From positions 11,243 to 75,242 of the IMG/VR virus record IMGVR_UViG_3300042553_000326: a stretch of 64,000 bases of DNA; one strand, 5' to 3'. The position numbers and the translations under genes are program-made. Position 1 is the first letter of the stretch, and every line of letters begins with the position of its first letter. The notes beneath the pieces are model-generated. The model made no database searches and was not told the origin of the DNA. It was given only the letters and a program-made list of their open reading frames with translations. This DNA is from a virus. This document shows positions 1 through 64,000 of the stretch, piece by piece.

Positions 1-3000
1 ACGCAAATGATCCGTTAGTCACCAGATCAGTACCAACCAAGGTCTCCGCTACGGTATCGGCCAGCCATGCGCCTTTGATTGCGCCTACTTGCCAGCCGGA
101 GTTAAAGTCCTTGGTTACGTAGGCGACCATACCTTTCGATGGGGTCGATGGGTTGCGCTTGAAAATGTTCAGCCCAAGCTCTGTCCCGATTGCTTCGGGT
201 ACGGCAACAAGCTGCGTGCCGACTCCACCGCGATAGCTCAAGTCTGGCACACTGGCGAAAGCGCCGTTGTCGTAGAACTCAAGCGAAGTGTTCTTGGTGG
301 TGTAGACGTGGGTTGTGTCTGCTGTTGGAATCGCATCAACACGAACACTACGCCGGGTTCCGTTTCCGTCATTCTCGAACATGATGGTTTTCTCGGGCGT
401 GAAGGCCACCATGAAACAGTAGGCCGCGCCACCATCCGGCACGATGTCCCACACGCTGCCGGTATCGGTGATAACGCTTACACCACCTGCCGTAGCCACC
501 GCAATCGTAGGCACAGGTAATCCTGTAGCGACATCGACCGGGGCGTTGGGTAGGACGGTCATGGCGACATCATTAATCTGCGAGGAAATTACAGGCTTTG
601 TTAATAGACTATTTACGCCATACCCACTCGCAGAATTACGAGCAGCAATATTTCCTTTATACACACCACCTTCGGACGTATACTGTGGATCCATCCTATA
701 CACGAATTCAGAGATGAAGTTAATAACCGGTGCTCCATAAGAGTCCGATCCAGTATTATGAACCTCCACAAGGGTGCCGTTTAACATGGCTACAGAGCGT
801 GCTGTTGATAGAGTTTGAACCATATTGACTGTTACCATGCCCTGCGAGCCAGCTGCAAACACCATCCACATCGGTGCATTCGCCTGTGTCAAGTCGTGGA
901 TAACTACTCTATAAGAGTCAGCTGTGATAAGTGCCTTCGCTGGAAACTTTCTAGCATTGCCACGGTATACTAACGTAACCCCACTACCAGCGTTAAGGCT
1001 ATACCACCAATTTGAAGTACTATCGTAATAGTAACTTCCTGTTGTGGCTCCAGCAATCGCTCTGGCTGCCGCCTCATTAACCGCTACACCTAGCCAGCTA
1101 CCTGCAAGGGTTTCATTTTCCCAGCTAGTATGACTACAGCGATGCCGCCATGCACCACCATCGCTATCCTTCTCGGTGTCATATAAGAATACATCTAAGA
1201 TAGCATATGTGCTTAACAATCTGTCAACCGCCACAGAGGTTATGTCAGTCGTAGACAGAGAGCCTGTAACAGCGGCCCCTGTAGGGGTCAGCGACACTGT
1301 CTTAACGCCACCCGCGTACAGGTCCATTACGTTAGCGCTTGACTCGACTATGTAAGTGTCACCGCCGCCGTCAAGATAATGCTTCATTGTGGAGGCTTGT
1401 ACCAGATTCTTCGCCAGGCCCATTCCGCCACTAACCACAAGTGCGCCGGTGGTGGTGGAGGATGAGTTGGTTGTGTCGTGGAGGGTAGCTATGACGCTGG
1501 CAATGCCTGTTCGAGAGAACGATAGAGCCGTCAGTCCGTTAGTGCGTGCATCGTTGAATGCGCGAATCCGGAATATTCCATCACCGACAGCTGTACCAGA
1601 CTGAATACCCCACCGCTTTTGATCCACAGATGCCGATGCGTTGTATAACTCCATAACGCTGTTCGTGGCATTACCAAGAATTAGCGTTGAAGTTGTTGTA
1701 TCACTTAATCCACCGAGCCATGTGCTCTTCGCCACCGCCAATCCACCAGCCGTCTTGAGCGATGCTGCGGCGCTGCTGGTGGCGTCTGTGGTGTCGAGGA
1801 CGGAGAGAACGCCCAAGGTTTCTAGGCGAGTGGTCCCTGTTGGTATTTGAGCTACTGAGCTACCAATGGAGTTGGCAAGAACAAAGTCGTGTGTTGATCC
1901 AGCACCGCTGACAACCATACCGCCTGTGGCTGATCCGTTAATCTGCCACCCACCGGCGGATGGTGCTGAATACGTACCTGATGTTCCAGACAACCTTCCA
2001 ATGAAATCAACCCCACTTCCTGTCGCAGCCAAGCGCTCAACCAATCCACCGTCTTTGATATAGACACGCTGCGTTCCGGTACTGGTGAAACCCATTTGGA
2101 ATGAGTTAGCTACTGTAGACATCGTTATTGTGGCATCAGCAGTACCACGCAATGTCAGACGACCGACACCATTCGAACCAGTAGTACCCAGGTCTGCGCC
2201 GATGTTGCTGCTAATAAATCCTGTAGCACTCAGCGTCCCGGTGACTGCGAGGCCAGCATCTGTAAGCGTCAACACAGGAGTAGTGAATGACGTTCCACCT
2301 ACCGTGCTAGACGGGGTAAATTCCAAGGCTCCTGCTGTTGTACCGTTTGTCCCGATCAGCCAATTCTTAACTGTGTTGGAGTAAATCATGCGAAGCTGTG
2401 CGGAAGAATTTACAGAAGGGGATGTCGGCCCCATCTGTAGGGAACTACCGCCTGTCGTCGTGTTGGAGACATAAACGCTGTCACCGAAGTACGCCTTCTT
2501 CGCCACCCCCAATCCGCCCGCCGTCTTGAGCGATGCTGCGGTAGTGCTGGTGGCGTCGGTGGTGGAGATGATTGCTATGTCGCCAGTTGATGCGTTGATG
2601 GTTAGACGCGATACAGACGCTGTGCGGAAATTAAGGTCTTGGGCGTCCATCGTACCGATGGTGCCGTTATTGATAATTTGAACACCCGAGGTTCCAACAA
2701 CACCGGCTGTAATCTGACCGGCGGATGTCGTGATGTTATTTGTCGCCGAGAGCGCTCCGGTGACGGTGAGGCCGGTAGACGACAAACGCATCTGCATTGC
2801 TGCGCCATTGTTAGCAGAGAAGGCTATACCGGAAGGGCCACGTAAGATAGTGTCATAACCTGTTGCGCCTACTATGAGGTTATTGCCACCTGTGCTATTC
2901 TCCATCCCGAAGATGGCGTTACCACCTGTATTAGTTAGCTGGATGGCAGTGTAGCCTGTCGACACGTTAGTTGAACGTAATGCAAGTGTGTTATTACCGC

Positions 3001-3913
3001 CAGCTGCGTAGAAACTCCCAGATGTGTAAGTATCAAGACCTACTCGTAAGCTTTTAGCTACAGCTAGGCCACCTGCAGTCTTAGCCGATGCAGCAACGGT
3101 GCTAGTAGCTTCTGTTGTGTCTGTGATGGATACAATACCGGATGCTGCAAGCGTTCCAGTAATACCAACACCAGCTGCGTTCCATGATAGGATACCTGAA
3201 CCAGCAACAGCTAAGTAACCTATCCAGCCAGTGGGCGTATTAATGAACGGAGCAGAGTTGTACAGAGATAACCCAGCTTCTGTTGATAAGGGAGCGCCTG
3301 TAGGTTTAAAGCGAGAAGCATCAGCGACACCTGTAGAACTAAGTGTACCTGTGATTACTGCATTACCATTGGAACCGCTACCTGTGATACGAAACACTTC
3401 CGTTGTCGAGCCGCTGTACCCAAGCCTAATGGCGAAGGCTGATTGCTGTCCAGCCAACGCATACCCATAAAGTGCAAAGGTGTTGTTATTAGCGGATGTA
3501 GAATCCAGGCTTTGCATACGAAGTATTGGACCACTAATACCAGCAGAATATGCTGCAGTATCTCTCACCACCAGCGGAATTGCACCAGTAAGAGTGACAG
3601 TATCAGTTGCACTGATTGTACCTGTTACAGAAGCGCCTGTGGCAGTCAGCTTCAGTGTATTCACTCCGCCAACGTAAGCATCCAACACATTGGCGCTAGA
3701 CTCAAGCAGGTACGTATCGCCACCGACACCTGCGACACCATCCATGTATAACTTCTTCGTACCAGCCAGAATGATATCATTCAGCGAGCTGATATTGTTG
3801 ATTGCCTTGTTGAGATTGTCAATGTTAGTGTCAATCTCGGCGTTAGTAAGTGGGAGACCCTTTACCGTACTCCCAGTACTATTTCCAGTTTCCCGTAAAA
3901 GGATAGTTGCCAT
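1..3913 (-). CDS. Tail fibre protein, >1300 aa, running off the left edge (absent from the ORF track)
   Basis: ATG at 3913 overlaps the upstream TAA. It translates as MATILLRETGNSTGSTVKGLPLTNAEIDTNIDNLNK (typical fibre N-terminus) and the same frame reads DTVAETLVGTDLVTNGSFA at the window edge. G/S/T/A-rich repeats throughout. Not every intervening codon was checked. Confidence 0.8.
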   Translation of the reverse strand, partial: MATILLRETGNSTGSTVKGLPLTNAEIDTNIDNLNKAINNISSLNDIILAGTKKLYMDGVAGVGGDTYLLESSANVLDAYVGGVNTLKLTATGASVTGTISATDTVTLTGAIPLVVRDTAAYSAGISGPILRMQSLDSTSANNNTFALYGYALAGQQSAFAIRLGYSGSTTEVFRITGSGSNGNAVITGTLSSTGVADASRFKPTGAPLSTEAGLSLYNSAPFINTPTGWIGYLAVAGSGILSWNAAGVGITGTLAASGIVSITDTTEATSTVAASAKTAGGLAVAKSLRVGLDTYTSGSFYAAGGNNTLALRSTNVSTGYTAIQLTNTGGNAIFGMENSTGGNNLIVGATGYDTILRGPSGIAFSANNGAAMQMRLSSTGLTVTGALSATNNITTSAGQITAGVVGTSGVQIINNGTIGTMDAQDLNFRTASVSRLTINASTGDIAIISTTDATSTTAASLKTAGGLGVAKKAYFGDSVYVSNTTTGGSSLQMGPTSPSVNSSAQLRMIYSNTVKNWLIGTNGTTAGALEFTPSSTVGGTSFTTPVLTLTDAGLAVTGTLSATGFISSNIGADLGTTGSNGVGRLTLRGTADATITMSTVANSFQMGFTSTGTQRVYIKDGGLVERLAATGSGVDFIGRLSGTSGTYSAPSAGGWQINGSATGGMVVSGAGSTHDFVLANSIGSSVAQIPTGTTRLETLGVLSVLDTTDATSSAAASLKTAGGLAVAKSTWLGGLSDTTTSTLILGNATNSVMELYNASASVDQKRWGIQSGTAVGDGIFRIRAFNDARTNGLTALSFSRTGIASVIATLHDTTNSSSTTTGALVVSGGMGLAKNLVQASTMKHYLDGGGDTYIVESSANVMDLYAGGVKTVSLTPTGAAVTGSLSTTDITSVAVDRLLSTYAILDVFLYDTEKDSDGGAWRHRCSHTSWENETLAGSWLGVAVNEAAARAIAGATTGSYYYDSTSNWWYSLNAGSGVTLVYRGNARKFPAKALITADSYRVVIHDLTQANAPMWMVFAAGSQGMVTVNMVQTLSTARSVAMLNGTLVEVHNTGSDSYGAPVINFISEFVYRMDPQYTSEGGVYKGNIAARNSASGYGVNSLLTKPVISSQINDVAMTVLPNAPVDVATGLPVPTIAVATAGGVSVITDTGSVWDIVPDGGAAYCFMVAFTPEKTIMFENDGNGTRRSVRVDAIPTADTTHVYTTKNTSLEFYDNGAFASVPDLSYRGGVGTQLVAVPEAIGTELGLNIFKRNPSTPSKGMVAYVTKDFNSGWQVGAIKGAWLADTVAETLVGTDLVTNGSFA

Positions 3914-4380
3914 TATGCGCCCCTAAGAGTCCAGATGACGGACATCGAGTCCGCAGCACCTTTGGTGATCACGTCGAAGATTGCCCTAGCAATCATACTA
4001 CCGCCTGAAGCTGCATTGAACATGCCAACCTCAACTAGAGCACCCGTACCGGTACCGGCAGGGAACACAGCAGTGACAACCAAGCTGTCATTCGCAAAGT
4101 TCGTTGTAGAAATTACAGCGCTGTCAATGGCTACTCTCCCGACTTCAGCCACTAAAGCAGTCTGTGCAGCAGCTGCAGCGGTATTGGTAGTACCTACAGC
4201 CATATGTGATAAAGCGCTAGCAGCTGCATCTTTCATTCTGGATATAAACAAGGCTAATCCAGTTTGTACAACTAAGTTATCAATCTCTCGTGTTTCTTTA
4301 AGAGCACCTTCTGCATCTCTGATTTCTATATGCAGTCTGCCCTTGAAACTTACAACACTATTGAATTTCATTTCTTGCAT
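3913..4380 (-). CDS. Virion tail/fibre-associated protein
   Basis: NLVV..G / MAVGT / LVAEVGR / EVGMFNAASGG pattern common in phage tail-collar-like proteins; lies directly upstream of the fibre gene. Confidence 0.6.
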   Translation of the reverse strand: MQEMKFNSVVSFKGRLHIEIRDAEGALKETREIDNLVVQTGLALFISRMKDAAASALSHMAVGTTNTAAAAAQTALVAEVGRVAIDSAVISTTNFANDSLVVTAVFPAGTGTGALVEVGMFNAASGGSMIARAIFDVITKGAADSMSVIWTLRGA

Positions 4381-4382
4381 CC

Positions 4383-4952
4383 TTAAGTGAATTGTGCATA
4401 TGACCCTACAGCGTAGTCTTCTGCGAAGTACGTACCGTTGTTATAACTCTGTATCAGGCATGCACCTGTGGATGTGAAGCTTACAGCATCGTCTAACACT
4501 TTAGACATGCTGATGTAATTCGTATCCGCTATAGAAACGGTATCTAATAAGGACTTTGTAAGGTCTATTGCAGTTATACTATCCAGCATACTATAGGTAT
4601 CGGATAAAACTTTAGATACATCAATAGCATCGAGCTGGTCACTAAAGGATATAATATCCTCTGCTAGTGGTTTGGTCACAGATATTGCAGCACTGTCTAA
4701 AATACTAACAGTGTCTACATTATATATTTCTCGGTAGTTATCTACGATATTACTATCGGATAGCGGGCCGAAATCTGTTATCTGAATATCTATGCTCACA
4801 GTATCAGCTGAGGCACTGAGATCGCCCTGCACTGGTTCGTTTACAGTAATATTCTCGATTACTGAAGAATCTACAGTAGTACCACTCGAACTGGTAGCAG
4901 GTAGATCGATAACACGAGAGGTACCAGATAAAGTTATCGTCTTAGTTGACAT
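4383..4952 (-). CDS. Putative virion protein with acidic D/S/T repeats
   Basis: About 19-aa repeats DTVS..D....(V/L)(S/T)K.L; located in the fibre operon. Confidence 0.5.
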   Translation of the reverse strand: MSTKTITLSGTSRVIDLPATSSSGTTVDSSVIENITVNEPVQGDLSASADTVSIDIQITDFGPLSDSNIVDNYREIYNVDTVSILDSAAISVTKPLAEDIISFSDQLDAIDVSKVLSDTYSMLDSITAIDLTKSLLDTVSIADTNYISMSKVLDDAVSFTSTGACLIQSYNNGTYFAEDYAVGSYAQFT

Positions 4953-5554
4953 TATGTTAGCTCAGTTGGACTAAATAAAAACTCTATCATACCACGCATA
5001 GGTTTCCATGTGCGAGGATATAGTGCGCTATTAGGTTCAGTCACACGTAATTCAAAGAATCCATTTGTAGGAATTCCGGGTTTTGGTTGAACTGCCCAAT
5101 CGGTTGACAATGTTTTTGGAAATTGAATATAAACCTTATTAGGTATATAACTAACCCAATCTGAAGACTGTGACGGAGGTACAGCATTGACGATACTAGT
5201 GCCATTTAATCGTTTATAGTAACCATCACCGTAGGTAACCACTTCTTCGCGTGAGTATGAATTGGCAGCATTCCATACTCCTGTCTCTACAGGGACACGT
5301 ACAGTCAGTGTGTCAGTCTCACCACCAGGTTGCACAGTAGTAGGTACTACTTCTAAGCCATCTTCGTCTAGCTCACCAGTATTGGCAGCTTCAATTATAG
5401 AAGCTTCAAATATATAAGCGCCACTATAGGCGTTAGTCAGAAAGGCCAATGTTATTTCAAATTCCTGTTGTTCACCCTGAACGAGAGACCAGAGTACGGA
5501 ACCTGAATCCGTTTGTAAATCTGTTGTTGTATCGATAATTCTTGCTCTAGCCAT
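4952..5554 (-). CDS. Putative virion protein with a short carbohydrate-binding-like (W..Y..V.Y) motif
   Basis: WNAANSYSREEVVTYGDGYY...PP...SDW motif; first gene after the repeated promoter-like element. Confidence 0.5.
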   Translation of the reverse strand: MARARIIDTTTDLQTDSGSVLWSLVQGEQQEFEITLAFLTNAYSGAYIFEASIIEAANTGELDEDGLEVVPTTVQPGGETDTLTVRVPVETGVWNAANSYSREEVVTYGDGYYKRLNGTSIVNAVPPSQSSDWVSYIPNKVYIQFPKTLSTDWAVQPKPGIPTNGFFELRVTEPNSALYPRTWKPMRGMIEFLFSPTELT

Positions 5555-5617
5555 AATGCTTAAGTCCTAGGTTAATACATAGGTTAATGATTAAGGAGGT
5601 ATATACATGATACTGCT

Positions 5618-5674
5618 GACATCTGTAGCGATTAATACAGGGGAGCGGTAAAGTTCAATAATTTAACAGTTTCG
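5618..5674 (-). promoter_or_regulatory. Candidate phage promoter, copy 1
   Basis: tctgtagcgattaatacaggggagcggtaa-N7-taatttaacagtttcg is nearly identical to 34428-34483; both are intergenic and upstream of late operons. Confidence 0.6.
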
Positions 5675-5735
5675 TACAAGATAGAATTATCGCAGTTACT
5701 ATAGTATCATCGACTATAGATTTATCTGCGATTTC

Positions 5736-5904
5736 TCTATCGCCCGGAGTGTGTTGCGCCACATGGGTTTCGGCGGTTTTGCACGCTACGGGGCCAGGTT
5801 GGGCCATAGCGAGGCGCAACGGCGCGGGATGGCATGGGTATCGGCGACCTCCCAATCGCCCCGCCTGCACCAAACGTCGAGGCCACTCGTCCGGTCGGCG
5901 CAAA
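5736..5904 (+). repeat. GC-rich dispersed element, copy 1
   Basis: 38-bp identical core (5795-5832) plus further conserved blocks shared, inverted, with 55300-55459. Confidence 0.85.
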
Positions 5905-5933
5905 CAGGTCGATCGAGAATAGCCCAAACAGCT

Positions 5934-8900
5934 TTAGTCGCCAACTGCAATCCAGTTTAAAGTACCGGAAGCTAGGATGGTTGCAGATGTCAAATCATAG
6001 GTGTAACTTGTAACCTCGTATGTATTTGAAGGTGTAGTACTGTTTGCTTGGACCGTACGTCTGTAAGCTGTTATTGTACCTGTCCTCTCACCTGATATCG
6101 TAAAGTCTTCATATGTAGTCCACTGAGCGTAGATGTTAGTCTTAAGCTTAGGGTTTACGTCAGCTTCTACCGTCAGATTACTCCCAGAGATTGTACGATT
6201 ATACGTGACAGAGCCTGTCACAGTATAGTCATTACCTGTGGTGTACGGAAATTGAATATTAGCATAACCGTCTTCAGTTGAGCCATTGTAATACCATGTT
6301 ACTGTTGAATATATTGGCTGCTGACCAGCGCCGACGGCGTCTCTGTGAATAGTAGCATTGAACGTGTAGCTGAGGTTTATCTGATATATCTCACCTGAGC
6401 CGGATGGTGTAGGTAATGAGCCGAATGTGTCAGAGTTCACTGGCCCAGGTCTCGTAACAGGGTGTAATGCTTCAAACGCTGTATCTGAGAAAGTAGTAGA
6501 CGAGTCAGTATAGGTATAAGCAACTGAACCAAATATGGAGCCGTCAGTGTCCTCAGCTTCGAAGTAGATACGCCATTGCCATGCAGCTGAACTAGGAAAT
6601 GTAAATAGTTTGCTATCTACAATCATACTGCTCGTTTGCTCGCCTATGTTCACTGTACGGAAGGCGTCAGATGTCACCCATGCACCGCCACTGTAATACT
6701 CAACCCTCCACTTGTATCGTCTGTAATAATGCTGCGATAATCCATTTCCTTTGACGCTCAGCGCACGTACATTCACAGTAATACTGCTGCAATTTGTAGG
6801 TGTTGTAACTGTATTAGAGGTCCAGTTATTCGTCGAAATAGCACCAGAGCTATTATTTACAGCCACACTAGCATTGTACGCTGATAGTACAAGATCGGCC
6901 TTAGCTAGGAATTGCCAACGTTTTGAATTAGGCGCTGTCTCCACAAGGCTGGTGGCGCTACATATTACAGATTGATCCTGCGCGGAGTAGGCTGTTTTAT
7001 ATAACCCTAGAGATGCTGGTGACACGAGCACTTTAGGCTGTGTCTTCCAATAACCTGGAATTACCACAGTGTCTCCGCTATTAGCAGAACCAGTCTCTAA
7101 TCTAGATAATGCAGTATATACTATATCACCAACCCCATCTATGTATCGATGTAGTTCCACTGATCCGGATGTTATCCTGGCGTAATCAGCGAGACGCGTA
7201 AAGTTTGCTCCAGCGTATGATTCAATCCAGCCTTCTGCAGATAGCTTTAAATTGTCGCCAACCGCTATTTCGTTACCAGTCTGTAATGTACCGGTTGTTA
7301 TTTTATCAGCTGTTAAGCTACCTATCATTGCATTGGTAATCGCACCGTTCTGAACAGCTAATGTACCCACAGCAATTGAATTAGCAGAGAGATGAGTAGC
7401 ATTTACGGAGTTCTCAGCGAGGTTCGCTGCTTCAATTATTAACGGCCCTAAGTCCACATTCCCTATTTTCCCAGTTGATGCATCTAAGCCGGCACCGCTC
7501 GGATAAGGGTTTATAGAGACAACACCATCTCGTGTCTTAAACTTAAACCATAATCTAAGATCTCTATCTAAAGAGCTACCATAAGTGCCACTGTTACCTT
7601 TAAAAGAACTTAATTCCACAGCGTCAGCAAATACAGGGTTCGGTGTGGGTATTGAAACCTCTGCACCATATATAACGGTAGCATCGTGTCCGTGACCTTG
7701 CAAGTACGTCAATGTATCATTAACATCTAGGAACACGGTGGTCAATGCTGTAGAAAGAGTTATATCAGTAGGGTCAGGCGGTGGTGTAATATCTCGTGTA
7801 GCACCTACATTAATCGCGCCTACATCTACCCTGACATCATAATTAATGGAATCATATAAGCATCTTACGATGAAATGACCTAGATTACCTGTCAATGAGG
7901 ATACTGAAAAGCTACCCCTAGCAGCTGTCGCTGTATTGTCAACCGATGCAGTACAATTGGTATTGCTGAGTATTGAGTATGCGACTGCCACATTTGTAGA
8001 ATAGTCTACAGAGCCATCTAATAACTGTATTCTACCAAAGGCATTAGCGTATCCATAATTTGTGCCATCAGTGGCTTGTAGCACCGGTAACGCACCTGGC
8101 ATTGCTGAAGCTCTGACTACTGCTTCCGTAATAGGTGTCGGGGTCTCCCAAACTAAATCACTGTCAACTCCAATACCTGATACAGCTACAGCGACACACT
8201 CGCTTCTGTATAATGCATCTACACCTGCTGGTATTGTAGCGCTCCAGCCAGATGGTACACTAGAAAAAGATCTCGCAGCTACATCGAAGCTGCCACCAGT
8301 AGGCGTAGCCGGTAAAGTAGCACTACGCTTGTACACAAAGATAGTAACATAGACGTTAGTATCGAACAACCTATTAGTAAGATCCGTCGATATCAGCGGC
8401 CATTCCGTCTGTGAAGCTCTCGCGTCTGCTGATCTAGGAACCACTGTTATCGTCTGCTCACCTACTAAATCTGTGGGCAACTGGAAGGAAGTTCCACCTG
8501 ATGTACCTACTGTCTGCCACTCTGTGTATATCGTTATGTCGTCCACAGGCGTAGTGGTAGCTAATATCTCAAAACTGTTTACACGACCATCGCTTTCAGC
8601 CGTCCAAGTAATTAACCCAGGTGATGTCGAAGTATATGTACTATTTGGCACATACGCCAGATTAGATACTTGAGCAAGAGCCTCTCTAAATAGATGTCTA
8701 GTTGCTACTACTTCATCGTCCTTAGCATTCCAAGCTAAAGCAGCTGCATCGAATTTTACACCGGATATTTGTATTGATCTATCGTTAGGATTGACTTCAG
8801 TTACCTTGATTATTTCACCTGGAATATTCAATACATCAGATGTGACTTTAGTTATATCGCCAGGCTCTAGCTTGAAATAATTCTTATTCAGTGGTAGCGT

Positions 8901-10433
8901 ATATGTAGTTGATACTCTACTTAGTCTTACAATCTGTTCAGCATGTGCTAATGCTAACTTGTACGAATCAACATGAGACGCAAACACTTCAGTTTCCAGT
9001 GCCTGATTACTATCCTCTACAAGATACTGTATGTAAGCAGCGCTGTCACGCTCAGGCCATGAAACGGTGTCTTCTGTATAGTCTTTTGCAGTATTCAGGT
9101 AACGGACAGTACAGTAATTAAATCGTGACTGTGCATTAGGCCACACTATACTGTTTTCATCACCTCGAATTATATCGTCATCAGTGAGATAAACATCAAT
9201 AGCGTCCACCCAGTCGGTCTGTGCTGGCGTATCAGGTGAGACACTGGTTGAATTAACTGCTCTAGATAATGTCAAACCTTGTTGTACAACTGCGCCAACA
9301 GGGTAAGTTACACCTGTCTCATAAACGTAAGGATACTGCACGCGTAACTTATATTTACCGCCTGACCACACGAATTCACAATTAGGCATTGACTCTAAGA
9401 GTATCTCTACGTTCTCACGTATTGTCTTCCTAGAATCTAATGCTATATTACACTCATACTTGTGGAGTTGTCTGGTACCACCCTTAGCTCTCCAGATAGA
9501 ACCCTCTAATGAAGACGTATCAACAACCTGTTCGCATAGAATATAAGCTTCATAGAATGAATCGAGATCTAGTTTGTCTACAGACAGTCCACGTCCATAT
9601 AGAGAATTAGTGAGATAATCAATTAGACACAAGGCTGGATTATTAGAATAAGTTTTACCAGCTGATAGCGTTCTAGAACCCGCCGTACCCTCGATGGTTT
9701 TAACCTTCATACCCTCTACATAGAACTGAGCAGTAGGAGGACCACCAAATTGAGGATCGTCTCTGTTAATACGATATGCACAGGTAGCATAGGCTACGTT
9801 GGTGAATTCTGCAGTTTCTCTTGTTGAGTCATTTGCAGTCATCCAGGGATCAGCCATACTACCATCTTTATACACTGCTACCTTAGCACCATGTGTATAT
9901 GGATCTACCTTAGTGACGCCAGAGGGTACCGCATTAGGATCTATGTTATATTGAACTTCATTGAACTCATTGACATACTCACCATTGATCTTCTTTGAAT
10001 CGATGTCAACAGCGTATACAGCATTGATACCACCGAAACATAATGATTGTTGCGTCAATAAAAATTCATGCTTTGAGCCAGATATATTAGAGTCTAAAGA
10101 AGTGCTAGCTTTGAATATAGTTGCGGATTCGTCTGGTGCATTGGCATAATAGTTGTTAAGTGTGACATGATGCACCCTGTTTCCACCTACCAGTTGTCTA
10201 CCATAGATTACACTCAGTGAGATTGCCTCACTATCTGCAACAATCTTGATACCCTTTGCAGCATCAGCTCTTGCCTCCGCCTCTTCTTGCATCTTTCTTT
10301 GCTTCTCACGTTGCTGTTCAGCTTGCTTCTGCTGAAATACAGCTGATAGCACAAATGAGATTACCGCCATAGCAATCTTAACTACAATAGAAGTACTAAG
10401 CGCTGCTATTATCGATGTTACAATACCAACCAT
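5934..10433 (-). CDS. Tail tip / central tail fibre (lambda J-like host specificity protein)
   Basis: 1499 aa; VIYGRQLVGG, YSNNPALCLIDYLTNSLYGRG and LEPGDI motifs of the phage-tail_3/J-like family; lies downstream of TMP and Dit-like genes. Confidence 0.8.
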   Translation of the reverse strand: MVGIVTSIIAALSTSIVVKIAMAVISFVLSAVFQQKQAEQQREKQRKMQEEAEARADAAKGIKIVADSEAISLSVIYGRQLVGGNRVHHVTLNNYYANAPDESATIFKASTSLDSNISGSKHEFLLTQQSLCFGGINAVYAVDIDSKKINGEYVNEFNEVQYNIDPNAVPSGVTKVDPYTHGAKVAVYKDGSMADPWMTANDSTRETAEFTNVAYATCAYRINRDDPQFGGPPTAQFYVEGMKVKTIEGTAGSRTLSAGKTYSNNPALCLIDYLTNSLYGRGLSVDKLDLDSFYEAYILCEQVVDTSSLEGSIWRAKGGTRQLHKYECNIALDSRKTIRENVEILLESMPNCEFVWSGGKYKLRVQYPYVYETGVTYPVGAVVQQGLTLSRAVNSTSVSPDTPAQTDWVDAIDVYLTDDDIIRGDENSIVWPNAQSRFNYCTVRYLNTAKDYTEDTVSWPERDSAAYIQYLVEDSNQALETEVFASHVDSYKLALAHAEQIVRLSRVSTTYTLPLNKNYFKLEPGDITKVTSDVLNIPGEIIKVTEVNPNDRSIQISGVKFDAAALAWNAKDDEVVATRHLFREALAQVSNLAYVPNSTYTSTSPGLITWTAESDGRVNSFEILATTTPVDDITIYTEWQTVGTSGGTSFQLPTDLVGEQTITVVPRSADARASQTEWPLISTDLTNRLFDTNVYVTIFVYKRSATLPATPTGGSFDVAARSFSSVPSGWSATIPAGVDALYRSECVAVAVSGIGVDSDLVWETPTPITEAVVRASAMPGALPVLQATDGTNYGYANAFGRIQLLDGSVDYSTNVAVAYSILSNTNCTASVDNTATAARGSFSVSSLTGNLGHFIVRCLYDSINYDVRVDVGAINVGATRDITPPPDPTDITLSTALTTVFLDVNDTLTYLQGHGHDATVIYGAEVSIPTPNPVFADAVELSSFKGNSGTYGSSLDRDLRLWFKFKTRDGVVSINPYPSGAGLDASTGKIGNVDLGPLIIEAANLAENSVNATHLSANSIAVGTLAVQNGAITNAMIGSLTADKITTGTLQTGNEIAVGDNLKLSAEGWIESYAGANFTRLADYARITSGSVELHRYIDGVGDIVYTALSRLETGSANSGDTVVIPGYWKTQPKVLVSPASLGLYKTAYSAQDQSVICSATSLVETAPNSKRWQFLAKADLVLSAYNASVAVNNSSGAISTNNWTSNTVTTPTNCSSITVNVRALSVKGNGLSQHYYRRYKWRVEYYSGGAWVTSDAFRTVNIGEQTSSMIVDSKLFTFPSSAAWQWRIYFEAEDTDGSIFGSVAYTYTDSSTTFSDTAFEALHPVTRPGPVNSDTFGSLPTPSGSGEIYQINLSYTFNATIHRDAVGAGQQPIYSTVTWYYNGSTEDGYANIQFPYTTGNDYTVTGSVTYNRTISGSNLTVEADVNPKLKTNIYAQWTTYEDFTISGERTGTITAYRRTVQANSTTPSNTYEVTSYTYDLTSATILASGTLNWIAVGD

Positions 10434-10939
10434 TATAAACTCCTTTCTAAGAGCTTAACATCTTCGTCGAGAAAGGATAGGTAGTCCGCATATCTATCGA
10501 ACTTTAGGAAATCAAGTATTTCATCTCTCGGTAATTCATTCGGTACTCCAAATGCGCACACCCAATGTGTATCTTTATGTGCATATCCCGCACGTTTCAT
10601 ACCACGACGAACTTCGGTAATATGCGGTCCGAATACATCATGGACTCCATCTTCTGGTGTCCATATAGTCATATGACCACTTATCATGATACTGACGTGA
10701 TCGTGTCGGTGAGTAATGCCAGTGGCTATCGTACCTGCCTTAAAAAATATCTCCCTGACATACACATTATTGCCGTAATAGTGAGACGGCTGAAGATCAT
10801 TCTTAGGCATGCTTGCTTCGAGTCTCTCTATCTTCAACATAGAGTCTTCTATATTATCAGTGAGCTTCAACTGTCTGAATTCGTTCAAAGGTTTGAGGCT
10901 ATTGAATGTTAGTTGCGTTTCTAACTTAGCGGGTAACAT
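10433..10939 (-). CDS. Cupin-like protein in the tail module
   Basis: YVREIFFKAGT...H.H.H.SIMISG...G.KR pattern. Confidence 0.5.
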   Translation of the reverse strand: MLPAKLETQLTFNSLKPLNEFRQLKLTDNIEDSMLKIERLEASMPKNDLQPSHYYGNNVYVREIFFKAGTIATGITHRHDHVSIMISGHMTIWTPEDGVHDVFGPHITEVRRGMKRAGYAHKDTHWVCAFGVPNELPRDEILDFLKFDRYADYLSFLDEDVKLLERSL

Positions 10940-11544
10940 TATGCCTTACCCCATAGATAAGCCGTCTTCGATGATGTGAGTCCTACCTGATCGAAAGCAC
11001 TGTCGTCAGGGTTAATCTTACGTAATGCATCCTTTGTGGTCATAAACAGTTTAGTGAGATTTAATGCTGCCATAGGACTTGAGCACTCTAGCGTAGCTAC
11101 TGCAGTACCTTCTTCAGGTTCTACAGCATACCCAGTTGTATCAATAACACCTGAGTAAGCGATTATCAGGTCAGCTACATCAGTTAGATATTGTCCAGGT
11201 GCTGCACCACCTAACGTACCATTAGTGGTATTAAGGAAACACACATAGATATTCACTTCAGAACCTACTACACCGTCTTCAAATAACTGACGCTTACTGA
11301 AACTAGGATCCACATATAGTATTTTATAAGTTTCTCTATCGACAGCTTGTGATAACTTCGGTGCCTCGACCATACTCAAGCCATTGCCTGTTTGAAACGT
11401 CACACCAAGCCCAGATACCGTTATAGGGATTGCAGCTGTAGTATCTAGCAGAGTTTCAGTAGGTGCAATAACATGCACTAGGTAAGCGAATGACACATTA
11501 TCTAACGCGAGCAGTGTAGTGGCATTAGCACTTATCGATCTCAT
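10939..11544 (-). CDS. Tail tip/baseplate hub-type protein
   Basis: Position after the Dit-like gene; C-terminal D..FD....WG signature seen in siphophage hub proteins. Confidence 0.55.
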   Translation of the reverse strand: MRSISANATTLLALDNVSFAYLVHVIAPTETLLDTTAAIPITVSGLGVTFQTGNGLSMVEAPKLSQAVDRETYKILYVDPSFSKRQLFEDGVVGSEVNIYVCFLNTTNGTLGGAAPGQYLTDVADLIIAYSGVIDTTGYAVEPEEGTAVATLECSSPMAALNLTKLFMTTKDALRKINPDDSAFDQVGLTSSKTAYLWGKA

Positions 11545-12149
11545 AGTGCCTCCACAAGTTTCACTGAACCATTATCGCTAAGAATACCATCTGTGAATTT
11601 TATACCTAATGCAACATCTTTTTCGTACAAGGCTGTTAAGGTAACGTTTCCACCTGTTTTTATTGCGACACCGTTGGTTAATGCTGATACTAATGGAGGT
11701 GCTATTCCAACGTTAGCACTAGCAGCGCCTGCATCGGTAACCATATATACTTTGGAGTGATTAGCGAATTTAATGAATTCTCCAGGAACCATTGCGGATG
11801 CGCCAGTGATATTCAGTGTACTAGCACCAATAGATGCTGTACCGTTTACAACGATTCCGTCAGCAGATGTAGTCAGATTAGGAACCTGCGGCATACGAAC
11901 GTATATTGGAGTATAAGCCCCATTTTTAACACTATGCACTAGAAATCCTGTAGTCCCGTTTTCAGGGTGCACATTTGCTTCGATCTCCCACCTTTGCACA
12001 TTCTGCGAACCAGTGACTCTACGTAGGCTCAGCATATCTTGCACATAAGCAGGTTGGTTACTTGTAATAGACAATGGTGCAACGAATACTGTTTGTAACT
12101 CGGAATCCTGTCCGGTATTTGTACTTGTTTTTAGTATCCCATATTTCAT
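11541..12149 (-). CDS. Distal tail-type protein
   Basis: Immediately downstream of TMP; QRWE, GEFIKFANHSKVYMV and C-terminal LVEAL motifs. Confidence 0.6.
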   Translation of the reverse strand: MKYGILKTSTNTGQDSELQTVFVAPLSITSNQPAYVQDMLSLRRVTGSQNVQRWEIEANVHPENGTTGFLVHSVKNGAYTPIYVRMPQVPNLTTSADGIVVNGTASIGASTLNITGASAMVPGEFIKFANHSKVYMVTDAGAASANVGIAPPLVSALTNGVAIKTGGNVTLTALYEKDVALGIKFTDGILSDNGSVKLVEAL

Positions 12150-12164
12150 ATAGTGTCCTTAAGA

Positions 12165-12192
12165 AAGGACAAGGGGATCGCTCCCCTTGTTT
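12165..12192. terminator. Hairpin after the TMP gene
   Basis: acaagggga-tcgc-tccccttgt perfect inverted repeat; no clear U-tract. Confidence 0.5.
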
Positions 12193-12195
12193 ACC

Positions 12196-15100
12196 TTATC
12201 TACGGCCCTTCTCAGCGTTGTGCATGTTGACACCTGTCGCTATTTGAGGGATCATCTTTTGTATCTCAGAGCGTGTCTGACGAGATACATCGCCAGTGAT
12301 ATTAATATTGAACACCTGTTGAGACTTCTGTTCATCCATCCTCTTACTTGAATCAATAGATGCCATTGCGGGCGTTACAGCTAATGCACCTGCAACTAAG
12401 CCACCCTCTGCGAAACGTCTGAAAGAACCGTTGTTAATAGACTCAAGTAGTGGTAAGAACTTCTTTGTAGAATTAGCATTTATTACATACTCTCCGTTAG
12501 AAAGCATGGTTGCTATACTATCAGAGGTTCCGGTACCAGCACCACTTACTCTACCGCCGCTAGCCATCCCGTATCCAAAGTCCCATTGCCATTCTGGAAT
12601 CTCTATGATCATATCTGGAGGAGCTATAGGCGTCGATACTGCAGCACCTGCCGCCGTACCACCAGCTGTATCTCCTGTAAACCATTCTTTGGCACCAGAT
12701 ATCAGACCACCGATTCCACCTAACAGGCCTCCACCTCCTGGAGCTGTAGATCCACCTGTAAATATGCCTTTAATGATATCCCAGGCTGATGTGAGGATGC
12801 TCTTGAGATCACCCCAAGCAGACTTCAAAATACCACCGAGATCTCGCCAAGCACTAGATAAAGAGGAAAAGAAGAAGTTATTATTATCATTTAGTACACC
12901 AGCATTTGTATTAGCAGCTGCATCTAATACTTTAGCTTGTGCATCTAAATTTACAGCAGACATCTGCTCGGATACTTTATTTTCTGCTGAGAATAACTTA
13001 GATCTGATTGTGTTACCAGAATCTACTACTTCTTTCAAAGCGATAGGTGTAGATTGTAACGATTCAGTAAGCGAACCAGCGGAGTCAGGTAGTACAGCTC
13101 CTAGATTCTTTAGGTTCTTCTGTAGTAGGTCAGTAGCTTCACTTCCATCTGTAGTAGAATTCTTCCCACCTAATATGAATTCGTTGAAGTTATCTTTAAT
13201 ACCTTTGAAGTACCCGCCAATACCTTCATAACCAGGCCCCTGCTTGGATTCAAAGATTCTACCAATATTAGTAAAGCTTTGAGCTTGATTGGCCATATAT
13301 CTAGCGATGAATCCTTCAATAGTACCTTTCATGAAGGCTTTAACGAAACTATCAACAGATACCTCAATAATTCTATTAGTGAAATTATTGAACATACCCC
13401 TAATCAGCGATTCCGGACCATCGAACCAGTTCTTGTTACCCTTGAATACTTCTGACATACTTTGTGAAAGTTGTGAAGTGAATTCAGACGCAAGTGATAT
13501 ACCGAGGTTTCTAGCTTCAGGCTTAATGAAGACGCCCCATTTAATGTTAGCCAATGACTCGCCTACTGCCTTAGCTATCTGTGGGCCTACAGTCTTCTCT
13601 GCTGATTTCTGCTTTCGCATATTCAAAGAGATGATCCGCTTATCACCACCACCTGGCTTAGCCTCTTCAGCATCAATAGCGTTCCTAGCCTCTTCGAACC
13701 TATTAAGGTGATACTCAATAGATTGTTCAGTCCACTCATCAAGACCATCAGCTACTTCTTTTGTAAAGCCATTCAGCATCTCTCTGAATTCGCTATCGCC
13801 TCTACCAGCGAATGTCTGTATAACAGCCTCAGAGAAATTCATGCTGTCAAGCTTCTTAGAGAATCCGCCCTTTGTCTCATTAGGTACTAACGCGTCCTTT
13901 GGAGATGCATTGGCATTAAGGATATCATCAATCCTAGGACCACCTTTTCTGAGAAACTCCGTAGCTCCAAAGATACCACCAAACGGTTGAAGCGCCTTTG
14001 CAGCTTCATCACGTACTTTACCTAATATCTCACGTCTAGCTTCCGAAGTCTCTGCGGCATAACCTGCCTCTGCAGTTCTATATGCAACAACCTTATCTCT
14101 TATCTTGGTGTATTTATCTAGAGTATCTACAAGTTCGCTTCGCTCGGCATCCCCAAGTGCAGCTATCTTTTCTATAGATGTGGTAAAGCCTGTGGACTCC
14201 AATGCATCTTGTATAACGCCATTCGCTTTATCTAATTCCATATTACCCATGGCATCACGAATAGCATTACTAGATTCATCAGCCGTCTTACCGAAAGCTG
14301 AACGTATAGCATTGAGAATGCGGTCTCTGATACCACCCAGACCCATAGAGTCAATTACCTTATTGAAAGCTGCTAATGCTCTGTCTGTAAGACTTCCTCC
14401 ACTGGAAGGAACCATCCCTTCTATTTCCTTCGGACCTAATCGTCTGCCAATAAACTTCTCTACGTAGGCTGGATCTTCAGCATAGCCGCCTTTCTGCAAA
14501 CCAGTAGCAAACTTGACCATATCAGCTTCGGCGTTTAGAGACTCTTTATAGCGTCTCTGAATCAAACCTGAGTACTCTTCCTCAAATTCGATTATATCCT
14601 TGAAGACTCTGAAATTCTGCTTTATAGGATTGCCCTTAGCATCTTTATCACTACGCGTCACGAACGGTTGATTACCTACTGCAATCATATTGCCAAGATT
14701 ATTGCCTACAATCTTTGCACCATAACCAGTCTCAAGACCCCAATGTCGAAGAATCACATCTGGACTTACACCCAGTGTATTACCGACACGTTCGGCAGAT
14801 GTACGATATGTACGTTCGAATAGCGCCTTTCCACCTTCACTAAAGCCCGGTAGCCCTGCACCACTATTGATTGCCTCAAGCAGACCCTGGTATTTGGCAG
14901 TGGACTTCGCATTGACAACAAACTCACCATTAGACAACCTAGCGAGAATACTATCTGATGTACCAGTTCCAGCGCCTCTAATAGATCCACCAGCAGCATA
15001 ACCTTCAGGATCTTTACCCTCATTACCCCTTAGCATCCATTCAAAGAAGTCAAATGGTGTCTTAAATTTAGTTTGCCTAAACTTAGGAGCTTTGTATCTA

Positions 15101-18100
15101 GGATTGTCCTCGAAATGCTGAGGCTTACCGTATATCGATGGATCAGGATTGTATTGAGCGGGTACAAGATCTCTATACTTAGTGCCCAGCATCAGTGCAC
15201 CAGCAGCATGCCTTAGTGTCTGTGACATCGGACCTTTATCAGCCATCAGTCTTACCATCTCATCAGACATAGCGATGCTCATTATACTGAATGGGTTCTT
15301 AGATCCATTGAATGTAGCATCATCTGCGAAATCCCAGGCATCATCCAGAAACTTAGATTCACCGGCTGTCTCTTGTGTCAGATTCGATATATAAGCACGC
15401 ATTGCTAGTGCCATGAATGACTTGCCATCACTGCTTATAGGGAATGGAGCGTTTGCGATAGTATGCATATACGCAAGGTATTCTTCATCTATTCTGGCAC
15501 CACCTATTCTGGAGGATGCGTCAGCGATATAGTTACTCATGCCCAACGCTTTACGATTACTCAGTAGTTCATGATGCCCAAATTCGTGGCGACCAATAAT
15601 ATACTTCAATTCATTTTCTAATTGACTACCCTTATTTCCGAACTTAGGATAGGCAATCATCTTGTCGCCGAAGCTGTAGCCTCCTTCGAAAGCATCTCCT
15701 GATAGTAGTCTCTTCAGGCCAGCGCCTTTGACATCAGAATTTAGTCCACCGTAAAGACTATCAAAGTCTATAAAACCGCCTGTCTGAAAGCCTCTAAGCA
15801 TTCTGTCGCGAGCATCCAGTGTACCAAAGATATGTAACTTTTCGAAGTAATTAAATAAATCAGCGTTAGCGGCGTTATCTACAGCAAGATTTTTCCTAAC
15901 GTGATTACTAGAACTAGCTATTAATCTACCATCAGAATCTCTGACACTACCATTGCCGTTAGTACGACCAGATAGGATTGTATCGGCTATACTGCTCTTT
16001 CTGCTCTCTCGCATCTTTAGCAACGTATGGAATAGATAAGTATTAGCTTTGAACGTATGTAAGGAATCTAAAGTGTTTCGACCGTCGTCAATATAACTAA
16101 GAGCACTACTAAAACTATCCAACTCGTGTATATCACCAAATGCCCCAAGTGACTTTCTTATCAGATTAGATACACCTAATTTCCCAGCAATATCTTGCGC
16201 AAATGGTAAATCAAAATCTCTTCTATAACGGCGTTGTGGAGGACCAAGTGGATTTACTCCAATCAGACTCATAGCTTCCTCTACAAGAAGCTGTGCACCA
16301 TATGGATCAGCATCAGAAACCGATGCCTTACTCCAAAGATTCCTTATACTAGGTATCATAGATGGTAGTATCAAATCTCCGTACTTCTTGATGGAGGCTT
16401 GAACTAACGGTTCTACAAACTCAGGCTTAACACCTCTCTCTAGGACAGAACCTACCTTACCCTCTAATAGATTGACACCATAGTCAAGACGATTCTCTGT
16501 AAGAGCGTTGGTGAATAATGCCTTTGCATCTTCCGCAGAAATGGCAACTCCGTTCTGTCTAGCAGCTGAAATGGCCATTGCTAATGCACGAGGGTCGAAT
16601 GAAGTAGTTTCAGGTGCATATTTCTGCTTACCATTCGGCAGTTTAGCAGCCATTCTATCGTTCTGATAGAAGCTGTTATACCCGCCCTTGGCAAACCCAG
16701 GTAATCCACCGTTGTTGATAGTTTCCAGCAAACCTCTATGTCTCGCCGTAGCTGCTGCATTGACAACGAACTCACCATTAGACAATCTAGCTAAGATACT
16801 ATCAGAAGTACCTGTTCCAGGGCCACGTATCGGGCCACCGGCAGCGTTCGCTGGAATCTGATTTACCTTGGCGGATTCAGTCTGTTGTGGCAGGTCTGTA
16901 CCAGAAGCATAGCGTAATGCTTTGTATATCAGGTATCCAATACCAGCAGCCACAGCAAGTTTCGCAGCTATAACGGCAGCAGCAATAACAGCTGGAGAGG
17001 AGAATACAGCAGCAACAGCACCTAGAGCGATACCTAAGGTTGTTATGAGATTTCTAACTATTGGTGACGTTATACCAAATGCTTGTCTAAGTTCTTTGGC
17101 AAGTTCTAAAAATAAGCCATTAAGCAGTGGGCCTATATTTTGAAATATCATCCTAAGCGATACACCCATAGATGACAAGGATGACAACGTTGTAGTCCCA
17201 AGCTGTGTAGCTAGAAGCTTAACAGCCACCCAGGTTCCAATCAACCCACCGCCAACAAAAGAGCCGAGATCACCTACTGTGCTATCTGTGCCAGGAATTT
17301 TGGTATCAGTTTTGAGAGTGTCTCTGACGAAACTACGAGGACCATTTGTCAGAGCGTCTATATGCTCCTTGATCTTCTTACTTACATTCTCCCAGAGTTC
17401 GCCCATCTTATTTACAAACGGGTCTAGCGCATTCTCTTTCACGAATGTAAAGGCTGTTTTTACAGCCCCTACCAGCGTATCCCAATTGGTCAGAGCAAGT
17501 ACTAATGCCGCGACACCAACTATAAACAAAGTGATAGGCGCTGTCAGAATTGGCAATAGGAATGCAACAGCTTTACCTACACCGGCTAGAATTGCACTGG
17601 AGAATAACGCTGTAAGCTGAATAGCTGCTACGCCTATGAAAGCGCCTATCGCCTGCCCAGTTAACGCGGATGCGATAATAGTTCCATATTTTGCCCATTC
17701 AGATGATTCACCCATACCTTTGACAATTTCGACACCTATTTGGTAGCCAGCGAATGTACCCGCCGTGCCACCGATGCCACCACCTAAAGTCATCAGTCCG
17801 GCCTTCGCATTCTTAGAAGCTTCTGCCAATGTTTTATTCAAGTCCTTCAGCTGTGTATTAACTGCCTGTCTGTTAGCAGTGGCTGCAGCTAGATCAGCTG
17901 GATTACTTTGTCTAGCATTAGCTATTCTTAAGTCAGCATTAGCTAATCTGTTTTGTAACACTTGTTGCGTAATCTTGTCTGTGCCGATTTGCGCAAGTCT
18001 AGTAGGGCCAGTCGCTATCGTCTTCAATGCGCCTAGCGCTATCTCACGCCCTTTCTCAAATAGCAGTGCTAACTTGGCAATAACAGTAAGTGTACCAATT

Positions 18101-20358
18101 AACCCAGCACTACCTGTTATTCCTTTCCCAAGGAAACCCTTTACGATCATATCTACGAATTCTCTGAATCCACCGACTAATCGCTTAGAGGCATCTGCAA
18201 CCAGCTGCTTATCCAGTATCTTTTCCATGTATAACAACAGTACAGTTGTATATACACCGAAGGTAAACATCGGTAGCTTTTCGCCGAATATAGGTATCAA
18301 CTTCTTAGACAGAAGATGTAACGCTGTTCCAACCATTGTGGCTAGGGCTGCAAATACAGGAACTTGAAAGCTAGATGGCAATGCATTGAAAGCATCATGG
18401 CCGAACGCTCTCGACTCTCTGCCCTTCTTTGGACCTCTCGCCACCTGCCCATCTGGGTCAGAATCAACCATCCTGCCTAGCTTTTCATACTTGAACTTAA
18501 CCTTATCTTGTATACCTAAGACTTGTTTCAGCGTATGAATAAAGGCGGCATCCGACTTAGCGAACCAGTCTTTGAAATCAGCTATGAACATCGAGACGTA
18601 CCTGCCTATGCTGGTAGATAATAAGCTATCCATAACAGATGAGAACTTCTGCGAGAAGTAACTCTTTATGGACTTCATAACATCTACAAGTTCTGCATAG
18701 TTGGACTTAACAGCATCCATGAAGGATAAGAAAGGAGTTTCCTTTTGACCCTGTGCGCCATTCAATCCGACAGTTCTAACGCCACTGTTTACCCCAACCA
18801 TCGTGAAACCACGACGATCAGACATTTCTGAGTCTGAATAAACTCTGCCAGGTCCGCGACCGATTTTCTCTGGGACTTTCTCAACAGCACTTCTGGATTT
18901 TAAATCCTTCAGATAAGCTCTAATGGTAGTAAGTGTTTTGGAAAAGCTTGTTGTAATCTTATCGATACTGGAGGATAGACCTCCAAAAATATCTTTGAAT
19001 ACACCACCTATTAATACTCCCGCTGCGACAAATACAGCAACTACTTTAGCAGCCCACATTTTCACAGAAGACAGGTCAGGCAAAAATGTCAACAACTCTT
19101 TGAACTTAGTTTTATACTGTTCAAAATCGAAGAGACCATTCATCATACCTTTGATAGCTTCGAATGCATTCCTGGCAATAGCTGGTAAATCTTGGATAAA
19201 TTTGATCGTATCCAGCATAAGGTCTATGATCGCAATTTCGAACACAGACGCGTAATGCTGAATTCTTTCAGCGAACTTACCCATGGCTACGGCCATATTG
19301 TTTATTTGTTCAGCTGGGCCGCCGGAGCTAGAAAAGAATAGATTAGATATAGCTCTGAATAACAGAAGTCCAGATGTCTGAGCATTTTGGAAAGCCTGTG
19401 CAAATGTAACACCAACTTTCTTGAACTTAGAGTCCATTACATCGGCCTGACTCAGTATTGCTCTAAACACTTCATCAGCAGTAAGTTTACCCTCCTCACC
19501 CATCTTACGCAGGTCGCCGATAGCCTTACCCATTCCTTCGGCTATTGCCCTGGCTAATGCAGGTGCATTCTCTAACACTGAGCGAAGTTCTTCACCAGCT
19601 AAGATACCAGATGCTAAACCCTGGCCTAACTGCAAGATAGCGCTTCTAGCTTCCTGCATTGTGGTTCCAGACACAGCTAATGACTTGCCAATAGTAGAAG
19701 TCACTCTAGCAACCTCACGTTGGCTCACACCAAGTGTGTCACTAGCTTGGGCAATCTTGGTGTACAGTGTTGCAATATCAGCTAATGGTGTGCGAGTAGC
19801 CGTTGCAATGTGAGTTACATCTCTGAAGGCATTAGCGAACTTAGTAGTGGAATTTGTAACTAAATTAATCTTCGTATCGATATTGGTTAAGATATCTGAA
19901 AATATAGCTAGTGAGGCAGCTGCACCGGAGGCGACAGTCACCTTAAGCAAGGTATTAGTTAATCCACCAGTCGACTTACTCGCCTTCTCAGTAACAGATG
20001 AGAATTCTGAAACAGATCTAGAATACGTCTGTAATTGTCCAGAGGCTTTATCAAGACCGTCAGCAGTAAAGTTAGTAGGTCTTCTAAGTGCATTCTTTAC
20101 CTTATCTACTTCTCTACCGAGCTTTTGTACATTAGCTGTTGCGGTTCCAGTAGCGACCTCTGCCTTATTGCCTTTTAAACCTTCTTTGAAACTGGTAGTG
20201 GACTGACCCAGCTTATCGATTTTCTTTTGTGCTTCATCAGCATTGACTTTAAGCTTTATATCATTTACGTTATCCAATCCACGTAACTTAGCTCTTAATC
20301 TGTCAACGGTAGAATTAGCTTTCTTTCCATCAACTAATACTTCTAATTCTATTGACAT
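12196..20358 (-). CDS. Tape measure protein with GH73-like glycosidase and HEXXH peptidase-like domains
   Basis: Tape-measure domain (QLGQGLASGILAGEELRSVLENAP); three GG...G.GTGTSDSI...LSNGE(F/Y)V(V/I)NA repeats; LETGYG..NNLGNM..GGYAEDPAY; HEFGH. Confidence 0.92.
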   Translation of the reverse strand: MSIELEVLVDGKKANSTVDRLRAKLRGLDNVNDIKLKVNADEAQKKIDKLGQSTTSFKEGLKGNKAEVATGTATANVQKLGREVDKVKNALRRPTNFTADGLDKASGQLQTYSRSVSEFSSVTEKASKSTGGLTNTLLKVTVASGAAASLAIFSDILTNIDTKINLVTNSTTKFANAFRDVTHIATATRTPLADIATLYTKIAQASDTLGVSQREVARVTSTIGKSLAVSGTTMQEARSAILQLGQGLASGILAGEELRSVLENAPALARAIAEGMGKAIGDLRKMGEEGKLTADEVFRAILSQADVMDSKFKKVGVTFAQAFQNAQTSGLLLFRAISNLFFSSSGGPAEQINNMAVAMGKFAERIQHYASVFEIAIIDLMLDTIKFIQDLPAIARNAFEAIKGMMNGLFDFEQYKTKFKELLTFLPDLSSVKMWAAKVVAVFVAAGVLIGGVFKDIFGGLSSSIDKITTSFSKTLTTIRAYLKDLKSRSAVEKVPEKIGRGPGRVYSDSEMSDRRGFTMVGVNSGVRTVGLNGAQGQKETPFLSFMDAVKSNYAELVDVMKSIKSYFSQKFSSVMDSLLSTSIGRYVSMFIADFKDWFAKSDAAFIHTLKQVLGIQDKVKFKYEKLGRMVDSDPDGQVARGPKKGRESRAFGHDAFNALPSSFQVPVFAALATMVGTALHLLSKKLIPIFGEKLPMFTFGVYTTVLLLYMEKILDKQLVADASKRLVGGFREFVDMIVKGFLGKGITGSAGLIGTLTVIAKLALLFEKGREIALGALKTIATGPTRLAQIGTDKITQQVLQNRLANADLRIANARQSNPADLAAATANRQAVNTQLKDLNKTLAEASKNAKAGLMTLGGGIGGTAGTFAGYQIGVEIVKGMGESSEWAKYGTIIASALTGQAIGAFIGVAAIQLTALFSSAILAGVGKAVAFLLPILTAPITLFIVGVAALVLALTNWDTLVGAVKTAFTFVKENALDPFVNKMGELWENVSKKIKEHIDALTNGPRSFVRDTLKTDTKIPGTDSTVGDLGSFVGGGLIGTWVAVKLLATQLGTTTLSSLSSMGVSLRMIFQNIGPLLNGLFLELAKELRQAFGITSPIVRNLITTLGIALGAVAAVFSSPAVIAAAVIAAKLAVAAGIGYLIYKALRYASGTDLPQQTESAKVNQIPANAAGGPIRGPGTGTSDSILARLSNGEFVVNAAATARHRGLLETINNGGLPGFAKGGYNSFYQNDRMAAKLPNGKQKYAPETTSFDPRALAMAISAARQNGVAISAEDAKALFTNALTENRLDYGVNLLEGKVGSVLERGVKPEFVEPLVQASIKKYGDLILPSMIPSIRNLWSKASVSDADPYGAQLLVEEAMSLIGVNPLGPPQRRYRRDFDLPFAQDIAGKLGVSNLIRKSLGAFGDIHELDSFSSALSYIDDGRNTLDSLHTFKANTYLFHTLLKMRESRKSSIADTILSGRTNGNGSVRDSDGRLIASSSNHVRKNLAVDNAANADLFNYFEKLHIFGTLDARDRMLRGFQTGGFIDFDSLYGGLNSDVKGAGLKRLLSGDAFEGGYSFGDKMIAYPKFGNKGSQLENELKYIIGRHEFGHHELLSNRKALGMSNYIADASSRIGGARIDEEYLAYMHTIANAPFPISSDGKSFMALAMRAYISNLTQETAGESKFLDDAWDFADDATFNGSKNPFSIMSIAMSDEMVRLMADKGPMSQTLRHAAGALMLGTKYRDLVPAQYNPDPSIYGKPQHFEDNPRYKAPKFRQTKFKTPFDFFEWMLRGNEGKDPEGYAAGGSIRGAGTGTSDSILARLSNGEFVVNAKSTAKYQGLLEAINSGAGLPGFSEGGKALFERTYRTSAERVGNTLGVSPDVILRHWGLETGYGAKIVGNNLGNMIAVGNQPFVTRSDKDAKGNPIKQNFRVFKDIIEFEEEYSGLIQRRYKESLNAEADMVKFATGLQKGGYAEDPAYVEKFIGRRLGPKEIEGMVPSSGGSLTDRALAAFNKVIDSMGLGGIRDRILNAIRSAFGKTADESSNAIRDAMGNMELDKANGVIQDALESTGFTTSIEKIAALGDAERSELVDTLDKYTKIRDKVVAYRTAEAGYAAETSEARREILGKVRDEAAKALQPFGGIFGATEFLRKGGPRIDDILNANASPKDALVPNETKGGFSKKLDSMNFSEAVIQTFAGRGDSEFREMLNGFTKEVADGLDEWTEQSIEYHLNRFEEARNAIDAEEAKPGGGDKRIISLNMRKQKSAEKTVGPQIAKAVGESLANIKWGVFIKPEARNLGISLASEFTSQLSQSMSEVFKGNKNWFDGPESLIRGMFNNFTNRIIEVSVDSFVKAFMKGTIEGFIARYMANQAQSFTNIGRIFESKQGPGYEGIGGYFKGIKDNFNEFILGGKNSTTDGSEATDLLQKNLKNLGAVLPDSAGSLTESLQSTPIALKEVVDSGNTIRSKLFSAENKVSEQMSAVNLDAQAKVLDAAANTNAGVLNDNNNFFFSSLSSAWRDLGGILKSAWGDLKSILTSAWDIIKGIFTGGSTAPGGGGLLGGIGGLISGAKEWFTGDTAGGTAAGAAVSTPIAPPDMIIEIPEWQWDFGYGMASGGRVSGAGTGTSDSIATMLSNGEYVINANSTKKFLPLLESINNGSFRRFAEGGLVAGALAVTPAMASIDSSKRMDEQKSQQVFNINITGDVSRQTRSEIQKMIPQIATGVNMHNAEKGRR

Positions 20359-20368
20359 TTAATTCTCC

Positions 20369-20405
20369 AAAAATAACCCCCGATGACATAATGCCATCAG
20401 GGGTC
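20369..20405 (-). terminator. Possible terminator/attenuator before TMP
   Basis: Imperfect hairpin gacccctgatgg...catcgggggtt followed by attttt on the minus strand. Confidence 0.4.
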
Positions 20406-20711
20406 TTATTTTGTTACCTTTCCGACGGGTCTTCCGTATTTTAAAGCAACTTTCTCTACGAAAAATGGCGGAGCTTGTTTTGAACTACCTGCGTTAAGCT
20501 CATCTATATACGGGACAGGATTACTAACATTAAATCTATCATCACCCTGTGGTGTTACTTTCCAACTATCCTGTGCTAGACCTGTATCTACTGGTGTAGC
20601 CAGTTTCAAGTCAGCTAGCAGAGCGACCATAGTGATGGCTACCTTATCAGATCCAGCTTTCTTCAGCTTATCTCGAAGCTTGCCTATCTCATATTCTAGA
20701 TTTTTAATCAC
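20406..20711 (-). CDS. HK97 gp10-like neck/tail completion protein
   Basis: TPVDTG...W...NPVPYI..LN.GSSKQAP motif. Confidence 0.75.
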   Translation of the reverse strand: MIKNLEYEIGKLRDKLKKAGSDKVAITMVALLADLKLATPVDTGLAQDSWKVTPQGDDRFNVSNPVPYIDELNAGSSKQAPPFFVEKVALKYGRPVGKVTK

Positions 20712-21046
20712 TATGCATCCCCTACTATTGATGTCAGAGATTCACCGCCTTTTGCACCAAGCATCTTTCTAAACAATGCTGAGTTCTTAAGGCCATTATC
20801 ACCTTTCTTACCCTTAATAGCAGCTAGCGACGGGAATAATTTATCCCTGGAGATCTTTGCTCCAGCAGCTTCTATTTGTAACGCAGCTCGATAGTCCTCA
20901 CGCCATCCAACAGGTCTATCCTTAAAATACAGTTGCCAACCTCTAAACTCTGTGTACGGCATATCACAGACTTCTTGAAAGGAACAGCGAAGAGTATAGG
21001 CTAGTTCGTATAGCTCTATATCTTCTTCGCTTAATTCGACTTTCCC
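20711..21046 (-). CDS. Tail assembly chaperone, frameshifted C-terminal extension (gpGT-like)
   Basis: The -1 frame from GGGAAAG reads KVELSEEDIELYELAYTLRCSFQEVCDMPYTEF and joins ORF 20711..20962 with no stop. Confidence 0.8.
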   Translation of the reverse strand, partial: GKVELSEEDIELYELAYTLRCSFQEVCDMPYTEFRGWQLYFKDRPVGWREDYRAALQIEAAGAKISRDKLFPSLAAIKGKKGDNGLKNSALFRKMLGAKGGESLTSIVGDA

Positions 21047-21363
21047 GCCTTTGCTAGCCCGGAATATTCCATGATGGCAGCAGATAGACTGGACAAGTCA
21101 TCCAGCGGAAATTCTTGCAATTCCTCAGACGTAAATTCAGCCATCTCAGGCGCACCAAGCTTAATGACCACTTCAAGCATCTTCAAGCCAGCATCGTCTG
21201 TGGAATTATCTTGTTCTTTAGCAAGCTTCTGAACTTCGATAACTTGCTTTGTGCTCAGCTTGAAAATCTCCACGGTCTCACCCATGAATTTGACTTTCTT
21301 GCCAGGAGCTGCTTTGAATACACGCTTTTCCATAATTTCTTTATCTTTCTCAATTGTTAACAT
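21031..21363 (-). CDS. Tail assembly chaperone (gpG-like)
   Basis: Lies between the major tail gene and TMP; ends in slippery G-GGA-AAG. Confidence 0.75.
   Translation of the reverse strand: MLTIEKDKEIMEKRVFKAAPGKKVKFMGETVEIFKLSTKQVIEVQKLAKEQDNSTDDAGLKMLEVVIKLGAPEMAEFTSEELQEFPLDDLSSLSAAIMEYSGLAKAGKSN
21040..21046 (-). promoter_or_regulatory. -1 ribosomal frameshift site GGGAAAG
   Basis: Same heptamer as the lambda G/T site, in the correct frame. Confidence 0.85.
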
Positions 21364-21365
21364 GA

Positions 21366-21635
21366 TTATTTAGCCTTGAAAGCTTCTTTGTGAATAAGCT
21401 GAAATTCATCTAGTTGCTTTCGCAAACCATGAAGAATTGTCAACGTACGGAAGACTTCAGACGATTTTACTTGATCACCTTCAAATTCTGCAATACGTGC
21501 AGTCGTCTTTCTGATACTAATATCAATAAAACGACGCATATGTTTGGCAGTAATTCGAAGGACGTAGCCTTGAGTAAAAGGCTTATCTTTGTCGTTTTCG
21601 ATATTATCCATTATTATCCTTGATATTGAGGGCAC
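21366..21635 (-). CDS. Hypothetical protein
   Basis: ORF packed within the tail operon. Confidence 0.55.
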   Translation of the reverse strand: MPSISRIIMDNIENDKDKPFTQGYVLRITAKHMRRFIDISIRKTTARIAEFEGDQVKSSEVFRTLTILHGLRKQLDEFQLIHKEAFKAK

Positions 21636-21702
21636 TGAGACTTATGGTACTCAGATATTTAAGTTAGTGGTACCGGTACATAACCCCTCAAAACATCAGC
21701 TA

Positions 21703-22278
21703 TTAGGCCGTAGTGAAAGCGCCGTAGAAGTCAGACTGCACCGACAGAGTCAGGGTAGCGGTATTCGCATCCGTCAGCTGCGGGTTAACAAGCAGAGCTT
21801 CGATCTTACCAAGCCAGAAGAACTGGGTATTCGGCACGGTCATCACCGACGCACCAACAGAGCCATCAGCGCCGTTAGTATCAGCGTTAGCCAGCGTAAA
21901 GCGGAAAGCGTGAATCACGCCGTCAGCAACCGCATCGCCAAGAATCGTACCGGCAGCCCAATCAGCGGGGACGTAGTTAATCGTTACTTCCAGGTTAGGG
22001 GCGTCAGATTGACCCTGAACCTGCTGCGACTGAGCTTGACCGTACACAGGTACGTTAACAATATTCGGAGGAGTACCGATAGACGGGAACTCACGAATGT
22101 TGTTGATCAGTTTGAACTGAGTAGCACTCGCCGTATCAGCCGCAGTGGTGAACTTGTCATCCCACGAACCGTACACAGTCGGCGAAGCCGGAAGAGCCAC
22201 GTCGGTCGAAGCACTCGTACCGAAGTGAATTGCCAGCGTCGAATAGATACCAGCGCCAATAGAAGTGATATGTGCCAT
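21703..22278 (-). CDS. Major tail protein
   Basis: IREFPSIG.PPNIV.VP.YG...QVQGQSDAP pattern; strongly biased codons; synteny. Confidence 0.8.
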   Translation of the reverse strand: MAHITSIGAGIYSTLAIHFGTSASTDVALPASPTVYGSWDDKFTTAADTASATQFKLINNIREFPSIGTPPNIVNVPVYGQAQSQQVQGQSDAPNLEVTINYVPADWAAGTILGDAVADGVIHAFRFTLANADTNGADGSVGASVMTVPNTQFFWLGKIEALLVNPQLTDANTATLTLSVQSDFYGAFTTA

Positions 22279-22283
22279 AAAGC

Positions 22284-22688
22284 TTAGACTCCAGAAGTGA
22301 AATAGTTAAAAGGTACTGAGTAAATAGCGCGATACAAAGATGGATTATCTCTGTCCGCACCACTAAGTACCAAGTTACTAGCACCTATCTGTGTGACACC
22401 ACTGCCCGTAGACAAGTGTTCTCCCACTAGAAAGGTATCTAGTGTATCTGCTATCTGAGTGACCTTGTTAGGTCCTTTACCAGCAGACACAAATATGTCT
22501 ATATTTAGTATTCCGGAAACGGAGTTAATGTTAACCCCTTTACCACCCGAAATGATGTGTACCCTAATGTAATCGCCAGCAGCCTCTCCAATGAAATTAG
22601 ATGGGAAGGTATCGATATTTTTCGATGTCCATCTAGTTGTCTTGAAGATTGAGAAGACGTCTTTTTGTATATCGGCGTATTTACCCAT
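22284..22688 (-). CDS. Tail terminator-like protein (probable start MGKY at 22688)
   Basis: G.LNIDIFV.AG.G motif; precedes the major tail gene; TAATG coupling with the upstream gene. Confidence 0.65.
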   Translation of the reverse strand: MGKYADIQKDVFSIFKTTRWTSKNIDTFPSNFIGEAAGDYIRVHIISGGKGVNINSVSGILNIDIFVSAGKGPNKVTQIADTLDTFLVGEHLSTGSGVTQIGASNLVLSGADRDNPSLYRAIYSVPFNYFTSGV

Positions 22689-23056
22689 TAATTGGTCCTC
22701 GCCACATCTAAAACCACAATATAGCCATTGTCCTTTACAGGCTGAATGACCTTCCAACTCTTACCTTCAAAGACAGCAGTATCATAGATTGTCAAATCGG
22801 AGATGTCAGCTGTGATAACAATGATTTCAGCCTTTAAAGTATTGGCCTCACTCGTTTGTATCTCGCGTTTGTCTCTTTTCTTTTCAATCACAACACCTTT
22901 TATTACAGTAGACACAACGGCTGTCTGTTCTGCACTAGCTGTTCTGAAGTTGAAGCTAGAAGAATCACTCTGCTGCAACGTAATATCTATGGCTAAGTCC
23001 TTAATAGCAGAGAAGGCTTTCCTAACATTAGATCTTACTGTAGAGCGTAAACTCAT
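22688..23056 (-). CDS. Head closure/neck protein
   Basis: Synteny between the adaptor and terminator genes. Confidence 0.55.
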   Translation of the reverse strand: MSLRSTVRSNVRKAFSAIKDLAIDITLQQSDSSSFNFRTASAEQTAVVSTVIKGVVIEKKRDKREIQTSEANTLKAEIIVITADISDLTIYDTAVFEGKSWKVIQPVKDNGYIVVLDVARTN

Positions 23057-23538
23057 TAGTTTGCCCTCCAGACAGTTCTACTGCCAGCCCCTCCTATACT
23101 ACGCAGCGGTCTTATCATGTTATATACAACACCGGGGATCATACTTACACTCTTAACATTCTTAAGCTTGATTGGGCCTACTTCGATGTCGGTAACACCA
23201 CCGGTGTCATCCAACAGACCATCATTATTAAGCAGATGATAAGCCAACTCGTAAGTCGACTTGATGATTCTTTGAGGAACCTCATCGCCTAACGTGACGG
23301 TCATACCTAATTTAGGGTCGAAGTAGTCACCATAGCGTGGGAATGCTAATAGCTGATCTTCACTTACGGCATAGCCTGTCCAGTTTAACTCATCTAAAAT
23401 GCTGGTAGCAGTAACCAGAGATTGAGCCTTTTGCGTCTCGGACGCGTCAGTCCAGGCCACAACGTCGAGTCTGTCAGCGAAGTATGCATCTGCCTCTTCG
23501 ACAGTAACGTATGAGTTAGTACTTTTAGCTAATGCCAT
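23056..23538 (-). CDS. Head-tail adaptor
   Basis: NSYVTVEEADAYF...Q.LAFPR...VP..I motif; follows the capsid gene. Confidence 0.75.
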   Translation of the reverse strand: MALAKSTNSYVTVEEADAYFADRLDVVAWTDASETQKAQSLVTATSILDELNWTGYAVSEDQLLAFPRYGDYFDPKLGMTVTLGDEVPQRIIKSTYELAYHLLNNDGLLDDTGGVTDIEVGPIKLKNVKSVSMIPGVVYNMIRPLRSIGGAGSRTVWRAN

Positions 23539-23549
23539 AAGCTACACCA

Positions 23550-24749
23550 TTACGAGTGGAAGACCGGGAGAATACCAAGGCTCAGAGCAGAGCTATACTT
23601 ACGCTGCCACACGCCTTGCACGTACGCCGGAGTACCAGTAACCAGACCGTCAGTAGCGGCGGTAAGGGCAACATAAGCGGCATTTTCCACAACTTCCTTG
23701 TAGTCAGCATCAGACGCGAAAGCATCTTCGCTACCAGCCCAGGTGTAACCAGCCGGATGAGCGATGTAGCCCCAGCGATACCAAATTTCAGTGGTACCAC
23801 CACCTTTGTAGGCGGAAGGCGAACGTGCCATTTCGACCGGAGTCGGAACAGCCAGAGCGTTAAAGTTGATCGAGCCAGGCAGCACGATGAAGCTGGTCTT
23901 CGTACCAGTGATATCAACACCAGGACCAGTGTTCAGCTTAGTCAGCTCGGCGCTAGACATCGACTGAGTGGCTCTAGTCAAGATAAGACGAAACTTACCC
24001 TGGAAAATCGTCTGGAAGTCAACGCCGGCTTCGCTAACCTTATCCTGATCCACCAGATTGGCGGAGCGGAAAGAGGCCATAACTTCAGGGCTAGTAACCA
24101 GGTAGGCGTACGACGGTTCGTAATCCTTCCAACCCTTACCCATAGCTTGCAGGAAGCCTTCGGCACGAGCAGCGCCTTGAATGATAGCGGTAGCATCGAC
24201 AACAGCTTTAGCCGAGCCCAGATCCACGTAGAAGCCATACTTCTTGTCAGTCGGGTCGTTATCAAACGTCTGACCACCCAGACCGTTAGCGCCTTGAGCC
24301 TTACCAGCACCATTAAGGGCTTCGGTAATAGCAACACCCTTAAGCACAGCCAGAAGAGCGTTATGCTCGTCTTGAGTACGCGTCTCGGAGAAGTCGCGAC
24401 CAATCTTGGCCAGACCATCTTCCTGCGTAACAACTTGCTTCATGTTGACCTTCTCAGCGCCATGCGTACGAACGGTCTTAACATACTTCAGGAACTCGCT
24501 GTCTTGCGTAGTCTTAGTACCAGCGGTGCTATCGGAGATCGACGCAACGTTGATAGTGGGATTCAGCGGCTTTCTCCAGCGAAGTTGACCAATATAGGTC
24601 TCGGTGTCAACGTTAATCTCAGGGTTCGAGACAGCGATACCGGTACCAACCAGTTTCTTAGCATTGGTGTAAGCTTCATCAGCATAAGCACCAATTGCCT
24701 CTTGCAGAACGGTGTCAGTTGCACCGGTAATAGACTTTGTAGCGGACAT
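23550..24749 (-). CDS. Major capsid protein
   Basis: 399 aa after the scaffold gene; GGGT..I.YRWGYIAHP.G C-terminal motif; high-expression codon bias. Confidence 0.85.
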   Translation of the reverse strand: MSATKSITGATDTVLQEAIGAYADEAYTNAKKLVGTGIAVSNPEINVDTETYIGQLRWRKPLNPTINVASISDSTAGTKTTQDSEFLKYVKTVRTHGAEKVNMKQVVTQEDGLAKIGRDFSETRTQDEHNALLAVLKGVAITEALNGAGKAQGANGLGGQTFDNDPTDKKYGFYVDLGSAKAVVDATAIIQGAARAEGFLQAMGKGWKDYEPSYAYLVTSPEVMASFRSANLVDQDKVSEAGVDFQTIFQGKFRLILTRATQSMSSAELTKLNTGPGVDITGTKTSFIVLPGSINFNALAVPTPVEMARSPSAYKGGGTTEIWYRWGYIAHPAGYTWAGSEDAFASDADYKEVVENAAYVALTAATDGLVTGTPAYVQGVWQRKYSSALSLGILPVFHS

Positions 24750-24764
24750 ATTGTTTCCTTGTTA

Positions 24765-25466
24765 TTATCGAGAGAATTTACCTGCAGCAGCCATCGCAAT
24801 GACTTCTGCCTGTGATTTAGCAAATAAAGAAGTACTCTTCGACTGCTCACCTTGGCCACCTTTAGGTTCGCCTTGGCCACCAGCTCCAGAGTTAGTTCTC
24901 GGTTTAAACAAGAAGGCTTGATCTTCGTCAGCCGCAAAGGACTTGACAAAATCGTGCAATGATACACCAGACTTATGAATCCACTCGCCTTTATCATTAC
25001 GTACGAGCTGATCGATTACTTCCTTAAAAGCAATCTGTGAGGCTCGTTCGTTTCTGAATTCTAGAATACTAAGTGCGGTTTTAACTTCCACGTCGCGGGT
25101 AAGTTCAACAACACGCTTCTCAGCAGCTTCTCTGGCAATCTTCTCGTCCTTCAGACGTTGCTCATAAGCTTCCTTATGTTTACCTTCGTCCTCCAAACGC
25201 TTAAGTTCAGCCTCACGCTCAGCAGTTTCCTTAGCCTTTAATTTAGCTTCTGCTTCATCACGTGCTTTGTAAGCCTTGTCTAGATTTTCTTTGATCTTCG
25301 CTAGTTCAGCATCAGATTTCTCTTTAGCCAGACGCTCAATCTTTTCCTCAGCGGTTTCGTTCTTAAGTCTTTCCTTTTCTTCCTCTTTCTTAATTGCAAG
25401 CTCTTCCGCAGCAATCTCTTCAGGAGTCTTAGGGGTACCGTCTTCTTTGTTTGGATTTACAGCCAT
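24765..25466 (-). CDS. Capsid scaffolding protein
   Basis: E/K-rich coiled coil, FLFK...SGAG tail; directly upstream of the capsid gene. Confidence 0.75.
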   Translation of the reverse strand: MAVNPNKEDGTPKTPEEIAAEELAIKKEEEKERLKNETAEEKIERLAKEKSDAELAKIKENLDKAYKARDEAEAKLKAKETAEREAELKRLEDEGKHKEAYEQRLKDEKIAREAAEKRVVELTRDVEVKTALSILEFRNERASQIAFKEVIDQLVRNDKGEWIHKSGVSLHDFVKSFAADEDQAFLFKPRTNSGAGGQGEPKGGQGEQSKSTSLFAKSQAEVIAMAAAGKFSR

Positions 25467-25542
25467 TTTGTTTCATCTCCTGGGCACGGCCCAAAAACTT
25501 CTCAAGAGAGCACACACGGTGCACTCCCTGAGTAGATTAAAA

Positions 25543-28500
25543 TTATCCGATCCCGTACCAGTACAAATTCTTATCGAACTTATGCTCAATAGGTTTCAGA
25601 ATGTCTTCTCTTGTGAGGATATCCTCGATTTGCAATACTTTACCACCAACAACAGAACGACCAGGCACTGGAATAAGTCCTGTGTCGATAGCCTCATTGA
25701 GATATTGGTCATACAGATCCTTAGGCAAACCTCTTGCACGCATCTCATTCAGTGTGTGCAGGATAACGTTAGACTCTAAAGATTCAGCATATATCTCTCT
25801 AAGTGCATCCCTTGCCTTCAGCATGTCAGCAGCGTTCGACAAGAACGCATCATGAACAGTTGAAGTATCTATGTTATTCCTTCTTCCCCATAGATGATAT
25901 TTCTTTACTAATACAGCATCGTTACTGTGGTTAGTGTTAACCCCGAAAGCTGTCTTAGCTTTGTTTAAATCAGCGATATCCTGCATAGTATCAGACTTAT
26001 TTCTAATCTCTTGCCACCATGTAGGATCGGTCTTCTGTTTAACCTGAACGATATTCGTTATCCACTCACCATCCTTACTTTTGTACAATAGTTTTTCCTC
26101 GAAAGACTGTGTGAACTTTTGTTCAACAACCTTTCCATCGAAATTAACTACAGGTACATTAGTCCAGTTCTTAGGTAATTTATTTGGATGCAAAACATCG
26201 AATCCACCAAACAGATTCTCTTCTATATCGCCTAACTTAAACTTTACCTTTCCAAGGTTCTTACCTGTTACACGATCTATAGGATCTTTAACTCCGAATA
26301 CAATATCAGAGAATGTACTATCAGGTTTGAACCAAGGTATTCTTTTTAGAAGTTTCTCGCTAAGAGATTCAGATGCTTTAGTACCTAGTATTTCGGCTGC
26401 TAGTGGTGACAACTTATCACCAGAGCTGTAATTACCAAATACCATCTGTCTCGCGATAACTGCAAAGTCTAATGAGGATTGCGATGGCTTAGCACTGGTT
26501 AGGAAATCAGCTGCTAGTCTACCAAAGAACTTAGTGAAGCCTTTTAGAATAGGGACTTCTTCAGATAAGTTTTCACTCATTATATTTGCTATTAATTTAA
26601 AGTCATCAGGAGTGACGACCTTATTGTAATTTCTAGACATCTTCTCTACGAGATCATACGTCTTAGGTTCAAGGAACCAAAGTTCCTCAAGAATGTCATC
26701 CCCAGGATCGATACCTTTATTGAAGATGTCCTTCACGTCTTGTCGTAAACTCTTAAGTTCAGCAGCTGTATCAGGATCAAACCTTTCGAATCTAGCTGCA
26801 CGAGCACTTATCTGCTCTAATACAGTGTCTCTATCCGAAGCCTTAACCACTAGGGTCGAGTCTTGTTTATCTAATGCTTTAGCCAACTTAGTTTCTACGT
26901 TGATAATACCAGTACGTTCACCTGCTCCGTAGAAGGTCACCATGTTTTGAGCTTTAGCAGCCTTACGTAGATCTTTTTCCGTTAAGCCTAACTTTTGATT
27001 AAGCTTAATGAATCTTGGGTCATCGAAGGTTCTTGCTGCAATCTCATCGTACAAACGTTTCTTCTGATTGGTTGGTACTACATTAGATAACTCAGCCAAC
27101 TGCTTATTTTTAGTTGTGAGTGCAATGATCTGAGCGCCAGACGACGATGCATCCTGCTCAAGAGCTATTGCTATCTTGTAATCACTTAGCTTAGCTAAAG
27201 ACAGCTTATCATATTTCCCATCAAGGAAATTATGTATTTTAGCTGCTTCAAGTGACAGTCTAAGAGCCTTACCGAGGTCTTCACCATCTATCTCTTGGAC
27301 AAACTTAGAATCCAGCACAGCTCTAATGTCACCTGGCTTACCACGTAGAATGTGATTACCAATCTTAACCATCTCAGGGCGTAATTCTGATGCTATCAGC
27401 TGTCTACCTGTGACGGATAATGAGTTATGTCTACCTTCGAACTTATCAGAAAGTCCACCTAGAAATCCACCTATCTGATCATTTAGGTTCCTCCATCCAG
27501 CTTCACTGAATGGCTTTGCTTCCTTACTATTTAAGAAAGGTCTAAATGATTCACCAGATTGAGGCCCAATAAAGCCTCTTTCGTAGATACGTGCACGGTG
27601 ATCTAGGAATGGTATATTACTGAACGAAGCATTCTTCTTTCTGAGCCAATCCATTACTTTGAATCGCTCATAGGCATCGCCACGCTCTACCATGTATTCG
27701 CGGTAGGTATTCAACTCATTGTAATGTTTAGCGCGACCTTTATCGTCTTCAAACAACATCAGCTTATTGATGAAATCATAGAACTCATTATCGATACGAT
27801 ATTCAGTCCTACCTGCCCAATTAAGAGCTTGTGTCATCGACTTATCAATTAATGCCTCTGGAAAGTCGGCAAAGGAGTCTGTAGACGTTATAGGTATGCG
27901 GGTATCGTAATAACCTAGAACACCTTCGTCTATGAAATACGTTTTGTAACCCTCTCTAATAATTAAACGGTTTCGCGCATCGATTGGTGTGACACGGATA
28001 CCTACATCTACTTTTCTAGTTAACTTAGAGTAGTCTTGGATGCGTTTATCGACAATACGAAGATGCACAGAGAATGTATCATAAGCAGGACCAAAGTATT
28101 TATTACTATTCTTACTCTTCATCCGCCTCTTCTGAACACCAAAGGTTTCTAACTCGTAGAATCCCTTTCCTTTTGCATCGTCTAACAGTTTAACACCAAG
28201 CTTCCACCACTCTTGTCTACTGCCTCTGTAGTTAGCTAGATTATAGAGATCACGTCCGATTGCTACAGCGAGCTGATCCCTATCAGGACCATCTGCCAGA
28301 GCTAATCTGTTTGCAAACTTAAGATAGAATTGCTTTTTCTGAGGTTCTTCTAGGCGAACTAATAGTTTTAAAGGAATTTTCCTATCCAACACGTTACGCA
28401 ATTCTCTAGCGATCTTCGGTAAGGTTTTATCTTCCCATTTATTCTTTCGTTTTATATTAGCTAGGAACTCATCATGAAGCTCGTCTAGTTGGCTAGGTCC

Positions 28501-30177
28501 AAGAACTGGATCTAGAAAGTTATCTTGCTTCAACCGCTGAAGTAACCCTGTATTGCGCCTCAGCTGTGTCTCCATGAAGTCCGACACGTTCATCACATCA
28601 AACTTCATCTGTCCATTGAGGACTGCCTTAAGATTCTGCCAAGGCTCTTTATTGTTTCTAAACCTGGTAAATGTAATTCTAAGATTCTCTGTGACAACAG
28701 CTCTCTCATTAGAACTCATTTCATCTTCAAGCTTATCTACAAACTTTATGATGAAGTCTTTATCAGCTTGCTTAAGGTCTGCACTCTCATTAACTAACCT
28801 ATAACTGTTACTCAATACTGAAGGATTGGGCTGAAATACACGGCTATCCTCGTATCGTCCCGTTAAGGGGTTGAATAATAACTGATCTTCATTAGGTGGT
28901 GTAGATAGAATTCTAGTCTTACTAGCTTTCTTAGTGCCTAGCAGATTACCTCTATAGTTCGTAAGTGATAACGTACCTTCTAAGTCCCTAGACTGCAGCA
29001 GGTAATACTCTTTAAGTGCCTTCTGCAATTCAGTAGATGCAAGTATCTCATCAGGCCTTGATGCACCTAACTTAAGTACATCTAATCTTTCCTTTGCAGC
29101 AGCAAACTTCATCGTATCACCAGGTAAGCCTATACCTGAGGTAGTCATTCTGCGAAGCTCAGCAATACCTACTTCTTTACCAGAAGGATTAGTGAATTTA
29201 TCCACAGTAAGCTGTCCACTTCTAAACATATTCAGTCTAGTGGTATCACCAAGGTGTCTAAGCTGGACTTCAGTAGGTTGACGTTGTAACCACTCACTAT
29301 AGGACTCTTTTAGTGGTGATTGTCCGTCGTAGTAAGCGATTTGCTTAGCTGTGAGACCCTCTAGATTACGTTTTCGAATTTGGGCAATATTCTCGAGTGA
29401 ACCCAAGTCGCTATAGCTTTTGACAATAGGTACAGTGGTACTCCTGCAATGAAAATGAGCAGGAGGCAAATGAGATACATCACTAATAGGATACACAGTG
29501 CCATCGCGATGACGGCAAATAGGGGTAGTTCTAGAATCGAGAACAGCAACGTACTGCCAACCTCTAAGGACTTTCTCATTAGCTTTATAGACCTCATGAT
29601 CTGTTTGTGAACGAACCGAGGTCATAGCAGTTCTTACTAAGCCTAATGACTGATTCATTGAGATATCAAGGACGTTACCTTTACGTATGGACAACGCAAT
29701 AGCCTTTTCATCTAGCCCTTGTGCAATACCATTACGTATTACAGCTTCTAATCGTTTACGCTCGGAGAGGCTTACTGTATTCCAGCCTTCGAGCAGTGTA
29801 ACATCATTGTAGATAGGACGCTTTAACACAATGTCTTCAGCTATACGATATTGTGGCTTAGATGTGCGCCATATCTTACCAACAGCATTATCCAACTGTT
29901 GATAAGTGTAGGATATTTGGCTGGATACTAAGTCAAGTAAAGATCTAGAGCTTACATTATATGCTTGCCCATAGGTCTTTCTTAATAGCACATCTATCTC
30001 TTCCATCATCTTAGGTGACATAGACGCCTTATTACGCAAGATGATATCATCTATCTTCGTCTTATGGCCATTGACAATGGTGTATATCTTACCAGATACA
30101 CGCTCCTCGTACAACCTCATCATTGCAGCTCTGTCTACAATATTATCGTATAGAGCTGTATTCACATTTTGTTTCAT
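25543..30177 (-). CDS. Minor head (SPP1 gp7/Mu gpF-like) protein fused to a T7-family DNA-dependent RNA polymerase
   Basis: N-terminal WQYVAVLDSRTTPICR..DG...PPAHFHCRST; C-terminal DHRARIY, motif A EQDASSSGAQ, motif B RKAAKAQNMVTFYG, motif C HSNDA...VHDAF. Confidence 0.9.
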   Translation of the reverse strand: MKQNVNTALYDNIVDRAAMMRLYEERVSGKIYTIVNGHKTKIDDIILRNKASMSPKMMEEIDVLLRKTYGQAYNVSSRSLLDLVSSQISYTYQQLDNAVGKIWRTSKPQYRIAEDIVLKRPIYNDVTLLEGWNTVSLSERKRLEAVIRNGIAQGLDEKAIALSIRKGNVLDISMNQSLGLVRTAMTSVRSQTDHEVYKANEKVLRGWQYVAVLDSRTTPICRHRDGTVYPISDVSHLPPAHFHCRSTTVPIVKSYSDLGSLENIAQIRKRNLEGLTAKQIAYYDGQSPLKESYSEWLQRQPTEVQLRHLGDTTRLNMFRSGQLTVDKFTNPSGKEVGIAELRRMTTSGIGLPGDTMKFAAAKERLDVLKLGASRPDEILASTELQKALKEYYLLQSRDLEGTLSLTNYRGNLLGTKKASKTRILSTPPNEDQLLFNPLTGRYEDSRVFQPNPSVLSNSYRLVNESADLKQADKDFIIKFVDKLEDEMSSNERAVVTENLRITFTRFRNNKEPWQNLKAVLNGQMKFDVMNVSDFMETQLRRNTGLLQRLKQDNFLDPVLGPSQLDELHDEFLANIKRKNKWEDKTLPKIARELRNVLDRKIPLKLLVRLEEPQKKQFYLKFANRLALADGPDRDQLAVAIGRDLYNLANYRGSRQEWWKLGVKLLDDAKGKGFYELETFGVQKRRMKSKNSNKYFGPAYDTFSVHLRIVDKRIQDYSKLTRKVDVGIRVTPIDARNRLIIREGYKTYFIDEGVLGYYDTRIPITSTDSFADFPEALIDKSMTQALNWAGRTEYRIDNEFYDFINKLMLFEDDKGRAKHYNELNTYREYMVERGDAYERFKVMDWLRKKNASFSNIPFLDHRARIYERGFIGPQSGESFRPFLNSKEAKPFSEAGWRNLNDQIGGFLGGLSDKFEGRHNSLSVTGRQLIASELRPEMVKIGNHILRGKPGDIRAVLDSKFVQEIDGEDLGKALRLSLEAAKIHNFLDGKYDKLSLAKLSDYKIAIALEQDASSSGAQIIALTTKNKQLAELSNVVPTNQKKRLYDEIAARTFDDPRFIKLNQKLGLTEKDLRKAAKAQNMVTFYGAGERTGIINVETKLAKALDKQDSTLVVKASDRDTVLEQISARAARFERFDPDTAAELKSLRQDVKDIFNKGIDPGDDILEELWFLEPKTYDLVEKMSRNYNKVVTPDDFKLIANIMSENLSEEVPILKGFTKFFGRLAADFLTSAKPSQSSLDFAVIARQMVFGNYSSGDKLSPLAAEILGTKASESLSEKLLKRIPWFKPDSTFSDIVFGVKDPIDRVTGKNLGKVKFKLGDIEENLFGGFDVLHPNKLPKNWTNVPVVNFDGKVVEQKFTQSFEEKLLYKSKDGEWITNIVQVKQKTDPTWWQEIRNKSDTMQDIADLNKAKTAFGVNTNHSNDAVLVKKYHLWGRRNNIDTSTVHDAFLSNAADMLKARDALREIYAESLESNVILHTLNEMRARGLPKDLYDQYLNEAIDTGLIPVPGRSVVGGKVLQIEDILTREDILKPIEHKFDKNLYWYGIG

Positions 30178-30239
30178 TTAGGCTCCTTGATAAATATTAA
30201 AAAGAGCACTATTGCTAGCGCCCTTGAAGTATTCACCAG

Positions 30240-31826
30240 TTATTCCTTATCTTTGAACGGCTGTTCGTCATTATCAAAGTTTGCTCTATTAGCCTCAGCA
30301 TCATGTTTCTTTTTCAGAGACACGATGAATTCATCTGCATTAATCTCATCTTGTGCTGTCTCATCATCATAATCAGGTGGCACAATATCATTCTGCTTAA
30401 GAATAGCAAGCCAAGTAGAACGCGGAATAAGACCTTCCTTGTACCATTCAGTAACGAGGCGTAACCATGCGTCACCAAGCGGTGCAGGATTGAAGTCAGC
30501 TGATAGATTGAACTCTACATCTGAAGACTTGAAGTCAGTATTGTAACGCCAATTAAGCATGAATGCTATAATGTCAGCTAGTGTATTGCTAACCTTAGTA
30601 TTCATCGTGCCTAATTGAGCTGTCTGTGAGGCATTCCTAATATCAAGTGCAATACCAGACTGACCCACCTCAGGCGTAAGCATTCTAACACCTAACCTAG
30701 CCATCTCATCGATAGCACTAGCGATAGTAGCTTCCATATCCTTAAGAGCTTCTGTAGGTGTCTTCAGGACGTCCGCAGTATCGCCTCTATTGAGTTTAAT
30801 CCAAGTACCTAACCCGGAATCAACGATCTTGTCAAAATCCTCGTCAGACATGTCTGTGGAAATCACAGGTGTATATGTAGCTGCCCCATAGATCAGATGA
30901 TTACGTCTACTCATCTTGTTATAAAGATTAATCTCTTTATCAACGAGCGGAGTAATAGACGGTTCGATAGGGTCAATACAACCATTAAGAGGCCATGCAG
31001 GGATAAAATCCAATGGCTTATTGTTCATTAAGATACCTGTGATGGTATCTTTAAGCTTCATTGAGATATTCTTACCGTTAGAGGCGGATACAGATCCACC
31101 TGTAGCCTTAGCCTGTGTATCAACCTCAGCCTGAAACACCCTTATCTGATACTTACCGTCTAGAAGCTCATGCACCCATACTGTTTCAATGTATTCTGGG
31201 TGAAATTCATTCTTAATGAAGCTTTCTGAATGACCCTTCACAATGACACGAGTTAGCTGTGACCTACCATTTACAACTTCAGTCTTCCAGTTGATAATAC
31301 TCTCAGCTGGCCAAATGATAGGAAATGGAGCAAAGCGCTCTATAAGTTCAGCGTTAGTCATACCATGATTCTTTGGCACAACAGGGTAATCTACATAGAT
31401 CCATGTACGTGACGTTTGTACTTCTTCCCACAGAGCGCCATCTAAGAATGCTGCTAAAGGTTGACCATCCGAAGTAAATGCATCTAGTATCCATTGCTGT
31501 GCCTCTTCAGGAGCCTTCTCAGGAAGCTTTAGATGAGGCTGTTTACGAAGCAATCCACCTACAATGAACTTAGCAAATGTACTCACAATACCAGGCAATT
31601 CAGCCTCGGACTTGTAGAATTCATATTGCTGTGGTGTCATGTTAGGGGAGAAAGGGATAAGCAGATTAGTGTAGTTGACAGTGTCAATCAGAGAGTCATA
31701 ATCTTTAACATAGCGCTCACCGCTACAGACAGCTCTACTACGTTTCCATAATTCAGCAATGCTATCATATAAGCTACATGGCTCACCTACACCACGTAGC
31801 GGTTCAGAAGCGCTAACGTTAGCCAT
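30240..31826 (-). CDS. Portal protein (DUF4055-like)
   Basis: 528 aa between terminase and the minor head gene; IINW motif; synteny. Confidence 0.8.
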   Translation of the reverse strand: MANVSASEPLRGVGEPCSLYDSIAELWKRSRAVCSGERYVKDYDSLIDTVNYTNLLIPFSPNMTPQQYEFYKSEAELPGIVSTFAKFIVGGLLRKQPHLKLPEKAPEEAQQWILDAFTSDGQPLAAFLDGALWEEVQTSRTWIYVDYPVVPKNHGMTNAELIERFAPFPIIWPAESIINWKTEVVNGRSQLTRVIVKGHSESFIKNEFHPEYIETVWVHELLDGKYQIRVFQAEVDTQAKATGGSVSASNGKNISMKLKDTITGILMNNKPLDFIPAWPLNGCIDPIEPSITPLVDKEINLYNKMSRRNHLIYGAATYTPVISTDMSDEDFDKIVDSGLGTWIKLNRGDTADVLKTPTEALKDMEATIASAIDEMARLGVRMLTPEVGQSGIALDIRNASQTAQLGTMNTKVSNTLADIIAFMLNWRYNTDFKSSDVEFNLSADFNPAPLGDAWLRLVTEWYKEGLIPRSTWLAILKQNDIVPPDYDDETAQDEINADEFIVSLKKKHDAEANRANFDNDEQPFKDKE

Positions 31827-32152
31827 TATTTACCTCGCAAAATCGCTTTAAATCCAGGCATTTCGCCTTCGTAGACTCGTCCTGTCATATTGTTGTAAGC
31901 CCTGATAGTCTCAGCGCCAGTAGCCACAATAGACCAGTTACCAGATACCATCTCAGCGGCCTTACTACGCTCAGAGACAGCTGCACCAGTATCTTTAGAA
32001 GGTTTTGGCGGTTCTACAACAGGAGGCGCGACGGGTTGTACTTCAATGGTAATCACAGGTGCAGGATCAACAGCAGGTGTATCATGCTTATCGATATGCA
32101 CTTCGACAGTCTCAGTTACTTTTACATCATCATTAATCTTTAATGCTTTCAT
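31826..32152 (-). CDS. Hypothetical protein
   Basis: Translationally coupled to the portal gene; Pro-rich linker. Confidence 0.55.
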   Translation of the reverse strand: MKALKINDDVKVTETVEVHIDKHDTPAVDPAPVITIEVQPVAPPVVEPPKPSKDTGAAVSERSKAAEMVSGNWSIVATGAETIRAYNNMTGRVYEGEMPGFKAILRGK

Positions 32153-32164
32153 TTTTAATCCTAA

Positions 32165-33499
32165 TTAGAATCCAAAGCCACGTTTCGCTGTAGTACCACC
32201 AGAACGAACAGGAAACTTATATTCAAAGAAGTATCGAATACCATCAGAGTAGTGTTCAATACCAGCTGATTTATCTATTGTTGCAGTATCTGGATTGTTA
32301 TCAACCCAAACAGTCTTCTCTAACGACTCTATGACGCCTTGACATTGTGGATTAACATAAGCATTAACCTCACCAGCTGCGGTCTTGAAGTGCTTATTCA
32401 CAGAAGCCACACTGTCCACTATCTTAGGCGCAGCATCTCTTGCCAACACAGTAAAGCCCATGCTTCTTAGAATGCTAAAATCAGTAACACCAACAGGAGC
32501 AGAAGTCTTTCTACTATTGCCGGATGGATCTGGGTAACAAATAACACGATGTCCTTTATCCTTGTATTTAGCTTTAATTGCGATCCCTAATGTTTCTGTA
32601 TCAGGATGCCCCTTGAATTCGTGATGACAATCAGCACGCTTACCTCTAACTGTCCACACAGATGAGCATTGTAATCCGACGTTAAAGTCAATTGCAACAT
32701 GAACATCTTCACCATCATGTATAGGCTCGATATTCTTGTTAACATGTATCTTGCGATCAAAGCAATAGAACACATTCTTACCAGAGCCTTCGAACTTAGC
32801 AAGGTATTCTCTATTAAAGAATACAGGATCAACACGATGGCGTATCTTGTCTATTTCTTCTGGATCTAACAGCGGTGATTGTGTGTAATCGAAATGATAA
32901 GACTTGAATGTAGGATCTACCTCTTCAAAGTGATACATATCGTATAGATAGTTGTACCCTTTAGGCGTAGATATTGTCAATGATCTACCTGCAGAAGGTG
33001 CTCTATAGAGTTTAGCTCTCTTAGGCGACCAACGTGTCGAGATACAGGGTTCTATAATACTTTCCCATGCATCTTTATGGCCAGCACCTTTAGTCCACGA
33101 GGATACCTCATCATTAACAGCATAATATACACCTGTACCACGCTGTCTCTCTACAGCCTCGTAGGAGAACAACTTAATTTCTACATCATTAGGCAACTTT
33201 ATTCTACCAAGGTCTCTGCTGGAACTTTGAGCATAACGTTCTAATCCAAGTTGATACATTAGCAAAGGATAATAAACGTCAGTCACCTGTGAATAGGTAG
33301 GTGCATTTATTACAACATTCTTATTAGGGACGCTAGGACGTAATGTCATAAGCTCCCATGCTGCAGTAGATGCAGAGACAGCTGCCATGTGTGACTTGCC
33401 CCATCCTCGTGAGGCTACAACAACAGCGTGTCTCACACTCTTCTCTACAAATAGATCTCTATAAACCTTACTCTGGGTGGGGTGCAGACGGATTGACAT
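32165..33499 (-). CDS. terL: Terminase large subunit
   Basis: Walker A ASRGWGKS, Walker B AVNDE, STPKG, REYLAKF, nuclease IDFN and HYSDGIRY. Confidence 0.93.
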   Translation of the reverse strand: MSIRLHPTQSKVYRDLFVEKSVRHAVVVASRGWGKSHMAAVSASTAAWELMTLRPSVPNKNVVINAPTYSQVTDVYYPLLMYQLGLERYAQSSSRDLGRIKLPNDVEIKLFSYEAVERQRGTGVYYAVNDEVSSWTKGAGHKDAWESIIEPCISTRWSPKRAKLYRAPSAGRSLTISTPKGYNYLYDMYHFEEVDPTFKSYHFDYTQSPLLDPEEIDKIRHRVDPVFFNREYLAKFEGSGKNVFYCFDRKIHVNKNIEPIHDGEDVHVAIDFNVGLQCSSVWTVRGKRADCHHEFKGHPDTETLGIAIKAKYKDKGHRVICYPDPSGNSRKTSAPVGVTDFSILRSMGFTVLARDAAPKIVDSVASVNKHFKTAAGEVNAYVNPQCQGVIESLEKTVWVDNNPDTATIDKSAGIEHYSDGIRYFFEYKFPVRSGGTTAKRGFGF

Positions 33500-33992
33500 C
33501 TTCTTCTTCCCTCAGTAAGGCTTCTACTTCTTCGTAATCTGTTTCGCTAGGATCAATGACAAACACATCACCTTCTTGTGTTAACTCAATAGTCAATGGC
33601 GGTGGCACATCATCCTTCTTAGCTTCATCCACAGGAATCTTAGCATAACGGTAAGGTATTAAGTCGTTAAGTAATTTCTCTTGTGCAGTGGCGAAGCCCA
33701 TGTGGGCCATCGCTGAATATCCATTCTTCACCTGCTTACCCGTCTCCAGCTCTGCAACATCTTTCATAGCCTGGAGCTCTTCTTGTCTTGTAAGCTGTGC
33801 ATCAATACGATGATACAGCTGTACCATCTTTTGTATAGGATCGAAGTCTAACTTTGCTAATGCACGGATAGATTCTCTGGAGTACTTCTTCTTGAAGCCT
33901 GGAAGAGGACCACCTCTACGTAAATTAGGTGAGACATTCGGATCAGTTACCCTGGGCATTTCATCATCTCTTGAGGCTTTATCGTTAGCCAT
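33468..33992 (-). CDS. Putative terminase small subunit
   Basis: Overlaps the start of terL; FDPI and LIPYRYAK motifs. Confidence 0.6.
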   Translation of the reverse strand: MANDKASRDDEMPRVTDPNVSPNLRRGGPLPGFKKKYSRESIRALAKLDFDPIQKMVQLYHRIDAQLTRQEELQAMKDVAELETGKQVKNGYSAMAHMGFATAQEKLLNDLIPYRYAKIPVDEAKKDDVPPPLTIELTQEGDVFVIDPSETDYEEVEALLREEEDVNPSAPHPE

Positions 33993-34427
33993 ATTGTATC
34001 CCGTAAATAAACTTCGAAAACTAATGCGGTATCAAGTACTTACACCGAAACCGATAAGAAAATCGCTCGCGCTTTCTATATAGCGCCTTCATTAAGATAA
34101 CACTTTAAGCATTCGTATTTGCTAATGCTGTGTTCAATGTAGTACTCTGCAATTTAAACCTACCTATTTACCTTCTCATTGATTTCTCATTTTCAATATA
34201 GGGTTACTATACAAGGTACTTATACATAACTCCCCTTGAGTTATCTAATGCTGTAGGTTAAAGCATTAGTTATTCTATATTGTTAAATACATAGGTTATT
34301 AATACATATTATTATTAATAAAGAAGTATAATAAAGAAGGGGCTTACATTGGTAGACGAATGCATTAAGCTACATCTGTATTATACCTACATATACCTTC
34401 TTCTTAATAGATACATACATACATACA

Positions 34428-34483
34428 GACGTCTGTAGCGATTAATACAGGGGGAGCGGTAATGGGTTAATTTAACAGTTTCG
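34428..34483 (-). promoter_or_regulatory. Candidate phage promoter, copy 2
   Basis: Near-identical to 5618-5674; upstream of the packaging/head operon. Confidence 0.6.
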
Positions 34484-34557
34484 CGATAGAAAATAATTGT
34501 GTAAATCTTGAACTTTGGAAAATTAAACCTTTAAGTAATCTTGTGGCATTTCGAATC

Positions 34558-34631
34558 AAAAAAAAAAAAAAAAAAAAAAAAGTTGGAGAGACCCTTACCC
34601 AGTACCCGAAGGCACCAGATAAGGATCTCTC
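34558..34631 (-). terminator. Intrinsic terminator with a long T tract
   Basis: agagatccttatctggtgcc-ttcg-ggtactgggtaagggtctct hairpin, then T24 a few bases downstream. Confidence 0.85.
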
Positions 34632-36318
34632 ACAGGTGTATTACCTTGTCGATTGAATCTATCAGAGTGTACAACCTCTGAGTTTCCTCTGTGAAGATAC
34701 CAAGTCGTTCTTTTCCTTCTTCACCTAGTCTTGTGTAATCCAGGACGAGTCTCTCGTAGCGCAGAAGATCGAACTTGACACTTGACCTACATGATTCTAC
34801 CAGGTTTCGTAACTTTGTATTCTCTACGATAAGCTCAGAATTGCGAATACATTGCCTGCCAAATTCACCTGCCAGTTGCTTGTTCTCGGCTTCGAGGGCG
34901 GCGAGTTGCTCCTTCAGTTCATTTCTCAGCCTCTTATACTCGGAGTGATCGAATGTAGAGGCTTCCTTCAGCCGATTCACCTGCATACGAAGTGACTTAA
35001 TCTCGTACTTCCAGGAGCCATCTGCTAAGGCTTCAAACTCTTGTTCAGTCATATTGTGGTCCTCCATTATTTCTCCTTCTTCACCCACAGGCTGTCGAAG
35101 CAGATTCGCATCATCCATCGAACAAACCAATTAGGCTCTCCACCCTTACGCGGTGTATACATCAGACCTGGACCACCTGGCCTGTTGCCAAATAGGTAGC
35201 AAGACCATTCAGACGACTCTTGGATATATAGCTTAAACTTCTGTGAATCTTTGACGGCGAAGTTAGAAGAGTCTATAGTTTTGGTACTGCCGCTCGTCTC
35301 GAAGCTTTCATCACTCACGTACTGACCTCCGAGAGTTTACCATTAGCGGCGATACCTTTAACAATAAGACATTTGTAATCATTGTCGATTCTCCCAAATA
35401 GCTTCTTAATGATTCTATGGTAGAGACTGCCGTTTACTACGATACAAACATGGTCCTCTTTGAACTCCACACATTGCTCAAGTGTGAGCTTACCCTCCAT
35501 TACCATAGCGTTAACAGTAGCCTCCATCGCCATAGAAGCAAGCTTATCAATCTCCTCACCTTCAATCGATATGTGTCGCATTATGTGTTCCTCATAAGTA
35601 GAAACCATTTAATGATAGCATCAACAACTTCCTTCTGCTCATCTTCGAGTGGAACCTTTACACCACGAACGTAAAAGCCATCAGGCGCTATCTTAAGCAT
35701 CTCTGTGTTGTTAGGTGGCGATTTAAATACGATTACACCTTCCTGTGTCCTACTAGGCCCAATACTCATTTTATTCTCCATCTCGTAATATTAAAGCCTG
35801 AAGTTTACAATCCACATTCTCGAAATACAACTCGTTACTGTCCTTATCATACCATGCTATAACCTCAGCCATGAATCGATCAAGCTTAATATTCCAACAA
35901 ATTAAATCATTAAGCTTTTTCTTTGCAGTTTCGTAAGTATCCTCATCGCAGGTGACTCCGAGATGTGCAGACACAAGAGCTTCATCTACAGTACGCTCCC
36001 ATACATTACACTTGAGTATAGTCTCTTGCCACAGTCTCCAGGCTAATTGTGTAGCAGGATTTGTGTAGGTGTCAGCTCCATTTACATTGTGACCGCGTTC
36101 GAAATTCCAGGCACCATTATTGCAAGCCCACGATATAAACTTTTCATGCTCAACTTTAGTATTGGTCGCCATGTTAGAAATTCATCTCAATAAAGTCAAG
36201 AAGGTCGCTCATATTCTCAAATACCTTGCTCTGCGGGCGGTCATCAGCAATATACCACCTTAGGTTAAACTTTCCAGTTGCTGTCGGTAATACAGTAAGA
36301 CTAGTCCAATCAAACATT
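34630..36318 (-). CDS. Cluster of small hypothetical genes (34630-35052, 35067-35318, 35315-35608, 35581-35781, 35771-36172, about 36175-36318)
   Basis: Tightly packed minus-strand ORFs with no recognisable family. Confidence 0.55.
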
Positions 36319-36378
36319 TACTCTCTCCTTTGTGAAATTTTATAGGTACTCTCTGTTGCCAAAGAGTACACTAAAACA

Positions 36379-37362
36379 TCACTTAAGTCGAATGCCCTCG
36401 ATATAGGATAAATCAAGTGCCTTCTGCGTCTTCACATTCTCTTTACCATACAGTGTTTGCATAGCAGATGAGATAGCATGCTGTAGTGACGACGGTGTCA
36501 TCTCATAATCGGCTACAATGTGCTGCCTTGTTTCACCTACATTCATATCCTTGACAAGACTACTCCAGAATTCCTTACTACGACGCTGAGGTGTCTTCTC
36601 TTCTTGCGGGCGTGATAGGTTAATGTTAATAGCTTTAAGTTCAGCTAGAATCTCATTCAGCAGCATATGAGTGACTTCAACTGACTCCACTATCTTAGGT
36701 TTCTCAGCTTCAATGCTCGGCTTCGGCGGTTCAACTTTAATAGACTTCATAGTGATAGTTCCCTTCTTTGGATTAGGAATTACAGGTTGTTTGACTTTGA
36801 TAGGCCGGGGCACATAATAGATAATGTTAGGTGCCTTACCCTTCTGTTCGATCTCAGAGTTGTTCACTAGGTACCGGAGATAGTCGTCGAAGTGTGAATT
36901 ATCATTAAACCTAAGCTTTGCGTTAATTGCGGCTTCTAACAGCTTTCTCCTGGTCATCCCATGTGCAGACTTGCTAAGTAATGCTTTCAGTTCACCCATA
37001 GAGTTCTTAAGTTTAGTGGCCTCATCGCTGTCGTCATTCTCTATATCTAGCTGATAGAATTGCTTACAAGCATAGCAATAACCTGTATAATCAGCGTAGA
37101 GTTCGAGTGAGTTTGGATTACCACATTTACATGGCCGATTCCGAGATATGACCTTTCCTTTTTTAAGTTCACGTTCCATGACTCTTCGGATATCTCGCTT
37201 AAGCATATCTATGTAATGGATATCACTAGATGTTTTAGAAACAGTAATAAGATCACCTCGTGGCGATGACAGTTTGAGATGCTTAGTACCATTCTCGAGA
37301 GTCCAACCACATTTTAACAATGGTGCAATTACTGCATCAGCTTCTTTATCCTGTGTCAACAT
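36379..37362 (-). CDS. Multidomain protein: HicA-like domain, Zn ribbon and putative DNA-binding domains
   Basis: GW.LENGTKHLKL..P.G..ITVSKTSSD; CKCG...LELYAD..GYCYAC. Confidence 0.55.
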   Translation of the reverse strand: MLTQDKEADAVIAPLLKCGWTLENGTKHLKLSSPRGDLITVSKTSSDIHYIDMLKRDIRRVMERELKKGKVISRNRPCKCGNPNSLELYADYTGYCYACKQFYQLDIENDDSDEATKLKNSMGELKALLSKSAHGMTRRKLLEAAINAKLRFNDNSHFDDYLRYLVNNSEIEQKGKAPNIIYYVPRPIKVKQPVIPNPKKGTITMKSIKVEPPKPSIEAEKPKIVESVEVTHMLLNEILAELKAININLSRPQEEKTPQRRSKEFWSSLVKDMNVGETRQHIVADYEMTPSSLQHAISSAMQTLYGKENVKTQKALDLSYIEGIRLK

Positions 37363-37381
37363 CTGTAGTCCCCTCTTGCTC

Positions 37382-37434
37382 AAAAAAAAAAAAAAAAAAA
37401 ATTATTTAACAAATAACGCCCCGGAGGGCGCTAT
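37382..37434 (-). terminator. Intrinsic terminator with a T20 tract
   Basis: atagcgccc-tccg-gggcgttat hairpin followed by ttgttaaataa and T20. Confidence 0.75.
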
Positions 37435-37710
37435 GAAACAGACAACCCAAATTACACTCAAGGGTGCACAGCCACATGTTCTGATCTCAATCTGCGTTTC
37501 ACTTAGTTAGCGCATCATGCGTCTCACATTACAGGCCTCTCGAATGTAATCCAGGTTGCCGACTCTAGTATTTCCTGTAGCCCAGGACCATACTGAAATC
37601 AACAGCTTGCACTATCATACCTGCTGTCAGAGGTAAGTAGTACCGTACAGTTCTGACGCTTTGACATGCGTCCCCTCCTCCATGCAAGACTGTAGGCTCG
37701 CTGGCAGTAA
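37435..37710 (-). ncRNA. Candidate structured ncRNA
   Basis: No long ORF; several nested stems; ends at a terminator. Confidence 0.4.
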
Positions 37711-37711
37711 A

Positions 37712-38050
37712 TCATTCCCTTACAGCATTATTTGAATCAGTGTGTCCTTCAGGAAGAGATACACCCCAGATCTGCTCTGCATCAAGAAACACAGACTGTG
37801 GGTGATCGTCAATCCAGACGTTAGGCTGAATGCCTATATTCTTCATGTACTGTTTCTTAGCTGTACGTGAGGAATAAAACACATTCTCTTCACCGATGTA
37901 GCTTTCTAAGGTCTTGTCAATGCCTTCAGATTTATACCGCATTGTTACGACCACAACCCTATGTCCACGAGATTCTGCAGATGTTATAAATACCATCCAC
38001 ATACCAGGATCCTCTGTGTACGTCCCGTCATAATCCAAAGCTATGATCAA
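37712..38050 (-). CDS. HAD-superfamily phosphatase
   Basis: IALDYDGT, VVVTMR, K, WIDD motifs. Confidence 0.8.
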   Translation of the reverse strand: MIIALDYDGTYTEDPGMWMVFITSAESRGHRVVVVTMRYKSEGIDKTLESYIGEENVFYSSRTAKKQYMKNIGIQPNVWIDDHPQSVFLDAEQIWGVSLPEGHTDSNNAVRE

Positions 38051-38236
38051 GATTTTCCTCCGTTAATACTGACAAGAATAAGCCTTGCATCCTTAAATTC
38101 TTTCTTAAGGTGCTCGTAGAAGAGTGTCATACAAGAGACCTCTTCATTTACCACGTACTGCTGATCTCTCAGATTATTACCACGTTTCTGATAAATGTAG
38201 ATCTTGTTGATTGACACTTGCTTCTCCTTTTAAATG

Positions 38237-38313
38237 TGGTCTCTCGAGATGGAATCGAACCATCGACCAACCGCTTAGAAGGCGGTTACTCTTATCCGCT
38301 GAGCTATCGAGAG
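38237..38313 (-). tRNA. tRNA-Arg(TCT)
   Basis: Cloverleaf; anticodon loop CTTCTAA, GGTTCGATTCC, encoded CCA. Confidence 0.93.
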
Positions 38314-38771
38314 TATACTGTATATTTATCGATAAGATTGTTGTCTACTGCAGACTGCATTTCTTCTGACAACCCGTCTAACTGGGCCTTTCTAGAAAAT
38401 TTACCACTACAACTCCTAGAACAGAATACACCGTATTTCTTAACGGCTGTTTGAAATGCCTGTCTGTAGCTACGTTCGAATACGCATTTGCACTGTGGGC
38501 ACTCTAATAAACAAGTCAAGACACCCTGCTCATAACCATGCATTCTCATATGCTCGATGCGATCCATAACCTGAAGATTATCTACACTATTATCCCGCTT
38601 GTCATGATTTTTATGATGCACAATCTCTTCGGACGTAAGTAATCTGCCTAATTTATTTTCCATAATGATTCTGTGGTGAAACACATAGCCTAACACAGTA
38701 GCATTTGGGTGGTCCGGCACTTTAGCGTAAATATAGTCGCCTTTTGAGACAATACCTTGTATTATCCACAT
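38304..38771 (-). CDS. HNH endonuclease with C-terminal Zn finger
   Basis: YVFHHRIIME..LGR.L...EIVHHKNHDKRDN..DNL; CPQC...FCSRSC. Confidence 0.85.
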   Translation of the reverse strand: MWIIQGIVSKGDYIYAKVPDHPNATVLGYVFHHRIIMENKLGRLLTSEEIVHHKNHDKRDNSVDNLQVMDRIEHMRMHGYEQGVLTCLLECPQCKCVFERSYRQAFQTAVKKYGVFCSRSCSGKFSRKAQLDGLSEEMQSAVDNNLIDKYTVYSR

Positions 38772-38803
38772 AACGATCTCTTTCTGTAAATGGTTAGCGT
38801 AAG

Positions 38804-38962
38804 TTAATATTCCTGATAATCTTCAGGGTAAGGCTGTGGTGGACCGCTGTAGAATGGATTCTTGTACCACACATCTCTGTCGGACAGTATCCAGGCTAGA
38901 TCAGGACGATCCCTACCAACATTTAATGCGTATTCCCTGTCCGCTTGCTCTTCAAAGGACAT
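38804..38962 (-). CDS. Small hypothetical protein (52 aa, not in the track)
   Basis: MSFEEQADREYALNVGRDRPDLAWILSDRDVWYKNPFYSGPPQPYPEDYQEY fills the gap exactly. Confidence 0.55.
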   Translation of the reverse strand: MSFEEQADREYALNVGRDRPDLAWILSDRDVWYKNPFYSGPPQPYPEDYQEY

Positions 38963-38969
38963 ATTTAAT

Positions 38970-39533
38970 CTACTTATAGTAGATAAAGACGCCGTTTCTG
39001 GATTTTTGAGAGGTACCTACAACACCTGCCCCGAATACGTCCTTACAGGCGTTCTTAACCGCAGTGCCGAAGGCTCTAAGTGGAGTATCTGGTGGGGTGA
39101 AGAAGAACATTGACTCACCTGGCGCTAATTTAGCCACCTTGATATTCAACTTCTCCTTTAAGAAATTATACTGTTCAGCTTTAGGAGTGGGTGCTTTCCT
39201 ATTCTTAGGGGACGCTCTTTTACTAATTAATTTCAGCGGCTCCTCAACTATTTTTATCTTGCGCTCAATATCTACCGCGAGCTCCTTCTTCTTAAACTGT
39301 CTGTCCATGTACCTTATCTGACTCTCAGTCCTTGCATCCATTTATTGACCTTGCTCCGTCTCGATCATAGCATCGTGAATGTACTTATGTTGCGCATTCA
39401 ATGCTGAACGAATAGAGTCGTTCTCGTTCTCACTAATGAAGATTTCGCCTTTTCGATCGATCATTGCAATTTCCCAACCAAGCTTACGAATTACTGCAGC
39501 TGCTTCTGTTGCGGTTTCAAATTCTTTATCCAT
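38970..39533 (-). CDS. Two hypothetical genes (38970-39341 basic, possibly DNA-binding; 39342-39533)
   Basis: Packed ORFs with plausible RBS. Confidence 0.55.
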
Positions 39534-39563
39534 TTTTATTTCTCCGTTTGTAATATGTGGGGG

Positions 39564-39635
39564 TTCCCTATGTCTGGATCAAACAGACGACCTATCGCTT
39601 ACAAGGCGATTGCTCTGTCACTGAGCTAATAGGGA
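39564..39635 (-). tRNA. tRNA-Thr(TGT), atypical T-loop, no encoded CCA
   Basis: TCCCTAT/ATAGGGA acceptor, ATCGC-CTTGTAA-GCGAT anticodon arm, T-loop TTTGATC. Confidence 0.8.
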
Positions 39636-39717
39636 ATAGATCGGTTAACCTTAAAGCCGATACCATGCACCGAAAGGTCTGGCATCCGCGATACGTAGGT
39701 GTATCACTCCTAAACGG

Positions 39718-39791
39718 TGGCCCCTGTTGGACTCGAACCAACAACCAAAGGATTATGAGTCCTCTGCTCTCACCAATTGAGCTAAAGGGCC
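39718..39791 (-). tRNA. tRNA with CAT anticodon, most likely Ile2 (lysidine); ends CCG rather than CCA
   Basis: GGCCCTT acceptor and CTCATAA loop, resembling E. coli ileX rather than tRNA-Met. Confidence 0.85.
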
Positions 39792-39798
39792 GTACTAC

Positions 39799-40700
39799 TT
39801 AATCGCGCTGCATGAAGTCGCCAAGAGACATCGACACACCGGCGTAGTTACTGCCACGACCCCAGGGAGCATATTTATTACGCTCCAGAGACCTCCAGTC
39901 GACACACGAGATGCGAACCTTTCCATGGTACTGCGGAAAGCCCTCTTTGGCATTGGGATGCGGGACACAAGCCAGATTGCGCTTCGTCATCTTAACAACC
40001 ATGTTCGGATTAAACATTTACAGCTCCTTCTGATTTAACGTAACCTCTGATATAGAACTTAAGACGTTCTTCATCTTTCTTAAGCTCCGCTTCTGTAGCT
40101 CTGAAATCAGGATTCAGTATTGCAAACCCTTTATCCCACAGCTCAGGTGTCATACACATTGTTCTGAATATGAAACCCTTATGCACAACAGTGACGCAAC
40201 GAATACTCGCCATTTCTGAGTCTCCTGTTAGCCTTCAATTTGCTGAGTTCATGCGTGTAGACCTCATTCTCAAATATTGCCAAGAGGTCTGCCTTACTAC
40301 TAAGACCATGCTTCACATTCATAATCCAGGTCTTACCATGAACATGCCTGAAGATGTCTTTCTCCCACGTTAGTACGTAGTTACCCTCAGCGGTAATACC
40401 TAGAATACGATACTCGGTTCCGATGCGATGCTTCTTTTGCGTTGTAAATTTCTTGGTATTGATGTCCACGGTAATATCCTCATGCGTTAAACTACGTTAT
40501 TTATTAAACCACACAACATGTGTTGCCCAGGAGGGCGTAGCCCACCAGCAACTACTTTTAGCGTCGTAGAACTCAGAATTGGCAAAGTATCCGACACCGT
40601 CGTCTTCCACAAACTCGCCTTCATCTACTGCTTCGCTGAACTCTTCCACAGTGAAGACATCACAATGCTCTTCAGAGGGAATTACACATGGTTTTTCCAT
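39799..40700 (-). CDS. Four small hypothetical genes (39799-40017, 40010-40213, 40179-40469, 40497-40700)
   Basis: Overlapping or packed minus-strand ORFs. Confidence 0.55.
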
Positions 40701-40713
40701 AATACTCCTTTAG

Positions 40714-40798
40714 TGGTCCGAGGAACGGGAATCGAACCCGTATAGCTATCGCTGGCAGATTTTAAGTCTGCTGTGTCTACCAATTTCACCACCCTCGG
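40714..40798 (-). tRNA. tRNA-Leu(TAA)
   Basis: GCAGA-CTTAAAA-TCTGC anticodon arm, long variable arm, GGTTCGATTCC, encoded CCA. Confidence 0.93.
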
Positions 40799-40805
40799 TA
40801 ATACA

Positions 40806-40952
40806 TTAGCGACAGATAGCTTGATAGTACTTCGTATAACCTTGGACATTGCATACAGCTATGCCACCAGCTAATACGTAGCCTTCTTCAATCCACTGTC
40901 TGACAATAGCTTCAAGCTCTATTACCGAACCAGCTGTAAGCACTCTATACAT
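40806..40952 (-). CDS. Small DUF1737-like protein (not in the track)
   Basis: MYRVLTAGSVIELEAIVRQWIEEGYVLAGGI...YYQAI. Confidence 0.45.
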   Translation of the reverse strand: MYRVLTAGSVIELEAIVRQWIEEGYVLAGGIAVCNVQGYTKYYQAICR

Positions 40953-41762
40953 GATACTGATTCTCCAGCTTACGAAGACGGATACGCCAGGTATTATGAC
41001 GTATCTTTTTATCTTCTAAAAGTTCGCGTATCTCATGCAACTGCTTTTCTAGCTGATTGCAATCTTGTTCAAGCTGCACTACGATAAATTCCATCATATC
41101 ATGCGTATAGGTTTCTAGTGTAGCACCGTTTTCGGCAGACATTATTTCCCTTTCAACTGTAATTAATATTGACATTGTTAGCTATTGCCTGTCTGAACAA
41201 CTCTTTCAAATCGCGAATCCTATCTCGAACATACTCAAAGTTTCTACCACAGTAGACCACATTACCATCTGCTATAGTAGGCTCAATGAAGTTCTGCATG
41301 AGATACCAATTATCAAGCTTCATAAGCATAGTATGAATCTGATCCTGGTTGAACTCACCGCACTCCTCGTGAGGCATGTCAAGTATATCCATCAGATCAA
41401 TAAAGTTCTTATTGGACATATTAACAAAATCCTCAATATCGCAATCAGCACACGACATCGTAACACTCATTTTCATCTTCTCCTCTTGTAAAAGCTTACT
41501 AGAAGACACTCTTTTGGAATGCCCTCTATAAACTCAGTCTTTTGGACTAGGCGTGTTTATCGCAGATATTGTAAGACTTCACATACTTACCCTTACAGGT
41601 GCAGTATAGCAAATCACCTACCTTTTGTTTCACCTTCTGGCTGCAAGTCCCGCAGCTAGCTCCAGCTGCTTTCTTATCGGAGATCTTAACGTTATCCACC
41701 TTATTGAAAAATGGATGAATAACAGCACGTCCGAAATGTGGTACGGTCAACTGTACTTGCAT
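40945..41762 (-). CDS. Three hypothetical genes (40945-41175, 41153-41509, 41547-41762 Cys-rich)
   Basis: Packed ORFs. Confidence 0.5.
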
Positions 41763-41825
41763 GAACCAGCTCCTTTTAGCACGACGATTGAATTACCAGT
41801 GTTGTGCCAGACACTGACAACCTGC

Positions 41826-41860
41826 AAAAATAAACCCCAGGAGTATTCTCCTAGGGCTCA
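41826..41860 (-). terminator. Intrinsic terminator
   Basis: gagccctaggag-aata-ctcctggggttt followed by attttt. Confidence 0.8.
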
Positions 41861-42058
41861 TTTTCTAGATTCTTTAAGATGTAGCATTCAGAGTGCGCAT
41901 TCCGAATGAAACCTTTAGGCCTTCTAGTGACCTGTTAGCGTAGAGACGCTGAATTCATGAACGGCTTCTTTAGAGTCCACACCGAAAACGGACTTAACTG
42001 AGCGACCAGTGGCTAGATCACGAGAAAGGGGAACATGATCCAGCGTCGCTTCAGTTGT
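41861..42058 (-). ncRNA. Candidate structured ncRNA or long structured 3' UTR
   Basis: Series of stems between the stop of 42060..42635 and the terminator. Confidence 0.4.
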
Positions 42059-42059
42059 A

Positions 42060-42635
42060 TTACGCGGCCTTCTTCTCAGCCTCTTCGCGAGCCTTCTTTG
42101 CGGCCTGAAGCTTAGCACGAGCTTCAGCAAGACGATTCAGGGTATCTTGAGTAACTTCACGCTTCTCAATACCAGCTTCGTAGCCAGTCTTGATAGCCTC
42201 ACCGTTAGTCATAACCCACTTGGCGACATCAGCGTTGCCATCAGCAAGCGCCGTCAGAGCAGCTTGAGCAGCAGCCAGAGCTTCGTCGTCCTTCAGACGC
42301 TTAACAGCAGGCCACTTGAAGCACTCAACCAGCTGATTAGCCTGCTCGATCACGAAAGCAGCCTTCTTATCTTCCTTCATCGTCTCAACAACGTGATCCA
42401 TAGCCTTTTGCAGCTTGTTACGCTCCGTCTTCAGAACACGTCGCGACTTACCAGCGTCCAGCGCGGCAAGAATTTCATCTTCCTTCTCAACCAACCAGTT
42501 TACCAGTTCCTCGTTAGCGCCCTTGATAGCTTTGAACGCCTCCTTAATCTTCGGGAGACGAATGAAGTCTTGAGCTTCTTGCTTAGTTGCAAAGAACTTA
42601 CCATCAACGATGAAACCAGACTGAATATTGCTCAT
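42060..42635 (-). CDS. Highly expressed hypothetical protein (A/K/E-rich, helical)
   Basis: Codon bias resembles the capsid gene; strong RBS. Confidence 0.7.
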   Translation of the reverse strand: MSNIQSGFIVDGKFFATKQEAQDFIRLPKIKEAFKAIKGANEELVNWLVEKEDEILAALDAGKSRRVLKTERNKLQKAMDHVVETMKEDKKAAFVIEQANQLVECFKWPAVKRLKDDEALAAAQAALTALADGNADVAKWVMTNGEAIKTGYEAGIEKREVTQDTLNRLAEARAKLQAAKKAREEAEKKAA

Positions 42636-42754
42636 TTAATTTATTTCCTTTTTAATAATGAAAATACGAAGTCTCTATTCTGAGCTTCATATAAGATACC
42701 CTTAAATCCGCAAGGGCCACGGTCTACAAAACCTACACATATAGCATTGTTCAT

Positions 42755-42935
42755 TAATTCAACAGTTTCGACCGGCAAGACGCACCGACCGGACTGCCAT
42801 GCTACTAAACGCAAAAGTCGCCCCAAAATGCCACGCGGCATACCCAGGTTGGCACGCTACGCCACGTACGCAACGACGCCATAATGCCCCTATGGGGCGC
42901 GGTTCCGGCGGCAAGACGGAGCACTTTTGCAAGAC
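42755..42935. repeat. Partial promoter-like motif plus GC-rich island (divergent copy 3)
   Basis: taattcaacagtttcg followed by a GC-rich tract containing caggttgg, gcacgctacg and cgcaacg.cgc, also found in copy 1. Confidence 0.5.
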
Positions 42936-42952
42936 TTCAATTACTGCTCTAC

Positions 42953-43171
42953 TTAGCTTGCTTCGATGCTAGTAACCTTACACAACGCCTTAAGTACAGC
43001 CACTTCACGATTTAACGTAATTAGTGCACGACTATGGCGTTCCTCTGCGATAGAAAGCCTTTCACTTGCCTTCTTAAATGCAGATTGCGACAATTTCATT
43101 TCCTTTGTTGCAGCTTCAAGTTCAGCCTGTAGCGTCGACAGCGGCATGCTCTTCTCACTTTTTGCTTTCAT
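42953..43171 (-). CDS. Hypothetical coiled-coil protein
   Basis: ORF with RBS. Confidence 0.55.
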   Translation of the reverse strand: MKAKSEKSMPLSTLQAELEAATKEMKLSQSAFKKASERLSIAEERHSRALITLNREVAVLKALCKVTSIEAS

Positions 43172-43330
43172 TCAGTGCCTCTCTGGGTAGTATCGTAAAC
43201 ACCCTTGTATTTAAATTCACGGCAAAGATATCGCCGCGTGTTATTACATCATGAATGGTAGTGCTTCTAAAGAGAGTCTTGGAAGGCACTATGTGCATCC
43301 ATATGTCCCCATTATATGTGAAGATTTTAC

Positions 43331-44293
43331 TCATGACTTATACTTCAAAGATGTACCCTGCTTCAGGTACAAATTTATATTACCAGTGGGGATCCTACAA
43401 CCTGCTGCATGCTTATGCCCACCACCGCCAAACGATTGCGCTATTGCTGCTACATCAATATCTGAACCTGGAAGGCTTCTCATCGAGCAATTAGATTGCT
43501 CTGTCTCAGCCGCATACCAAACTAAAACCATCTCATCCTTATACTTAGTGTAAAGACGATCACCTATTTCCGATTGATAGATTGGTGAGTTGACTAGAAT
43601 AGCAGGTACACCTAGAACACTTGTTGATACAGCATTCCTACACATGCGTTCTACAGCCACATCGATTTGCTTTATTAATGCAAATCCTGTTTGAATACCA
43701 TCATACAGCATTTCATCATCTGAAACAATACGATCCCACTGCTCGAAGGACCAAGGTGTCTCTGCATTTAGAAATGCGTGAAGCGCTCTTGATTCAGGAT
43801 ACTGAAACACCCAGCGATCTCGATCATCAATACGATCTACAATGAAGTTATTGTTGAAGGTATTAGTACTTAGTGCAAAGTAATCCATTGCCAGTTTCGC
43901 ACCAGACTTTTTGTTGTCAAGCTTAATGAACAAACGACGTCCATTCTGTGTAATATAATCCCACATGAATGAACTAGGGTTATCTCCAAAGCCACTAAGC
44001 TGTGCCTCTTTGCTGAAGTACTCGAAAGCTGTTTGGTGATGATCCAGAAGCACTGTTTGCAACGCAACTTCTGCTAGCTTGTAGATGTACTCTGCCGGCA
44101 TACTCCAATCAAGAATGAATACCTTCTTGTCCTTGCATCTAGCAATAGTTTCTTCAAAATATTTTACATCGGTAGCCTTTACATAGTCCCTACCAATGTA
44201 ATCAGCGTTAGCACCAAATACACGCCATACTTGATAGGCTGCTGCAAAGCCATCTGTACAGTGCTGGTGATACAATACAACTGTATTAGCCAT
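43331..44293 (-). CDS. DHH/DHHA1 phosphoesterase
   Basis: YH..C.DG, ILD, LDHH, DRD.W and GGGGHKHAAG motifs. Confidence 0.9.
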   Translation of the reverse strand: MANTVVLYHQHCTDGFAAAYQVWRVFGANADYIGRDYVKATDVKYFEETIARCKDKKVFILDWSMPAEYIYKLAEVALQTVLLDHHQTAFEYFSKEAQLSGFGDNPSSFMWDYITQNGRRLFIKLDNKKSGAKLAMDYFALSTNTFNNNFIVDRIDDRDRWVFQYPESRALHAFLNAETPWSFEQWDRIVSDDEMLYDGIQTGFALIKQIDVAVERMCRNAVSTSVLGVPAILVNSPIYQSEIGDRLYTKYKDEMVLVWYAAETEQSNCSMRSLPGSDIDVAAIAQSFGGGGHKHAAGCRIPTGNINLYLKQGTSLKYKS

Positions 44294-45151
44294 CTAATTC
44301 CTCTATAAGTTTATTGATTCTATCAATACTACCTGCATTATGCAGGCAGTGATAACTAGAAGCCACGTCTAATCCACACCATTCGTTTATCGCTGATCTT
44401 AGATCGGTGTGATGTATCTTTGAGCTCTTTAGAGTAACAGCATCGTTAAACCTCTTAGAGCCCCAATGCCAATAATCATCTACCCATTTACAGAAGTAGT
44501 AACGATAGCCACCATCATTAAATTTGAATCTGACCAAATAAACACCTTCATGGCTTGGCTTTACATTTACATCGAACCACTCAGATAGTACTAACTTGTT
44601 CTGTCTCACTGGCACGTTTAGCCTCCATATACTTGATCATAATATTCTCGCTACCGTACGAGTGACTTGGAGCTTCGTTATAAAGATATGCTACATATAC
44701 AGGCACTATCCAGAGATTCGTGGAATCCGCTGCATGAATAGCTTCTTTCAGATTGTTAGAAAGGATACAATAAAGAAACTGTCCTGGTTGTATTCCATAT
44801 GCAATGTACTTAGCGAGACCTTCATGCATATAACTAGGAATCTGCTTACCCATAAATCTGAATAGATTTAATGAGGATAGCACTTCCTTAAACAATTCAT
44901 CATTTTCTTTCGCCATACTTCAGCTCCAGTTCCTTATTAAGTTCAACTGCGATATCGTACCATAGCTTTGGTGACACGAGAGATTTTGTATCGTCGATCT
45001 CTGGTGGTGGATTTGACAGTACATGATCACAATAGAAGCCCAAAGCCTCTACAATAAATGCCTGCTTCAGCGCACCAAATCTAGAGTACTCCATCGCCTC
45101 TACAACAAACTCGACATTTGTCTTTTGCTTTATCGGCTTCAAAGGTCTCAT
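44286..45151 (-). CDS. Three hypothetical genes (44286-44615, 44581-44916, 44900-45151)
   Basis: Overlapping ORFs. Confidence 0.55.
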
Positions 45152-46164
45152 TAATCAAAGATCCTATCAATAACTTCAGCAACGTACGAACTATTGATCT
45201 TATCAGCATCAACATTCTGCAGTGCTTGTACTAACTGTTGCATATAGGCAGCATCTACACCTGTAAGCTGCTCCTGAAGAATATTCCAGTCCTTCAGATT
45301 CAACTCAGAAATCTGCCACATGATCTTCAGCAACTGACCTGCAGTAATGCTCCAGCCACGTTCAATAAATTTCTTACTACGAAAGATCGATGCAATGGGA
45401 TACAGACTGCCATTGTACTCCAGAGTCTTTGACAGCATCAGCTCTAGAGCCTTTGGAGGCAGTACAAGTTCTTGCGGAGTATGCTCATACCAGCATGTAG
45501 CATGAATGAAGTCGAAGTTTCGATGGATATGAAGAGGATCCCCAAAGAATCGAATAATCAACTGCACCTTATCAGATAATGTGATAGCATTCTGCGTCAT
45601 AAGAATAGGACGATACTTTGGCTTTGTCTTATCCTTCTTATCCTTCACAAGTGAATCAGCGAATTCTGCTGCAGCATCAGGACGAAGACTCTCAAAATAC
45701 TTGTATGTGTCTTGTTCTTCAGCTGCAACGCCTGCTGACTTGATGTAGATCATTACACGAGGCTCATCTTCACCTTTGCAGTTTACTACATTAGTGCGTC
45801 GAATCTCAGGTACAGCCGTCTTCTCAGTACCTACTGCTGAGGTTGGTTTACAGGTGAGATTGAACTTGTCCACATAGTACCTAGCGATTGCCTCGGTAGT
45901 ATCTATCGTTTTAAAATAAATATCGTAATCATTCACCTTAGTACCCATCAGCATCGATGAGATACAGCCACCAGTCACCACTACATCTCTTGCTGCACGC
46001 TCTCTGATATTATCATCCTCAATAGATGACAACCAATCCGTGACCTTTCGATTGATTACACGTCGTACAGAGCTCTTCTTGAGTCCCTTAGTCGTCTCCA
46101 TCGTCGTCTCCATCTTCATCGCTTTCTTCATCCTCGTGTGTCGGATCTTTCCAAGTTGTATCAA
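45151..46164 (-). CDS. Pol-beta-superfamily nucleotidyltransferase-like protein
   Basis: VVTGGCI...NDYDIYF (GG plus DxD), VQLI, NFDF and R..KF..RGW motifs. Confidence 0.65.
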   Translation of the reverse strand: MIQLGKIRHTRMKKAMKMETTMETTKGLKKSSVRRVINRKVTDWLSSIEDDNIRERAARDVVVTGGCISSMLMGTKVNDYDIYFKTIDTTEAIARYYVDKFNLTCKPTSAVGTEKTAVPEIRRTNVVNCKGEDEPRVMIYIKSAGVAAEEQDTYKYFESLRPDAAAEFADSLVKDKKDKTKPKYRPILMTQNAITLSDKVQLIIRFFGDPLHIHRNFDFIHATCWYEHTPQELVLPPKALELMLSKTLEYNGSLYPIASIFRSKKFIERGWSITAGQLLKIMWQISELNLKDWNILQEQLTGVDAAYMQQLVQALQNVDADKINSSYVAEVIDRIFD

Positions 46165-46752
46165 CGCCTTCCATCGACTTTACAATAGAGGCTCTAAGAG
46201 CAGCGTTATCGACTGCAGCGAAGTCCTCAATGACTTCCCATGCCATCAAATACCAACGATACTCATCATTCTTTTGAGCAATGTAATACTTAAAACTCCT
46301 TGAACGCTCTCCCTTGATCAGCTGGAAGTTACCACTATTTATCTTACCGTAGCGAACACTTCTAATATATACGAAATGTCGTTTGAGGATCTCGTCGTAA
46401 TGCTCTGCGCTTACAGCTAATACGATATTAGCATGTCCGGGCTGACCTCTGCCACGAACCAGATCTCCTACCTCAGGTATTCTCTTTCTAGGTCTTACTG
46501 CTGCGAATATATGTCGTGTCATTTCAATAACTCTCCATTCGTATCTCGCAATACACCGCGCCATTCAAACGATTTGAATATTGATTTACGCCCACAAGTA
46601 GCAGCATTATCTACGAATAGACTGCCAGCCATCCAGTCTTTGCCATCCCAGAGAGAATATACTATTTCCACCTGTAAACCACTTATAACACGCTGATACA
46701 CACCAACATGCGTCGGTTTAATCTCAGATGGGTACCATTCAGAGTATCTCAT
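46088..46752 (-). CDS. Two hypothetical genes (46088-46564, 46519-46752)
   Basis: Packed ORFs; the second shares the SEW...KP.H.GVY...W.G pattern with 44286-44615. Confidence 0.5.
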
Positions 46753-47681
46753 AAATCTCCTAAATCAATATCACTACGAAAGCCTACTGCACGTGGAAAA
46801 CGTGGTAGTTCTTTTATACCATAACTCATATAACGGAACTTGAGAGTCTTATATCTGAATTGCTCTCTTTTATCCCAGATCACCTGTCTTTCAGCATGAG
46901 TAAAACTGCCAGGTGCTACTCTAATTTCTGTACCATTATAGTCACATACAAACATGCCTAGTGTGCCAGCTGGTATCATGTTCTCTTGATTCGTACTGCG
47001 TTTTGCATTGCCAAGGTTATCTCTGACGTCAACATTTGTATTGGTCAATTGTTCCTCGAAAGCTGTAATGATAGCTTCGTCGTCATCAAAGCGTTTCAAC
47101 TTCAGTAGTATACCTTCATTAAATGTCGACCTATTATGCTTGTATCTACCAATAGGGTCGCGCATCATGATGCCCTCATAACCTAATGCCAACTGTGATG
47201 CTTCGTAATCCATCAGCTGTTCATACGACTCGATGTACTCATGATCGACAATATGCAATGTACCTGACATGTCATCGAGTTCGAATACCTTAATAGCCAT
47301 GTCAGCCTTTTCTAGACGTACATAGAACTCTAGGTTACATAGCTTCTCATCTGCATAATCAAACACGTAGAATCTGAAATCATCATGAAACTTATCATCA
47401 GACATTACGTGACTCTGTGTGCGATTATACACATCAGAGTCTGTAGGATTACCTACGATAATCTCGCCATCTAAGTGTTCGCAATTACCAAATGCTGCTT
47501 GAACATATACACTTGGCAGGTCGATTAATTTTCTGCTAACGCATTTACCACCACGTACAATACATCTAATGCCATCGAATTTAGGCGAACACAATAGAGG
47601 GTATCTGAGCTTTTTGAAGAAGTCAGAGTCCTTTAATGGATCGCTGTTTGGTGCAAGCAAAGGTTTAAACGTCATAGTCAC
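46749..47681 (-). CDS. ATP-dependent DNA ligase
   Basis: SPKFDGIR, LDGEI, FYVFD, YEGIM, LLKLK and PRFP motifs. Confidence 0.93.
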   Translation of the reverse strand: MTMTFKPLLAPNSDPLKDSDFFKKLRYPLLCSPKFDGIRCIVRGGKCVSRKLIDLPSVYVQAAFGNCEHLDGEIIVGNPTDSDVYNRTQSHVMSDDKFHDDFRFYVFDYADEKLCNLEFYVRLEKADMAIKVFELDDMSGTLHIVDHEYIESYEQLMDYEASQLALGYEGIMMRDPIGRYKHNRSTFNEGILLKLKRFDDDEAIITAFEEQLTNTNVDVRDNLGNAKRSTNQENMIPAGTLGMFVCDYNGTEIRVAPGSFTHAERQVIWDKREQFRYKTLKFRYMSYGIKELPRFPRAVGFRSDIDLGDL

Positions 47682-50407
47682 GATTCCAGAGCCAATGCTG
47701 CCACACTTGTTCAGCTACGTACTCTTTATTCTCTGTGTTAAGCAATTTTGTGGCTTCTTCTTTCGCCCACGGACGCCACTCTCTCACAACTTCATTAACT
47801 TGTGATTCGATATCATACTGTGGATACAACATGTCATAGCCCTTAATGAGCATAAAAGGACCTTTAATATGTCGTATTCTACGAATAATATCCAGGTCTG
47901 CGCAACTTGCTTGAAACCCTGTAACACCCTCTTTGTAAGCTACATAGTTAAACGTAGCTACAGCTGCCATACTCATGGCGTACACTGCTGTACCATAATC
48001 ATGCTCTTTGGCGACGAGAGCATTTATATATTCTACAAGTTCCTCCATTGAGTATATCCCAGGGACTTCTGTATCGCGCATTTCTTGTTCTGTCGCAGTA
48101 TTAATATCCATTAAGTCCTCCAATTGAAGCTCTAAAGGGATGCGGTATAGGGTCTATGTAGAGCTCTACAGGTTCATACCAACCTTTTCCCTTCTTTGGT
48201 TGCTTGATACGACGTAGCTTCGAGAACTCAAAGGAACCTACATTGAGGTTACCAATATTGATTACTTCGAATGGCTCTAACAACACTACCATGTAAATAC
48301 GATAACCCATGGATCGACTCCTGGCGAAACCGCCCTGTTTGAAGTCTGCAACCTTATGAGCTCTTAGACGTTTTCCCTCCCAACTATGGCAGAGTCCCCT
48401 GACCTTGGTCATCCTTCGCAGGTCCATCAGTCTTTTCCTTTAAATGATCGTTAGCATGTTCCCAGAAATGTTCAGTTGCATGTACAGACAGCTTCACATT
48501 ATCCGTCCAGAGAGTTTCAGGTATGTAATACACAGGACCACCTGCATTGTTCCAGCATAGCAGAAACATGATGAACTTAGGATCACCCTGGATATGACAA
48601 CATGCGTCGCCTTCAAGCGGCATATCTGCCATGTTCGGCCAACGTTCATCATCATTAGCAGCTGCGAATTCCAAATCACAGCCTTCTATCTCCTTCAGAT
48701 CCTCCAATGTTTCACAGATGTAGACCGACCCTCCGAGATATTGATCATAGTTATCATCGATCGTAGAACCTTTCTGGATCATCTCATCGATATATTCTAA
48801 TGTCACATCGCTAGAATCCGGTGTCTTATCATTCACACCAGGTAGAGCAACTGTTGCCTGCTCCTGTAGTAGGTTGAATGACAGTGTACCTGCTTGGTAC
48901 ATATCATACGCCTGCTTGAAGTTCTTTATCTCTATCATTCATAATCCTTCGAATTAGTATCGCGAATTGAGATTAGTTACTGTCTTCTTAATATCCAACT
49001 CATCAAAGTCTTGCTTGTAAATCTCTGATGTAACATTAACTACATTGCCACTTGGTGGTGCATAACCGTGAGTGTCACCTCCAGGTTCATCCGGACAATC
49101 ACGCAGTCTTGACCACACTCGTTTGGTGTCAGCCTCCTGGGAGTGCTCTTGGATTATTACAGTATATTTAGCCATTAGTCACACTCCAATGCGAATACGT
49201 ATTCTGTCCTTGCCTCGACATATTGTTCACCAACTACTACCTTTCTGCATGTAGGCGAGTCTGCAACTACGTAGGCATATACGCAGACAATTATGTTCCC
49301 TGGAAAGTCAAATCGATAATCCCGGTTTAGATTATTAGGGTAATCTGAAGATCTGCATCCTTCGGGATCAAATGACAGTACTGTATCAAGTACTGTAACC
49401 AATCTATCGTCCTTAAAGCCTGTCAGATTGGTCAATGTAACACCCATAGTGCAGCTCGTTAGGCTATGTGATGGAGTCCAGATGTTCGGAATGCCTGCGT
49501 TAGTCAACTTTACAAACAGTTCTTGGGCAGCAGCTATTCTACTCTGAAGTTCATCTAGCTGTTTTGCGTAGTCTGGGAAATCTTTCTTAAACTGTCTTTT
49601 TGTCAATTTCATATTTGAATGTAACCCTTCCAGAATTGAATGTAAAACCCTTGTAGTTCAGCTTGTTCGTGGTCTCGTATATCTTATACAGCAGTTCACG
49701 ACTGGCATCCCTACTTGGGAAATGATCTACAGCTTCTATCCACTCACCTTCATTAAGTAATGCCATCGATATGTATCTGTGAACTAATGCCGTAGATCGA
49801 CCTGTACGCCTGAAACCATCATCTATGATAGATAGTTCTGATTCAGGTATTCTTACAGTCTTAAAACCTTTCATCAGTACCGCCATAATCTTCATCAGTA
49901 CCCCAGCCTGCAGAACGAAGGACATCTGCATCGGCCTCAGCATCTGAATTAAACGGATCAATTTCATCTGTCTCAGGCTCACCTAGCCTCAACTCAGGGA
50001 AAGCCTCGCGTAGCGTATCCAATGATTGCGATAGATCTTTCACATGATCAGGGATATGTGCATTACCCCAGATGGTGTACATCAATTCGAATATATCGAT
50101 TATTACCTGTCCCTGATACTCTGACAAACCATGTGTAACCGTTTCATCATACTTTACAGGCGCAACAACATCAGGGTGTGTGTAAATATTACTCATCTAG
50201 ATTCCTTATATCTTGCTCGACCACAGATAGATTCTCGATTATATTTGGTAGGATCGCTGATATATACTCAACACCTTCTAAATCAGCTGTGGTTCTGGTA
50301 ACGACAGTAGGTATATCATCAAGTATCTTACCATACACTTGTCCTAATGCCGCGATGATTGGTAATGTACAAAGCAATCGTTGTTCCAATTCTACAACAG
50401 AGGCCAT
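47665..50407 (-). CDS. Cluster of hypothetical genes (47665-48123, 48101-48427, 48384-48938, 48954-49175, 49175-49612, 49587-49982, 49861-50196, 50189-50407)
   Basis: Packed or overlapping minus-strand ORFs with no confident family. Confidence 0.55.
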
Positions 50408-50418
50408 CTATTCTCCTT

Positions 50419-50451
50419 AAATTTTAAAGGGCAGCCCGAAGGCCACCCTTG
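50419..50451 (-). terminator. Probable terminator after the RNR gene
   Basis: aagggtggcc-ttcg-ggctgccctt hairpin followed by taaaattt. Confidence 0.6.
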
Positions 50452-50458
50452 TGTTACT

Positions 50459-52408
50459 TTATCTTACAGGACATACACCTGTAGGACACTCGTCTCCACC
50501 TTCAAATTCAGCGGAGCTAATACCACTAATCAATTTCGTCTTAGACACGAGATCATCGTATTGCTCTTTCGTGATCTCCTCATATGGTGCTTGTTTGAAG
50601 CCATGCTCAGAGTGTAGCAGGAAGGACAACGTCTTGAAGTTATTTCTATAGTGCTTCATCAAGAAGTCTTTTATCTCAGGAAGCTCCTCCTTACGATAAT
50701 ACACTGTGCAGCTAACGCTGTTATCTGACCAAGTCTCCTGCATACGTTTAACCCACTTCAGCTGCTCCAGTGCAGTCATATCTTTCGCAAGAATAGTACC
50801 TTCTGGATATGAGAATGGGAATGTGACAACTACTGTATTGTAATCCTCTGAGCCGTCGAAGTTTCTTACATACTCAACGGGATACCCATTATCACGACAC
50901 ACCTTAGTCAGTGCATGATCAGATGCAATTCTAATGCGTCTAAACATATATTGTGCATAACCAGGGTGTACACCAGGAGTTACTCCAGGCAACAATGATA
51001 ATGTACCACTAGGTTTCACAGTTGTAAGTTTGATAGATGGACGCATTTCGTTCACCTCAGAATACATATAGTCGTACTCTCTAAGGTGCTCATAGCATTC
51101 ATCCAGCCAACCAAGCTGCTGTTCTGTTGCTTGCATTACACCGGTCATACCAACGCCCATGCGCATGTTTCTATGCACTACTTCTTCTGTTTCTGGGTGA
51201 TGACAAGGCAACAGCAATGAGTGCTTGTTGATGCGATACAGCAGTGTTGCGATATCCAGCAGTTCATCTTTAGATTCGATATTCGGTAGGAATATCTCGC
51301 TGAGGCAGCAGGTCTCAAACGTATTCAGACTCTGCTCACCACAAGGGTTGTAACCTTGAACATCTGGATCAGGATACTGCGGTTCATTAAGACGACCTAC
51401 TTTCCTTGACAATCTCAAGTTAATAAGACCATAAGGCTCTCTAGGGTGACCTTGTGAGTCAGGCTGATATGTATCCCAGAAGTACTCGTGTAGATCACGA
51501 AGATCATCACAAGCAACACTGTTATTACTCATAGCACGCCATGCCGGTACATTACCGATGTCAAAGCGTTTTGCTAGGAGGAACTCAATGTCATCAGGAT
51601 CACCGATAGCTATTTGTGCTGAACGTCTAACATTACCGGCAACAATTATGTGACCAATAATATTCATGATATCAAGGCAGTCGATAGGTCTTACCTTCTT
51701 GCCTCTTCTATGCATGAGTACTTCAGAAATCTTTCCAATCCCCCAACATAGGTCTTCTGGTCCGGAAGCAACTCCTCCGAAGCCTTTGATAGGTGTCCCT
51801 TTTCCGCGTACCACTTGCGTAGAGTATGTAAAAGTCCCCTTTTCCTTTCGCTCACTAAGAAAAGCTGCCTTAAGAGTTTTGGCAAGGAATCTGACCCAAC
51901 CTTCTCTTGAATCTGGGATAATAAAGTCTGCTCCTCCGTGGTCAACTCTTGTAGGTGGAGTAAACCACTCTCGAACCATTGGGAGCTTCTCAACGTTTTT
52001 CCTCTGTATATTGTAACCAACGCCAGCTCCTAAGGCTAGAGCATCCATTGTCCACGTGAAAGGCACTATAGGGTTATCTACAACTACGAATGCGCAGTTC
52101 TGCAGTGACAGCAAACCAAATCTGTCAATCGTATGTGTCCCTAATTGCCACCAGAATCTTCCAGCAACACTACCCTTAAGCTTCAGGAAATAGTAACGTA
52201 GTCTACTCTTTTCATCTTCATCGAATCCGCAATTAAGCTGTGACTCACAGGCACTTATCACTCTATCTACGGTCTCGGGGAACTCTTCAGTTCTATTACC
52301 GTCGACGCTGCGACTGTAAGTACGTTTATATGTCAGATATCCCACCGAAGACCATGGTGTGATGATATCTTGTTCATTGGCAGTAGACTGCTCTTTTTGT
52401 GTACTCAT
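50459..52408 (-). CDS. nrdJ: Class II (B12-dependent, monomeric RTPR-type) ribonucleotide reductase
   Basis: TYKRTYSR, QNC, DSREGW, VAGNVRRSA, NPCGEQ and TTVKPSGT motifs; no small subunit nearby. Confidence 0.88.
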   Translation of the reverse strand: MSTQKEQSTANEQDIITPWSSVGYLTYKRTYSRSVDGNRTEEFPETVDRVISACESQLNCGFDEDEKSRLRYYFLKLKGSVAGRFWWQLGTHTIDRFGLLSLQNCAFVVVDNPIVPFTWTMDALALGAGVGYNIQRKNVEKLPMVREWFTPPTRVDHGGADFIIPDSREGWVRFLAKTLKAAFLSERKEKGTFTYSTQVVRGKGTPIKGFGGVASGPEDLCWGIGKISEVLMHRRGKKVRPIDCLDIMNIIGHIIVAGNVRRSAQIAIGDPDDIEFLLAKRFDIGNVPAWRAMSNNSVACDDLRDLHEYFWDTYQPDSQGHPREPYGLINLRLSRKVGRLNEPQYPDPDVQGYNPCGEQSLNTFETCCLSEIFLPNIESKDELLDIATLLYRINKHSLLLPCHHPETEEVVHRNMRMGVGMTGVMQATEQQLGWLDECYEHLREYDYMYSEVNEMRPSIKLTTVKPSGTLSLLPGVTPGVHPGYAQYMFRRIRIASDHALTKVCRDNGYPVEYVRNFDGSEDYNTVVVTFPFSYPEGTILAKDMTALEQLKWVKRMQETWSDNSVSCTVYYRKEELPEIKDFLMKHYRNNFKTLSFLLHSEHGFKQAPYEEITKEQYDDLVSKTKLISGISSAEFEGGDECPTGVCPVR

Positions 52409-52416
52409 AATTACCT

Positions 52417-52617
52417 TTATTGGTATTTTACGGAAACTATCTTACAACCTGGGTATTTCTTTCTAATCTTTGCTTCAGCAACATAGTGATCATTCTTCTG
52501 GGCGCATTTGACGTCTTCCTCTTTTTGCTCCCATAGATCAGTCTCTGTATTTAGAATCCAGAATTTAACACTAAACGTCTCAATCGCTTTCAAAGCCGTC
52601 ATCTGCGTAATCTCCAA
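52417..52617 (-). CDS. Hypothetical protein
   Basis: Fills the gap between the helicase and RNR genes. Confidence 0.45.
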   Translation of the reverse strand: MEITQMTALKAIETFSVKFWILNTETDLWEQKEEDVKCAQKNDHYVAEAKIRKKYPGCKIVSVKYQ

Positions 52618-54232
52618 GGCCCACTAATCTACCTGTTTCTTTGATATACCTTGCCCCAGGTACTGGTCCAGTTTGTCCAACTGTTCTGGATTTAAGAACG
52701 CACATCTTGATTTGGTTGCGCTCTCCTTCATCAACCGCAGCCATATTCCTAGCGAAAGCAATAATATCAAAGCATATTTGCTTAATGCTACCGCTACCTT
52801 TGATATCATCCATTGATGGTATCTTTCCTTCTTCAAAGGATTTTCCACCTGTGCTTACCTTTCTTAAGTGGCTTACTAGACCTATCCAGACAGGGTGTGA
52901 CTTGACTAACCTAAGCATGTCATTCATCACCTTATCAATTGCCTCGTTACCAGTGAGACCATCAGCACCTTCTGACACTAGGATAGTTATGTGGTCAATG
53001 AACAGATATTTACAACCTGCAAGACACATGTATTCCAGCTTCTCGATGATACTATCATCCTTGATGCTACCTTGATGATCCAACAATATCACACGATCCT
53101 CACCAAACACTTCATCAAATCCAGGTTTAAGTTCCTCTGGTGTTATCTCCTGCAATGCTGGATTTTTACTGATAGCCATACCAGATAGCTTTCTAGCTGT
53201 TTCAGCTGGTGCCTCTTCTAGAGACACGATACCGATTGTATCCTTGGTAGTCCTAAGGATATGAAGCATTACCTCTCGCATTATCGTAGACTTACCTGAG
53301 CCTGTCCCTGATATGAACAGCGCAATCTCACCTTCTCTCATACCCTTAATCTTGTGATTCACTCCATCAAGACATTCAGGATACGCAACAGATGGTGTAT
53401 TGTTGTACTTAATCAACGCTTCCCACAATGCTTCCTTACCAATAATACCGGCAGGGACATACTTCTCAGCATCATAGATAGCATTTAATACATCTTGCCC
53501 ACCCAGCTCAGTTAATACTTTGTTAGCATCTTTAAGGCTATGTCTTACAATTCTTGCTTTGTCAACACCAACGATCTTGATAGCGCGTTCTAATGCTTCT
53601 TTACCTGCACTGTCGTTATCAAGCCACAATACTACTTCCTTAAAGCTGCGCAACCAATCACGTTCTTGAAGCAACATGCTAGTGCCTGATGCAGAAGGTA
53701 ACGATACTACTGGATAGACACGTTTGTATTTATCGTAGTAAGCTTGTGCGATAGATAATGTATCTACTTCGCCTTCTGTGACTATTACTCGCTTACCACC
53801 GCTAGCAAATTTATCTCTACCAAATAAGCTCTTACACTTACCTATAGAGTAGAATGCCTTAGGAATCTTCCTTACTTTAAATGCTTCATTGTTCTGATAA
53901 GGGTAATAGTGTTCGCATATTTCACCATCAGGATTGAAACCGACTTTGACACCGTAGTGCTCACAGACTTCTACACCGATGCCTCTACCTAAGGCCTTTG
54001 TAGGACATTTAAGAATATCCTCAGCTGTCAGGTCACCAGAGACATGTAACTTTTTCTTCTTAGGTGGTGGAGCCTCATCTTCATCTTCCATAGCTGCCTT
54101 TGTTTGTTCTGCTGGAAAATACTTTTTACAAGAAAAACATGACGATGAGCCGTCTTCATACAGATTCCTTGCATCACTACTGCCGCATTCAGGATTTAGA
54201 CACGGTAGCTTGTATTTGACTATCCTGCCCAT
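52580..54232 (-). CDS. T7 gp4-like primase-helicase (probable start MGRIV)
   Basis: Zn finger C..CGSSD...CFSC; TOPRIM TEGEVD and DNDSAG; Walker A SGTGSGKST; IDHITI; DDIKGSGSIKQ. Confidence 0.95.
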   Translation of the reverse strand: MGRIVKYKLPCLNPECGSSDARNLYEDGSSSCFSCKKYFPAEQTKAAMEDEDEAPPPKKKKLHVSGDLTAEDILKCPTKALGRGIGVEVCEHYGVKVGFNPDGEICEHYYPYQNNEAFKVRKIPKAFYSIGKCKSLFGRDKFASGGKRVIVTEGEVDTLSIAQAYYDKYKRVYPVVSLPSASGTSMLLQERDWLRSFKEVVLWLDNDSAGKEALERAIKIVGVDKARIVRHSLKDANKVLTELGGQDVLNAIYDAEKYVPAGIIGKEALWEALIKYNNTPSVAYPECLDGVNHKIKGMREGEIALFISGTGSGKSTIMREVMLHILRTTKDTIGIVSLEEAPAETARKLSGMAISKNPALQEITPEELKPGFDEVFGEDRVILLDHQGSIKDDSIIEKLEYMCLAGCKYLFIDHITILVSEGADGLTGNEAIDKVMNDMLRLVKSHPVWIGLVSHLRKVSTGGKSFEEGKIPSMDDIKGSGSIKQICFDIIAFARNMAAVDEGERNQIKMCVLKSRTVGQTGPVPGARYIKETGRLVGLGDYADDGFESD

Positions 54233-54389
54233 TGAAGTCCTTTGGTTTAAACATACTAGCGAATCCGACATTAAACATGATCAACAACATAAAGTCGGCA
54301 CTCGTTATTGGATAGTATTGTGTGAAGATATTCAGTGCACCAGCGAATGTAAGGCACACCGACATAAACATCATTAGGTTGTAGAACAT
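54189..54389 (-). CDS. Small membrane protein
   Basis: Two hydrophobic segments. Confidence 0.4.
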   Translation of the reverse strand: MFYNLMMFMSVCLTFAGALNIFTQYYPITSADFMLLIMFNVGFASMFKPKDFNGQDSQIQATVSKS

Positions 54390-54931
54390 ATCACTTCCTT
54401 ACGCCATTCATCTAATCTTTCCTTATGTCTCTTTGTAATCTGTTCCTTGACATTCCAGGTAACAGCTTCCATGTACTTGTTATACCATTTGTCTTGATTT
54501 GGAAATGCCTCTACGTGCATCATACTCCAGGCCTCAGCATATCCTAGTGTACCGCGATTTACATACTCTTCTAGACAAATGAAATCGAAGCTAGAGAGTC
54601 CATATTGTTTCACGTCTACAACTAACTCTTTAGAAGAACTAGTGTAAGTACGCCAAGTAGTCTCTTGTCCCTTTACCTTACCCTTGGTCGATACATACTG
54701 CTTACTACCGATGTAGCCTCTCCCATTAATACGGTTCCGTATCAAGTAGATAAATCCAAAACAATTATGCTGATTCATCAACTCTGGAAACTGCCAGTGA
54801 CCATTCGGTTCTTCTGTGAATCTGGACTTTCGAGTTCGAGTTATGACATTCTCTTTAGGAGACTGCTTGATTATCTCGCCAGTGTCCATATTGAGAAATA
54901 CAGCCTCAATCTTAAGGTTTCCTATTCCCAT
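54374..54931 (-). CDS. GIY-YIG nuclease
   Basis: GFIYLI.N..NGRGYIGSK...W..Y.SSS...WYN motifs. Confidence 0.8.
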   Translation of the reverse strand: MGIGNLKIEAVFLNMDTGEIIKQSPKENVITRTRKSRFTEEPNGHWQFPELMNQHNCFGFIYLIRNRINGRGYIGSKQYVSTKGKVKGQETTWRTYTSSSKELVVDVKQYGLSSFDFICLEEYVNRGTLGYAEAWSMMHVEAFPNQDKWYNKYMEAVTWNVKEQITKRHKERLDEWRKEVICSTT

Positions 54932-55289
54932 GTGTAAGCTCAGCCTTTTCCTTATTCTTATCGAGCCCCAGTGTATGCACTAAGAGTTCCTTCAGCATTA
55001 CAGGATGCATGACAAAAGCACCGTTTGGTAATTGATAAATCTGCCTGGACGGTTCGTTGTATTGCACATACTTAAAGCGTAGCAGTGGTTTCCAGGGTTT
55101 GCTAAACAGACGTTCCTTCCACGTTCTAATCTCCTGATTAGTATATGAATCCACCAGACTATCGTTAGTATAAACCTTACAACCGTGCAACATCTCACCG
55201 GAGTATGTGGTATTCTCGCTAAAAGCTTTCTTGGGGAAGTTACGTATATCTTGTACAGTCATTTGTATAGCCTCACTTTCGTAGATCAT
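54912..55289 (-). CDS. Hypothetical protein
   Basis: ORF in the replication operon. Confidence 0.55.
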   Translation of the reverse strand: MIYESEAIQMTVQDIRNFPKKAFSENTTYSGEMLHGCKVYTNDSLVDSYTNQEIRTWKERLFSKPWKPLLRFKYVQYNEPSRQIYQLPNGAFVMHPVMLKELLVHTLGLDKNKEKAELTHGNRKP

Positions 55290-55299
55290 GGGTAACGGC

Positions 55300-55459
55300 T
55301 TTGCGCCGACGATCCGGCAGGGCCGCAGGTTGGTCGCAGGCGGGGCGATTGCACCATCGCCGATACTCGCCCCATCCCGCGCCGTTGCGCCTCGCTATGG
55401 CCCAACCTGAGTACCAGGCGGGTCGCTTCGATGTGCCGCATCGGTCTCCGGGCAATAGA
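55300..55459 (-). repeat. GC-rich dispersed element, copy 2 (inverted relative to copy 1)
   Basis: 55372-55409 is the exact reverse complement of 5795-5832. Confidence 0.85.
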
Positions 55460-55461
55460 AA

Positions 55462-56280
55462 TTATGCAGCTAACATTATATCCACTATAGACCAAGGTCT
55501 GCAAGTGAAATAGTCATCTACGGTTTTCTTGAGATATAACAACTTACCGTTTATCTGAATATGGTTGTACCAATCATCAGGAAATGCAGCAAGATATCCT
55601 AATACAATAGCTTCTTGCATCTCATCTTCAGTCTCACAACCCTCCAGCATCTTAGCAGCTCTTACATCGCCGATACCTGGAAGGCCTGGAATGTTATCCG
55701 AAGAGTCACCCTTAAGCAGTTGCTCATAGAACAATTTCATTGCCTCGAATTCAGACACAGTACTAAATGTATTATGCTTCAGATTGTAGTGACGTCCTGG
55801 TATGCATTTGAGATCTTTGTCTATTGAGCATATAATAAAGTCATCACCGGCTGCAGCTGCTTGAGTTGCCCATATACGAAGGCAGTCATCAGCTTCCATG
55901 CCATAGGCTTCTAGCGCAAGCCCATTTTGTACTGCCATATCACGAAGCATTGGTACAAACATATTAGCAAGTCTAGGGTCAGACTTGTGTCGGTTTTTCT
56001 TGTATTCAGGATATAGCTCATCCCTGAAATTTACAGCACTCTTTACTGCCATAAGGTAATCTTCAGCATATACAATATCTAATACACTCTGAAGTTGCTT
56101 CTGGTAGTTATCCCAGGAATCACAAAGGTAGTCAGCATCTTGCTCCATTGTAAACTCCTTAGGGATCTTTCTAAGCCTACCTGTGTCTGCATTTACTTCC
56201 ATGTTCACAGGATCCCTCTCATTGTATCTACTCTTGCAAGCGTGATACGCAATGACATCACCATCAATCAGTGCCAGCAT
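55462..56280 (-). CDS. 5'-3' exonuclease (T7 gp6-like)
   Basis: LIDGD, NFR, YKKNR, EADD, DKDL and GDSSDNIPGLPGIG motifs. Confidence 0.93.
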   Translation of the reverse strand: MLALIDGDVIAYHACKSRYNERDPVNMEVNADTGRLRKIPKEFTMEQDADYLCDSWDNYQKQLQSVLDIVYAEDYLMAVKSAVNFRDELYPEYKKNRHKSDPRLANMFVPMLRDMAVQNGLALEAYGMEADDCLRIWATQAAAAGDDFIICSIDKDLKCIPGRHYNLKHNTFSTVSEFEAMKLFYEQLLKGDSSDNIPGLPGIGDVRAAKMLEGCETEDEMQEAIVLGYLAAFPDDWYNHIQINGKLLYLKKTVDDYFTCRPWSIVDIMLAA

Positions 56281-56357
56281 CTTTACGTCCTGTCAGTCTG
56301 CGAAGGAGTCTATTCAGTCTCCACCAATAGAGTTTAGGAAACATCAATCGTTTCAGT

Positions 56358-56618
56358 TCAGTAATACGTTTTGAGAAACCTGCCGTCATACATTTCCTTT
56401 CTAGGACGCACCCAGACTTTACCATTAGGTAACGCCCCATTCTTTGTTGCATCTACATAGATCACTACGTCTTCTAAAGTAGCCTCTATCTTCCCGAATG
56501 CGAATACGAGATACAGATTTCCTGTCTTCAAATGCTCTACTGTATCACCTAATTCAAAGTCTAGGCGTTCAAGTTGTACGGCCATGCTCGCATCCGCAGT
56601 TAAAATTACCGTTGCCAT
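56358..56618 (-). CDS. DUF1653-like protein
   Basis: H.KTGN.Y.V......EATLE.VVIY...WVRP..EM..GRF pattern. Confidence 0.65.
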   Translation of the reverse strand: MATVILTADASMAVQLERLDFELGDTVEHLKTGNLYLVFAFGKIEATLEDVVIYVDATKNGALPNGKVWVRPRKEMYDGRFLKTYY

Positions 56619-56811
56619 TATGACTCCAACCTACAGGCATACAGTGTGGATTTAATTTGAGGTCAGCTAGGTAACCGTATATCGCACCTGCGCCGTTGTA
56701 ACCGACACGCTTGAAGCTATGACGTTCAGTAGAACCAGCCATCTCTTTGCCGCAGGCTTTACATTTAAACAGTTGTAATAGCTTTATCTCAGCCTCTATG
56801 TGAATAATCAT
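56569..56811 (-). CDS. Small Cys-containing hypothetical protein
   Basis: Coupled to the polymerase stop codon; CKAC...C.C. Confidence 0.5.
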   Translation of the reverse strand: MIIHIEAEIKLLQLFKCKACGKEMAGSTERHSFKRVGYNGAGAIYGYLADLKLNPHCMPVGWSHNGNGNFNCGCEHGRTT

Positions 56812-58787
56812 TAGTGTACCTCATACCAGTTCATACCAACTTTAGCTTCTCCATCCATAATCGTTATACCGAAAAGTTTCGGGCCGTCTATGAAAGACTG
56901 CTTGGCGATTACTGCAGCTTGCTCTACGTGTTCTTCCTTCACCATAAAATCGATCTCATCATGCATAAATATACATGGCCAAAATTCGATTCCAGCTTCT
57001 TTGAGTCTCTTCATAGTAAGCATCAACGCTGCAGCACATGTTGCCTTCTCGCAAGCCTGCAAGAGATACACTAATAGTTTATGAAAAGAATCCACATAAA
57101 TACGATTACCGGCAATACCGATAATGTAACCATCACCAAACTGGGATGTGCTACCATATACCTTTTCAAGTTTCTCCAACAGTTTCTCAAATCCAGGTAC
57201 AGCTTTCTGGAAGCCACGTTTGAACTTATTACCTTTCTTTTTGTCAAAGATACTGAAAATATAACTCCAAAGCTTGTCACCACCAGCTCCAAATAAGAAA
57301 GCATACAGAATACGTTTGGCTGTGGCTCTCTTCTTCTTAGCAAACTCTTCCTCAGTGATGTTTATCGATCTCAGATAGTTATTCCAAGATACACTCATTT
57401 CATTCAAAGCTTGTTCAATAGCTCCTGCGTTAAATGTATGAATGTCGCCATTGAGTAACTGATTAGTGAACTCTGCATTATCCAAATAGTGTGCTAACCC
57501 TCTAGCTTGATTACCTGCACTGTCAGCACCTATAAGTTTCCATCCAGGGAAACACGTAAACAGACTACGCATTTCTTTACCCCAGGGGTTCTCAGCGGCT
57601 GGTACATTCACAATGCCAGAGTGCCTGGCTCGCATACTAGGTGTACCTACTACCATGCAACCACCATGTAGCATACCGATGTCTTTTACATCAAAAGGAT
57701 TGCTTCTGACTACGTTATCCAGCCACCCCTTCAGAATACCATGTCTAGACTTGGTTGTAAGAAAGTCACAGTACAGCTTGCCATCACCTTCCATACACTC
57801 TAAGCTATCTTCAGTAATCTTACCAGAGGTCTGTCTACGCTCACCAGTCTCTTTATCCTTTACATAGTTGTACTCAGTAGGTTCCCAACCATGGCGATAT
57901 AGAAAGATCTTCACATCGTCTACGCTATCTAGGTCCAGCGGCACAATCTCAACACGAGAGTATTCACCCTCGACAAGTCTATCCATATCCTGACCTGTGT
58001 ACGGATCAATCTTAAACCAATTGGCTGTATGTGCAGCATAAGCACCAATCTTTGTCCACTTAGGTTTCTTAGCCTCAACGACACCTTTACATTTATCTAT
58101 AGCAACAGCCTTGAAGCCAAGCTTAGGCATAATGATTGCCTTGGTTTTCTCCATTTCTACTGTCAGGTCATTGAAGAGTATCTCAGCAGCCCTGATATCG
58201 AAAGGCCAACCCTTAAGCTCAGCTTGTGCTGCCCACCTTGCTGCATAGTGTTCAGCTTGCAGATACGGTATTATTTGTGGACGCTTACCTGCTAGATCTT
58301 TGAATTCAGCCAGAACTGTATTATACACTCTAGCTGTCAATCTCAGATCCTGTTCCCAGTAGGTAATCATTTCATCGCCTACACGTTTCCAGAAATCTTC
58401 TACAGATTCACCTTCAGCTGGCTTGAAATTCTCTGGATTGAAACTACCTTTGTGAGACCCTAAGTGTTGACCCCATACCTCTAAGGAATGACCTTCACTG
58501 CCAAATCTTTTATAATTTAACACCTGCGACATGAGCAAAGTATCATGCCTAGCTGTATCATCGGAAGGTATCCATCCAGCAACCTTCTCTAACGCTGGAA
58601 TATCAAATCCTTCAGCATTATGTCCAACTAATAGCTTTGCTTCGGATAATGCTTGCTTCCACCCAGGTTCTTCATTCCACAACCATCTATGAATCTTATT
58701 TGTTGCTGTATCCAGATAGCCTACAATCCACGCACGAGTGCATTCTTGTAGGAGTCCATCTGTCTCAATGTCAAAGATAAAAGCCAC
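56811..58787 (-). CDS. Family A DNA polymerase (T7 gp5-like) with 3'-5' exonuclease
   Basis: FDIETDG, GHN..GFD, Y..QD; motif A GADSAGNQAR, motif B RATAKRILYAFLFG, motif C MHDEI. Confidence 0.95.
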   Translation of the reverse strand: MAFIFDIETDGLLQECTRAWIVGYLDTATNKIHRWLWNEEPGWKQALSEAKLLVGHNAEGFDIPALEKVAGWIPSDDTARHDTLLMSQVLNYKRFGSEGHSLEVWGQHLGSHKGSFNPENFKPAEGESVEDFWKRVGDEMITYWEQDLRLTARVYNTVLAEFKDLAGKRPQIIPYLQAEHYAARWAAQAELKGWPFDIRAAEILFNDLTVEMEKTKAIIMPKLGFKAVAIDKCKGVVEAKKPKWTKIGAYAAHTANWFKIDPYTGQDMDRLVEGEYSRVEIVPLDLDSVDDVKIFLYRHGWEPTEYNYVKDKETGERRQTSGKITEDSLECMEGDGKLYCDFLTTKSRHGILKGWLDNVVRSNPFDVKDIGMLHGGCMVVGTPSMRARHSGIVNVPAAENPWGKEMRSLFTCFPGWKLIGADSAGNQARGLAHYLDNAEFTNQLLNGDIHTFNAGAIEQALNEMSVSWNNYLRSINITEEEFAKKKRATAKRILYAFLFGAGGDKLWSYIFSIFDKKKGNKFKRGFQKAVPGFEKLLEKLEKVYGSTSQFGDGYIIGIAGNRIYVDSFHKLLVYLLQACEKATCAAALMLTMKRLKEAGIEFWPCIFMHDEIDFMVKEEHVEQAAVIAKQSFIDGPKLFGITIMDGEAKVGMNWYEVH

Positions 58788-58802
58788 ATGGACTCCGTAC
58801 GG

Positions 58803-59444
58803 TTAGTTTTGAATGAACTTCATAGTTTCATTTACGACAGGTACTCCAGGCTTTCTATCATCGTTCAAAACACCATTGTGCTCAGCATCTAGCAGAATAG
58901 CACAGCCAGCCATAGCATGTGCCAAATGATGAATACCGCTGTCATCTGCACAGCGTTCTCCACTCATCCAAGCATGCATATGTCGCATGATAGCATCATA
59001 AAAAACTGTGCTAGTGACATTAGCATCACGCCAATTGAATCTGCCATACTTCTTTCTACCGTCATTCATCGCTGCACCAAGTGCCATTAGTGACACAGGT
59101 GGAATAGCTGAGAATGTAGGCTTACCTACGGCTGCCGCTGTCTTTGCATTGCTATCAGGCAGGTCTGCCTTTACATGAAACCCATCTGTCTCCTCAAGGA
59201 CGTTATATGTTTTCGTACCTTCAAATCGCATAGGTTTCCAAGCTGCATCCCTCTCTAACTTATTCTGCCACTCATCGATTTCATCCTGACTATAAAGATA
59301 AGCACAGATTGCCTTCGTCATGTTATCCGTGATGCGGATAAGCATATAGTCAGTGTCTTTGAACTTACGAATGGATTCGAATCGTACAGCTGTATCCAGG
59401 ATTTGCTGATTATCTCTATTCACCAACTCGTATGTGTATCGCAT
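58803..59444 (-). CDS. DUF5664-like dATP/dGTP diphosphohydrolase domain protein
   Basis: K...GKP..S.IPP...G..KYGRFNWR...AIMRH..AW..GE..ADDSG.HHLAHA motif. Confidence 0.75.
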   Translation of the reverse strand: MRYTYELVNRDNQQILDTAVRFESIRKFKDTDYMLIRITDNMTKAICAYLYSQDEIDEWQNKLERDAAWKPMRFEGTKTYNVLEETDGFHVKADLPDSNAKTAAAVGKPTFSAIPPVSLMALGAAMNDGRKKYGRFNWRDANVTSTVFYDAIMRHMHAWMSGERCADDSGIHHLAHAMAGCAILLDAEHNGVLNDDRKPGVPVVNETMKFIQN

Positions 59445-59705
59445 TTATTCTCCAAGATTACCATTGTCGTGCTTATTCTGACGCTCCAATGGTAGAATGT
59501 ACTCTTCAAATAATAATTGCTTTGCTTTCTCAATTGCACCTAATGCTTCATTGTGATTAGCAAGTACAGAAGCCTTGTGAGAAGTCACAAAGCCTCTGAC
59601 GAGAGTCACCACAGCGAAACAAAGGTCATCGCTAGTATTCAAACCAGCGGAGCCAATTTGAGCAGACCTAATCTGCTGTTTACGATGCTCTCTAATGTGA
59701 CTCAT
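59445..59705 (-). CDS. Hypothetical protein
   Basis: Packed ORF; GA.E.AK...P.E..K...NG pattern of a small phage family. Confidence 0.55.
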   Translation of the reverse strand: MSHIREHRKQQIRSAQIGSAGLNTSDDLCFAVVTLVRGFVTSHKASVLANHNEALGAIEKAKQLLFEEYILPLERQNKHDNGNLGE

Positions 59706-60313
59706 TAGAATGCAGGCTCATCTTCAGCTTGCGATACACTCGGACCTTTCTTAGTCTTAGGTGTATCCTCTTCGGCATCGTCATCATCGGATTCCGGTGC
59801 CTCTTCGATCTCGGTATCATCCTCGTCATCGAAATCTTCGTAATCACCACCCTTGCTTTCGTATTTGATAAGCTTCTTAATCTGTACGCCCATCAATACG
59901 CTAGCTTGCTTTGTCTTACCACCTGCCTCATACTCGTATTGGAAGATGCGAATATTCACAATGCTTCCGTTACCGATTGACCTTGGATCAGCTGGAACGC
60001 GCTCGCCCTTCTGCATAATGAAGACTTCCACTGGTGCATTCACAGTGCCATCGCTCTTGATGGAATACTTACGAAGGTGTGCGATATACTGCTTCTTACC
60101 ATCGCGAAGGATCGGTTCGCCTTCATTCTCTTCGCCTTCTTTGTGCACCAATACCTTCAGCTTAAGGCCAGCTGCATCAGCTTCCTTCTTAACGTTCACA
60201 TCAGTCGTGCGAACTTGGATCTCCCACGTAGGCCTCTCTTTGTTGAATGCTTTGTTGGGGCGCTTCGGATCAAGACGCGGGTACCAAATTTCAAGACCTT
60301 TAATAATAGCCAT
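59705..60313 (-). CDS. T7 gp2.5-like single-stranded DNA-binding protein
   Basis: IGNGS.VN, L.GVQI.KL..Y; acidic C-terminal tail ending in Phe. Confidence 0.85.
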   Translation of the reverse strand: MAIIKGLEIWYPRLDPKRPNKAFNKERPTWEIQVRTTDVNVKKEADAAGLKLKVLVHKEGEENEGEPILRDGKKQYIAHLRKYSIKSDGTVNAPVEVFIMQKGERVPADPRSIGNGSIVNIRIFQYEYEAGGKTKQASVLMGVQIKKLIKYESKGGDYEDFDDEDDTEIEEAPESDDDDAEEDTPKTKKGPSVSQAEDEPAF

Positions 60314-60346
60314 ATTTTTCTTTCGAATTAATCATTAAGTTAACAA

Positions 60347-60800
60347 TCACTCTTTAAACGCCGAATCCCATTCCTCATCAGTTGAGCCAGTCATAATGAA
60401 CTCACGGTCTGATGGAGATAGGTGTGGCATGACATTTTGAATCAAACCGCCTGCTTCCCACTGCTGAAGTTGCTCTTCTGTTACATCAATCTCCTTGGTA
60501 CGCACAATACCAGAGATCATACTACGCTTTGTTATCTGCATTTGTATATCCCGTCATTCAAATTTGCTCATCATATAACTCCCAGAAGTAGCCTCCTGGT
60601 CCACAGTTATCCCTAAAGGATCTAGCATCAGAAGCTGGTGAAGTATTGTTCTGAGCTGCCGCTAGTGCTTTAGGATCTTTTGCTACAACATTCGGGTGAC
60701 AACAATTCAGATAAGTAGCACCCTGGACGTTCACCGCCCATTTACAATTTCGACACAACCTTAATATTGCAAGTTTTATCTCAGGCAAAGCAGTACTCAC
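60347..60800 (-). CDS. Two small hypothetical genes (60347-60541, 60558-60800)
   Basis: LIQNVMPHLS..DREFIMTG....W; Cys-rich ORF. Confidence 0.55.
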
Positions 60801-63764
60801 TTTCTATTATCTGCTGAATGTCTAATACACCGAAGTCGACTCTGCTGATATCAGCGTGTATACATTCGAAGATTTGGTGTATCGGATTCTCAGAATACAT
60901 CTGTACAAATGTCTCTCTAACCTTCACATATAGGTCTGGCATGTCCGCTAACAAACAACCAAAGCTGTCATGGATTGTCGTTATAGGAAAGTCGCACGCT
61001 TCGATAGTAAGCATTAAGTGTGCTGCATCTAGACTATGAATGATATTTGGAGATGCACCTTGGGATTGTTTACGTTTTGATGGTTTAGTCTCCTCGATAA
61101 TACTGATGTTAACCTGGTATGTGTTTTCGAAATAGCCCGTGGATTGAATCTGACCTAATGGCGGACCATATTGAATCCACACCTTCTTTACTACACCTTC
61201 AATGTAATACTGCATTACTGGAAAGTTTGTCGCTGGAACGGTCCACTGAAGAAATCTACTCTCTTCTTCAGCTAGCTTTCCTGCCTCCTCAAAGATGGCC
61301 AACAGTTGCATTGGCCTCTTTAAGGCTGACTTACAAGTGTCAAACACCATACGACCCATGTAAGCTCCCCAACGATTCTCTAGGAAGTTTAATACAGCAA
61401 TACCGTGTTTTCTTGCATCTGATAGCTGCTGCTCACCGAGTCCATAGGCAGTTCCACCATAAGGGATTGTCATAACATTCAATGTGTTAATAATTACTCG
61501 CTAGGTAATCACTAATCTAATTTCGCGAATTCACCGTATCTATCCAAAGCTACCTCACAATATTTAGCATAAGCTACCTCCGGGTCGATAAAGAAGCCTA
61601 GAAACTTATTTTTCCCATCTATCTTTATTTGTGCTACCCATTTTTGCTTCTGCTTGTGCCATGAGACACCTTTAAATCCACTCTTATTATTCGCCTGTTT
61701 GCCTCTATTAAAATGATTTTGTTGAAATGTACATACACGTAGATTTTCCAGTTTGTTATTATACCTACAACCGTCTATATGATCTATAACAAGACCATCT
61801 GGAATCTTACCATTATGCATTTCCCATATCACTCTATGCGCGAATAAATATTTACCTTCAAAGTAGATACCAATGTATTCATCATCACGTAAGGACCCAG
61901 CTAAGTCTCCATCTTTCATCCATTTAGCTGGTGCCTTTAGCCAATATAGCTCACCGTCCCGATAACTGAAAAGATTATTATAATCCATTATTTCTCCGAA
62001 ATTAAATTACTGCATGTCACCATGCAGATCAGACTATATCATCATTGCCATTTAGACAATGGAGTGCGCTTCGAACAGGCTTCTGTTCTACTCCCTTGCG
62101 GGATAGTCGTTGCACCTTACGCTAACGCGTCTTGGCTCAGGATTGACTCAACGAGTTGTTCCCTGAATTCACACTCTTTTAAAAGCGCCATGTTAATAAC
62201 GCTTTGAAATCTTCCTTCGCTGCTTCGCGTCTGTGATACGACTCCAGAAGATGCAGCTAGACGTCATTTCCAATATATCCTTGTGAGCCTTCTTAAAGTC
62301 ATGCAATTCACCAACCATGTTGGCACGACGATCACTCTTCAAAGGTTCTTTAGATATGTTCTCCTTTATAATGAGCAACTCATCGATTACATCAGAACCT
62401 AGCTCATACAGGTCTCTCTGCAGTTTGTTGACATCTTGGTTAATCATTTCCCATACCTTCTCTGATACATACTTATAGAGATCACCGGGCATCTGGGATG
62501 GTGTTAGATTAACGTGTGGTGCTGTTGATTCATCGCGAGTTAATGCAGTTAGATGTTGTGAACCGTTTGTACTACCGTCTATATAAACCTCCATATGAGA
62601 TTCATAATCATATTCTCCAATAACATCTTTATGTAAATCATACACATTCATTTGCCATACTCTGAAGTTGTATAATTCACGGCATGCTGCAAGGAATTGC
62701 CACGGTTTATCTGCTTGCATCCAACCCTGATTTAACTTAGGGTTATCAGCATAAGCAAGGAATATTTCCTCATTATCTTCTGCCCACCGAATTCTATCTC
62801 TCAGTGGTATCTTATCAGTCTTGGCACCATCTTCCCTACCTGAATCACCAGCCCAATTATTTGCTATACTGATACACAACCATTCAAATCCACTCTTTCC
62901 AATGCATTTTGAATCGTCTCTGAGTAGAAGACCTTTAGCGAGATCACTCCCTTGCTCGTGGAAGTAAGCTGTGGCAGGGTAGATTCTACCTCTAAAGTCA
63001 CAGTAATAAAGATGGTAGAAAGTTTTTCCTATGAAGTTACTTGCTATGTCACCTACTGCTTTTGCTTCTCGAAGCTTACTAGCCTTTGCTTCGGGGTTCT
63101 GCATACACCAAATATCAGCGAAGGCATCCGTCTTATTACGTAAAGCCCATTGATACAAATTGAAGATGAACTCATTTACACGCCACCCAACATGTTGCTT
63201 CTTATTTAGCACACTAAATATTACAGGATGCTTCTCAGGATTCACCTTGTCAAGCAATTCCTGATTGTTGGTCTTTATGATTCGCATACCAGTCATATGT
63301 CTACTGGTTGTCCAATCAGAGTATGGCTCTATTGAAGGAAGCTTCTCCGTTTTAGCAGAGCTAAGTTTACTCCACATCTCAGATAGTGAATCCTCGTTAA
63401 GGATTTCTATAACATATACACCGTGGTTGTTAGTACCACGTTGATATGACAACTGTAATATAGATTCCTCCTCGAAGGAATATAGAATGAAGGCTCCAGT
63501 CTTAGCAGCAACTGCTGACTTTCTTGGCATGTTATATCGAGTCCTAATAGCATGACCGATACCACAAATCACTTCTGAGAATAAAGCTTTCTTCGTTGGA
63601 TTCGATTTCGTTGTCCTAGAATATAAGTAGATTGTTGATATCGCAATATCTATGTAGTCTTCTATGACTAGTTCTTTTAGATAGCGTATCGTATCTCTAT
63701 TAGATACTTCGGAGTTGAGTCGATTACGAATTGATTCTACGATTCTATTTTGTGTAGGTGTCAT
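60781..63764 (-). CDS. T7-family RNA polymerase, spliced (exon 1 63764-62199, exon 2 61479-60781; about 754 aa)
   Basis: DFRGRIY, QGSDLAKGLL, PWQFLA, motif A DGSTNGSQH, motif B rejoined as RKISKR|NVMTIPYG, SPNIIHSLDA, IHDSF, C-terminal YCFA. Confidence 0.93.
61480..62198 (-). mobile_element. Group I intron (719 nt) in the RNAP gene
   Basis: P1 AAGCGU/GCGCUU with a U-G pair at the splice site; P3 GAGUGUG/CGCACUC; core elements GAAUUCAGGGAA, AAUCCUGAGCCAAG, UGCAACGACUA, GAUAUAGUCU; terminal G at 61480; P10 pairing. Confidence 0.92.
61512..61988 (-). CDS. Intron-encoded HNH homing endonuclease with AP2-like C-terminus
   Basis: AHRVIW...IDHIDG.R.NN..ENLR; NKSGFKGVSW...KW.AQI...LG.F. Confidence 0.9.
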   Translation of the reverse strand: MDYNNLFSYRDGELYWLKAPAKWMKDGDLAGSLRDDEYIGIYFEGKYLFAHRVIWEMHNGKIPDGLVIDHIDGCRYNNKLENLRVCTFQQNHFNRGKQANNKSGFKGVSWHKQKQKWVAQIKIDGKNKFLGFFIDPEVAYAKYCEVALDRYGEFAKLD

Positions 63765-63905
63765 TCAATCCGACCAGAATATGAATTTAAGCACTGGAAT
63801 TAGAAATGAGAATAGTAGAGCTAATCCTATTGCATTCAGGATTAACACTAGCATCACTTTTATAAATGTCATTATTATGACAAATCCAGCTTCTTGTAGG
63901 CTCAT
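63765..63905 (-). CDS. Small membrane protein (probable start MSLQEAG)
   Basis: Hydrophobic 46-aa ORF abutting the RNAP start. Confidence 0.4.
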   Translation of the reverse strand: MSLQEAGFVIIMTFIKVMLVLILNAIGLALLFSFLIPVLKFIFWSD

Positions 63906-63923
63906 TGTTTTTATAGTTGTAAG

Positions 63924-63957
<34 letters not shown>

Positions 63958-64000
63958 ATTTATAAAAACAAAATGAACCCCCCACGCCCGCGGCCGGTTT

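Follow-up and report, generated by a model that had tools for sequence, protein, structure and literature searches.

A minor head protein fused to a complete T7-type RNA polymerase in a long-tailed phage: a candidate for virion delivery

Why should a gene lying among those for the phage head encode an RNA polymerase? The question is raised by the window analysed here, a stretch of 64,000 nucleotides (positions 11,243 to 75,242 of IMG/VR record IMGVR_UViG_3300042553_000326) from a long-tailed phage from lake water, a single strand of which carries every gene. The gene in question, hereafter MuF-RNAP (25543-30177, minus strand, (-); 1544 aa plus stop), is located directly downstream of the portal gene (30240-31826, (-); PHROG 145, E 8e-57; DUF4055) and upstream of the genes for the scaffolding protein, which is the next one (24765-25466, (-); PHROG 206), and for the major head protein (23550-24749). 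The gaps to its portal and scaffold neighbours are only 62 and 76 nt, which places it in the late head operon. The terminase large subunit (32165-33499) and a 2720-aa ORF (12196-20358), presumed from its size and place to be the tape measure, are encoded by separate genes.

A chain of this kind could be thought an artefact, namely a sequencing or assembly error joining two genes, or the remnant of a decayed polymerase. The ORF translation is nevertheless stop-free across all 1544 aa and, with the annotation of the neighbours, bears out the original prediction of one uninterrupted ORF in the slot between portal and scaffold. Contigs from two lake-water runs cover positions 25000-30800 with zero differences, and identical, indel-free pieces of that region occur in two more runs (of these four matching runs, the first three may be the source); the contigs, at a depth of about 37-40x, are free of indels. 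The same single ORF recurs in hundreds of independent assemblies and in two isolate genomes: PF04233 and PF00940 occur together in more than 400 protein clusters (90% identity), and the fusion is shared by EBPR siphovirus 1 and by the cultured Naomviridae, represented by DSS3_VP1. These findings argue against an assembly error, while the invariance of the catalytic residues described below speaks against decay. Clusters, isolate genomes, contigs and conserved columns yielded nothing in favour of an artefact, the probability of which we regard as negligible and which, given the clusters, the conserved residues and the indel-free contigs, is refuted for practical purposes.

The N-terminal part of the chain (residues 1-346; 29140-30177, (-)) is a MuF or SPP1 gp7-like minor head domain according to Pfam, PHROG and predicted fold, in agreement with the earlier assignment of about the first 345 aa. 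Phage_Mu_F (PF04233) reached 54.7 bits at residues 143-248, above its cut-off of 29.6, PHROG 241 ('head morphogenesis') extended over residues 1-344 (E 2e-61), and with the domain model BFVD gave 94 matches at E <= 0.001. Of the best 50 of these 94, those bearing a name were for the most part minor capsid or head morphogenesis proteins; MuF-ADP-ribosyltransferase fusions are also among the BFVD fold matches. A PDB fold search with the domain returned no solved MuF structure. The motifs LDSRTTPICR (residues 213-222) and PPAHFHCRST (238-247) belong to this domain, and L213, D214, T217, C221, P238, H241, C244, R245 and S246 are among the residues invariant in the family. The domain is followed by a flexible, low-confidence linker (residues 347-357; 29107-29139, (-); pLDDT < 50 in the model of residues 1-600) and by a confidently folded helical middle domain of about 200 aa (residues 358-563; 28489-29106, (-)), located outside the T7-aligned range and conserved in the family between MuF and polymerase, for which a fold search against solved structures gave no match.

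The remainder of the chain (residues ~564-1544; 25546-28488, (-)) is, by structure and profile matches, a complete T7-type single-subunit RNAP module aligning to T7 RNAP residues ~35-883, free C-terminus included. Model residues 220-1200 superimposed on T7 RNAP 35-883 with a VIA Z of 30.7 and an rmsd of 3.4 over 527 residues, Foldseek also matched the T7-type fold, and the similarity to mitochondrial RNAP was nearly as high (Z about 28). Pfam detected RNA_pol (PF00940) with 40.2 bits against a cut-off of 22, and the family profile searched against PDB reached T7 RNAP chains at E 1.9e-22 together with mitochondrial and N4 RNAPII chains, N4 vRNAP not being among the matches listed. Profiles and structure thus place both Phage_Mu_F and a complete T7-family polymerase in one chain, as originally predicted; the catalytic motifs also lie at the positions claimed, but the module is wider than the C-terminal half to which it had been assigned, spanning about 564-1544.

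These motifs are the T/DxxGR motif DHRARIY (residues 859-865; 27583-27603, (-)), which aligns to T7 DWRGRVY; motif A, DASSSGAQ (1009-1016; 27130-27153, (-)), whose D1009 aligns to T7 D537; motif B, RKAAKAQNMVTFYG (1071-1084; 26926-26967, (-)), with residues that we take to be the equivalents of T7 R627, K631 and Y639; and motif C, TVHDAF (25843-25860, (-)), the HD of which (residues 1442-1443; nt 25849-25854) aligns to T7 H811-D812. Among 26 representatives sharing 20-60% identity, R863, D1009 and K1075 are invariant and Y1083, G1084 and D1443 are at least 90% conserved, a set including both catalytic aspartates, the motif B lysine and the rNTP-selecting tyrosine; the family alignment also covers the equivalent of T7 H784. 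The T7-like N-terminal domain and the specificity-loop hairpin region are kept, and a low-confidence insertion (residues ~1232-1336; 26170-26484, (-)) is lineage-specific, 67-86% of the distant members of the family having a gap in its place. Judging from these residues, the module is apparently active.

The search of related phages for the same fusion was positive well beyond this lake. Phage_Mu_F was present in 26/26 diverse full-length members and PF00940 at E <= 0.001 in 19 of the 26 representatives, and, with 1.84 billion representatives searched, the polymerase started about 650-740 residues into the chain in all full-length matches. Neither that search nor the scan of the 26 members turned up a polymerase of this clade standing alone. 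One 812-aa match seemed unfused, yet its relatives sit in ORFs of 1603 aa, in which MuF was present on scanning, and of at least 1420 aa, the latter open at the contig end. The fusion is therefore invariant across deep divergence. DSS3_VP1 encodes a true homologue of the whole fusion as a single 1463-aa CDS (31% identity over 90% of length), and gp47-gp49 of EBPR siphovirus 1 is another (57% identity), although an HNH endonuclease insert divides the gene there. In DSS3_VP1 / DSS3_PM1 and EBPR siphovirus 1 the gene order is that of the window, and the homologues are annotated as head proteins only; the Naomiviridae paper nowhere mentions an RNA polymerase. DSS3_VP1 differs in its deoxyuridine DNA, and a search of the window's phage for dCMP/dCTP deaminase or PurZ gave no match.

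The same phage encodes a second, compact T7-like polymerase, RNAP2 (60781-63764, (-); PF00940 at 121 and 101 bits), and a second T7-like polymerase was also found in DSS3_VP1 and in two complete uncultured relatives. The conservation of this pair bears on when the fused enzyme works. It might serve the producing cell only, as a late-gene polymerase or one held at the portal during assembly, the fusion to MuF being a means of co-regulation or sequestration with no active enzyme delivered. From its operon position the MuF-RNAP gene would indeed be expressed with the late genes, some polymerase is needed at the class B promoter-like elements (described below) ahead of both late operons, and ejection is itself a presumed step. 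However, RNAP2, conserved with the fusion, would already be at hand for middle and late transcription, a polymerase transcribing its own operon would need another enzyme to start it, no free-standing clade member emerged from the 1.84 billion representatives, and other C-terminal cargo of MuF proteins is read as delivered effectors. We consider this explanation improbable; an extra polymerase made late beside a conserved RNAP2 is best explained as serving the next infection.

Two classes of repeated elements were recognized as candidate phage-type promoters, and from their sequences either polymerase could match either class. The class A element, TGCG-N7-GGTATCTTATATGAA, has four exact copies, the only one in the window at 42686-42712 (-) and the other three at genome positions 4066, 2287 and 1761, in a small-gene cluster; its core is also conserved in the genomes of three relatives, the MuF-RNAPs of which show 53-73% identity. 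The class B element, AAACTGTTAAATTA, lies upstream of the packaging and head operon holding MuF-RNAP (34468-34481, (-)), with two further copies in the window (42755-42768 and 5659-5672) against 0.005 expected by chance. Sigma-70-like sites were no commoner than in shuffled sequence. A consensus TATAAT hexamer is present between the terminator of the early cluster and the operon of RNAP2, and in the relative G002 this site has the extended -10 form TGTTATAAT, so that the programme might be started by host polymerase, as it is in T7.

Our preferred reading, which we hold to be fairly probable, is that a few copies of the polymerase are docked at the portal by MuF, pass into the next cell together with the DNA and there carry out early transcription as in N4. 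MuF-RNAP would be made late, alongside the head proteins; its N-terminal MuF/gp7 domain would bind the portal, the presumed docking partner, and the procapsid would thereby take up a few copies of the complete chain (175 kDa). As no gene for a head protease was seen, the polymerase probably remains tied to MuF via the flexible linker. When the next cell is infected, the chain would exit with the DNA and then refold, and the T7-type module would initiate at phage-specific promoters with no need of host polymerase, most likely at the class A elements that precede the cluster of small early genes. RNAP2, an ordinary T7-like enzyme made in the new cell, would then take over the later classes, a succession that would parallel the polymerase relay of coliphage N4. 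We infer docking, packaging, ejection and activity, as well as the promoter class read by each polymerase; the idea of delivery fits all computed results (invariant fusion, late operon, second polymerase, promoter-like elements, no enrichment of sigma-70-like sites) and is thus partly supported. A point against it is that a 1544-aa chain must pass the siphovirus tail tube unfolded.

Host and T7 polymerases pull T7 DNA into the cell by transcription, and a packaged and ejected MuF-RNAP could have a mainly mechanical job of this sort, transcribing the leading DNA end while tethered to the portal and so drawing the genome in, with host polymerase and RNAP2 left to express the genes. All genes lie on one strand, so that a single direction of transcription could draw in the whole genome, the TATAAT or extended -10 ahead of the RNAP2 operon agrees with it, and gp7 of SPP1 acts when infection begins (PMC6316719). 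Against it, the T7-like N-terminal domain and specificity-loop region point to sequence-specific initiation, and there are only four class A sites, three of them heading a small-gene cluster typical of early genes. As the main function it seems unlikely to us, but the two roles overlap and are not mutually exclusive.

A delivered polymerase can be compared with several known systems. In SPP1 the portal targets a few copies of gp7 to the procapsid interior and gp7 supports the start of infection, its ejection being proposed rather than proven in the text available (PMC6316719), and delivery by the same route was proposed for MuF-fused toxins (PMC5512222). Like the latter and like MuF-ART and MuF-RelA/SpoT proteins, MuF-RNAP has an N-terminal MuF domain encoded beside the portal gene and C-terminal enzymatic cargo of a kind thought to be capsid-delivered, but this cargo is a template-dependent polymerase of ~980 aa instead of a small toxin or host-modifying enzyme, and a T7-like polymerase is not listed in the survey of MuF fusions (PMC5512222). 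Polymerases that are structural proteins of the virion, or are fused to such proteins, occur in N4 and in Thermus phage P23-45. N4 gp50 (Schitoviridae) is likewise a single-subunit polymerase of the T7 superfamily, made late, present in few capsid copies, ejected to transcribe the early genes and followed by a second phage-encoded T7-like polymerase, which makes it a possible functional analogue. It is a podovirus protein of about 3,500 aa, the central polymerase of which is flanked on the N- and the C-terminal side by domains of its own for ejection and encapsidation, whereas MuF-RNAP has 1544 aa, a MuF carrier and a long-tailed phage as its source, and its module is closer to T7 and mitochondrial enzymes (Z about 28-31; T7 RNAP Z about 30, 16% identity) than to N4 mini-vRNAP (Z about 20, 11%). 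Size, MuF N-terminus and this weaker match set it apart from the N4-type virion RNAPs. P23-45 is long-tailed and also delivers a polymerase fused to a virion structural protein, which transcribes pre-early genes, a second, non-virion polymerase among them; that enzyme is a two-barrel polymerase on the tape measure, in contrast to a right-hand T7-type enzyme on a portal-associated head protein. The right-hand fold, the MuF carrier and the separate presumed tape measure gene thus exclude MuF-RNAP from the P23-45 type. T7 RNAP shares the whole-length fold, the T/DxxGR, A, B and C motifs and the free C-terminal end, but is a free-standing early protein of 883 aa made by host polymerase and no component of the virion, with about 16% identity. 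The literature search retrieved no searchable paper describing a MuF-RNA polymerase fusion.

Polymerases delivered by the virion are known in a handful of cases, namely N4, crAss-like phages, the phiKZ/AR9 jumbo phages and P23-45, each of which altered the understanding of early phage-host conflict. If the delivery reading is true, a compact T7-type enzyme on a common MuF cargo carrier, in long-tailed phages, would join them, and a function would be given to a gene that is labelled just 'head morphogenesis' in hundreds of environmental genomes and in the recognised family Naomviridae. More tentatively, MuF-RNAP may be a third, independently evolved route by which tailed phages bring transcription machinery, rendering with RNAP2 a widespread lineage fully independent of host RNAP from the first minute. 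That lineage would comprise freshwater and wastewater phages and the marine Naomviridae with deoxyuridine DNA, the polymerase being tethered to the portal and leaving with the leading DNA end, a picture that we find possible but somewhat doubtful. Direct testing is possible since DSS3_VP1 and its host are both cultured, and the family may yield new promoter-specific single-subunit polymerases and candidate promoters for biotechnology.

The introns offer a further view of the constraint on these enzymes. RNAP2 itself has two exons (523 and 233 aa), and a group I intron (Intron_gpI at 62010-62208; Rfam, 86 bits), which holds an HNH endonuclease ORF (61512-61988), interrupts its motif B. In relatives, group I introns interrupt the MuF-RNAP gene as well: motif B is the main insertion site, and the others are motif C, the NHSND motif and the core of MuF. 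The recurrence of introns at catalytic motifs would provide a natural map of the most constrained residues. Despite these introns, the whole fused protein is still encoded in all the full-length loci (40/40), which argues for strong selection on both of its parts.

The uninterrupted ORF of 1544 aa claimed by the original prediction was borne out at window 25543-30177 on the minus strand (hereafter MuF-RNAP), and all of the motifs quoted for it were found, each at the position claimed: LDSRTTPICR (residues 213-222) and PPAHFHCRST (residues 238-247) in the MuF part, then DHRARIY (residues 859-865), motif A DASSSGAQ (residues 1009-1016, nt 27130-27153), motif B RKAAKAQNMVTFYG (residues 1071-1084, nt 26926-26967) and motif C HD (residues 1442-1443, nt 25849-25854). 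The HMM search suggested with that prediction placed both Pfam domains in this one chain, with Phage_Mu_F scoring 54.7 bits (cut-off 29.6) and RNA_pol (PF00940) 40.2 bits (cut-off 22), while PHROGs assigned residues 1-344 to 'head morphogenesis' and residues 997-1211 to two RNA polymerase families. MuF-RNAP genuinely belongs to two families, MuF and the T7-like polymerases. The IMG/VR record, of which the window makes up bases 11243-75242, is 75,242 bp long and complete by CheckV; it carries all its coding genes on the minus strand, and the order around the fused gene (terminase large subunit, 108-aa ORF, portal, MuF-RNAP, scaffold, major head protein, adaptor, head closure protein, major tail protein) is of the SPP1 type, with MuF-RNAP in the gp7 slot. 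Public runs with the MuF-RNAP gene are lake-water metagenomes, none of those listed being of RNA; contigs of two of them spanned window 25000-30800 without difference at a depth of about 37-40x, and two other runs gave identical pieces with no indel, the first three runs being possibly the source of this DNA. The stop or frameshift between the domains that, by the original prediction, would have refuted it did not appear anywhere across this interval in the lake-water contigs, and it is extremely improbable that the fusion is an artefact.

An AlphaFold2 model of residues 345-1544 (mean pLDDT 80.8, pTM 0.75) and a second model of residues 1-600 (mean pLDDT 85.4) together divide the chain into four parts: a MuF domain (residues 1-346), a linker of low confidence (residues 347-357), a confidently folded helical domain (residues 358-563) and a complete T7-type polymerase (residues ~564-1544). 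In BFVD the predicted fold of the MuF domain finds many counterparts among MuF minor capsid proteins, some of them MuF-ADP-ribosyltransferase fusions; when residues 1-600, i.e., the MuF and middle domains, were compared with the PDB by Foldseek, no solved relative was found at E <= 0.001. The polymerase module superposed on T7 RNAP residues 35-883 with a Z of 30.7 and an rmsd of 3.4 over 527 residues (16-17% identity), as compared to a Z of ~28 for mitochondrial polymerases and ~20 (11% identity) for the N4 mini-vRNAP, which places it closer to T7 RNAP and the mitochondrial enzymes than to N4 vRNAP. Since the C-termini of the fused polymerase and T7 RNAP align, a free C-terminal end is kept as in T7 RNAP, and this fits the place of the polymerase as C-terminal cargo. 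Phmmer with the whole protein against PDB sequences gave a chance match only (RomX, E 0.22), T7 RNAP being reached by the family profile alone (E 1.9e-22); the profile also matched mitochondrial polymerases (~1e-18) and both N4 RNAPII subunits, and N4 vRNAP was not among the PDB matches listed. The profile alignment pairs DHRARIY with T7 DWRGRVY, D1009 with D537, NHSND with HSQDG and H1442-D1443 with H811-D812, and places a hairpin-forming segment at the position of the T7 specificity loop; an insert of low confidence, restricted to the close subfamily, occupies residues 1232-1336. The portal (alignment A4) and MuF residues 1-345 folded as a complex scored 0.00 against a mark of 0.32, which gives no verdict either way.

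The same fusion, which the original prediction had proposed to look for in related phages, proved to be widespread. A word-indexed search with the polymerase part matched 408 clusters (90% identity), nearly all of ~1540 aa, with both PF04233 and PF00940 and on contigs of 65-90 kb, while exhaustive HMMER over 1.84 billion representatives returned only 164 matches, in every full-length one of which the polymerase starts ~650-740 residues in. When 26 full-length representatives, 20-60% identical to each other, were aligned, Phage_Mu_F was present in all 26 and PF00940 was reached in 19; D1009 and K1075 were invariant together with L213, D214, T217, C221, P238, H241, C244, R245 and S246 of the MuF core, and Y1083, G1084 and D1443 were conserved in at least 90%. 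One match of 812 aa consisted of the polymerase only; its relatives lie within ORFs of 1603 aa and >1420 aa, and the 1603-aa ORF, which was scanned, contains MuF, therefore no unfused form was found. Among named phages, EBPR siphovirus 1 has a homologue at 57% identity whose gene is interrupted by an HNH endonuclease insert; the roseophages DSS3_VP1 and DSS3_PM1 (Naomviridae), which are in culture, have one at 31% identity over 90% of the length, a single 1463-aa CDS annotated as 'head morphogenesis' and adjoining the portal gene.

Homing elements insert into the most conserved and essential sequence, and the fused gene is one of their targets. In 40 related loci with the full gene, 26 were uninterrupted and 14 were interrupted between one and five times, at sites that recur, close to residues 244 (MuF core), 695, 878, 985-988, 1073-1082 (motif B), 1102, 1414-1418 (NHSND) and 1447 (motif C). 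Rfam recognized group I introns at these sites in four loci (L009, L041, L042, L069); L009, although 98% identical to the MuF-RNAP gene of the window, has a 1,067-nt intron within motif B, whose ORF gave only weak, sub-threshold HNH and NUMOD1 matches and is probably a homing endonuclease. As the spliced product remains the fused protein despite the introns, these provide independent evidence that both domains matter. An in-frame insert of ~146 aa, without Pfam match, recurs at query residues 985-988 in L050, L064, L067 and other relatives and is a candidate intein or extra domain. In two lake-water runs, small contigs matched the window solely at 26917-26949, 33 nt inside motif B of the fused polymerase, with unrelated flanks on both sides; they may represent an intron-bearing or otherwise rearranged variant coexisting with this phage.

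The phage encodes a second, compact T7-like polymerase (RNAP2) in two exons at window 60781-63764 (-), with the motifs DFRGRIY, DGSTNGSQH, HSLDAAH and IHDSF and the end ...YCFA. Its group I intron (window 61480-62208 (-), Rfam 86 bits, with an HNH ORF at 61512-61988) sits inside motif B (KISKR | NVMTIPYG), so that this motif is intron-hit both in RNAP2 and in the fused polymerase of relatives. The possibility that the fused polymerase derives from a recent duplication of RNAP2 was ruled out because the two share only 22-25% identity, confined to the motif regions. Two complete uncultured relatives have the same pair of polymerases, and so does DSS3_VP1, in which 'RNA polymerase' is the annotation of RNAP2 alone. 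A small hydrophobic ORF of ~46 aa (MSLQEAGFVIIMTF..., window 63765-63905 (-)) overlaps the RNAP2 start (TGAATG), and the related genome G002 has a comparable membrane ORF, also small, ahead of its RNAP2.

Two repeated promoter-like elements were found. Class A, TGCG-N7-GGTATCTTATATGAA, is found four times without mismatch on the coding strand, once at window 42686-42712 and three times (positions 4066, 2287 and 1761 of the full record, locus L078) in a small-gene cluster at 1761-4066, ahead of RNAP2 on the circular map, the first of them directly 3' of a terminator hairpin. Its core is kept in three related genomes whose MuF-RNAP is 53-73% identical, and in G002, which assembles into a circle through ends that overlap by 127 bp, the class A sites are followed by the small genes, a hairpin with T17, the small membrane ORF and then RNAP2. 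Class B, CGAAACTGTTRAATTA, occurs in three copies (window 42755-42768, 34468-34481 and 5659-5672, all (-)) where chance alone would give 0.005. In two of the copies, those ahead of the packaging/head operon and of the tail-fibre/lysis operon, the element is longer, ~55 bp (…ACCGCTCCCCTGTATTAATCGCTACAGA…); class B is a candidate late promoter class. The genome thus combines a pair of polymerases with two or more signal classes, and sequence alone pairs neither class with either polymerase. Coding-strand runs of T30, T24, T19-20 and T30 (window 63927-63956, ~34535-34558 and ~37383-37402; genome ~32-61) are each preceded by a GC-rich hairpin where an operon ends, and G002 has its hairpin and T17 at the equivalent place ahead of RNAP2. 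In DSS3_VP1 (L082 / L002), ATAGGGTGCGTTAA has six coding-strand copies (record 19204, 19239, 45929, 46396, 46554 and 59199), extended to ...AAAG in the four whose flanks were read, with two tandem copies just upstream of the portal gene, and is a candidate phage-polymerase promoter in this cultured phage.

In SPP1 the portal directs a few copies of gp7 to the inside of the procapsid, and gp7 aids the start of infection (PMC6316719); the same route has been proposed for MuF-fused toxins (PMC5512222). MuF would likewise bring the polymerase into the capsid, ready for the next cell, in which the enzyme would initiate at phage promoters ahead of all phage protein synthesis, the likeliest targets being the class A sites that head the early-type small-gene cluster. 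We consider it rather probable that MuF takes the polymerase into the capsid for early transcription in the next cell; of the interpretation in the original prediction, the joining of MuF and a T7-type polymerase in one chain therefore stands on observation, while delivery with the virion is what we infer. A mainly mechanical role, with the polymerase pulling the DNA into the cell, appears unlikely. We also find it improbable that the polymerase acts in the producing cell only. Presumed late expression, an invariant fusion and the presence of another polymerase for ongoing transcription together make MuF-borne delivery the most economical reading. Sigma-70-like sites were no commoner than in shuffled sequence. 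The main caveat to this reading concerns RNAP2: a TATAAT hexamer stands just past the terminator of the early cluster, ahead of the RNAP2 operon (genome ~20-40, at the end of L078, and L080:150-175), reads TGTTATAAT in G002 and may be a host-type promoter, from which the host polymerase could make RNAP2, as in T7.

N4, with gp50 and RNAPII, works like the proposed design, and so does Thermus phage P23-45, in which a polymerase fused to the tape measure transcribes pre-early genes, including that of a second polymerase. MuF-RNAP is nonetheless a member of neither system: its chain has 1544 aa vs. ~3,500 in N4 gp50, its carrier is MuF rather than the terminal domains of N4 or the tape measure of P23-45, and unlike the latter enzyme it is not of the two-barrel type. 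A survey of MuF and polyvalent proteins listed RNases, 2H phosphoesterases, RelA/SpoT, PRTases, a zeta-toxin-like kinase and ARTs as MuF cargo, a T7-like polymerase being missing from it (PMC5512222); RNA polymerase is nowhere mentioned in the Naomiviridae paper, and no description of a MuF-RNA polymerase fusion was found in the literature searched. MuF-RNAP is widespread and, in a cultured system, open to experiment.

No match to PurZ (PF00709) or to dCMP/dCTP deaminase (PF00383) was found in the genome, unlike in DSS3_VP1, so that here the fusion has no tie to deoxyuridine or Z-DNA. At window 58803-59444 (-), adjoining the family A DNA polymerase, lies a gene whose protein has a dATP/dGTP diphosphohydrolase N-terminal domain (PF18909, 88 bits). 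Four tRNA genes (window 38240-38313, 39564-39635, 39718-39791 and 40717-40798, all (-)) are located among the small genes that separate the replication module from the packaging module. Mobile endonucleases are abundant in this genome and its relatives, the free-standing homing-type ones here being a SegE-like GIY-YIG enzyme at window 54374-54931 and an HNH_3 enzyme at 38304-38771, both (-).

Follow-up and report, generated by a model that had tools for sequence, protein, structure and literature searches.

The gene for the T7-type RNA polymerase of an uncultured lake-water phage is interrupted by a group I intron, at 62198..61480 on the minus strand of the window (by which we mean the whole 64,000-nucleotide stretch of DNA that was analysed). 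We believe, with a probability of close to nine in ten, that this element is a self-splicing, homing-capable intron that encodes its own HNH nickase and sits in motif B of the polymerase gene, here called RNAP2. The exons and the main parts of the intron are as follows.

62199..63764, minus strand: RNAP2 exon 1, 522 codons (ORF list; Pfam RNA_pol, 121 bits at profile positions 2-143; T7 mapping)
61480..62198, minus strand: group I intron of IA type, 719 nt (RF00028 match; joined exons colinear with intact homologues)
62010..62198, minus strand: ribozyme core, intron nt 1-189 (cmscan alignment, unconstrained MFE fold, RNAalifold on four sister introns)
61512..61988, minus strand: putative HNH_3 plus AP2-like homing endonuclease, 158 aa (Pfam HNH_3, PHROG 99, alignment to I-HmuI, 1U3E)
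61480..61511, minus strand: intron 3' tail, a hairpin AUUAC...GUAAU followed by ...UUAACACAUUG up to the terminal G
60781..61479, minus strand: RNAP2 exon 2, 232 codons plus stop (Pfam RNA_pol, 101 bits at profile positions 162-370)

Joining the exons yields a 754-aa T7-type single-subunit RNA polymerase (Pfam PF00940) in which motifs A, B and C of the RNA_pol domain are found. Exon 1 contributes a DxRGR-type motif and motif A, YIDGSTNGSQH (its D396 is T7 D537), and runs to 62199 with AAG ATT TCA AAG CGT, so that its protein ends in ...RRKISKR (K521 and R522 are T7 K631 and R632). Exon 2 resumes at 61479 with AAT GTT ATG ACA ATC CCT TAT GGT, encoding NVMTIPYGG (Y529 is T7 Y639), and also holds HDSFG (T7 H811-D812) and a C-terminal YCFA. 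Equivalents of T7 D537, R627, K631, Y639, H811 and D812 are thus all present in the joined product, which is colinear with T7, with DSS3_VP1, with 90 single-HSP loci in viral contigs and with most of 25 metagenome loci. The initial annotation had placed the insertion inside motif B, with the 5' site after CGT at 62199 and the terminal G at 61480, and these boundaries prove exact to the base. The junction KISKR/NVMTIPYGG aligns without a gap both to T7 VTKR/SVMTLAYGS and to uninterrupted homologues, and corresponds to T7 R632/S633. It lies between K631-R632 and S633 in the O-helix, seven codons ahead of Y639. Gene callers would break this locus up into a pair of truncated ORFs, each labelled 'RNA polymerase', and an unattached HNH gene, when the real product is one enzyme of 754 residues.

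An Infernal-type search agrees with the proposed group I intron at 61480-62198. Rfam model RF00028 matches 62208..62010 on the minus strand with 86.4 bits (gathering score 50, E 1e-20, full model 1-253), and this is the single match across the whole 75-kb genome. The 5' splice site follows U62199, the last exon base, and G61480 is the 3' terminal guanosine. P1, P3, P7, P10 and the core elements named in the initial annotation were all located, along with P4, P5, P6a, P7.1, P7.2, P8 and P9.

P1, 62183..62204, minus strand: exon AAGCGU (62204..62199) and intron UAU paired with intron AUGGCGCUU (62191..62183), as in the cmscan alignment
P1 3' strand, the guide sequence: intron nt 8-16, 62191..62183, minus strand
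P3: intron nt 23-29 with 131-137
P4: intron nt 32-38 with 57-63
P5: intron nt 43-46 with 50-53
P6-P6a: intron nt 63-85
P7: intron nt 91-95 (GACUA) with 163-167 (UAGUC)
P7.1: intron nt 96-107, GCAA loop
P7.2: intron nt 111-126
P8: intron nt 138-156
P9: intron nt 172-189, GUGA loop
P10, exon-2 strand AUGUUA: 61473..61478, minus strand, partner intron nt 4-9 UAACAU (62195..62190)

The two helices that define the splice sites are well formed. P1 has a duplex energy of -6.9 kcal/mol and contains the splice-site wobble, in which U62199 pairs with the G at intron nt 11, and the 6 bp of P10 give -5.7 kcal/mol. An unconstrained MFE fold recovers P1, P3-P6a, P7.1, P7.2, P8 and P9. With RNAalifold on four sister introns, compensatory double changes occur in 22 of 41 predicted pairs and are located in P3, P4, P5, P7.1, P7.2, P8 and P9. 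The pairing of P7 is consistent among these introns, and covariation cannot be assessed there because the helix is invariant. P1 was checked intron by intron and left out of the count because its register differs between introns at different sites. The mark of the IA type is present as the P7.1 and P7.2 hairpins (UCCC-GCAA-GGGA and GAACAG-AAGC-CUGUUC, intron nt 96-126), both of which covary, and P2 is absent, the P2 positions of RF00028 being deleted in the cmscan alignment. Elements of the P9 region around the endonuclease ORF are resolved in part. We dropped a candidate long-range pairing of the pre-ORF spacer with the 3' tail, bridging this ORF, at only -3.9 kcal/mol; the tail motif itself recurs in sister introns of the relatives L101, L121 and L100.

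As the initial annotation had also stated, the HNH ORF lies 3' of the core, where it starts 22 nt past the P9 hairpin and within the intron. A GGAG ribosome-binding site (61997..61994) stands 5 nt ahead of its ATG. The protein scores 69.2 bits against Pfam HNH_3 (cut-off 24.8) and 211 bits against PHROG 99, and it keeps the predicted catalytic residues DH...NN...N. Its IDH...NN...NLR...QN aligns to the motif of I-HmuI (1U3E), the sole solved relative, in a weak match (E 0.003) that covers the HNH motif only.

The anatomy, the exact junction, the helix covariation and the comparative pattern set out below are observed; we infer that the intron splices in vivo, that its enzyme is an active nuclease and that the element is capable of homing. 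The whole gene would be copied into a single precursor transcript, and a ribosome translating exon 1 would halt at an in-frame UAA (62195..62193), two codons past the exon 1/intron boundary. Once the ribozyme core has folded, exogenous guanosine would attack after U62199, held in the U·G pair of P1. The guide sequence would then align exon 2 through P10, and the free end of exon 1 would attack after G61480. Ligation of ...KISKR to NVMTIPYGG... should restore the O-helix and with it the 754-aa polymerase. The HNH enzyme, presumably translated independently with the ribosome-binding site that follows P9, most likely nicks the intron-less motif-B DNA of co-infecting related phages, whose repair would copy the intron in.

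Relatives from metagenomes provide the comparative data. An intron at the motif-B position (site A) is found in three genes, with one copy intact and one whose endonuclease is reduced to a stub. The intact copy, in L121, has a core 81% identical to that of the window intron, and in L101 the endonuclease is deleted down to the stub ...YGEFAKLD*. Four further sites in the RNAP gene are occupied: one adjoins D537, one lies within the Y639 codon, one follows R647 and one is close to DxRGR. This brings the number to five, and three of the intron sites fall within 45 nt. L101 and L121 have two introns each, the maximum seen per gene. The guide sequences fit their own, differing 5' exons: AAGCGU/GGCGCUU at site A, CUUCCGU/GCGGAAG at site B and UUGGGU/GCUCAA at site C. 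Because sister introns occupy five different sites, repeated movement appears to be required. Decay also occurs in the endonuclease family, since the site-C enzyme of L101 has its catalytic His replaced.

Between the window and L121, protein identity is 70% for the endonuclease and 60% for the RNAP, and nucleotide identity is 73% for the whole intron and 58-67% for the flanking exons. The closest sister intron is therefore more conserved than the host gene, although structural constraint on the ribozyme could partly explain this. Intron carriers are scattered on an RNAP tree with many unresolved forks (the 4 rows require 4 label changes, no improvement on shuffled labels). Of 72 distinct alleles, only 6 have the P1-matching flank AAGCGT, among them the two site-A carriers that the set includes. 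An independent lake study contains contigs that are 100% identical to the window across both splice sites. Contigs of four lake metagenomes held no exon-exon joint that lacks the intron, from which, given how fragmentary they are, absence cannot be deduced. Two contig 'joints' were set aside because they belong to another organism with roughly 82% similarity. The lake contigs break at a 36-nt intron core that is common to many elements.

The initial annotation had called the intron probably mobile by homing, and the sporadic distribution, the intact and decayed copies at the same site and the conservation of the intron above its host gene all favour that expectation. The opposing view is that the intron splices but no longer moves, being an old, vertically inherited resident with an inactive or repurposed endonuclease and a patchy distribution produced by repeated precise loss. 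We regard this as unlikely, though several observations would fit it. A scan of metagenomes for closer relatives found no near-identical intron-less allele (the best RNAP was 59% identical), nor did the contigs supply one; the poor resolution of the RNAP tree leaves room for an ancient intron with many losses; and the two damaged endonucleases of L101, deleted at site A and altered at site C, document decay in the family. Against these stand the state of the window enzyme, whose ORF runs to full length, keeps the HNH residues intact and is preceded by a good ribosome-binding site, its conservation together with the intron above an essential host gene, and the five occupied sites. Recent homing cannot be claimed because the RNAP of the closest relative is only about 60% identical.

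Two other explanations are far less plausible. The halves could be separate subunits that assemble, their genes flanking a free-standing endonuclease gene. Heterodimeric T7-type polymerases do exist: RNAP II of coliphage N4 consists of two subunits, gp15 and gp16. In the window, the exon 1 frame does close with a stop codon, and a TTG at 61482 could open an ORF that covers exon 2. This arrangement is nevertheless very hard to reconcile with a complete ribozyme that separates the two halves precisely and whose P1 and P10 are placed for in-frame ligation, or with a break that falls within one helix rather than between domains. About 100 homologues are uninterrupted at that point, and L101 would be left with a middle piece of 15 residues. 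RNAP2 production would instead depend on splicing, as the initial annotation had supposed, because the break separates the equivalents of K631 and Y639, the sequence before exon 2 contains no purine-rich ribosome-binding site, and the catalytic residues are complete only when the exons are ligated. It is scarcely credible, finally, that the insertion killed RNAP2 and left the phage to depend solely on its MuF-fused RNA polymerase. The genome does encode a second T7-type polymerase domain, in a 1544-aa ORF at 25543..30177. A dead gene should not, however, retain 754 codons of exons free of stops and frameshifts with every catalytic residue kept, and the ribozyme core, likewise undamaged, matches its sister copies in score.

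Self-splicing and homing remain the preferred interpretation, and the kind of element concerned is well known, even textbook. It is the host gene that is rarely reported. No paper that describes a group I intron in the gene for a single-subunit phage RNAP came up in literature searches, a 2014 review nowhere mentions RNA polymerase, and these results agree with the initial annotation, which had considered such a host gene unusual. A non-exhaustive check of the closest database relatives of the intron likewise gave no cultured-phage precedent in a T7-type RNAP gene. The candidates rejected were the introns of Vibrio JSF38 (where an unnamed gene is split and the RNAP upstream of it is intact), Acinetobacter KEN_02 and Aeromonas HJ05 (both in DNA polymerase A) and Vibrio 1.097.O (in thymidylate synthase), as well as Klebsiella RCIP0053, which gives no Rfam hit and whose split gene has no T7-RNAP similarity. 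A 100-aa motif-B query against a phage collection matched only 10 records, too few to be informative.

Several known systems resemble the present one in part. HNH nickases of the I-HmuI family are encoded in DNA polymerase introns of the Bacillus phages SPO1 and SP82 (I-HmuI/II) and Bastille (I-BasI), and T7-like phages reportedly have DNA polymerase introns as well. These elements share with ours an IA-type ribozyme with an HNH ORF, a location in a catalytic motif of a family-A-fold polymerase gene, and related phages with introns at nearby but different sites. They differ in that their host encodes a DNA rather than an RNA polymerase, and the window enzyme, whose match to I-HmuI is weak as noted above, has a predicted AP2-like C-terminal domain. 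The T4 nrdD (sunY) intron with I-TevII, and the T-even/phi92 IA2 lineage, also have P7.1 and P7.2 and an ORF 3' of the core after P9. The window intron and the phi92 nrdD intron share a 36-nt P7-P9 stretch at 97% identity. The window intron departs from this lineage in lacking P2, in its host gene and in its endonuclease family, I-TevII being a GIY-YIG enzyme and that of the window HNH_3/AP2. The gene orf142 of Staphylococcus phage Twort is said to be interrupted by three group I introns, and the relatives of the window likewise have several related introns in one phage gene, except that these are distributed across a clade.

A parallel in function is offered by PhiPA3, where an intron interrupts the gene for the beta subunit of the virion RNAP and its gp210 has a shown role in phage competition (Birkholz et al. 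2024, PMC11620839). The RNAP introns of PhiPA3, phiKZ, Goslar and AR9 resemble ours as putative group I introns with an HNH nickase in catalytic-site codons. The polymerases concerned are multi-subunit, beta/beta-prime-like enzymes of jumbo phages, whereas the phage described here, with a genome of 75 kb, has a T7-type single-subunit enzyme, and a competitive role is in this case hypothesised only.

The catalytic motifs of T7-type RNA polymerase genes are targets of mobile group I introns, as are the genes for DNA polymerase, RNR and multi-subunit RNAP. The clade displays the states of a homing cycle together, with intact introns, an endonuclease-deleted copy, an endonuclease that has lost its His, empty sites and five target sites. 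These five sites offer a natural set of related nickases, presumably differing in specificity, around a very well-studied active site. By analogy with the 2024 finding that phages compete by means of an intron endonuclease from a phage RNAP gene, a parallel that can be tested, we tentatively suggest that the nickase might serve as a weapon between co-infecting lake phages. It would nick the motif-B DNA of RNAP2 in intron-less relatives and cripple their middle and late transcription. If true, the crowding of three sites into 45 nt, plus the two other catalytic motifs, would record an arms race in which an occupied or recoded site protects its carrier. Intron-mediated interference would then extend from the multi-subunit polymerases of jumbo phages to the T7-type polymerases of environmental phages.

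Judged from its sequence, the element that divides RNAP2, the T7-type single-subunit RNA polymerase gene of the window, is genuinely a group I intron, and the endonuclease it encodes is of the homing type. The initial annotation had placed such an intron, with an HNH ORF, inside motif B of a phage RNA polymerase, and this is confirmed by the Rfam match, the splice sites and the colinear junction. The curated Rfam group I intron model matches 62208..62010 (minus strand) over its whole length, scoring 86.4 bits (E 1e-20) where the gathering threshold is 50, and this is the only such match in the genome. The window comprises bases 11243-75242 of a 75,242-bp IMG/VR virus record rated complete by CheckV, and its DNA is present in lake-water metagenomes. 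Every gene around the intron is carried on the minus strand, and the two RNAP2 ORFs match consecutive stretches of one RNA_pol profile.

RNAP2 ORFs and predicted intron helices (window coordinate = 62199 minus intron position; helices from the cmscan alignment and an unconstrained fold)
63764..62193, minus strand, RNAP2 5' ORF, 523 aa; Pfam RNA_pol (PF00940), profile positions 2-143
61482..60781, minus strand, RNAP2 3' ORF; Pfam RNA_pol (PF00940), profile positions 162-370
P1, exon -6..-1 and intron nt 1-3 / 8-16; U·G at splice site
P2, none; model positions deleted
P3, nt 23-29 / 131-137
P4, nt 32-38 / 57-63
P5, nt 43-46 / 50-53
P6-P6a, nt 63-85
P7, nt 91-95 GACUA / 163-167 UAGUC; invariant among sister introns
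P7.1, nt 96-107; GCAA loop
P7.2, nt 111-126
P8, nt 138-156
P9, nt 172-189; GUGA loop

Exon 1 ends with AAG ATT TCA AAG CGT, its last base being T62199, and the intron opens with UAU UAA, such that translation of the precursor halts two codons into the intron. In P1, on which the cmscan alignment and the unconstrained fold agree, exon AAGCGU and intron UAU are paired with intron AUGGCGCUU, which places the last exon-1 U in a U·G wobble. The intron ends with UUAACACAUUG, terminating at G61480, and exon 2 begins AAT GTT ATG ACA ATC CCT TAT GGT. A 6-bp P10 (-5.7 kcal/mol) forms between exon-2 bases +2 to +7 (AUGUUA) and intron nt 4-9 (UAACAU), which lie immediately 5' of the guide-sequence strand of P1. 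Read in this way, the splice sites, P1 and P10 therefore define an intron of 719 nt at 62198..61480, and the limits originally proposed for it prove exact.

When the exons are joined by script, a 754-aa protein results that aligns as a single ungapped piece to the polymerase genes of 90 related IMG/VR loci, to most of 25 JGI metagenome loci, to that of roseophage DSS3_VP1 (Naomviridae, 32% identity) and to T7 RNAP. Across the junction (hyphen), the window reads KISKR-NVMTIPYGG, its relatives K(I/V)VKR-NxMTLPYGG and T7 VTKR-SVMTLAYGS. The insertion thus lies between the R632 and S633 codons of T7 numbering, within the O-helix of motif B, one codon after K631 and six before Y639, two residues with known roles in T7 RNAP. 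The ligated protein retains the equivalents of D537, R627, K631, Y639 and H811-D812, and its C-terminus, YCFA, resembles the FAFA of T7. The earlier proposal that RNAP2 production depends on splicing is supported, and it appears that RNAP2 protein can only be obtained through the predicted splicing event. Naomviridae roseophages are the only cultured relatives of this polymerase, and their own RNAP gene is uninterrupted; they have a related intron core (69% identity) in the terminase large-subunit gene instead (DSS3_VP1, MN602266.1, 5248-5417).

The predicted P7.1/P7.2 pair marks the intron as IA type, which is typical of phage introns. Downstream of P9 are 21 nt with GGAG-N5-ATG, then the endonuclease ORF (nt 211-687), and then a 32-nt tail that includes a small hairpin and ends in the terminal G; the HNH ORF had correctly been positioned 3' of the core. 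A 36-nt stretch from P7 to P9 (62009..62045) is 97% identical to introns of phi92-like, T4-like and other phages, and across four lake metagenomes contig depth rises roughly 10-fold at this stretch, where the flanking sequences are many and varied. Many unrelated introns in these lakes have this core in common, and assemblies break there.

The intron ORF (61988..61512, minus strand) encodes 158 aa, in which an HNH_3 domain (69 bits) is accompanied by a weak AP2-like one. The product is a member of PHROG 99 (211 bits), a large family of phage HNH proteins, and shows 44-51% identity to HNH genes that stand free in Salmonella and E. coli siphophages. Among solved structures its sole relative is I-HmuI, a nicking endonuclease from the DNA polymerase intron of SPO1, and the likeness (E 0.003) is confined to the HNH motif. 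A free-standing HNH_3 endonuclease ORF (38304..38771, minus strand; 155 aa, 43.7 bits) is also present in the window, adjoining a tRNA gene (38240..38313) within a cluster of four tRNA genes (38240-40798).

Among the RNAP2 homologues, a census uncovered seven other interrupted genes, whose introns occupy five sites including that of the window.

Intron insertion sites in RNAP2 homologues (T7 numbering; L-handles are the loci compared)
Site A, R632/S633; window, L121, L101. L121 intron, 722 nt, Rfam 83.7 bits, intact endonuclease; L101 intron, 295 nt, 58.1 bits, endonuclease deleted to its last ~22 codons (...YGEFAKLD*)
Site B, inside the Y639 codon (T-AT), +19 nt from A; L012, 720 nt, 80.3 bits
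Site C, after R647, +45 nt from A; L101 and L107, 84.2 and 78.5 bits
Site D (probable), four to five codons before the DxRGR motif; L100
Site E, G538/S539 (YIDG-STNG), one codon after motif A catalytic D537; L121 (3161-4148; also carries a site-A intron), L123 and L124 (886-1647), 67-88 bits

The L100 intron (1-662) is partial, being truncated by the contig end; it was apparently inserted just before YYFDFRGR, and its 3' end, AACACAUUG, is the same as in sister introns. In L101 (3589-4644), two group I introns surround a 45-nt micro-exon encoding NVMTLPYGGTAYGLG, and the three exons join to give a clean 762-aa protein. Sister cores are 69-81% identical to that of the window. From four sister introns, RNAalifold recovered P3, P4, P5, P7.1, P7.2, P8 and P9 without a prior structure, with 22 of 41 pairs remaining paired through two-sided changes. 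The guide sequence fits its own exon at each of three sites: AAGCGU/GGCGCUU (A), CUUCCGU/GCGGAAG (B) and UUGGGU/GCUCAA (C). The three motif-B endonucleases (window, L012 and L101 site C) share only about 40% mutual identity, and the L100 enzyme (185 aa, PHROG 59, C-terminal helix-turn-helix) has a different architecture and 19% identity.

Six lines of sequence evidence lead us to infer that the window intron is mobile by homing. On a tree of 84 polymerases, which has many unresolved forks and places the window on a long branch, the genes with introns are scattered: four rows require four label changes, which is no improvement on shuffled labels. The homing cycle is represented at different stages within the clade: endonucleases are intact in the window, L121 and L012, deleted at L101 site A, and deprived of the catalytic His at L101 site C (IDRID, with Arg, where relatives have IDHID). 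A comparison of the window with L121 gives 70% identity for the endonuclease and 73% for the whole intron (the latter at the nucleotide level), against 60% for the essential RNAP protein and 58% and 67% for the 300-nt exon flanks; the greater conservation of the intron fits an intron ancestor younger than the host split. In most alleles, site A is preceded by AAA AGA. The P1-matching AAGCGT occurs in six of 72 distinct alleles, among them both site-A carriers of that set, and L121, outside the set, has AAAGCGT. This bias fits a need for the 3' U and guide-sequence pairing, or co-conversion of the flank. The DNA around the insertion sites is well conserved, the 30-nt segment centred on site A ranking 106th of 2,233. 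Finally, contigs from an independent lake study are 100% identical to the window and bridge both splice sites, and the intron-bearing allele is therefore a stable natural form.

The interrupted RNAP2 is a free polymerase at the head of the replication gene block. A run of roughly 33 T lies on its coding (minus) strand at 63924..63956, some 160 nt upstream of the start codon, as read solely from poly-Phe/poly-Lys ORF translations. The second T7-type polymerase domain of the genome resides in a 1544-aa ORF (25543..30177, minus strand) that Pfam RNA_pol matches weakly at two places (25.7 and 17.2 bits). If this is a packaged enzyme that transcribes early genes, RNAP2 production would need both early transcription and intron splicing.

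Group I introns with HNH endonucleases are well known in catalytic motifs of phage genes, and the element described here is of a kind already known. In the literature searched, no paper describes an intron within a phage RNAP gene of the T7 single-subunit type, and those cultured-phage relatives of the present intron that were examined reside in DNA polymerase, thymidylate synthase and other genes, none in RNAP. The closest cultured-phage copy of it (79% identity, 477-nt ORF; Vibrio phage JSF38, 1496-4234) separates a pair of 'hypothetical protein' ORFs, each about 340 aa long, that lie downstream of an intact RNAP gene in a record with no intron annotation. In PhiPA3, the virion RNAP beta-subunit gene is interrupted by a putative group I intron that carries an HNH nickase, and in 2024 this enzyme was shown to nick the homologous PhiKZ gene and confer a competitive advantage (PMC11620839); that polymerase, however, is multi-subunit. 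The added value of our finding is modest, and lies in the host gene and in a clade-wide picture of five insertion sites, two of which are co-occupied in some genes.
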